A stretch of DNA of 32,000 nt from Candidatus Thalassarchaeaceae archaeon (lineage in GTDB: Archaea; Thermoplasmatota; Poseidoniia; Poseidoniales; Thalassarchaeaceae), in contig JBJLBP010000001.1 of NCBI GenBank assembly GCA_045568075.1, positions 1,170,001-1,202,000 on the forward strand, in the 5' to 3' direction. The notes beneath the pieces were generated by a model. The model made no database searches. It worked only from the letters and a program-made list of their open reading frames with translations, and was not told where the DNA came from. The position numbers and the translations under genes are program-made. This document shows positions 1 through 32,000 of this stretch, piece after piece (positions within the stretch are counted from its first letter, which is position 1; every line of letters starts with the position of its first letter).

Positions 1-6
1 TGACTC

Positions 7-2061
7 GTGACGACTACACGTCCCGGTATCGAGAGGATATTCTCTTGGTCGGCTCTCGATGAAAAGTCGAGGGTTGCTATTCTCGTCACCATTTTTCTTG
101 TCGTATCGATTGCTCCCGCTGTCGGTCAGAGTATCGAGACTGGATGGCAAGTCGTCGATTCAGGTACTGATGCTGATCTGAACGCGGCAGTGACTCATGG
201 CGAGTCTGTTTGGGCCTTCGGAGATTCAGGAACGGTTCTACTTAGTGAGGATGGAGGGGTGTTGTGGGAGACTCAGACATCTCTAGGAGATTCCGACCTA
301 ATTGCCGCAGATTCATTCGAAGATTCGATGGCAGTTCTTGCCTCTGATGGTTTGGTCTATCTTATGGTAGGGCTGAATGCCGATTGGCAGACTCTTGATT
401 CTAGTCGTACGGACATGAGAAGTCTGGCAGTGACTGGGAGCGAATCGCTGGTGCTAGTTGGAGATTCAGGCGTCATTCTCGAATATTCAACTGGAACCTG
501 GACTGAGCGCACCAGTGTTTTCGACAAAGATCTGAATGATGTTTCTTTCCGTGACGATTTGAATGGATTTGCCGTCGGAGATGAGGGGATGATTCTCGCA
601 ACAACCGATGGCGGTTTGTCATGGGATTACCGTGAAACCCCATCCGGAGCAGAGGGTTCTGCCCTAGTCTCCGTTGAATACTTCAATCCATACCGAATGT
701 TTGCTGTCAGTGATTCGGGACAGATTCTCTATTCCACTTCTGTCGGTGGTTACGAGTGGAATCTAAGGGAAATTGAATCAGAGGAATACAATACGTCTCT
801 GGGAGTATCACTTAGCTCTCTAAATGTGGTCTCATCATCGAAGATTCTCTTCACAGGAGAAGATGGATTCCTCGGTTTGAGTCTTGATCAAGGACTCAAT
901 GTTGAGGATAACATTCTGCCGGAAGGCGTGAGCACTTCATTCAATGATCACGCCATGTTCGATTACCTAGTCGGAATCGTTGTTGGAGATGGGGGTGTGA
1001 TTCTCTATACCGAATCCGCTGGTGAGAACGACAACGTGGGATTCGAGATTCCGGATTACAATAACTTCGGCGAATTCGTTGAATACGCCGATGATATGCT
1101 ACTGGGTGGGTTCATCGCCACTGTGAAGGTAGTCATCTTCGGAATTCTGTTCGGTTTCTTCATAGGAGTTATTCTGGCGATGATGAAGACCGCTCCAACC
1201 TCTTTCAAGAATCTCTTCGAAGGCGTTCAATTACCCATTGTCAAAGGCATAGGAGGAGTTCTCTCTGTTACTTCGGTGGTGCTCATTTACACGGGAGGCA
1301 GTAGATTCGGAGACCTCGGTCTTGAGGGATTGGAGTACATCTTCACACCAGTCGGTGACCCAGAAGGTTTCGCAATGTTTGCACTCGGAATTGGTTTGTT
1401 GGCCTTGGGAATTCAATTCAGTCTTGCTGATTTGAAACTCTCTGGACCTCTATTCAAGGTGCGCCCACTAAACACTCTCGCGACGATCTACACCGATTTC
1501 TTCAGGAATACTCCTTTGATTGTCCAATTCTTCTTCATCCACTTTGGCTTGAGTTTGGGGATGAGGTTGCAGCAAATCTTCGAGGGCTCATTCGGAGATG
1601 CTGGTGTTGACGGCCTCGACTACTTCTTCTATGGAGATCGAACTTTCTTGAGTGCAATTTTCACACTCGGACTCAACTCTGGCGCATACCAGTGTGAGAC
1701 AATCCGAGGGGCAATTGCAGCCATTCCAAGCGGCCAGATGGAAGCTGGAAGAAGTATAGGATTGACATATCTTGGAACAATGCAATTGGTGATTATGCCA
1801 CAGGCAATTCGAATCTGTATTCCACCTATTGGGAATGAAATGGTCAATCTAGTGTTGAATTCGTCTCTAGCGATGGTCATCGGATATTCTGAACTCTCCC
1901 GACAAGGTAGGCTGATGGTAGCGACCACCTTCCAGATTTTCTCAGCATGGGGCTTGGTGATGATATCCTACTTTGTCGTGACTTGGACTCTAGCGATGCT
2001 GTTGAGGCGTCTTGAGGACTGGTCACGAATACCAGGTTTAGGAATTTCAGGAGGTTCGTGA
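7..2061 (+). CDS. Fusion protein: N-terminal signal-anchor, extracytoplasmic 7-bladed BNR/Asp-box (Ycf48-like) beta-propeller, and polar amino-acid ABC transporter permease (HisM/GlnP type)
   Basis: 684-aa ORF starting at GTG 7, with an in-frame TGA at 1-3 that suggests coupling to an upstream gene. TM segment VAILVTIFLVVSIAPAV. Seven blade motifs of the form (G/S)D.G.(I/V)L at residues 71, 112, 151, 190, 234, 283 and 326. Asp-box-like SEDGGVLWE and TTDGGLSWD. The C-terminal half has FRNTPLIVQFFFIHFG and the EAA loop EAGRSIGLTYLGTMQLVIMPQAIRICIPPIGNE, typical of amino-acid permeases. The stop abuts the ATPase start. Confidence 0.8.
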   Translation: MTTTRPGIERIFSWSALDEKSRVAILVTIFLVVSIAPAVGQSIETGWQVVDSGTDADLNAAVTHGESVWAFGDSGTVLLSEDGGVLWETQTSLGDSDLIAADSFEDSMAVLASDGLVYLMVGLNADWQTLDSSRTDMRSLAVTGSESLVLVGDSGVILEYSTGTWTERTSVFDKDLNDVSFRDDLNGFAVGDEGMILATTDGGLSWDYRETPSGAEGSALVSVEYFNPYRMFAVSDSGQILYSTSVGGYEWNLREIESEEYNTSLGVSLSSLNVVSSSKILFTGEDGFLGLSLDQGLNVEDNILPEGVSTSFNDHAMFDYLVGIVVGDGGVILYTESAGENDNVGFEIPDYNNFGEFVEYADDMLLGGFIATVKVVIFGILFGFFIGVILAMMKTAPTSFKNLFEGVQLPIVKGIGGVLSVTSVVLIYTGGSRFGDLGLEGLEYIFTPVGDPEGFAMFALGIGLLALGIQFSLADLKLSGPLFKVRPLNTLATIYTDFFRNTPLIVQFFFIHFGLSLGMRLQQIFEGSFGDAGVDGLDYFFYGDRTFLSAIFTLGLNSGAYQCETIRGAIAAIPSGQMEAGRSIGLTYLGTMQLVIMPQAIRICIPPIGNEMVNLVLNSSLAMVIGYSELSRQGRLMVATTFQIFSAWGLVMISYFVVTWTLAMLLRRLEDWSRIPGLGISGGS
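2049..2055 (+). promoter_or_regulatory. Shine-Dalgarno site (AGGAGGT) for the ABC ATPase gene
   Basis: AGGAGGT lies 7 nt upstream of ATG 2062, inside the 3' end of the permease gene. Confidence 0.55.
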
Positions 2062-2805
2062 ATGTCACAAGTCGTTCTTTCGATTCGCGATCTGCACAAA
2101 ATCTACGCAGGTGGAGTTCACGCCGTTCGTGGTGTCTCTTTCGATGTACATGAGGGTGAGTCAGTCGCGATCATCGGTTCGTCCGGCTCGGGTAAGTCGA
2201 CAGTACTACGTTGCATCAATCGCTTGATCGAGCCGACAGAGGGTGCGATTCTACTTCGTGATGAACAGATTAACACACCCAGTGCTGATGTTAACGAGGT
2301 TCGCAGTAGAATCGGCATGGTTTTCCAATCCTTTGAGTTATTTGCTCATCTGAAGGTTCTCGATAATGTGACTCTTGGGCTAAGGCATGTTCGTGGGATG
2401 AGCAAAGAGGAAGCAAATGAGGTGGCTCTCGAAGTGCTTGGACGAGTCGATATGCTTGAGCGAGTCGATGCTTATCCCGGTAATCTCTCAGGTGGACAAA
2501 AACAGCGAGTCGCTATCGCTCGTGCGCTAGCGATGAAGCCTGAGGTGATTCTCTTCGATGAGCCTACTAGCGCGCTCGACCCCGAACTCATTGGATCAGT
2601 GCTGCAAACCATTCGTGGGCTCGCCGATGAAGGAATGACGATGGTTATCGTCACTCATGAAATCAATTTCGCAAGAGATGTAGCAGATCGCATCGTCTAC
2701 ATGGATCATGGACAGGTCGCAGAGGAAGGACCGTCGTCAATTGTCAATGAACCAAAATCCGATCGACTGAAGAAATTCCTTTCATCAATTAACGAAGAGC
2801 ATTGA
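2062..2805 (+). CDS. Polar amino-acid ABC transporter ATP-binding protein (GlnQ/HisP-like)
   Basis: Walker A GSSGSGKST, Q-loop MVFQSF, signature LSGGQKQRVAIARAL, Walker B ILFDEPTSALD, H-loop VIVTHE. 247 aa. The ATG immediately follows the permease TGA. Confidence 0.95.
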   Translation: MSQVVLSIRDLHKIYAGGVHAVRGVSFDVHEGESVAIIGSSGSGKSTVLRCINRLIEPTEGAILLRDEQINTPSADVNEVRSRIGMVFQSFELFAHLKVLDNVTLGLRHVRGMSKEEANEVALEVLGRVDMLERVDAYPGNLSGGQKQRVAIARALAMKPEVILFDEPTSALDPELIGSVLQTIRGLADEGMTMVIVTHEINFARDVADRIVYMDHGQVAEEGPSSIVNEPKSDRLKKFLSSINEEH

Positions 2806-2861
2806 TTCGAAATCACTGTGATTCAAATCAACGTCTGTATTCAGACAGCTCAAATTTCCAC

Positions 2862-4304
<1,443 letters not shown>

Positions 4305-4324
4305 TCATACATCGAAGATACATC

Positions 4325-4341
4325 CCCAAAGGGGATGAAAT
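4325..4341 (-). terminator. Candidate stem-loop downstream of the HD gene (CATCCCC-AAA-GGGGATG)
   Basis: Perfect 7-bp stem with a 3-nt loop, 22 nt beyond the HD gene stop, in the 145-nt gap before gdhA. Its role in archaeal termination is uncertain. Confidence 0.3.
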
Positions 4342-4362
4342 TTAGCCGTCGTACTACAGAAA

Positions 4363-5679
4363 TCATTCGAATAGATGACGCTCTGCAAGTCGAGCCACAT
4401 TCTTCTCATGCCCCGGGAGAGTCATGACGTACACTGCAGCCTGGCTAACTTGCCTTTTGCGCAAGGCCTCTGCTATTGGTGTGTGGTCGCGGAACCAACG
4501 GGTTCTGCTGTCGTCACCTATGATTCGGATGTCGACTGCAGCCATCCTCGGTTCCGAGAGGAGGAGTTTGACGCTGGGCACATCAACGGCGACGTATCCA
4601 GGAGGGAGTCCTGCTCGGTGAGCAAGGTCATCCTCAACCTCGCGACGCTTCTCTGAATTTTGGGCGATTTCAACGAGCTGTTCAATTTGTGTTGTGGAAA
4701 GTTCGTCCTGGCGCCGGCTAGCAGCGACTTTGAGCATCTGACGATATTTCAGTCGGCGCATCATATCTCGAGCGTAGTCTCCAGCTTCGTAAAGTGCCTG
4801 CCAGATTTCAGCGTCGACTCGACGCTGCATATCGGTCGGATCAGGTAATTTGTCGGCGCTGCGCTCGACTGCGCGACTGAGCATTACTTCGGTGACGCGC
4901 GTGACTCGATGGAAGTATACAGCGCTGTACATCAAACCACGCGCCACCAGCATACCTTCGAGGGCGGCGAGACCGCCTTCCTCTACTGCAACATCGCCGC
5001 CGTGACGACGTAAGCAAGAGATTAGGCGGCGATGATCAACGATTCCATGCTTCACGCCAGTAAAGTGGGAATCGCGGAGTAAGTAATCGAGTTGGTCACA
5101 ATCGACCGGGCCATGGACCAAATTACCGAGAGTCCGATCCTCTGAGACAAGATCCTCCTTACCATCAGTCCATGAGAGAAGAGTTCGTTCTGATCCCCGC
5201 GCATCAGGACCGCGGATTAGAGCGGCGACATCCTCCGGTTCGATGCCATGCCGCTCGAGGATGTCGGGGATTCGCTGGCGCTCGGTGACACTCGTTTCCT
5301 CACCCTCCCGTAATACATCGTACTCTCCGAGGATGATACCTTCGGTGATTGACATGTGGTCGAGTCCACCTCGCTCGTGCAGAATGTGTTCAAGGGTGTG
5401 AGAGTAAGGGCCATGTCCGACGTCGTGGAGCATCCCTGCAACTTGAACGAGATTCTTCTCTGACTCATCCAATCCAATCGAGTCTGACATCATTCCACCA
5501 ACATGGGAAACTCCAAGCGAGTGTTCGAATCGAGTGTGGTGGGCTCCAGGGAATACGAGGTGAGCTAAACCCAATTGCTTGATGTGACTCAATTTGTTAA
5601 TCTCAGGTGTTGCCAGCAAGTCTGCACGGACACCATCGAGCGAGAATTGGCCGTGAATCGCGTCGTTGATGACCTTCAT
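4363..5679 (-). CDS. HD-domain phosphohydrolase (COG1078 / dNTP triphosphohydrolase-like)
   Basis: MKVINDAIHGQFSL start, HTRFEHSLGVSHV, MLHDVGHGPYSH and DCDQLDYLLRDSHFTG motifs. ATG 5679 is preferred over the TTG-extended ORF reaching 5748. Confidence 0.85.
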   Translation of the reverse strand: MKVINDAIHGQFSLDGVRADLLATPEINKLSHIKQLGLAHLVFPGAHHTRFEHSLGVSHVGGMMSDSIGLDESEKNLVQVAGMLHDVGHGPYSHTLEHILHERGGLDHMSITEGIILGEYDVLREGEETSVTERQRIPDILERHGIEPEDVAALIRGPDARGSERTLLSWTDGKEDLVSEDRTLGNLVHGPVDCDQLDYLLRDSHFTGVKHGIVDHRRLISCLRRHGGDVAVEEGGLAALEGMLVARGLMYSAVYFHRVTRVTEVMLSRAVERSADKLPDPTDMQRRVDAEIWQALYEAGDYARDMMRRLKYRQMLKVAASRRQDELSTTQIEQLVEIAQNSEKRREVEDDLAHRAGLPPGYVAVDVPSVKLLLSEPRMAAVDIRIIGDDSRTRWFRDHTPIAEALRKRQVSQAAVYVMTLPGHEKNVARLAERHLFE

Positions 5680-5789
5680 ACCCAACCCTGCGCGGCTGCG
5701 AGAGGCCCATCCGCCTTCAACTGAACTATGTCGGCGAGAAAACGGCAAATCTTGAAATCAATGAATTCTGGGCAAGTTTCCTCATCCTG

Positions 5790-5809
5790 TGTATTTCATT
5801 TGTATTTCA
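5790..5809. promoter_or_regulatory. Direct repeat TGTATTTCA x2 in an AT-rich divergent promoter region (candidate operator or TATA region)
   Basis: TGTATTTCA occurs at 5790-5798 and 5801-5809, an 11-bp register. It is followed by TTGCATTACATTTAAG. The repeats sit between the divergent HD and RHH genes. Confidence 0.3.
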
Positions 5810-5864
5810 ATTGCATTACATTTAAGACCCCCCAGCCTACTTGCAGGCTCAGGAGGAAGGCGGA

Positions 5865-6230
5865 GTGACAGGTCAAAGCCCGATGGTATCGCTTAGGATT
5901 CCAGAAGACCACTTGCTCGAACTCGAGCGCAGGGTTGGGTTCGATGGTATGCGAAACCGGTCCGATGTGATCCGTGAAGCCATCAGGCGTTACCTTGCCA
6001 CACCAGCCATTCCCTCCGGCACCCGCGTCGAGGTCGACCTCGGTCCGGACCTCAGCGCTCGCCTGGAAGACTTCTGTCGAATCCACGGCGAGATGCCTGA
6101 TGTCGTTCTGAGATACGCGGCGCGCGAGCACATCGCGCGCGCATCGGCTGACGACGCGACGGTCGATGCGGCGCTGCGCAAGCGGCTAGACGAGCTTCGT
6201 GCTCGCTTCGACGAATCGGCCGGACAATAA
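5865..6230 (+). CDS. Ribbon-helix-helix (CopG/Arc/MetJ-like) DNA-binding protein with two RHH-like units in one chain
   Basis: Unit 1 is VSLRIPEDHLLELERRV...RSDVIREAIRRYL. Unit 2 is RVEVDLGPDLSARLEDFCRIHGEMPDVVLRYAAREHI. GTG 5865 lies 8 nt after AGGAGG (5851-5856). ATG 5883 is an alternative start. Confidence 0.7.
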   Translation: MTGQSPMVSLRIPEDHLLELERRVGFDGMRNRSDVIREAIRRYLATPAIPSGTRVEVDLGPDLSARLEDFCRIHGEMPDVVLRYAAREHIARASADDATVDAALRKRLDELRARFDESAGQ

Positions 6231-6587
6231 GGTGAGAGACATGGGTGAGAATGGGATGCACTCGAACTCCGCGGGGGGGCGACCTAGTCGCCCCTCTGCA
6301 CCACACCACTCCAAGGCAGTCTTGACTGTCGGATTCAGAGGACTGCAGCGCCGTGCGCGCCTTTCGAACGCGATCGGATATAGCGCAGCAGAGGCTCCAC
6401 GCCCTAAACGCCCCGACCTCTCAACTCGCAGCCGCCACCATGATCTCGAAAAGCGAGATAACTGAAAATCAACACACACACCGTCCCGCCCTTTTCGGGC
6501 GGGACACCCTTCTTGGACAGTCTGATGCGCCATATCCGCCTGAGTGAGCAGGCTGAACCTTGATGGGTAAGAGCCGAATCATCAGTC
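6231..6587. ncRNA. Candidate structured non-coding RNA or long structured leader; family and strand unassigned
   Basis: 357-nt GC-rich gap, whereas the other same-strand gaps I measured (5 of them) are 93 nt or less. ORFs on either strand are only Arg/Pro/Ser-rich. Stable hairpins lie at 6271-6299, 6343-6391, 6443-6459, 6483-6505 and 6538-6553. There is a possible long-range pairing of 6375-6387 with 6526-6538. Confidence 0.3.
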
Positions 6588-9500
6588 ATGGTCGTGGGTA
6601 TCTCGGACCTCGCGAGATTCGAGAGGTTGACTCCATTTCGAGTCCGAGATGTGCTTCTTGTCGCCAGCCCGTTCGATCATTATCTGCTCGAAGAATCAGG
6701 CTATCTCGCTGAAATCATGCGGCAGGAGTACTCAGACCTCAACCTCTCACAAGCACCACGAATGATTCACAGCCCTCAAGCCCGCGATGCCCTTGAACTC
6801 CTGCGAACTAGAAACTTCGACCTCGTCATTACCATGGCGAGGGTTGGTGTCATGGATGCATATGCATTTGGCCGCGAGGCAAAACGCATTCATGCCGACA
6901 TGCCGGTAGTTATGCTGAGCCACAATACGCGAGAATTAGCCACCCTACACGCTGGTGACGGTATAGACCGAATTTTTGTTTGGACCGGCGATAGCCGTAT
7001 TCTGCTCTCGATTTGCAAACTTATCGAAGATGAAAGAAATGTTGCTAATGATGTCAAAAATGCCGATGTGCAGGTGATTCTACTCGTCGAGGATAGTCGG
7101 CGATTCTATTCCGCCTACCTACCTTTACTCTACACACAACTCGTTAACCAGACTATGCGCTTAATGGGCGAAGGTGGCAATCTGCATGAGAGGGTTCTGA
7201 GGCTACGCGCCCGTGCAAAAATTCTCTTGGCAAGCGATTACCAAACCGCGCAGGAAATCTTCGACAAATATCATCGTAATATCATTGGAATTTTCACCGA
7301 TGGAAAGTTTCCCGATACGGTCGATGGAAGAGATAATGCTGGCTTGAAATTGGTCAAATATGCCCAAGCAGTGGATTCTAATCTGCCAATTCTATTTCAA
7401 TCGAAAAATATTGAGTTGAAGGAAGATGCTGAGGCACTTGGTGTTAGGTTCGTTCACAAAGAGGATTCTCAATTGTACTCTCGGATTGCTGAATTTATGC
7501 TTGAAGAGATGAGTTTCGGAGATTTCGTATTCAAGTCACCAGACGGTGAAGAAATCGGCCGATCTTCTACACTGATCGAACTGACAAAGATGCTTAAGGA
7601 AGCCCCGATTGAATCAGTAGTTCACCATGCCCAGCGAAATCAATTCTCACATTGGCTTCGTACTCGAACCGAATTTACTCTCGCTGCTCGAATTCGTCCA
7701 CTCACGCTATCCGACTTCGATACCACAGAAGAGATTCGAGAATTTATTCTCGAATCAATTCAATCACATGTTCTACAGATTCGCAGTAGGACGATTCGAG
7801 ACCACAATACTGAGAATCTGGAAGCAGGGTTTCAAAGAATTGGCAGAGGTAGTCTTGGCGGCAAAGGTCGTGGTCTCGCCTTCTTCTTCACGCGGATGCC
7901 AGACCTAGGGTTGGAAGGTGAATTCCCTGAGGTCAAATTCATCATTCCGAATTCGGTTGTGCTTTCTACGGATGTCTTCGGGGAATTCATTGGACAGAAC
8001 AATCTGTCACGCTTCGCACATGAGGCGTTTGAAGATGCTGAGGTCGATGCCGCATTCCTCGCTGGAGAGCTGAGCGAGAAAGTTCGCGATGATTTGACCT
8101 CGATTGTTTCGCGCTTAAGGAGACCTTTGGCGATTCGCTCGTCGAGCCTGCTAGAGGATGCGAGCCACCAGCCATTCGCAGGAGTCTACTCCACCCACAT
8201 GCTGGCGAATGATCACCATGACCTCGATGTCAGATTAGCTCGCTTGGAGGAGGCAATCAAATTGGTTTATGCCTCAACATTTCACAAGGGAGCAAAGGCG
8301 TACGTTGCCGCCACCCCATCGAATATCGAGGATGAGCGTATGGCGGTGGTCATTCAAGAATTAGTTGGCCGTGAAGTCAATGGGAGATTCTATCCTCATA
8401 TTTCCGGAGCTGCCCGTTCGCGCAATCATTACCCGGTCGATCCGCTGAAGGCTGAGGATGGAATTGCTGCAGTCTGTATCGGCCTCGGCCGCCAAGTCGC
8501 ATCGGGAGAGAAGTGTCTGAGATTCAGTCCCGGACAACCGAAAAGGATTCACCAATTCCACAGCACTGAATCGATGCTGGACACTTCGCAGACGAGTTTC
8601 TGGGCGATACCAATGGGGGCATCTGAGAACCCAGTATCGCCCGATGAGGCTGCAAACCTCGTCAATCTGAGTTTGAAGGATGCTGAGAGTGATGGTAGAC
8701 TCGGATTAGTAGGCTCCACCTATATCGTGGCCGATGACAGGATTGTTGACTCGGTGAAGGCAGATGGAGGGCCTCGAATCGTAAGCTTCGCACCAATTCT
8801 CAAACACAAGCGAGTACCACTCGCTGGGATTCTACACCATGTTTTGACACGGTGCGAAGCATATCTCAATTCACCGATAGAGATTGAATTCGCATTCATT
8901 GTTGATGAGAAGACGGACACACAAATCTTTGCTCTTCTCCAAGTTCGTCCAATCCTTGAGGAATCCGTAAACATCGACATCGACATGAGCGAGGTCGACC
9001 GAAACCGAGCGATCTGTATGTCAAGCCAAGCGCTTGGTAACGGAGTAATCGATGATATCAAAGATGTTGTCTATATTCATCCCAATCGACTCGACCGAAT
9101 GAGAACAAGTAATCTCACAGACCATATCGAGGCTATCGACGCAAAACTGCGAGCAGCAGGGCGCCCATATCTGCTGATAGGACCTGGGCGTTGGGGTTCT
9201 TCTGACCCATCTTTGGGAGTGCCGGTTTCGTGGGAACAAATTAGAGGTGCGAAAGCCATCATTGAAGTGCCAATGTCAGACATCCACGTCGAACCCAGTC
9301 AAGGTACTCACTTCTTCCAAAACATAGTCACTTTCAACATTGGATATCTGACTATTACAGCCGATGATATGCTGGATTTCGATTGGTTGGACAAAGTCGA
9401 TAGCGAGGAAGAGATCGGTCCACTGCGTCACATTGGACTCAAGTCTCCGCTGAAAGTTGTACTCGACAGCAGAGATTCAGAAGCAATCATCCTCAGATGA
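6588..9500 (+). CDS. Pseudo-receiver + receiver (REC) + PEP/pyruvate-binding (PPDK_N, ATP-grasp) domain protein with an extra C-terminal domain
   Basis: First REC-like domain: DVLLVASPFD...FDLVITMARV, where Met replaces the phospho-acceptor Asp. Second REC: ILLVEDS...IIGIFTDGKFP...ILFQSK...FVHK, which is intact. PPDK_N motifs: RIGRGSLGGKGRGLAFF, IRSSSLLEDASHQPFAGVYST, VVIQELV, IEIEFAF...LLQVRPI. Confidence 0.85.
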   Translation: MVVGISDLARFERLTPFRVRDVLLVASPFDHYLLEESGYLAEIMRQEYSDLNLSQAPRMIHSPQARDALELLRTRNFDLVITMARVGVMDAYAFGREAKRIHADMPVVMLSHNTRELATLHAGDGIDRIFVWTGDSRILLSICKLIEDERNVANDVKNADVQVILLVEDSRRFYSAYLPLLYTQLVNQTMRLMGEGGNLHERVLRLRARAKILLASDYQTAQEIFDKYHRNIIGIFTDGKFPDTVDGRDNAGLKLVKYAQAVDSNLPILFQSKNIELKEDAEALGVRFVHKEDSQLYSRIAEFMLEEMSFGDFVFKSPDGEEIGRSSTLIELTKMLKEAPIESVVHHAQRNQFSHWLRTRTEFTLAARIRPLTLSDFDTTEEIREFILESIQSHVLQIRSRTIRDHNTENLEAGFQRIGRGSLGGKGRGLAFFFTRMPDLGLEGEFPEVKFIIPNSVVLSTDVFGEFIGQNNLSRFAHEAFEDAEVDAAFLAGELSEKVRDDLTSIVSRLRRPLAIRSSSLLEDASHQPFAGVYSTHMLANDHHDLDVRLARLEEAIKLVYASTFHKGAKAYVAATPSNIEDERMAVVIQELVGREVNGRFYPHISGAARSRNHYPVDPLKAEDGIAAVCIGLGRQVASGEKCLRFSPGQPKRIHQFHSTESMLDTSQTSFWAIPMGASENPVSPDEAANLVNLSLKDAESDGRLGLVGSTYIVADDRIVDSVKADGGPRIVSFAPILKHKRVPLAGILHHVLTRCEAYLNSPIEIEFAFIVDEKTDTQIFALLQVRPILEESVNIDIDMSEVDRNRAICMSSQALGNGVIDDIKDVVYIHPNRLDRMRTSNLTDHIEAIDAKLRAAGRPYLLIGPGRWGSSDPSLGVPVSWEQIRGAKAIIEVPMSDIHVEPSQGTHFFQNIVTFNIGYLTITADDMLDFDWLDKVDSEEEIGPLRHIGLKSPLKVVLDSRDSEAIILR

Positions 9501-9593
9501 TGCGCGCTCGCGATTAATCTCTGAGAGTAACATCGACTTCAGGGCTTTGACTGAGCCAATCTTCTTGGGCGGTCTATCCGCAGGACAGATTCC

Positions 9594-11606
9594 ATGACCG
9601 CCGAGGCAGCCGATTCATCGCTGAGATACTTCGCCCATGGCGAGGTGCGAGACTCTCAAGCTGAGATGGTCGAAGATGGCTTTGAGGCGCTTCTATCCGA
9701 AGGGTTTCTGATGGCCTCAGCACCAACCGGTATTGGAAAGACGGCTGCGGCTCTAGCCAGTGCAATCTCTGTTCAGCGTTCCTCTGCCGACAACATCCGA
9801 ATCCTATTCCTTACCGGGAGGCAATCTCAGCATCGCATCGTTGTCGAAACGGCGAAACAGATCAATCAGCGTATGGAGCAGAACGAGCCCCTATTGCGAG
9901 TTGTCGATTTGATTGGTCGAGAGGGGATGTGTGAAAATGTCGACAGAATCAGCGGTCGGTGTGATTGTGAAGAAGAAATCGACTCCTCAATGAGAGAGGA
10001 ATTACGCGGCAATATCCGATCACAGATGTGGCGCGCACCGATGCATGTTGACGACATGATTCGCGCCAGTCGAAAAATTCAGCTCTGTCCATGGGCAACG
10101 GCGCGCGAGGCAGCCAAGAATTGCGACATTCTAGTCTGTGATTACAATCACGTCTTCATCGACAGTGTCAGAGAAGCATCCCTACCCACTATGGGAATCG
10201 AATTAGAGAATGTTATCCTAATAGTCGATGAGGCCCACAACCTCCCAGATAGAATACGTAATGGGATGGAGCGTCGCATCATCTCGAAGACATTTCGCGA
10301 TGCTCGATTCGAAGTTCAGGAGCATCTTGAGAAAGAGATAGAGAGAGCTGCTGCTAAGAATGAAGAAATCGATTTGGATGAGATGGAATGGGCTGAGAGG
10401 TCTCTCAAGCGTCTACAATCTGAGATGCCTCGCTGGTTCTCTGCTCGTGAGAAGCAATTAGCCCGCTCCAAGGATGATGACATGAGAATCGAGACAAAGG
10501 AAGTCTTGCAGGAAATGGAAGAAATACTCAACGAATCTCTTGATGAAACTCCCAGTGCAAGACATACCACTCTCAAACGATTAGTCACTCAACTGTATGT
10601 AGTTCGTGTCGATCTCGATGAGGATGATGATGATGAGAAGGAGACAAGTTGCGAGCGACTCGGCTCTTTCATCTCGACCTGCGGGCAGTATGAGGAATCG
10701 CCGGCTCTTGTTCTCGTCTTCGATAAATTGCTCGACGAGCCTCGAGTGCGATCTTTTCTACTCGACCCAGGAGTGGTCGCAGAAGCTCTGTTCAAAGCAT
10801 CTCGTGGTGCTATTTTGATGTCAGGAACTCTCTCTCCTCCAGAGATGTATCGAGACCTTCTGAGACTTCCTGAGGAACGGGGGGTATTAGCCAAGGAATA
10901 CGATTCACCATTCCTTTCTGAGCGGCGACCAGTACTCATCGCCCAGAATACAACCTCGCGCTATACCGAACGTGGTGAGGGGAATACGAACAATATTCGC
11001 GATCATATCATCGAAGTGATTCGAAACACACCAGGACACGTCGCTCTCTTCGCGCAGAGTTATGCTATGCTCGATACCGTTCTTGACGATTATCGATGGG
11101 TCCCTTGGGGTGTACGTGTAGAGAAGGAGACGGCTCGAATGTCAAAGCGTCAGGTTGGAAATTTCGTTGAAAATCTGTATCGGAAGCGACGTACAAATGA
11201 TCGGGTTCTACTTTGTGGAGTTCTCTCCGGAAAACTTGCAGAAGGTGTCGATTATCCCGAAAATATCCTCGACGCCGTAATCTGCATCGGTCTACCAGTT
11301 CCGCCGCCTAGCGCACGTCAGAAGGCCTTGACCGATTATTGTGAGGATAGATTCGGGTCTCATGCTGCTCGTCGCTATTCAAGCCATCAACCAGCGGTGA
11401 ACAGCGTTCTGCAAGCGATTGGTAGACCAATCCGAAAGGCCGAGGATAGAGCCCTAGTAGTAATCCTCGAGAAGAGGATGAGAGAGAGGCCGTATCGCTT
11501 CTGCCTCCCATCAAGCCTACAGATAATGAAATCACAAGATTCAGACCGAACCGCTCGGGTGGCCAAACGCTTCTTCGAACGGTTCCCAGAACCTGCGATT
11601 GAGTGA
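9594..11606 (+). CDS. xpd: XPD/Rad3-family Fe-S DNA helicase (DEAD_2 / Helicase_C_2)
   Basis: Walker A SAPTGIGKT and DEAH box IVDEAHNL. Cys cluster C113, C123, C125 and C165 lies between motifs I and II. Also ILVCDYNHVF and the C-terminal GKLAEGVDYP and QAIGRPIR. Confidence 0.9.
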   Translation: MTAEAADSSLRYFAHGEVRDSQAEMVEDGFEALLSEGFLMASAPTGIGKTAAALASAISVQRSSADNIRILFLTGRQSQHRIVVETAKQINQRMEQNEPLLRVVDLIGREGMCENVDRISGRCDCEEEIDSSMREELRGNIRSQMWRAPMHVDDMIRASRKIQLCPWATAREAAKNCDILVCDYNHVFIDSVREASLPTMGIELENVILIVDEAHNLPDRIRNGMERRIISKTFRDARFEVQEHLEKEIERAAAKNEEIDLDEMEWAERSLKRLQSEMPRWFSAREKQLARSKDDDMRIETKEVLQEMEEILNESLDETPSARHTTLKRLVTQLYVVRVDLDEDDDDEKETSCERLGSFISTCGQYEESPALVLVFDKLLDEPRVRSFLLDPGVVAEALFKASRGAILMSGTLSPPEMYRDLLRLPEERGVLAKEYDSPFLSERRPVLIAQNTTSRYTERGEGNTNNIRDHIIEVIRNTPGHVALFAQSYAMLDTVLDDYRWVPWGVRVEKETARMSKRQVGNFVENLYRKRRTNDRVLLCGVLSGKLAEGVDYPENILDAVICIGLPVPPPSARQKALTDYCEDRFGSHAARRYSSHQPAVNSVLQAIGRPIRKAEDRALVVILEKRMRERPYRFCLPSSLQIMKSQDSDRTARVAKRFFERFPEPAIE

Positions 11607-11657
11607 TTAGTAGTCAATGGATTCATCCGAGACGGTTTGTTGGAGGGGACGAGAGCA

Positions 11658-12119
11658 ATGTGGGAAAGAGTCGATATCGAGGGCATCGAGAACTTGAGAG
11701 TGCCATCATCAGAGGGTACTGAACATGGATTAGATGTGAGTGCTGAATCGATGCACCAACTCTTCCTAGCCGACTTACCACACCTTGATTCGGTAAGACG
11801 CAATCACGGAAATGTCGTGGAAATGGTATCTGGGAGCGTCGAGAGTTCGATGACGGCGGCTCGTTCGTTTGAGACTCCGAATATTTCGTTCGATGAACTC
11901 GATGAGAAATCTGCCCGAGCCGGGTTCGACATCACTCTAGAGACCGACGCTCTCACAGATTTGATGGTCAGTACGAGCATCAACGATGGACGAAGATTGG
12001 TTCGCGTTATCGCTCCAGAGCGATTTGGCGGCTTGGTTCACACCCTCTCAATGCCACCTGCATTGGCCATCGATACGGCAGTGCTAGATGGAGAAATCCT
12101 TCGGTTAAAATTCGATTGA
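11658..12119 (+). CDS. Hypothetical protein; the C-terminal half may have an Hsp20/alpha-crystallin-like fold
   Basis: GGAGG lies 11 nt upstream of ATG 11658. The C-terminal pattern FDITLETDALTDLMVSTSINDGRRLVRVIA...HTLSMPPALAIDTAVLDGEILRLKF resembles the ACD strand pattern. The match is weak and judged by eye only. Confidence 0.45.
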   Translation: MWERVDIEGIENLRVPSSEGTEHGLDVSAESMHQLFLADLPHLDSVRRNHGNVVEMVSGSVESSMTAARSFETPNISFDELDEKSARAGFDITLETDALTDLMVSTSINDGRRLVRVIAPERFGGLVHTLSMPPALAIDTAVLDGEILRLKFD

Positions 12120-12150
12120 ACCCATTCTGGGCTTGGCCAATCGAGTAACT

Positions 12151-15100
12151 TCACGCCGCTGCTTCAGCCAAATCGTAGGAATCTCTCTCTGGAACTTCCT
12201 GCAAATCATCAATCTCTTGAAGAACCATGGAGAGAGCATGCTGTGCATTTTGTCGGTGACCATCACCCAGCCGGTGAGAAGAGTATCTTGCTTCCTCGAA
12301 AATTCTATCGAGAGCAACAAGAGCCTGCTCACTAATCGGTAGGGCCTTACGAATAGCCATCTCGAACTCCCTGACGGTCTCGAAGTCCCTTCGCAGGAAT
12401 CCGTGTCGCATCAGAATGTTGCAGAGGCTCTCATAGCAATTGAAGATGGCTTCACGGATTTCATCACCGGCAGCAAGGAGTTCCGCAGTATAACTGAAGA
12501 TTCCTGCCAACTCATCCATTGCAACTTGCCGGCGCTTCCTCAATGAGAGAGCCAGTCCAGCTACGGTGCCGAGTATGATTGCAGCACCGATCAAGGCGAT
12601 GATTTGCCAGAATGTTAACAATGGAGCCGGGTCTTCGTAAGTCATCTGGATTCCTCCATGTTCATTGGCTAACCAGAATCGGTCAGCCGGACTGATCAAT
12701 TGAGAATCCGTCTGGAAAATGAGCGATAGTTCACCCCATCGAGATGTCTTGTAGAATGATGGTTGATCACTAATTACGAATTCGTAATCCATGATTCCAT
12801 TAGCATCTGTAAGCTTCACATTCTGGAAGTGGATCATAGAGCTGTTGACCAGTCGGGCCACGATTGAGATACCCTCCACAGGAAGACCTGTGTCAGTCGC
12901 TGTTACGGTAACGGTTCCGTTGATTCTGCGCTGCTCTTCCTTGATGTGTTGACTATCTGGACTAAAGGTGAATGTAACCGGAACTCGGATATTCACGATG
13001 TGTTCAATTTCAGCGGCGTTAAGATATCGATCGGCATCGGCGAGCGCAGCAAGAGATAGCGATAGCTCACCTGGTGGCATTGTTGATCGAGCAGGTGAGC
13101 GTAGGTCGAAATGCCCAGTCGAATCATCCCACATCACTGTCGAACTCTCAGCCGCACCATTCCAGACTAGAACAACATCCATCTCTTCGATGACATTGCC
13201 TTCACCTCCGACCTCGACAATTCGTCCGACAACTTCGATATTGTAAGCATCATTCGAGCGGATGATGATGTCGGTTTGCCAAAGCACCTCAATGATCACA
13301 TCCGCTCGCGCAAATACAGTCATGTTGTACTCTACAGGAAGATAGAACGTCTGTCCTTCGAAGGTGAATCGAATGTCGTGACCACCACGAGCAATTAGAT
13401 ATCCAATCGAGTGGTCGAACATGAAATTACCATCATTACCAGTAGTCATCCTGTGAATCTCTTCGCCATCGAGTGTGACAACAATCTCTCGTCCTACCAA
13501 ACCAGGAGCTCCGGGTGTGTCAGAATCGAATAGTCGCCCGCTGAAATTCCATTTCTCACCGCGCGTTACAGAGACATCGTCAACCTGAAGATTCATCCCT
13601 GTATGGTAAGCAATGGTGAGATTCCCGTCAACGCTTCCTGGGCGGTGGTAACCCTGTGCAGGTGCCGAGACGGTGATTGTGTGGAATCCAACATCTAGGA
13701 AGTCAGAGATTACCCAATTGTAAGCCCAATCACCATTCTCATCGGTGGTTGTTATTCCAATCAAAGTTCCATCGATGAATATCTCGATTGAATGGTTCGC
13801 GAGCCAACCTTGAGGCAAGTTGTCTCGAACGGTTCCTCGTAGCCTCATTTCATCGCCGACTGCATGGGCTGCAGGAGGCTCCAAGGAGACGATTGCCGGA
13901 CCGAATACGGTGAACACAGTCGTCGAATTCGATGGGAGGATGAACTCTTCTCCAGCGAATGTGATTTTGACCAGACGAGGACCGAGTTCCATATCAGGAG
14001 GTATCGGCACATAGATGCTGAAAGTGCCATTCGCAGTAACCTGTAATCCTGTGAGGAATTGGTTGTTCATCGTAACCTCAAGATACCTATCACCCAAAGT
14101 TCGTCCTGCTCCATCGGTAAGCATTCCCTCTATCAAGAGAAGTTCATTCCGATCCACTTCCCCTGGTGGGGTAGTCAGTACTACCTGTGAAGTCTGAGTG
14201 ACGTTGAATACTTGAGTTGTGCTTGACGGTAGGTAATACTCAGGATTTAGCGAATCGCCTTGACCCATCGGGTCGACCCAAGTGAAGCCTCCAAGGAATT
14301 TCGCGGTCACGGTGTGAGCGCCGTAATCAGAATCCAGTGGGAGATTGTAGGTGACTGACCAAATCCCATCGGAAGCGTTCGAACGTGTTGTGTATGTAGA
14401 TCCAACATCGACACCGTCTATCCAGATGTGTATGATGCCTCCAGCAACTAAGCCGCTGTCAGTAAGAGTTTGACCGTGCTCATCGAGCAGAGTTCCGGTG
14501 AATGTGATACTCTCTCCAGCAATCATCGAACCGGACATCTCTGTTATCTCCAGCACGGTTGGTGCCAGAACTATTACGCGAGTCCAGGTCAAATCTCCTT
14601 CAAGTCCTGTTGTGCCATTGATACCAGCGAATTCTGCCGTAATCAGCATCGGACCTTGAATTCTGAGTGAATCGACAGGTATCGTTAGTGACGCGCGGCC
14701 ATCAACATCAGTCGGTATCGTCTGCAGGTAGATGCCATCTACGAGAATATCGACATTCGCGTTACTGACAAGCTGCCCAGCGTTATCGATTAGCGAGATG
14801 TTGACGCTAACATCGTCGCCGCGAATAACTCGACGGTCAGGGTCTAGATCGGCTGGATCAACAATTGTAATCAGCGAATAACCACGACTGTCAAACAAGC
14901 CAGTTCCACTACTGGAACCGTAGTAGTTCACCGTTGGAGTATAACTCGCAGTTAGGTTGTGGGTTCCTCGTGGGAATGAGAGACCAAGAGTCACAATTGC
15001 GTCCCAAGTTCCATTTGGATTTACAGCTCCTCCAACTACTTGGAAGCCAGAGTCGGAGCCATCTATCTCGAAAGTCAGGAAGGCTACTATCGAGGAACCA

Positions 15101-18100
15101 GATCTATCCATGATACCTGTGCCGTTGCTCGACTGGAGAGTTCCACTGACATTGAACGACTCCCCTGCAACTGGATTATCAGTCACCTGAGATACATTGA
15201 GTACGGTTGGTGAACGAACGATAATCTGATTCATCACAGTGGTTGTCGAAAGCAATGTCGACGAGCCATTGAACATCAGGGTAATTCCGATTTGACCCAA
15301 TGGATGGTCATGAGGCACGTCGAATGAGAAATTCGCCATTCCATCTCCACCGGTCACGACTTCTCCTATCCACGTGTCATGGAATTTAGCCGCAACTGTC
15401 ATTCCACCCAATCGTTGATCGTTATCTGAATACTCAGTGAGGCGTGCTCCGAAGTTGACAGAAGAACCTCTATCCACAATGGTTTGGATAATCGGTGTTC
15501 TATCCATGAATCGCGTAACACCACGCACGAGAATCGAGGCGTTACCAGTGCCCGTAAGGTAGAACGGAGTAGTACCGTCAATCACGCTGACAACTACCGT
15601 CTTAGTGCCGCTAGAAATTCCATCGCCACGTGGATCGGTTGGTACGGATACAGTGAATGAACCGTTATTGGACGTAGTGTGGCTTGTAACCAGCGTCTCG
15701 CTCGTATCGTTTAGGAAGAAGACCTCGATTGCCATCGGTCCCTCAACGGATCTGTTAATGTCGAAGCCATCAAGAACGCGACCAGAGATTGTGAAGGCTT
15801 GTCCTGCAGTAACCTCTGCTGGAATTGAATCGATTGCAATCGAGCTGTCGACCTGAACTGTGAGATTGACGAAGGTCTCATTTCCAACCCATCGTCCTGC
15901 ATTTTCGACAGTCAGATTGTCGGTCAGATCATCAGGGGCATGGACTCTCAAATCGTAGAATCCAGGAGCGGTATTGGCGAGCAGAGTCGGATTAAACCTA
16001 GCAACTCCATCGACATCAGTCACCGTGCTATCGATAATTGTCTGATTCGCGCCACCCCAGTCGAGCCAAAGGTCGACATTGGCATCCGGAACTATTGAGT
16101 CGTCCGCCTTGTCAGTCACGGTGGCGTTGAGAATCAATGTTGTTCCCGCCACGACGATAATCGAGGAGGGTTCTGCCTCGACGACGAACTCGCTCTGTAC
16201 TCCAAGTGGGACACGAACAGAGTCGGTCACAGTAAAGTATGGTCCTGGAGGTGTTGCTCCGTTAGCGAAGTTGAGAACGAATCGCAACATGTAAACGGAC
16301 GACGGAAGATCTGCGGGTACTGTGAATGTGTAGTTGTATTCACCCGTAGTCTGATTTATCCATCCATCAGCCAATCGGATGATAATTGGAGGAGCAGGGC
16401 TCCCATCGGGACCGGGTGGCAAATCTGATGGTTGCTCGAGTTGAATCACAATAGATGAGTTATTACCGGTTATGGGAGTTAGATGAACAACATCTTGAGC
16501 AACTCCCGAGACCCAGTTTGTAGTTCCTCTCGGAGTCCAATCGGAGCCGAGGGTGACAGTGACATTTGCCCGTCCTTGAATACGAATCAGATCTTGCACT
16601 GTTGCTGGTCGGAGCCAAGTTGAGCCTGTGAAATTCATCTCCCAGGTGTAATCTCCGGCAAACATATTCCATTGTGGCATCCAAACCACCGTGTACCTAC
16701 CCGAGGAAGGATCCGTCGCATTCCACACCTGCGTGCCATTGAAATCAACCGTATACGAACCAGGGAAATCAGCTACAGAAGAGCCAGTGTGATCGTATAA
16801 TTGTACATCGATTGCGGCTTGATTTCCACGAGTGGTTGGATTCAGGATGTAATCGAATTGGACGTAAGATCGGATTCCATAAGTCGCAGGGAAATTCTCC
16901 TCATCGGCGGCGAAAAGGCCGTCTGCGGCATAAGTGAATTTTACTTCAATTTCGCCGGATGGCACCGTAACTGAAGATTCGTTGAATTCCCACGATAACG
17001 CGAATTGGCCGGGCGTCGAAGTCCAATTACTCTCATTTAGAGACCAAGTCGTTAGAGTAGTGTAGGGCCCGTTGGTTCCTGATCTGCGAACTTGGAAGGT
17101 CAGTGTGCCATTAAGTGACTCAGGTGCTGGTCCTCTACTTACTGCCGTCCCATTGATGAAGACGAGTTCGTTGATGTCAAGGATGCTGATGTTGGAATCA
17201 ATTCCCTCTAGGGTAACGGTGAGGTTCGGAGATGGTGTGATGTTGAAATTGAAGGAGGTTGTTGTTGGACGTAGATGATACTCTGGAATCGTGAGATTGT
17301 TATTGTCTTCTTGATGCCATCCAAGGAATGCGAGACTCGCATTGATTAATCCGAGAGGTTCACTCTCAGAAATTGGAACATTGAATTCGTAATAGCCACC
17401 TGAACCGACATCAGCGATAAGATTCACAGGTCCATCCTCGACTGTTGTATAGTTGAGAAGAACTTGGAGGGTATCGAGGAGAGCAGGATCAGTCTGTGGT
17501 GCATTGAACCATTCAAGCAAACCAGTAACGGTGGTATTCACCCCAGCGCCCAGCATAGGTTCAGTTGCTGGTTGAGGACTAGTAATCGAGAGATTGACAT
17601 CATCAGTGATGTTGATCAACCACGGGAATGAGATACCCTGTATGCCTACGTAACCCTGTGTGTGGGTTAGAACAACTAGAGACCCATATCCGGGTTTAAT
17701 CATCTCCGATGGGGCTCCATCGAATGAGAAGAAGCCACTTGCATTCGTTGTCACGGTGCCAATTAGGTGATTCGGAGTCGCAGCACCTCCAGGAACATTC
17801 GCCGTGTCATTCGAAGGAACCAGATAGAGATCGAGTGTTATTCCTTCGATAACGCTAGCATTACTTGAGAATTGAAGAGTACCATTCAGAGTTATGTTTC
17901 CAGAGGAGTAATCTCTCTCATAGGAGTCTGGTGACCACGTCTCATTGACGACCTCGACAACAGACATCTCAGGGCAAGCTTCGAATGGAACCCATCCGAG
18001 ATCTAGTTCACCTTGATTGGCATTGGTTTGGAGATGGACTTCAACCCACCATGAGAAGTCATGGCCATAGACTTGGAACCCATTGTCTACCCAAGTTCCT

Positions 18101-21090
18101 CCCGAGAATCCCGTGACCTTTCTAGTCGGCAAATCAAGTGCCCTGAGCAAAGCAGCGAATACGGTTGCGTACTCGTCACAATCACCCTCACGAACCTCCT
18201 CTAGAATCCACAAGGATGTGTCTGTCAGTAATTGTGTAGAAGCGGAGTCACTTCTATTCGAACCGGCGTGATTCCGTAAGAACGTCGTAGTGTTATTCCC
18301 ATTGATGAGGAATTGCTGAATCGCCACCACTTGATCCCAAGCTGAAGTCCATCCAGTCTCATTTACCACATCCCAGGCGATACGTGAGATATTCTCAGAC
18401 GACTCAATCTTTCCGAGATCCTTCGCATAGGAACTATTCTGGAATGCGGTAGTGTTGTCTCTAATGACATCGGTCATCGTAACCTGAGTCGCAGTAACAT
18501 AGAGATTGGTGACAGTCGAAGAATCGATGAGGACATCACGCGTGTAATTAGAGAAATTCATTCCCGCATCAACATCGATCCAATCTGTGTAATTGACCGC
18601 ATTGTAAGGCGCGATGAGTTCATCACCAGGGTAGAGAATCCCGTTATTTCGGTATTCTAACTGCCAACCATAGAGGGCCGAGTTATCCCAGAAGTCTTGG
18701 TCGGGGATCCCCTGCGTTGTTGACCAGCTAGGGTACATAGGTGTGTAACCGACTAGGCTAGTATTGACACCCCAAGAAACCCCCGTATACGCATCATAGG
18801 TATGCCATCGCCAGTAATGTGTGATGTTGTAATCAATGCCAGCAGATGTGTTCTCAGCGAAGAAGTACAACATATTCGTCTGAATATCATCCGACGGATC
18901 CCAGGGGTTCATTTGTGCATCCGCACAGTCATTATCCCAGAATGCAGGAGGACATTCGTCTCCATCCGGAATTCCACCACCATCGGTGTCGGGATCACGC
19001 CAATCTGTTCCGATCTCCTGCTCAATGGTGTCAGGTATTCCGTCTCCATCGCTATCCAACGGATTCATGTCGTCGTCTGGATTATTCTGTGGATTCGTAC
19101 CATCGAAATACTCCTGAAAGTCGGTTACTCCACCATTATCAGTGTCAGTATTATTCCACAGAGTAGTGTAGTTATCTTGTGTCATATTGCCTCCACCAAT
19201 GCCGAACATCAATGGACAGCCGGTATTATTCTCGAACCAATTGTTCAGACCATCGCCATCGAAATCAGCGAGATTGTTGCATGGTTCCATCGGGTCAGTT
19301 CCGTTGATTACTTCGTCGAGGTCGCTGACACTATCTCCATCAGAGTCAGTCATGTTAGGGAAGGAGATGAAACCCCAAGATCCTAGGGCTTCTTCCCAAT
19401 CAGCCAAGCCATCTCCGTCGCTATCCTTGTAATCGTCATCGCAATGGGCTTCATTGGCAGTTCCAAGAGCCGGGTCCCAGCACCATGAGCCATTCAAGAC
19501 AACGATGAATATCGCACTAGTCGGCATGTCATTATCCACACCTTTGAGCGTATCACCAAGGATTGACGAATAGGAAAACGGCATTCTGCTACCATTAGGT
19601 GACTCGAACCAAGCCATCGGTTCTCCATTCTGCCTCCAGTCGATTGGTGTGGGGTCCAATTTCGTAGTATTATTCACTGTCAGAGAGTTATCGGAGGGAT
19701 CCCAGACGACGATGTCTAGATACAATTCGTAAGTCGATTTACATGGGTCAGTTCCGTGGGCTGGAGTCAATTCGATGCCGTCATCGACACCTCCCCCATC
19801 TGTATCGGAATTATTCCATTGAGTACACGTCGCATTTTCTTCCCAATTTTGTATTCCGTCACCATCAAGGTCGCCAGCGTCCTCGATTCGCGTCGGATCG
19901 GTTTCATTGAGATCAACGATGCCATTGAAGTTCGTATCCTCCTCTCCATCATCGAATTGGTCGCCGTCAGTATTGTTGTTTCGCGGGTCGGAAGCCTGAG
20001 GCGGATTACCATAGGAACCGTTGACTTCGACGCCGTCTGGAATTCCATCTCCGTCGGTATCAATATGTGTCGGATCGGTCAGTAGTACCAAAGCCTCGTA
20101 AGAATCGTTCAGACCATCTCCATCGGTGTCGTTATTGTTAGGATCGGTGTAAGTTACTCCATCCACCTCGGCGGTGAATATCTGACATCCACCCGGTCCT
20201 ATATTCTGGACCGGATTACAAGGAGATTCAGTACTCGTCCTATTGTCAGGGCCAGGCCTCCAATATTGACGAGGTGGTTGGACCGAGCCATTACGAGTGC
20301 TCCATGCTGGATTGACATATTCGTAGAGATTCACCAATCCGTCGCCGTCAGGATCCCCACTTGTTCCATCATCTCCGGAATTCGATGTCGGGTCGAGATT
20401 GTTTGCAACCTCCCAACCGTCTGGCATTCCATCCCCATCGGTATCCCAGCCGTTCGGATCCTCGTCGGTTGAATTGTCGCCATCATCATCATCGGTAGCG
20501 CAATCGGCATCTCCATCAAAATCACCATCCCAATTGTCAACCAATCCATCATGGTCATCGTCGAAGTTATTGAAACAAAGATTGCCGACTGGATCTTCGT
20601 CAGCCCCATCAGAATTCAATCCTTGAATGAGTTGCATAGCACTCTCCTCATCCCAATTACTGACCGGAACCGTACCATTCCACCAGACGCCGTTATCCAA
20701 TTCGTTCGGTGTTGAGGCAGAATCCCAATTCGAAGGAATTCCGTATTGGTATTCATTCAGATTAGTCAGAGAGTCTCCATCCTGATCGCCTGTCGAGCCA
20801 TTGATTCCAGTCGCAGATAGAGGATCAAGTCCGTATTGCCACTCCCAGCCATCTGGAAGTCCATCGTTATCAGAATCCCAATCCTGCGGCTGAGTTCCGA
20901 TGTAATACTCTAGACCGTATGGCAATCCATCACCATCAGTATCTGTCGAACCCCTCACTTCCCAAGATGCAAATTCGATTGCGGAGTACGATGTTAACAA
21001 CATCAAGAGACTGAAGAGAATAGCTGAACGCTCCTTGCGTCGAGCGATTCGAGCATTATTTCCTCTCTCATCGACGTACAAGATGCACAC
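12151..21090 (-). CDS. Giant (2979-aa) type-I membrane surface protein: signal-anchor, about 19 thrombospondin-type-3-like Ca-binding motifs, transglutaminase-like core, 14 or more tandem Ig-like/CarboxypepD_reg-like domains, TM helix, DUF4129-like cytosolic tail
   Basis: Uninterrupted 8.9-kb ORF. DxDxDGxxDxxE motifs such as DTDGDGLPYGLE, DSDNDGLPDGWE and DTDGDGIPDGVE. TGase-like EGDCDEYATVFAALLRALDLPTRKVTGF...YGHDFSWWVEV...GWVPFEA. Repeated units of about 90-100 aa such as VDLWLDW...TVTDVDGVARF. TM FWQIIALIGAAIILGTVAGLALSL followed by RKRRQ. Tail LPISEQALVALDRIFEEARYSSHRL. The start is uncertain by a few codons (GTG 21090 or TTG 21081). Confidence 0.9.
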   Translation of the reverse strand: MCILYVDERGNNARIARRKERSAILFSLLMLLTSYSAIEFASWEVRGSTDTDGDGLPYGLEYYIGTQPQDWDSDNDGLPDGWEWQYGLDPLSATGINGSTGDQDGDSLTNLNEYQYGIPSNWDSASTPNELDNGVWWNGTVPVSNWDEESAMQLIQGLNSDGADEDPVGNLCFNNFDDDHDGLVDNWDGDFDGDADCATDDDDGDNSTDEDPNGWDTDGDGMPDGWEVANNLDPTSNSGDDGTSGDPDGDGLVNLYEYVNPAWSTRNGSVQPPRQYWRPGPDNRTSTESPCNPVQNIGPGGCQIFTAEVDGVTYTDPNNNDTDGDGLNDSYEALVLLTDPTHIDTDGDGIPDGVEVNGSYGNPPQASDPRNNNTDGDQFDDGEEDTNFNGIVDLNETDPTRIEDAGDLDGDGIQNWEENATCTQWNNSDTDGGGVDDGIELTPAHGTDPCKSTYELYLDIVVWDPSDNSLTVNNTTKLDPTPIDWRQNGEPMAWFESPNGSRMPFSYSSILGDTLKGVDNDMPTSAIFIVVLNGSWCWDPALGTANEAHCDDDYKDSDGDGLADWEEALGSWGFISFPNMTDSDGDSVSDLDEVINGTDPMEPCNNLADFDGDGLNNWFENNTGCPLMFGIGGGNMTQDNYTTLWNNTDTDNGGVTDFQEYFDGTNPQNNPDDDMNPLDSDGDGIPDTIEQEIGTDWRDPDTDGGGIPDGDECPPAFWDNDCADAQMNPWDPSDDIQTNMLYFFAENTSAGIDYNITHYWRWHTYDAYTGVSWGVNTSLVGYTPMYPSWSTTQGIPDQDFWDNSALYGWQLEYRNNGILYPGDELIAPYNAVNYTDWIDVDAGMNFSNYTRDVLIDSSTVTNLYVTATQVTMTDVIRDNTTAFQNSSYAKDLGKIESSENISRIAWDVVNETGWTSAWDQVVAIQQFLINGNNTTTFLRNHAGSNRSDSASTQLLTDTSLWILEEVREGDCDEYATVFAALLRALDLPTRKVTGFSGGTWVDNGFQVYGHDFSWWVEVHLQTNANQGELDLGWVPFEACPEMSVVEVVNETWSPDSYERDYSSGNITLNGTLQFSSNASVIEGITLDLYLVPSNDTANVPGGAATPNHLIGTVTTNASGFFSFDGAPSEMIKPGYGSLVVLTHTQGYVGIQGISFPWLINITDDVNLSITSPQPATEPMLGAGVNTTVTGLLEWFNAPQTDPALLDTLQVLLNYTTVEDGPVNLIADVGSGGYYEFNVPISESEPLGLINASLAFLGWHQEDNNNLTIPEYHLRPTTTSFNFNITPSPNLTVTLEGIDSNISILDINELVFINGTAVSRGPAPESLNGTLTFQVRRSGTNGPYTTLTTWSLNESNWTSTPGQFALSWEFNESSVTVPSGEIEVKFTYAADGLFAADEENFPATYGIRSYVQFDYILNPTTRGNQAAIDVQLYDHTGSSVADFPGSYTVDFNGTQVWNATDPSSGRYTVVWMPQWNMFAGDYTWEMNFTGSTWLRPATVQDLIRIQGRANVTVTLGSDWTPRGTTNWVSGVAQDVVHLTPITGNNSSIVIQLEQPSDLPPGPDGSPAPPIIIRLADGWINQTTGEYNYTFTVPADLPSSVYMLRFVLNFANGATPPGPYFTVTDSVRVPLGVQSEFVVEAEPSSIIVVAGTTLILNATVTDKADDSIVPDANVDLWLDWGGANQTIIDSTVTDVDGVARFNPTLLANTAPGFYDLRVHAPDDLTDNLTVENAGRWVGNETFVNLTVQVDSSIAIDSIPAEVTAGQAFTISGRVLDGFDINRSVEGPMAIEVFFLNDTSETLVTSHTTSNNGSFTVSVPTDPRGDGISSGTKTVVVSVIDGTTPFYLTGTGNASILVRGVTRFMDRTPIIQTIVDRGSSVNFGARLTEYSDNDQRLGGMTVAAKFHDTWIGEVVTGGDGMANFSFDVPHDHPLGQIGITLMFNGSSTLLSTTTVMNQIIVRSPTVLNVSQVTDNPVAGESFNVSGTLQSSNGTGIMDRSGSSIVAFLTFEIDGSDSGFQVVGGAVNPNGTWDAIVTLGLSFPRGTHNLTASYTPTVNYYGSSSGTGLFDSRGYSLITIVDPADLDPDRRVIRGDDVSVNISLIDNAGQLVSNANVDILVDGIYLQTIPTDVDGRASLTIPVDSLRIQGPMLITAEFAGINGTTGLEGDLTWTRVIVLAPTVLEITEMSGSMIAGESITFTGTLLDEHGQTLTDSGLVAGGIIHIWIDGVDVGSTYTTRSNASDGIWSVTYNLPLDSDYGAHTVTAKFLGGFTWVDPMGQGDSLNPEYYLPSSTTQVFNVTQTSQVVLTTPPGEVDRNELLLIEGMLTDGAGRTLGDRYLEVTMNNQFLTGLQVTANGTFSIYVPIPPDMELGPRLVKITFAGEEFILPSNSTTVFTVFGPAIVSLEPPAAHAVGDEMRLRGTVRDNLPQGWLANHSIEIFIDGTLIGITTTDENGDWAYNWVISDFLDVGFHTITVSAPAQGYHRPGSVDGNLTIAYHTGMNLQVDDVSVTRGEKWNFSGRLFDSDTPGAPGLVGREIVVTLDGEEIHRMTTGNDGNFMFDHSIGYLIARGGHDIRFTFEGQTFYLPVEYNMTVFARADVIIEVLWQTDIIIRSNDAYNIEVVGRIVEVGGEGNVIEEMDVVLVWNGAAESSTVMWDDSTGHFDLRSPARSTMPPGELSLSLAALADADRYLNAAEIEHIVNIRVPVTFTFSPDSQHIKEEQRRINGTVTVTATDTGLPVEGISIVARLVNSSMIHFQNVKLTDANGIMDYEFVISDQPSFYKTSRWGELSLIFQTDSQLISPADRFWLANEHGGIQMTYEDPAPLLTFWQIIALIGAAIILGTVAGLALSLRKRRQVAMDELAGIFSYTAELLAAGDEIREAIFNCYESLCNILMRHGFLRRDFETVREFEMAIRKALPISEQALVALDRIFEEARYSSHRLGDGHRQNAQHALSMVLQEIDDLQEVPERDSYDLAEAAA

Positions 21091-21165
21091 TCCCTACCGC
21101 CTACGGCGGTTCATACGGGTCTTAAGCGGAATGGAGCGCCGTTCGGACGTTGCTCAGGTGTACAC

Positions 21166-24108
21166 TCAGATGAGTTCGATGTCATCATCATCGTAAACCA
21201 TCTCATCTGGCTCTTCTTCCTCAGTCACGGGAGCAGGAATATCTTCGCCCATATCCTCTTCCTCATCCTCTTCGTCCTCATCTTTCATCGCATCAAGAAG
21301 CGCGAGGTGAGCTGCCCATTTCCTACGGTTCATCCTGCTCTGAATCCCTCCGAATACTAGCAGGATGGCAACTACCATGACGATGAGAGTCGAAGCCCGA
21401 GGGTTGGTAATTTCATTCACTAAACGATCGAAGATGGCATCAATCCCGACGACCAATGTGACCTTCTCCTCAGCGGTGAAATCCTCTGGCCAACTCTGAT
21501 CTGTATCGTGAGGCTCTGCAGTCACAGTAACTACTACCTGATCGCCGTTATTGGCTGTGGCTGGAACCGAGACTTCGAGGTGGAAAGTGACTTCTTCGAA
21601 AGCATCGAGTTCGATCAGTCGAGAGCCAGTTGGACCACCGATATCGACTGTCCATCCGGTGGCTCCGACAGCCTCAGCATCAAGGAGCACGATTAGAGGA
21701 CTGTTGCCTTTGTTGCGGACCTTGAGTTGAAAGTCGTAATCTTCGCCCGGTGCTAGCTTCCTATTCGAAGTGACTTGGACAATCTCAAGGTCCGGTTCGT
21801 CGGCATCGACTTCGAAGACCATCGGGAGATCGAAGTAACGTGGATTGGAATCTGAGGTCTCCTCAATTATTCGAAGATATACTGTGTGATTGCCGACGAC
21901 GACTTGATTGGTGAGAGTGACAACGACGAAGATTTCAGTATAATCTCCTGGCCCCAGAGATACCGTAGGCAGGGCTGAGCCGTTCTCATCGAGAATACGA
22001 TAATTCCACTGCCCATAGGCTGCGTTTCGGTCAGTATTCTCTGCGAGGCTGGCAGGATTTACGATCCGCCATTGTGAGGCTGATGCACCGCTGGTCATAC
22101 TATTGGTTATACGCGCGCGGAGGTTGACTTCTGGGTCGGAGAGTGATGAACATAGCGAGACCTGAATGTGACCCAGTGGCGTGCCATCACAGTCCTGCGA
22201 GACCTCTGCGCGGATTCCAAAGGTACGCTGAATCGTGAACTCAACTATAGTCCGCAGCGAGGCGTTTCCAGAACTAATAACCTCAAGCTCAATCATTCCG
22301 ATATCAGGGTCTTCTCGGTCAGCAGATGGTTTGACATTGAAGCGAAGAACCTGAGTTGAATGGCGTTCGAGAGGAGGTATATGGAATGTACCATCTCCGT
22401 CATTTTCGAGGATTCTCTCGCCAGTGTCATTATCGTAAATTTGGACGATGGCCTTTGAGCGTTTGAGGACGTCAACACGGAACGTATCTGTGTCAAATCC
22501 AGTATTGAAAATCTCAAGCAAGAAAGTGGTGAATTGATTGTCCTCGACATATCTAGGGATTGTCGAGTCAATGTCACCTGGACGGCTAGAGTTTGCGATT
22601 GGAATTTCGTGGTCCTCATCCCACACTGATACGTCAGGTGGTTGGAAAACTTCGAGCTTCTCCAAATCGAGAGAGAGCAGGTCTTGGTGAACCACAGTTT
22701 GCACTCCTTCGATGGTCGCTTCTGCAACCGCCCTGATCTCGATTCTGTCAGGAGCCCCTGTCAGATCATCTGGGGCGGTAATGGTTAGAATCGGATTGAG
22801 AATATCTCCGCCAGAATTCAGAGTGTAGCCTCCGGGGGAATCAAACTCCACCAACCAAGCGCTACCGAGATTGGTAAGTAACTCCAGTTCAACGGTCATA
22901 GATTTGGTGGAGTCTCCGCGGTGGACGAGTTGCAGCGGCACCGGAGTCGTCTCTCCAGGAGCCGCATACTCTACGGTTCGGTCCTCACGGTGATTGATTG
23001 CGACTCCCCATTGCTTCATCTCAACAGGATCGTGCTCGACGAGGAAGGCATTACCCTGCACGTCGGTGATTTCGAGTTCAACACTATACTCGCCAGATGG
23101 CAATCCGCTGGGATATGTCCACGTGTATGCACCAAATATCCCTTGACTAGTGTCGCGAATACCATCGTCGTCAGAAGAAACTTCGTGGTCAACGCGATAA
23201 TTACCATTGGGATCGCGCATCAAAAGGCGAACAGAATCCATGTCTTCACGCCCAAAGGCACTCTTGACATCGAAGGAGAATTGCATAGTTCGGTCCGACA
23301 GAACATCGTTTGGATACCATTCAAGTTCGGCACCATCTGCTAATTCAGCACCATCGCGTTGCAAGATGACTTCGCTATCGGCTATAGCATTGGATTCAAC
23401 TTCCAACTGAGAGTAACGATTGCTCTCTCCATCGATTTCATTCCATGCAATCTCAGCTTCACAACTGCTTCCGAAAGGACCACCGCTGCTCTCGCAACCG
23501 GTCATTTCTGCAGAAATCTCAATAGTAAATTCTTCTCCATCATCAACCTCGAAACCTTGCTCATCATCGTCGAGGATGACCTCAAAGAGTTCATGGTCAA
23601 AATTACATGAATTCGTGAGGCCGGGATTACATGCATCGGCCTCCCATGATTCGGAACCTACTGTGCCACCGTTGGCACTCACAGTAATGTCCCATGTGAC
23701 CTGTGAGTTACTCGGACCCTGTGCACGGAGGAAAAGTTGCACTGGAATGTAGAATTGACCTGAGGAAGAACCGTGCTTGGGGCGACCATTGATCATCAGC
23801 GTACTCATGAGGTCGCCGGTGCTGAATTCGATAGTCGAATCTAGGGCGCTCGCAGTCGATTGGCCACCAGATTCAGGAACACGTGTTGTGATGTGACCAT
23901 CACCTCCAGAGGAGGAGTTGGCTTCGGCCAAATAGAGAGTGTAGAGTTTGAGTTCAATTTCATCTGAGGCCTGCGATTTGGAAACATCGGCTAGAGTGTC
24001 TGTAGGGGCCGTAACCCCAGCCAGGGGGGCCGCCAACATGAGCAAGGCGAGAAACATCGCAGTTCGGGCGATACCGAGCCCGCGAATCGCCTTGCTGCTC
24101 GCAATCAT
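21166..24108 (-). CDS. 980-aa type-I membrane surface protein with a signal peptide, multiple beta-sandwich (NEW3/CARDB/COG1470-like) domains, a TM helix and a poly-acidic cytosolic tail
   Basis: Signal peptide RGLGIARTAMFLALLMLAAPLAGV. NEW3/CARDB-like LAPGEDYDFQLKVRNKGNSPLIVLLDAEAVGATGWTVDIGG...VTFHLEVSVPATANNGDQVVVTVTAEP. TM STLIVMVVAILLVFGGI followed by RMNRRKW. Tail DEDEEDEEEDMGED...DDDDIELI. The gene lies 75 nt upstream of the giant gene on the same strand. Confidence 0.85.
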   Translation of the reverse strand: MIASSKAIRGLGIARTAMFLALLMLAAPLAGVTAPTDTLADVSKSQASDEIELKLYTLYLAEANSSSGGDGHITTRVPESGGQSTASALDSTIEFSTGDLMSTLMINGRPKHGSSSGQFYIPVQLFLRAQGPSNSQVTWDITVSANGGTVGSESWEADACNPGLTNSCNFDHELFEVILDDDEQGFEVDDGEEFTIEISAEMTGCESSGGPFGSSCEAEIAWNEIDGESNRYSQLEVESNAIADSEVILQRDGAELADGAELEWYPNDVLSDRTMQFSFDVKSAFGREDMDSVRLLMRDPNGNYRVDHEVSSDDDGIRDTSQGIFGAYTWTYPSGLPSGEYSVELEITDVQGNAFLVEHDPVEMKQWGVAINHREDRTVEYAAPGETTPVPLQLVHRGDSTKSMTVELELLTNLGSAWLVEFDSPGGYTLNSGGDILNPILTITAPDDLTGAPDRIEIRAVAEATIEGVQTVVHQDLLSLDLEKLEVFQPPDVSVWDEDHEIPIANSSRPGDIDSTIPRYVEDNQFTTFLLEIFNTGFDTDTFRVDVLKRSKAIVQIYDNDTGERILENDGDGTFHIPPLERHSTQVLRFNVKPSADREDPDIGMIELEVISSGNASLRTIVEFTIQRTFGIRAEVSQDCDGTPLGHIQVSLCSSLSDPEVNLRARITNSMTSGASASQWRIVNPASLAENTDRNAAYGQWNYRILDENGSALPTVSLGPGDYTEIFVVVTLTNQVVVGNHTVYLRIIEETSDSNPRYFDLPMVFEVDADEPDLEIVQVTSNRKLAPGEDYDFQLKVRNKGNSPLIVLLDAEAVGATGWTVDIGGPTGSRLIELDAFEEVTFHLEVSVPATANNGDQVVVTVTAEPHDTDQSWPEDFTAEEKVTLVVGIDAIFDRLVNEITNPRASTLIVMVVAILLVFGGIQSRMNRRKWAAHLALLDAMKDEDEEDEEEDMGEDIPAPVTEEEEPDEMVYDDDDIELI

Positions 24109-24130
24109 CGCCCTTCGGCTCTCAGCGGGG

Positions 24131-24138
24131 TGTTAAAG
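24131..24138 (-). promoter_or_regulatory. Weak TATA-like element (CTTTAACA) about 27 nt upstream of ATG 24108; would imply a leaderless or near-leaderless transcript for the surface locus
   Basis: The minus strand reads CGCTTTAACACCCCGCTGAGAGCCGAAGGGCG-ATG. The call rests only on position and A/T content. Confidence 0.25.
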
Positions 24139-24241
24139 CGTTCGTGAGGTCCGAGCCACCAATGCATCGTTTTCACCACGCCCCCAAAAGGGGGCGTTGC
24201 GTGCCGCTCGTTTCAAGTCCAATGGCTTTGCCAGCAGACTT

Positions 24242-24327
24242 GCAGGGATACCCGAGTTGGTCAAAGGGGCCGGACTTAAGCTCCGGTGCATAGTGCTTCG
24301 CAGGTTCAAATCCTGCTCCCTGCACCA
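24242..24327 (+). tRNA. tRNA-Leu(UAA): tRNA-Leu (anticodon UAA), class II with a long variable arm and genomically encoded CCA
   Basis: Acceptor GCAGGGA/TCCCTGC. Anticodon stem CCGGA/TCCGG with loop CT-TAA-GC. Variable arm TGCATAGTGCTTC. T-arm GCAGG-TTCAAAT-CCTGC. Discriminator A followed by CCA. Confidence 0.9.
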
Positions 24328-24729
24328 TTACTTCAGACGCGTCATCGAGCATCCCAATTGCCCATCACCTTCGAGCACATCGAGCTTCGTTAGAATCACA
24401 CTCGCACCTTCAGCTGAGTTTGGTTCGAGGACCCTGTCTAGTAGCCGATTCGCCAGTGTCTCCAGCAGAGCTGCTCGATTCATCTGCAGAGTTTCGTCGA
24501 GCGCGGAAATCAGATATTCATAATTGAGAACTTCACCGATCTCATCCGCGCTCGGTTCTGATACTCCAGACAGCATCACATAGATGTCAAATCGTAATCG
24601 CTGAGGAGCACCCAATTCGTGGTCATGCACGCCAATATCGACCTCGCGCACGACGTTTTCGAGGAATAGCGTCGTCACTCCTTGAGTCTGTGCCATGAGT
24701 TGCATCAATGCCTCCGAATGCCCACTCAT
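24328..24729 (-). CDS. folB: Dihydroneopterin aldolase family protein (FolB-like)
   Basis: TLFLENVVREVDIGVHDHELGAPQRLRFDIYVML aligns with the FolB IGVYDWE..Q.L.FDI motif. VLNYEYL and VILTKLD (the conserved Lys position) are also present. The ATG overlaps the upstream SDR stop as ATGA. Confidence 0.78.
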   Translation of the reverse strand: MSGHSEALMQLMAQTQGVTTLFLENVVREVDIGVHDHELGAPQRLRFDIYVMLSGVSEPSADEIGEVLNYEYLISALDETLQMNRAALLETLANRLLDRVLEPNSAEGASVILTKLDVLEGDGQLGCSMTRLK

Positions 24730-25514
24730 ACTCCATCCTCCGTCTCAAAAAGAACATCACGACTTCGGGCGAGGAACCTCTCCCCTGAATCAACGAAAAG
24801 CACCTGGCCAGTAACTGCCCGTGCGCCGATGAGATAGCCGACCGCTTCTGCAATGTCATTGGGCTCCGGGCCGAATCCAAGCGGACTCTCTGATTGAGCC
24901 CGCTCGAACCCTTCTGCAGTCTGATCTGGACTCCCAAGGGTGTGCCCTGGAGCGACGGCATTGACGCGCAGGCGAGGGGCTAATCCACGGGCGAGGGCGT
25001 CGGTCAATCCGAGTAAAGCGTAGCGCGAAGCAGTGTAAGACAGATGGTCTGGACTAGGTGCAGCGATTTTCTGGTCGAGAATGTTTACCACAGAAGCGGT
25101 GGCTGATTCTGATGCTTTTGCATTAGAATTTGGTAATTGTTTGAGTAGCGCGCGCGTGAGCAACATCGGTGCGCGCGCATTGACATCCATATGAGAGTCC
25201 CACGAATCAGAGTCAACACTCTCAATATCATCAAATTCGAAGCGAGAAGCATTGTTGACTAAGTGAGAAATCGGACCAATCTTTGATGATGCTTCAGAGA
25301 TAATGTTCGAGACTTCGTCGGTATTTCTCAGATCGCCACGAACGGTACAAGCCTCGACTCCCATCCCGCGTAGTCGCTCGACTAGATCCTCGGCGGACTT
25401 GGCCGACGAATTGTGGTGAACTGCCACCGAGTACCCTTTTTCTGCTAGGTGAAGGCAGATAGCGGCTCCGATTCTCTTTGCACCTCCGGTCACTAGTGCT
25501 GCACTGCGAGCCAT
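24726..25514 (-). CDS. Short-chain dehydrogenase/reductase, pteridine reductase (PTR1/FolM)-like
   Basis: ALVTGGAKRIGAAICLHLAEKGYSVAVHHNSS closely resembles the PTR1 N-terminus. NNAS is present. Asp in ILDQ sits 13 residues before Tyr, as with the PTR1 Asp/Tyr pair. The active-site motif reads YTASR. ATG 25514 was chosen because the ORF-track extension to 25736 runs into the lipA upstream region. Confidence 0.85.
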   Translation of the reverse strand: MARSAALVTGGAKRIGAAICLHLAEKGYSVAVHHNSSAKSAEDLVERLRGMGVEACTVRGDLRNTDEVSNIISEASSKIGPISHLVNNASRFEFDDIESVDSDSWDSHMDVNARAPMLLTRALLKQLPNSNAKASESATASVVNILDQKIAAPSPDHLSYTASRYALLGLTDALARGLAPRLRVNAVAPGHTLGSPDQTAEGFERAQSESPLGFGPEPNDIAEAVGYLIGARAVTGQVLFVDSGERFLARSRDVLFETEDGV

Positions 25515-25687
25515 CGACTCTTCCGAGGCTCCTCTCGTATTTTGCACCTCGTTCCGAACCACCTCATGTGTAGGTTCGAGGCGAACGATTAACGCCGTAT
25601 GTCCGCTCCTCGGCTTCAATGAGTGTGCGGCTGCCACAGACTGATGCTGCTGAAGTCTCAGCCGGAGGCTGTGGTGGGGCGGCTCGG

Positions 25688-26731
25688 ATGAGTGCAGAGG
25701 AGCGCCGCAAGTCTGAGCGGAAGCGACTTCCTCCATGGTTCAGAACCACACTTCCAACTGGTTCCGCTCAGGCAAGATTCAACGATACCAAGTCAAACGT
25801 GCATGAACATGGATTGAACACGGTTTGTGAGGAGGCTCGTTGCCCAAATATCCACGATTGTTGGGGGCGAGGGACTGCGACATTCATGATCGCTGGAGAA
25901 GTCTGCACTCGTGGCTGCCGCTTCTGTGCAGTCGGTACCCAGAAAACACCTCCTCCACTGAATCCGAATGAGCCGAGTGAATTGGCGGAAGCTGTTGACC
26001 GCATGGGCGTCAGCCATGCGGTCATCACCGTCGTCAACAGAGATGACCTTCCCGATGGCGGAGCAGATCATTATCGCAAGTGCATTGAGGCTGTCCGCGA
26101 ACGAAGCCCGGATGTCGGTCTCGAATTACTCTGCTCGGATCTAGACGGAAATCTCGACGCGCTCGCTCACTTACTCGCTGACTTACCTCTGCGAGTATTC
26201 GCTCACAATGTCGAGTGCGTCCCTCGCCTCGATTCAGTAGTTCGCGACCCTCGCGCGTCCTTCGAACAATCCCTTGAAATTCTGCGCGAGGCTAAGCGAC
26301 TACGCCCCGATCTCGTCATCAAATCGAGCATTATGGTCGGTGTAGGCGAAACTGATGAGGAGGTCGTCGAAGCAATGGGACTGCTACGCAAAGCAGGTGT
26401 CGAACTGATTACCCTCGGTCAGTATCTCCAGCCGAGTTGGAAGCATCTAGCAATCGACAGATTCCCAGAACCATCGACCTTTGCTGCTTGGGACAAGACC
26501 GCTCGAGAGATGGGTTACAAAGCCGTCGCGAGCGGTCCACTAGTCCGCTCATCCTACCGAGCAGGCCTTCTCTGGGAGGAAGCGATGGGGGGCGAGCCAG
26601 TCGTAACAAGAGACTCGACAGGGTCGGCGATAAGTCACCTCAATCCCAGTAAGGACCTTCTCACAAGTAAGAGCAAGAGTTTGTTGGCAACCAACGAGGC
26701 ACGGCTGTCATCCGAGCATCAAACGATATGA
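25688..26731 (+). CDS. lipA: Lipoyl synthase (radical SAM)
   Basis: Auxiliary cluster CEEARCPNIHDC (Cx4Cx5C), radical-SAM CTRGCRFC (Cx3Cx2C) and C-terminal RSSY. ATG 25688 is preferred over 25619. About 55 residues lie beyond the RSSY region. Confidence 0.93.
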   Translation: MSAEERRKSERKRLPPWFRTTLPTGSAQARFNDTKSNVHEHGLNTVCEEARCPNIHDCWGRGTATFMIAGEVCTRGCRFCAVGTQKTPPPLNPNEPSELAEAVDRMGVSHAVITVVNRDDLPDGGADHYRKCIEAVRERSPDVGLELLCSDLDGNLDALAHLLADLPLRVFAHNVECVPRLDSVVRDPRASFEQSLEILREAKRLRPDLVIKSSIMVGVGETDEEVVEAMGLLRKAGVELITLGQYLQPSWKHLAIDRFPEPSTFAAWDKTAREMGYKAVASGPLVRSSYRAGLLWEEAMGGEPVVTRDSTGSAISHLNPSKDLLTSKSKSLLATNEARLSSEHQTI

Positions 26732-26741
26732 ACGAGTAGTG

Positions 26742-26750
26742 GGTGAAAGA
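26742..26750 (+). promoter_or_regulatory. Shine-Dalgarno-type element GGTGAAAGA upstream of E1 alpha; the same 9-mer recurs at 30324-30332 before E3
   Basis: GGTGAAAGA-AGC-ATG at 26742-26756, and GGTGAAAGA-ATG at 30324-30335. Confidence 0.5.
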
Positions 26751-26753
26751 AGC

Positions 26754-27998
26754 ATGGCGGCTAAGAAGAAGCAAAAATCCCTGCAGATCCCAACCGCTCC
26801 GTTTCGTCCTGGAGAAGAGGCAAATTTCGATCCATTCATCAATGAACCTGGTGATTTACCTCGCCCGGACCCTATCACTTGTATCGCTGCCGACACCACA
26901 GACTTGGCAAATGGATTAGTCAGAGTTCTCGATTTCAAAGGAAATGCCAGCGGACCATGGGATCCACAACTAACTCCCGATGAACTCCGCCAAGGACTCG
27001 AACACATGGTCCGCATGCGCATCTTCGATGAGCGCATGATGAAGATGCAACGCACAGGTAAGCTGTCATTCTACATGCGTTCACTTGGAGAAGAGGCAGT
27101 CGCCATCGCTCAGACGATGGCGCTCGAAACCCAAGACTGGATTTTCCCCACCTATCGGCAACCAGGTGCCCAGTTCGTCCGTGGACGTGATATGGTGAGC
27201 ATGATTAACCACTGTATCGGCAATGTCGAAGACAACGTGAAAGGACGGCAAATGCCAGTTCACTACACCTACAAAGAGGGACGCTACATCTCTGTATCAA
27301 GCCCTGTTGGAACCCAATTCAGCCAGGCAGTAGGGGTTGCAATGGCCTCTCAGTACAAGGGTTTGGATGAGTGTTGCATAACTTGGATTGGAGATGGTTC
27401 AAGCGCAGAAGGAGATTATCACTACGCCCTCAATTTCGCCTCTGTGTTCAAGCCACCAGTCATCCTCAATATCGTCAACAATCAATGGGCGATCTCAACT
27501 CACAGAAATCTCGCTAGTGGCAGCCCGACATTTGCTGCTCGCGGGCTGGCGTACAATGTTCCTTGTATTCGCGTCGATGGAAATGATTTCCTCGCGCTTT
27601 ATTCAGTCACTAAGTGGGCGCGAGAGCGTGCTGCGGCCGGTGAAGGAGCGACTCATATCGAAGTTCTAACTTACCGCACCGGCGCCCATTCTTCGAGTGA
27701 TGATCCGAGCCGCTACCGACCTAGAGATGAGGCCGAATCTTGGCCAGGCGGAGACCCTGTCGACCGATTGACAGGCCACCTTATCGCCATCGGAGAATGG
27801 TCTGATGAGCAGCAAACTGAGATGGAAGAGAGAATCGATGGAGAAGTCATGGCCGCCTACAAGGAAGCGGTCACTCACGGAGACCTCGCCAACGGCCCGT
27901 ACCCATCTGCTGACACTATCTTCACTGAGGTCTACGAGACCGTCCCTTGGCATCTGCAGGAACAATGGGACGAAATGAAGCGATGGAGTAGTGATTGA
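26754..27998 (+). CDS. 2-oxoacid dehydrogenase E1 component, alpha subunit (TPP-dependent; branched-chain or pyruvate type)
   Basis: TPP motif GDGSSAEGDYHYALNFASVFKPPVILNIVNNQWAIS. Also YRQPGAQFVRG and the C-terminal TYRTGAHSSSDDPSRYR. ATG 26754 has an SD site, whereas the ORF-track GTG 26739 does not. Confidence 0.9.
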   Translation: MAAKKKQKSLQIPTAPFRPGEEANFDPFINEPGDLPRPDPITCIAADTTDLANGLVRVLDFKGNASGPWDPQLTPDELRQGLEHMVRMRIFDERMMKMQRTGKLSFYMRSLGEEAVAIAQTMALETQDWIFPTYRQPGAQFVRGRDMVSMINHCIGNVEDNVKGRQMPVHYTYKEGRYISVSSPVGTQFSQAVGVAMASQYKGLDECCITWIGDGSSAEGDYHYALNFASVFKPPVILNIVNNQWAISTHRNLASGSPTFAARGLAYNVPCIRVDGNDFLALYSVTKWARERAAAGEGATHIEVLTYRTGAHSSSDDPSRYRPRDEAESWPGGDPVDRLTGHLIAIGEWSDEQQTEMEERIDGEVMAAYKEAVTHGDLANGPYPSADTIFTEVYETVPWHLQEQWDEMKRWSSD

Positions 27999-29010
27999 AA
28001 TGGTCGAGATGAACATTGTTGAAGCAGTCAACTCCGCACTCGACAATATGCTTGAGCGTGACGAGAATGTCCTCTTCTTCGGCGAAGACGCTGGATATTT
28101 CGGCGGTGTATTCCGTACATCTGACGGTCTGCAAGAGAAGCACGGAAGTCATCGCGTCTTCGATACGCCACTCTCCGAGGGTGGAATCGCGGCGATAGCT
28201 TTCGGTATGGGAATCAATGGATTACGCCCGGTGGCGGAAATCCAATTCGCCGACTACATATTCCCGGCCTACGACCAGATTGTCAATGAAATTGCCAAGG
28301 TTCGGCACCGCTCCGGCGGCGAATTCTGGTGCCCAATTACTATCCGAACGCCAGCCGGAGGTGGAATCCGCGGAGGCCACCATCACTCGCAAAGCCCAGA
28401 ATCACAATTCACTCACACCTCCGGACTGAAGGTGGTTTACTCATCGACCCCATACAATTCGAAGGGGCTCCTCATAGCCGCAATCGAATCCAACGATCCC
28501 GTCATTGTCTTCGAGCCCAAGCGCTGCTACCGCGGCCCCTTCTATGGCGACCCTCACAATGTCCCCACCTGGAAAGACCACCCAGAAGCGGAGGTTCCGG
28601 AGGCGCATTACACAGTTCCTTTGGGCGAGGCAAGGTTGGCCATGGAGGGCAACGATTGTACTGTCATTTCTTGGGGTGCGATGGTCCACGTTGCCGAGCA
28701 GGCCATCAATGACTGCGGCATCAGCTGCGACCTAATCGATTTACAAACGCTAGTTCCTTGGGACCGAGATGCAATCGTCAATTCAATCGAAAAGACGGGA
28801 AGATGCGTGATTGTTCACGAGGCCCCGAAAACCAGTGGATTCGGTGCCGAGATGGCTGCGAGCGTGCAAGAGCGATGTTTCTACCACCTCGAAGCACCAA
28901 TAGAGAGAGTCACGGGATGGGATACACCATTCCCGCACACAACTGAGTGGGATTACATGCCGAGTCCCGCAAGAATCGCTGACGCGATCAAGAAAGTAAT
29001 GGAGGAATAA
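27991..29010 (+). CDS. 2-oxoacid dehydrogenase E1 component, beta subunit
   Basis: NIVEAVNSALDNMLERDENVLFFGEDAGYFGGVFRTSDGLQEKHGSHRVFDTPLSEGG and HSQSPE. The start may be ATG 28000 or 28009 instead of GTG 27991. Confidence 0.9.
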   Translation: MIEMVEMNIVEAVNSALDNMLERDENVLFFGEDAGYFGGVFRTSDGLQEKHGSHRVFDTPLSEGGIAAIAFGMGINGLRPVAEIQFADYIFPAYDQIVNEIAKVRHRSGGEFWCPITIRTPAGGGIRGGHHHSQSPESQFTHTSGLKVVYSSTPYNSKGLLIAAIESNDPVIVFEPKRCYRGPFYGDPHNVPTWKDHPEAEVPEAHYTVPLGEARLAMEGNDCTVISWGAMVHVAEQAINDCGISCDLIDLQTLVPWDRDAIVNSIEKTGRCVIVHEAPKTSGFGAEMAASVQERCFYHLEAPIERVTGWDTPFPHTTEWDYMPSPARIADAIKKVMEE

Positions 29011-29012
29011 AA

Positions 29013-30323
29013 ATGTCAAATCGAATGTTCAAATTGCCGGATATCGGAGAAGGAGTTGTAGAAGGCGAGGTCGTGCAGTGGCACGTCTCGGTCGGGGATA
29101 TAGTCGCCGAAGACGATGATTTGGTCGATGTGATGACCGACAAAGCGACTGTGACGATTCCTTCGCCTCACGATGGCGAGATTACTGCGTTGCATGGCGG
29201 AGTTGGCGATATGGTAGCTGTTGGCGCAGTCCTAATTGAATTCGATGGCGGCGGTGATTCACCTCCTGCTAAGCCAGCCGAGAAGGCTGCGCCTGAGCCT
29301 GCTCCTGAGCCAACTCCTGAGCCTTCACCTGAACCTGTCGCAGCACCTGCTCCGGCGGCCACAACGACACCAGTGGCGCCCCCACCAGTGCCGGCAATCT
29401 CTGCACCTGCACCGCTTCCTTCTGTCTCCACACCAGCGCCCAGCACTGGTGGCAAGGCGCTGGCGAGTCCTGCTGTGCGCCGACGCGCGCGCGAGGCAGG
29501 AGTCGATCTGAGCGCGGTTCGCGGCAGCGGACCGGCCGGACGCATCCGCCATGCAGACCTAGATGCATTCATCGCCGCTGGTGGAATGGTCCAAGGTGCT
29601 GCACCAGTCGCATATTCGACACGCAGAACCGATGTAGAGGAAATCAAGGTCGTCGGCCTGCGCCGCAAGATCGCTGAAGCAATGACCCTCTCGAAGCGCC
29701 ATATTCCGCACTTCTCTTACTTCGAAGAAATCGATGTAACAGAGTTGGAAGAATTGCGACAGACGCTCAATGCGACACGCTCGCCAGAGCAGCCCAAACT
29801 CACCTATCTACCGTTCATAATGCTCGCACTATCCAAGCTGATGCCAAATCACCCCGAATGCAACGCACACTACGACGAAGCCAATGGTTTGGTTCGCCGT
29901 TATGGGGCAATCAACCTTGGAATCGCTACACAGACCGACCGTGGACTCTTCGTCCCGGTCGTCAAACACACTGAAGCGATGGATGTCTGGCAGGCTGCTG
30001 CAGAGATGCAGCGAGTCTCGGGAGCCGCTCGCAATGGTACCGCAACTCTCGATGACTTGACTGGTTCAACATTCACAATCACCAGCCTCGGACGAGATGG
30101 TGGCCTGGGTGCGACTCCAATCATCAACCACCCAGAGGTCGCTATACTTGGCATCCACAAAGCCCGCGATATGCCTGTGGCGCGCAAGGGCGATATCGTA
30201 GTCCGCCGTATCATGAACGTCTCGAGTTCATTCGATCACCGAATCGTCGATGGAGCCAATGGAGCAGCTCTGGTGCAGTCTCTCAAGCGTATGCTTGAGC
30301 ATCCTGCAATGATCTTCATGTGA
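29013..30323 (+). CDS. Dihydrolipoamide acyltransferase (E2)
   Basis: Lipoyl domain with VMTDKATVTIPSP, a Pro/Ala-rich linker, the subunit-binding ASPAVRRRAREAGVDLSAVRGSGPAGRI and the catalytic SSFDHRIVDG. Confidence 0.95.
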   Translation: MSNRMFKLPDIGEGVVEGEVVQWHVSVGDIVAEDDDLVDVMTDKATVTIPSPHDGEITALHGGVGDMVAVGAVLIEFDGGGDSPPAKPAEKAAPEPAPEPTPEPSPEPVAAPAPAATTTPVAPPPVPAISAPAPLPSVSTPAPSTGGKALASPAVRRRAREAGVDLSAVRGSGPAGRIRHADLDAFIAAGGMVQGAAPVAYSTRRTDVEEIKVVGLRRKIAEAMTLSKRHIPHFSYFEEIDVTELEELRQTLNATRSPEQPKLTYLPFIMLALSKLMPNHPECNAHYDEANGLVRRYGAINLGIATQTDRGLFVPVVKHTEAMDVWQAAAEMQRVSGAARNGTATLDDLTGSTFTITSLGRDGGLGATPIINHPEVAILGIHKARDMPVARKGDIVVRRIMNVSSSFDHRIVDGANGAALVQSLKRMLEHPAMIFM

Positions 30324-30332
30324 GGTGAAAGA

Positions 30333-31769
30333 ATGGTTGACACTCGTAAATGTAAGGTTCTCGTTGTTGGAGCAGGACCCGGAGGCTATGTCGCAGCAAT
30401 TCGCAGCGCTCAGCTCGGATTGGACACTGTAATTGTCGAGGGAGACAAAGCGGGCGGAACTTGCCTGATTCGCGGATGTATCCCGAGTAAGGCGATTATT
30501 CACGCTGCTGAGCGCTTTGAGGCGTTGCAACAACACGCCGGCGAAGGCGGTCACATGGGAATGTCTGTAGGAGCAGAACCGGAATTAGACATGGCCGCGC
30601 TTGTCGATTGGAAGGATGCTATCGTCACCCGACTCAACAAAGGTGTCGAGTCTCTACTCAAAGGAGCGGGGGCCGAGCTAGTGAAGGGGTGGGCGACTTT
30701 CACCGGCCCGAAGAAATGCACCGTTGAAACAAGTGACGGGGCGGTCGAAATCGAGGCGGAGAACGTCATCATCGCCACCGGCTCCAGTCACATCGACCTT
30801 CCATTCATGCCTTGTGACGAGAAATTCATCCTCTCTTCCACCGGAGCCCTAGATCTACAGAATCTACCAAAGTCAGCAGCCATCGTTGGTGGCGGCTACA
30901 TCGGCCTCGAACTCGGCTGCGCTCTGAGCAAACTCGGTACCGATGTAACGGTCGTCGAAGGAATGGATTCGATTCTCGGAATCATGGACAAAGAGATTCG
31001 CCGACCGCTCGAAATCTGGCTTAAGAGACACAAGGTCACAATCCACACCAACGCCCTAGCCCGTGGCACCGAAATCAAGGGAAAGGGAGCTAGTCGCAAA
31101 GCTCACCTGACATTTGAGAAGGATGGCGAAGAGCAGACTATCAAGGTCGACAAGGTGCTTGTAACCGTTGGACGCCGCCCCAATACCAAGGGATGGGGAA
31201 TAGAGAATATGGGGGTGCGAATGGATACCGGTGGCCGCTTCATCCGAATCGACCGTCAGTGCCGTACCAACGTTCCCGGCGTCTATGCAATTGGAGATGT
31301 CGCCGGCGAGCCAATGCTCGCCCACAAGGCATCAGCACAGGGCGAGATGGTCGCTGAGATCCTCGCCGGTCACCACCGAGAATTCGACAAGGTAGCAATC
31401 CCAGCAATCGTCTTCACTGAGCCAGAAATCGTCTCAGTCGGCCTATCTCCCGACGAAGCAAAGGAGCGAGGAGAGCAGATAATCACCGGCAAGTTCCCAC
31501 TCGCCGGGAATGGACGTGCACTCACGCTCGAAGCGGAGAAAACGGGTGGGTTCATCCGCGTCACTGCGCGTGAGTCCGACCACGTGATACTTGGAATTCA
31601 AGCCGTGGGAAGCCACGTGGCTGAACTCCATGGAGAATTTGTTCTTGCCCTTGAAATGGGCGCACTGCTCGAAGACATCGCAGACGTAGTACACGCTCAC
31701 CCGACGATGACAGAGGCCTTCCATGAAGGAATCCTCAAGACACTCGGCCACGCAATTCACGCAGCCTGA
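30333..31769 (+). CDS. lpdA: Dihydrolipoamide dehydrogenase (E3)
   Basis: FAD fold VVGAGPGGY, redox disulfide GGTCLIRGCIPSK, NAD fold IVGGGYIGLE and C-terminal HAHPTMTE. Confidence 0.95.
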   Translation: MVDTRKCKVLVVGAGPGGYVAAIRSAQLGLDTVIVEGDKAGGTCLIRGCIPSKAIIHAAERFEALQQHAGEGGHMGMSVGAEPELDMAALVDWKDAIVTRLNKGVESLLKGAGAELVKGWATFTGPKKCTVETSDGAVEIEAENVIIATGSSHIDLPFMPCDEKFILSSTGALDLQNLPKSAAIVGGGYIGLELGCALSKLGTDVTVVEGMDSILGIMDKEIRRPLEIWLKRHKVTIHTNALARGTEIKGKGASRKAHLTFEKDGEEQTIKVDKVLVTVGRRPNTKGWGIENMGVRMDTGGRFIRIDRQCRTNVPGVYAIGDVAGEPMLAHKASAQGEMVAEILAGHHREFDKVAIPAIVFTEPEIVSVGLSPDEAKERGEQIITGKFPLAGNGRALTLEAEKTGGFIRVTARESDHVILGIQAVGSHVAELHGEFVLALEMGALLEDIADVVHAHPTMTEAFHEGILKTLGHAIHAA

Positions 31770-31796
31770 GGCGAGGAAGAAAACGAGGCAACAAAG

Positions 31797-32000
31797 ATGC
31801 GACCGCTACGCATCCTTCTAGCAGGAATCGAACCGCACACAGCGGTCGACGAAGCGATGCGAATCATGCAGCAACAGCGTATCAACGATGAGATCCCCGA
31901 TACGCTAATTCTCGTCCAACACCCAGAAGTCGTAACTCTTGGACCAAAGGCGAAGCGCGATGGGGCTTTGGAAGACCCAGCATTAGCAGATTACTCTACG
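31797..32000 (+). CDS. lipB: Octanoyltransferase / lipoate-protein ligase B family, 5'-partial (truncated by the window end)
   Basis: My own translation from ATG 31797 gives MRPLRILLAGIEPHTAVDEAMRIMQQQRINDEIPDTLILVQHPEVVTLGPKAKRDG... The reading frame stays open to position 32000. The pattern resembles the LipB N-terminus (L.LG...Y....M.........D.IWLVEH.PV.T.G). Confidence 0.6.
   Translation, partial: MRPLRILLAGIEPHTAVDEAMRIMQQQRINDEIPDTLILVQHPEVVTLGPKAKRDGALEDPALADYST

Follow-up and report, generated by a model that had tools for sequence, protein, structure and literature searches.

A conserved Poseidoniales gene pair encodes a β-sandwich membrane protein and a giant TgpA-family derivative lacking the catalytic histidine

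The window analyzed here, a 32-kb stretch of DNA, belongs to a Thalassarchaeaceae (MGIIb) genome; relatives of its sequences are named Ca. Thalassarchaeum, Thalassarchaeaceae, Poseidoniaceae, or Poseidoniales. The ORF listing of the window contains two co-oriented genes on the minus strand, with gene A upstream of gene B (Table 1). This layout had been proposed in an earlier note made from the sequence alone, and it was borne out at the same coordinates. The A–B locus accounts for 12 kb of a small genome. Both genes are conserved, at 26–98% identity, in more than 90 loci and are therefore real genes. The query for the locus search was a six-sequence subset of the A alignment; the full 14-sequence alignment had no conserved stretch. 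The earlier note assigned the same topology to both products (a signal sequence, a large ectodomain, a C-terminal TM helix, and a cytosolic tail), and hydropathy analysis agrees with that description.

Table 1. Features of the A–B locus, numbered by position in the 32-kb window
Feature	Residues	Position	Strand	Basis
TATA-like box (CGCTTTAACA), 23–32 nt upstream of the A start codon		24131..24140	-	Sequence
Gene A, 980-aa type-I membrane protein: signal peptide, about 8 β-sandwich domains, TM helix, acidic tail		21166..24108	-	ORF, ATG start, hydropathy, AlphaFold model
A signal peptide region	1–36	24001..24108	-	Basic n-region and hydrophobic window 10–36
A juxtamembrane motif E-I-x-N-P-R-A-x-T, TM helix, and RR	899–925	21334..21414	-	Alignment, hydropathy
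A cytosolic acidic tail with DIPAPV and C-terminal DDDDIELI motifs	926–980	21169..21333	-	Conserved columns
Conserved element upstream of B, GTnnGAAC-N6-CCATT-N3-CTTA(A/T)GA		21119..21148	-	Alignment of loci
Hairpin ACCGCC-TAC-GGCGGT, 6-bp stem and 3-nt loop		21096..21110	-	Present in sequence
SD-like GGGAGTG (21088–21094) and likely true B start TTG (21079–21081)		21079..21094	-	Alignment with relatives
Gene B, 2979-aa giant type-I membrane protein (GTG start), TgpA-family derivative		12151..21090	-	ORF, Pfam, homologues in >90 loci
B TSP3 Ca-binding repeat region, membrane-distal end	about 49–720	18931..20946	-	TSP3_bac, motif count
B TgpA-like module	752–1050	17941..18837	-	Transglut_core, hhalign, Foldseek
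B stalk of diverged Ig-like domains	about 1051–2820	12631..17940	-	Big_3_5, Big_7, CarboxypepD_reg, MG2 matches (Pfam)
B TM helix, then RKRR	2825–2848	12547..12618	-	Hydropathy maximum 2.58
B cytosolic tail with DUF4129, 128 aa	2852–2979	12154..12537	-	PF13559 match

The hydrophobic h-region of B lies at residues 23–41, and the domains named in the earlier note (TSP3 repeats, a transglutaminase fold, and an Ig array) were all recovered in Pfam, as TSP3_bac (E 8e-11), Transglut_core (E 4e-12), and Big_3_5/Big_7. At least 10 TSP3 motifs of the form DxDxDGxxDxxE were counted, and TSP3_bac matched two N-terminal segments, with E values of 8e-11 and 5e-9. In the cytosolic tail, DUF4129 (PF13559) spans residues 2885–2953 (E 1.5e-8); a search of PDB sequences with this tail gave no match. 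A word-index protein search for B returned fragments only. Comparison between the two Poseidoniales families gave identities of 61–76% for the TSP3 region (residues 100–400), 55–83% for DUF4129 (residues 2861–2940), 25–48% for the stalk, and 17–40% for the transglutaminase (TG) module, making the TSP3 region the best conserved part of the ectodomain, DUF4129 among the best conserved parts of B, and the TG module the least conserved. The cytosolic tails noted earlier for both proteins are no junk: that of B is the DUF4129 domain, and that of A ends in a conserved DDDDIEL.

The ectodomain of B contains 91 N-X-S/T sequons vs. 32 expected. All precede the TM helix and none occurs beyond residue 2749, a placement that fits an outside-facing ectodomain. 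Among 57 B homologues, the median observed/expected ratio is 2.24, and sequon density drops toward the membrane. In both families B measures 2,940–2,992 aa, although proteins of the deepest clade are about 400 aa longer, so the length is not strictly fixed. No DNA tandem repeats were found in B, and the gene is surrounded by housekeeping genes. The absence of repeats, the narrow length range, and the housekeeping surroundings suggest a structural protein rather than a fast-evolving one.

The module that follows the TSP3 repeats links B to a known bacterial family. Transglut_core (PF01841) matched above its gathering score, between the signal peptide and the TM helix, with E values of 4.9e-11 for whole B and 3.9e-12 for the segment. 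In hhalign, alignment with proteins of the TgpA_N+Transglut_core+DUF4129 type extended over 255 columns from a YLR..DRY..W motif (probability 99.1%, E 6.6e-19). The structure of the module was predicted with homologues that were database fragments, and the best Foldseek matches of the model were 6G49 (TgpA; E 1.1e-6 over 311 columns) and 6G4H; 6G49 was also the best PDB sequence match. TgpA-type proteins (P0337–P0339) share with B the order of a TM helix followed by DUF4129. The five TM helices of TgpA_N (PF11992) had no match in B, which has one N-terminal hydrophobic segment only, and hhalign aligned only the periplasmic part of the TgpA_N region. Because the homology of the TG module covers the entire periplasmic domain of TgpA, and because TgpA-type proteins likewise end in DUF4129, B is, by these comparisons, a greatly enlarged TgpA derivative. 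Like TgpA-type proteins such as P. aeruginosa PA2873, it combines an extracytoplasmic TG fold, a TM helix, and a cytosolic DUF4129, and neither B nor TgpA has a known physiological substrate. B departs from TgpA in several respects. A signal peptide takes the place of the five-helix membrane domain at the N-terminus, and the ectodomain is extended by TSP3 repeats (about 670 aa) and Ig-like domains (about 1,770 aa). The catalytic His has been lost and Cys1039 gained. The ORFs of the 32-kb window include no MoxR or DUF58 genes, the usual companions of TgpA, and the 10-kb regions flanking related loci have none either.

In TgpA the triad is conserved, and transglutaminase activity has been measured (PMC3507681). 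In B, Cys971 is kept, Ser1013 occupies the site of the catalytic His, Glu1037 occupies the Asp site, and an additional Cys, Cys1039, is invariant in the family. The HAWVEV motif of TgpA-type proteins corresponds to [ST]xW[VGA]EV in the B family. The His site holds Ser or Thr in 56 of 57 homologues and Ala in the remaining one, and it is likewise never His in database fragments; Asp occurs there in a single sequence. Three alignment methods agreed on the loss. No invariant His was found in the TG core of the B family; the nearly invariant His758 sits in the N-terminal subdomain of the module. The earlier note had called the fold a putative catalytic Cys-protease/transglutaminase, and this part of its description does not hold up. 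An enzymatic role for B, as an active transglutaminase or cysteine protease of the surface acting on envelope or particle proteins by cross-linking or cleavage, is quite unlikely. The invariance of Cys971 in its canonical GxCxxF context, the measured activity of TgpA, and the occurrence of Glu at the Asp site in His-bearing TgpA-type proteins would favor such an enzyme, but the His position is substituted in all members, the Asp site varies (E, D, Q, F), and the module is the part of B that diverges most between families. B most likely has neither transglutaminase nor protease activity, given that no homologue retains the canonical His, and the annotation "transglutaminase" should not be taken as an enzyme function. 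The invariant Cys971 and the family-specific invariant Cys1039 show that constraint still acts on the old active-site region, and non-canonical chemistry is conceivable.

The description of A as a β-sandwich protein is in keeping with an all-β AlphaFold model, although the pLDDT of 57 is weak and Foldseek searches with this poor model returned generic Ig and macroglobulin arrays with TM-scores of ≤0.17, which led to no family assignment. No match to the A family was found among PDB sequences and no fn3 domain in Pfam. The TM helix lies at about residues 905–925 by hydropathy and is followed by RMNRRK. Among 14 aligned sequences, E899 and P903 are invariant, T907 and R925 occur in at least 90%, and the acidic 55-aa tail has conserved columns at DLPEPV and DDDDIEL; the family alignment also has four invariant Cys residues. 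Sequons are not enriched in A (6 observed vs. 6.2 expected). A word-index protein search identified relatives at ≥66% identity only, even with a profile. Among 1.84e9 representative proteins, 156 are A relatives, forming about 13 full-length clusters at 50% identity, and the significant ones are exclusively archaeal. With phmmer, A matched Thermoplasmatota proteins of 780–850 aa (E 2e-12 to 2e-5); where relatives are named, several are an "uncharacterized membrane protein" or "NEW3 domain-containing." NPCBM_assoc (PF10633) scored 22.4 bits in the A of the window, vs. a cut-off of 24.4 bits, and is recorded for the clade at 66% identity. One A homologue marginally passed the PEP_CTERM model (16.6 vs. 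16 bits); sorting of A by a PEP-CTERM/archaeosortase route was dropped as an explanation, since this was one marginal homologue and a 55-aa tail after a basic cluster does not suit a terminal sorting signal.

The NEW3/COG1470-like proteins of Thermoplasmatota resemble A in having a signal peptide, a β-sandwich array, a shared N-terminal domain, and a putative NPCBM_assoc/CARDB-like domain before the C-terminal TM helix. They differ in size (780–840 aa, vs. 950–990 aa for A), in their tails of 3–8 residues (about 30 in P0224) where A has roughly 55 acidic residues, and in standing alone in the three contexts examined, beside YjeF or other housekeeping genes, where A stands beside B. A is best regarded as a member of an older, Thermoplasmatota-wide family of β-sandwich membrane proteins, presumably with an envelope role.

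A adjoins B in every locus long enough to show both, in both Poseidoniales families and even in the deepest A clade (26% identity), and no locus that splits them was seen among those examined; the pair is thus kept as neighbors in related genomes, a point that the earlier note had proposed checking. This adjacency is weaker evidence of a joint function than it appears and could reflect plain inherited gene order, because the whole neighborhood is syntenic and each gene has a conserved promoter-like element of its own. The block comprises E1 (2-oxoacid dehydrogenase), LipA, SDR, A, B, and XPD and is syntenic in both families. A (C/G)(G/C)TTTAACAC box lies at an equal distance from the A start in both families; we infer that the TATA-like box in the window serves as the promoter of A, and its position suggests a leaderless or near-leaderless mRNA. 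The element upstream of B is longer and strongly conserved: across 18 diverse loci from the two families, 15 of its positions are invariant and its flanks are unconserved. It has a single match in the window vs. 0.01 expected. It is probably the B promoter, with CTTAAGA as its TATA-like part, together with a regulator site. T-runs or T-rich tracts separate A from B in Poseidoniaceae. A scan for bacterial promoters and terminators gave counts at chance, with bacterial models applied to an archaeon.

These data bear on whether A and B are functionally independent neighbors, A being a general envelope protein of Thermoplasmatota and B a separate adhesin, with the gene order simply inherited. Independence is possible, if on the doubtful side. 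It would account for the block-wide synteny, for the separate promoter-like elements and intervening T-rich tracts, and for the lack of a B-like neighbor beside A-like genes of other Thermoplasmatota (0 of 3 contexts). It is harder to reconcile with the acidic tail of A, which is found in 14 of 14 Poseidoniales sequences and missing from the four closest A-like proteins of other Thermoplasmatota, or with the persistence of the pair in five loci whose upstream neighborhood carries insertions (L085, L088, L091, L092, and L097) and the failure to find the genes apart.

The reading that we prefer, with a probability of roughly 0.5, is that A and B form a core, non-enzymatic surface fiber or envelope pair of Poseidoniales (Marine Group II archaea). 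B would be a heavily N-glycosylated, Ca-stiffened fiber of nearly fixed length, some tens of nanometers if extended. At one end, the conserved TSP3/TG head would serve to bind ligands outside the cell or other components of the envelope; at the other, the conserved DUF4129 would tether B to a cytoplasmic partner. A, with the acidic tail added in Poseidoniales and its gene always directly upstream of B, is a plausible, unproven partner.

Characterized systems offer partial precedents, and the earlier statement that no characterized system has this composition was too strong, given the TgpA ancestry of B and the precedent of the bifidobacterial PFNA cluster. In that cluster (pkb2-fn3-MoxR-duf58-tgm), the gene for a membrane-bound β-sandwich adhesion protein neighbors that for a TgpA-like membrane protein (PMC6803598), just as the gene for the β-sandwich membrane protein A neighbors that for the TgpA-like B. 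The A–B locus departs from PFNA, and from the general MoxR-DUF58-transglutaminase arrangement, in lacking the kinase (no Ser/Thr kinase gene was present in the window or the flanks examined), the MoxR ATPase, and DUF58; in addition, A has no fn3 match and its significant relatives are archaeal only, and B differs from the PFNA protein in the same architectural respects as from TgpA. B also resembles the giant Ca-binding adhesins (SiiE and RTX proteins of the LapA/MpIBP type) in its very long Ig-like array, Ca-binding region, and putative ligand-binding part at the distal end. Foldseek matches of B included SiiE and the extender region of a large adhesion protein, and the TSP3 repeats gave sub-threshold NCBIfam matches to the Myxococcus proteins CglD and MtsD. 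B differs from the RTX/SiiE adhesins in its mode of anchoring, which relies on a C-terminal TM helix and cytosolic domain of its own instead of type-1 secretion retention. It also matched no RTX model in Pfam scans, lacks recent tandem copies, is nearly fixed in length, and is encoded in a housekeeping region rather than a variable island.

Archaeal S-layers provide another comparison. By analogy with SlaA/SlaB of Sulfolobales, A and B might form a two-component Poseidoniales S-layer or coat in which one makes the lattice and the other the spacer. Like euryarchaeal S-layer glycoproteins and the Sulfolobales pair, they have signal peptides, large acidic ectodomains, and C-terminal membrane anchors, and the two-gene arrangement is shared with such systems. 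The sequon enrichment of B, the order-wide occurrence of the genes among housekeeping genes, the nearly fixed length of B, the wide distribution of A-like proteins in Thermoplasmatota, and the lack of any described S-layer protein for Poseidoniales in the searched literature would also suit a coat. Set against this are the TM anchors with cytosolic domains on both proteins, which an S-layer does not need, the lack of sequon enrichment in A, and the dissimilarity of a 3,000-aa TSP3/TgpA protein to any known lattice subunit. Membership in characterized S-layer families, which the earlier note had raised, found no support: searches of Pfam, NCBIfam, PDB sequences, and Foldseek gave no match to these families or to PGF-CTERM/archaeosortase signals, the one marginal PEP_CTERM homologue of A aside. 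We consider a coat decidedly unlikely, and the surface fiber or envelope pair remains the preferred reading.

A bolder reading treats A–B as a device of a new kind that couples the archaeal surface to the cytoplasm. In it, the distal head of B would capture a ligand, possibly through a remodeled Cys971/Cys1039 site that replaces the triad, and DUF4129 and the Poseidoniales-specific acidic tail of A would relay the state of the fiber across the membrane. This is speculative and rather improbable. If true, the most abundant planktonic archaea would possess an apparatus dedicated to sensing attachment, and DUF4129 and the TgpA family would acquire a first mechanistic role.

The uncultured Poseidoniales are reported to rank as the most abundant archaea in the surface ocean (Rinke et al.). 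The searched literature contained nothing on the composition of their cell surface, and searches on DUF4129, on COG1470, and on Poseidoniales together with transglutaminase or S-layer returned no description of the A and B proteins. A "thrombospondin gene" has been cited in support of particle attachment (Rinke et al.) and may correspond to this locus. Present in both families, the locus stands out in this analysis as the best candidate for a major Poseidoniales surface structure. TgpA, which represents an essential and poorly understood bacterial family, and the uncharacterized DUF4129 gain an archaeal relative with a very different ectodomain, and comparison of B with TgpA could reveal the role of the conserved TG-TM-DUF4129 core.

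Two details of the spacer between A and B were also revisited. The hairpin described there by the earlier note is present but unremarkable. Relatives within Thalassarchaeaceae retain it, L014 with one compensatory pair, and Poseidoniaceae lack it. The predicted fold of the spacer is no stronger than that of shuffles (z = −0.66), no consensus RNA structure was found in the alignment, and an Rfam scan returned tRNA only; a regulatory role for the hairpin was rejected on the basis of the folding, consensus, and Rfam results. The reported spacer length of 75 nt is correct if B starts at GTG 21090. In the alignment, however, the ATG start of relatives coincides with TTG 21081, and every clade has a GGTGA-like motif 5–7 nt upstream. 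Because this TTG also follows the SD-like GGGAGTG, translation probably begins there, giving a spacer of 84 nt and a B protein of about 2976 aa.

Pfam bore out the domain content that an earlier note, made by reading this DNA without searches, had proposed for the 2979-aa giant protein encoded by gene B: TSP3_bac, Transglut_core and Big_3_5/Big_7 domains were all found, together with 10 DxDxDGxxDxxE motifs, and B also has a DUF4129 domain. The best PDB sequence match of its transglutaminase (TG) region was 6G49, the periplasmic domain of P. aeruginosa TgpA, and a Foldseek search with a model of residues 735–1175 (core pLDDT mostly >80) returned 6G49 and 6G4H as top matches (E 1e-6). Profile–profile comparison of the TG region with TgpA-type proteins gave 99.1% probability over 255 columns, extending well upstream of the Pfam core. 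The nearest database relatives of B beyond the Poseidoniales are bacterial proteins with the order TgpA_N, Transglut_core, DUF4129. Collectively, these matches and the relatives' domain order indicate that B keeps the core plan of TgpA, with an outside TG domain, a TM helix and an inside DUF4129. TgpA itself crosses the inner membrane with six helices; its TG domain lies in the periplasm, its triad is conserved and its activity has been measured, and it is encoded together with MoxR and DUF58 genes (PMC3507681). In contrast to TgpA, B has a signal peptide in place of the polytopic N-terminal domain, ~670 aa of calcium-binding TSP3 repeats ahead of the TG module (residues 752–1050) and ~1,770 aa of Ig-like domains after it. 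The comparisons clearly point to descent of B from the TgpA family, although B lacks three things typical of the family: its N-terminal domain, its triad and its operon context.

The fold had been called putatively catalytic in the earlier note, a claim that the alignments do not support. In each of three independent alignments (phmmer to 6G49, MAFFT with TgpA-type proteins, and hhalign), Ser1013 occupies the site of the catalytic His, where TgpA-type proteins have HAW. Across 57 B homologues this position is occupied by Ser or Thr (Ala once), and database fragments likewise never have His. The catalytic Asp position holds E, D, Q or F in the B family, and no part of B differs more between Thalassarchaeaceae and Poseidoniaceae than the TG module (17–40% identity); the most constrained parts are the TSP3 region (61–76%, residues 100–400) and the DUF4129 core (55–83%). 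The loss of His, the variable Asp and the low conservation of the module make canonical transglutaminase or protease activity unlikely. Cys971 is invariant among homologues and is joined by a second invariant Cys, Cys1039 (motif ACP), found in the B family only, TgpA-type proteins having Thr. These two residues could form a structural disulfide or support unusual chemistry; an active enzyme would have to work with the catalytic His replaced in every homologue and is very unlikely.

The predicted topology was upheld by hydropathy, with an N-terminal signal-like segment and a single C-terminal TM helix both in B and in the 980-aa beta-sandwich membrane protein encoded by its neighbor, gene A. 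Basic residues lie just past the helix (RMNRRK in A, RKRR in B), followed by tails of 55 and 128 residues, respectively. Both proteins would be exported and each anchored through its own C-terminal helix. Such a pair might also be read as a two-component S-layer; each protein has its own predicted anchor and tail, and we regard this reading as very unlikely. B contains 91 N-X-S/T sequons (32 expected), with 0 beyond the TM helix, and the enrichment is common to 57 homologues (median ratio 2.24). Sequon density is 7–11 per 200 aa at residues 200–2000 and 2–4 per 200 aa in the membrane-nearest 800 residues, as if the stalk base were shielded. A is of comparable height, and its sequon count showed no enrichment.

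The co-oriented two-gene layout was confirmed, both long ORFs being present in the window with A upstream of B (see table). The genes were adjacent and co-oriented, where the contig reaches far enough, in all three sets of loci compared: GTDB Thalassarchaeaceae loci, a clade at 66% identity, and 80 metagenome loci from a clade whose reference cluster bears the name Poseidoniaceae. Close homologues carry the names Candidatus Thalassarchaeum, Thalassarchaeaceae or Poseidoniales, which assigns the window to a Marine Group II (MGIIb) archaeon. The deepest A clade (26% identity) also showed the adjacency, with a B of ~3,370 aa and additional genes upstream. B is 2,940–2,992 aa in both families and a search for DNA tandem repeats in it found none, unlike repeat-expanding bacterial adhesins. 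In the deepest clade, a further giant gene ends ~10 kb upstream of A (positions 1–233 of both loci, L098 and L097); its product has 8,132 aa in L098, and the gene call in L097 gives 3,533 aa.

Features of the locus and its flanks in the window
Feature	Position	Strand	Remarks
Gene A	24108..21166	minus	980 aa, ATG start; upstream of B
Gene B	21090..12151	minus	2979 aa counted from GTG
TTTAACAC box upstream of A	24131-24140	minus	23-32 nt before ATG, both families
GTnnGAAC-N6-CCATT-N3-CTTA(A/T)GA upstream of B	21119-21148 (30 nt)	minus	conserved in every clade
G/C hairpin (CGCCCCCTTTTGGGGGCG)	24179-24196	minus	upstream of the TTTAACAC box of A
Spacer hairpin	21096-21110
Juxtamembrane motif of A	21388-21405		A residues 902-907
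160-aa ORF	11637-12119	plus	convergent on the end of B; without family match
XPD-type helicase gene	9594-11606		flanks B
970-aa protein gene	6588-9500	plus	PPDK_N
ABC ATPase gene	2062-2805		comes after the 684-aa ORF
684-aa ORF	7-2061	plus

Adjacency alone says little because the entire gene block around A and B is also syntenic. In the window the pair is surrounded by housekeeping genes, with tRNA-Leu, FolB-like, SDR and lipoyl synthase genes and a 2-oxoacid dehydrogenase operon 5' of A, and a small ORF without known family followed by genes for an XPD-type helicase, a PPDK_N protein, glutamate dehydrogenase and an ABC transporter 3' of B. This block-wide synteny would also suit A and B being independent neighbors, a reading that we consider possible if doubtful. 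Evidence bearing on it came from the A family, a small one with 156 matches in 1.84 billion representative proteins and ~13 full-length clusters of 950–990 aa. Distant relatives in other Thermoplasmatota (780–850 aa, named "uncharacterized membrane protein" or "NEW3 domain-containing") have the same plan with the cytosolic tail nearly absent, and no TG or DUF4129 neighbor was found in 3/3 of their genomic contexts. These relatives suggest that pairing with B and the acidic tail of A, which carries a DLPEPV motif and a terminal DDDDIEL motif, appear confined to Poseidoniales in the data compared; this is the best argument, though an indirect one, for A and B working together. One stand-alone A-like gene, on a non-Poseidoniales Thermoplasmatota contig (L099, 7859–12436), adjoins an XPD-type helicase gene of the same family as the helicase flanking B.

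Before its TM helix, A gave sub-threshold CARDB/NPCBM_assoc-type Pfam matches only. Its AlphaFold model is all-beta with low confidence (pLDDT 57), and the fold matches of this low-confidence model were generic Ig/macroglobulin arrays. Four Cys of the N-terminal domain are invariant in the alignment, which also shows the motif E-I-x-[ND]-P-x-x-x-T next to the membrane. A PEP-CTERM-like arrangement, [ND]-P-[ERD]-[PA]-x-T followed by the TM helix and RR, is found in A and likewise in homologues P0130 and P0131; one A homologue marginally passed the TIGR02595 threshold, and the NCBI name of one member accords with PEP-CTERM. A terminal PEP-CTERM sorting signal was rejected for A as a poor fit, with ~55 residues lying beyond the basic cluster.

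The distance of the TTTAACAC box from the ATG suggests a leaderless mRNA for A. At 15 positions the element upstream of B is invariant across 18 diverse loci, the remaining spacer being unconserved; it recurs just upstream of the B homologue in loci L001–L096 and occurs once in the window. No RNA structure was found in this element, an SD-like GGTGA motif follows it, and it is probably a promoter with a regulator-binding site. The A–B spacer of Poseidoniaceae contains T-rich tracts. With these tracts and their own upstream elements, A and B look separately promoted and B specifically regulated. In the spacer alignment (window 21079–21094), the ATG of relatives coincides with TTG 21081, 6 nt after an SD-like GGGAGTG, and this TTG, rather than GTG 21090, is probably the true start of B. 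The spacer hairpin pointed out in the earlier note is present; the fold of the spacer was no more stable than that of shuffled sequence (z = -0.66), and the hairpin is absent from Poseidoniaceae. Upstream of A, Poseidoniaceae have a hairpin of other sequence (CCCCCTCGTAGAGGGGG) and then a T-run, which looks like the terminator of the preceding gene.

We propose that B holds its TSP3/TG head, stiffened by Ca, out from the cell on a glycosylated stalk of Ig-like domains and would serve as a non-enzymatic, structural or adhesive surface fiber. With roughly 17 domains it might reach tens of nm if extended, an estimate based on general Ig-domain dimensions. The DUF4129 domain would dock onto a conserved partner in the cytoplasm. 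A comes from an older family of envelope proteins and is possibly this partner, or may serve as a co-anchor by means of the tail that it acquired. Rinke et al. read "widespread thrombospondin genes" as adhesion evidence in Poseidoniales (PMC6461757), and gene B may be one of these. Among known systems, the bifidobacterial PFNA cluster, in which fn3 and a TgpA-like tgm are neighbors and MoxR and DUF58 are also present, comes closest to this gene pair (PMC6803598). No description of these Poseidoniales proteins was found in the literature searched. The locus represents a large, order-wide surface feature, its function inferred, of a very abundant uncultured group.

The 160-aa ORF is kept in Thalassarchaeaceae loci (48–94% identity) and was undetected in Poseidoniaceae loci. 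The 970-aa protein combines PPDK_N (PEP-utilizing, ATP-grasp) with weak response-regulator-receiver and DUF5752 matches, an unusual architecture, and the 684-aa ORF joins a BNR/YCF48-like beta-propeller match to an ABC-transporter permease domain.
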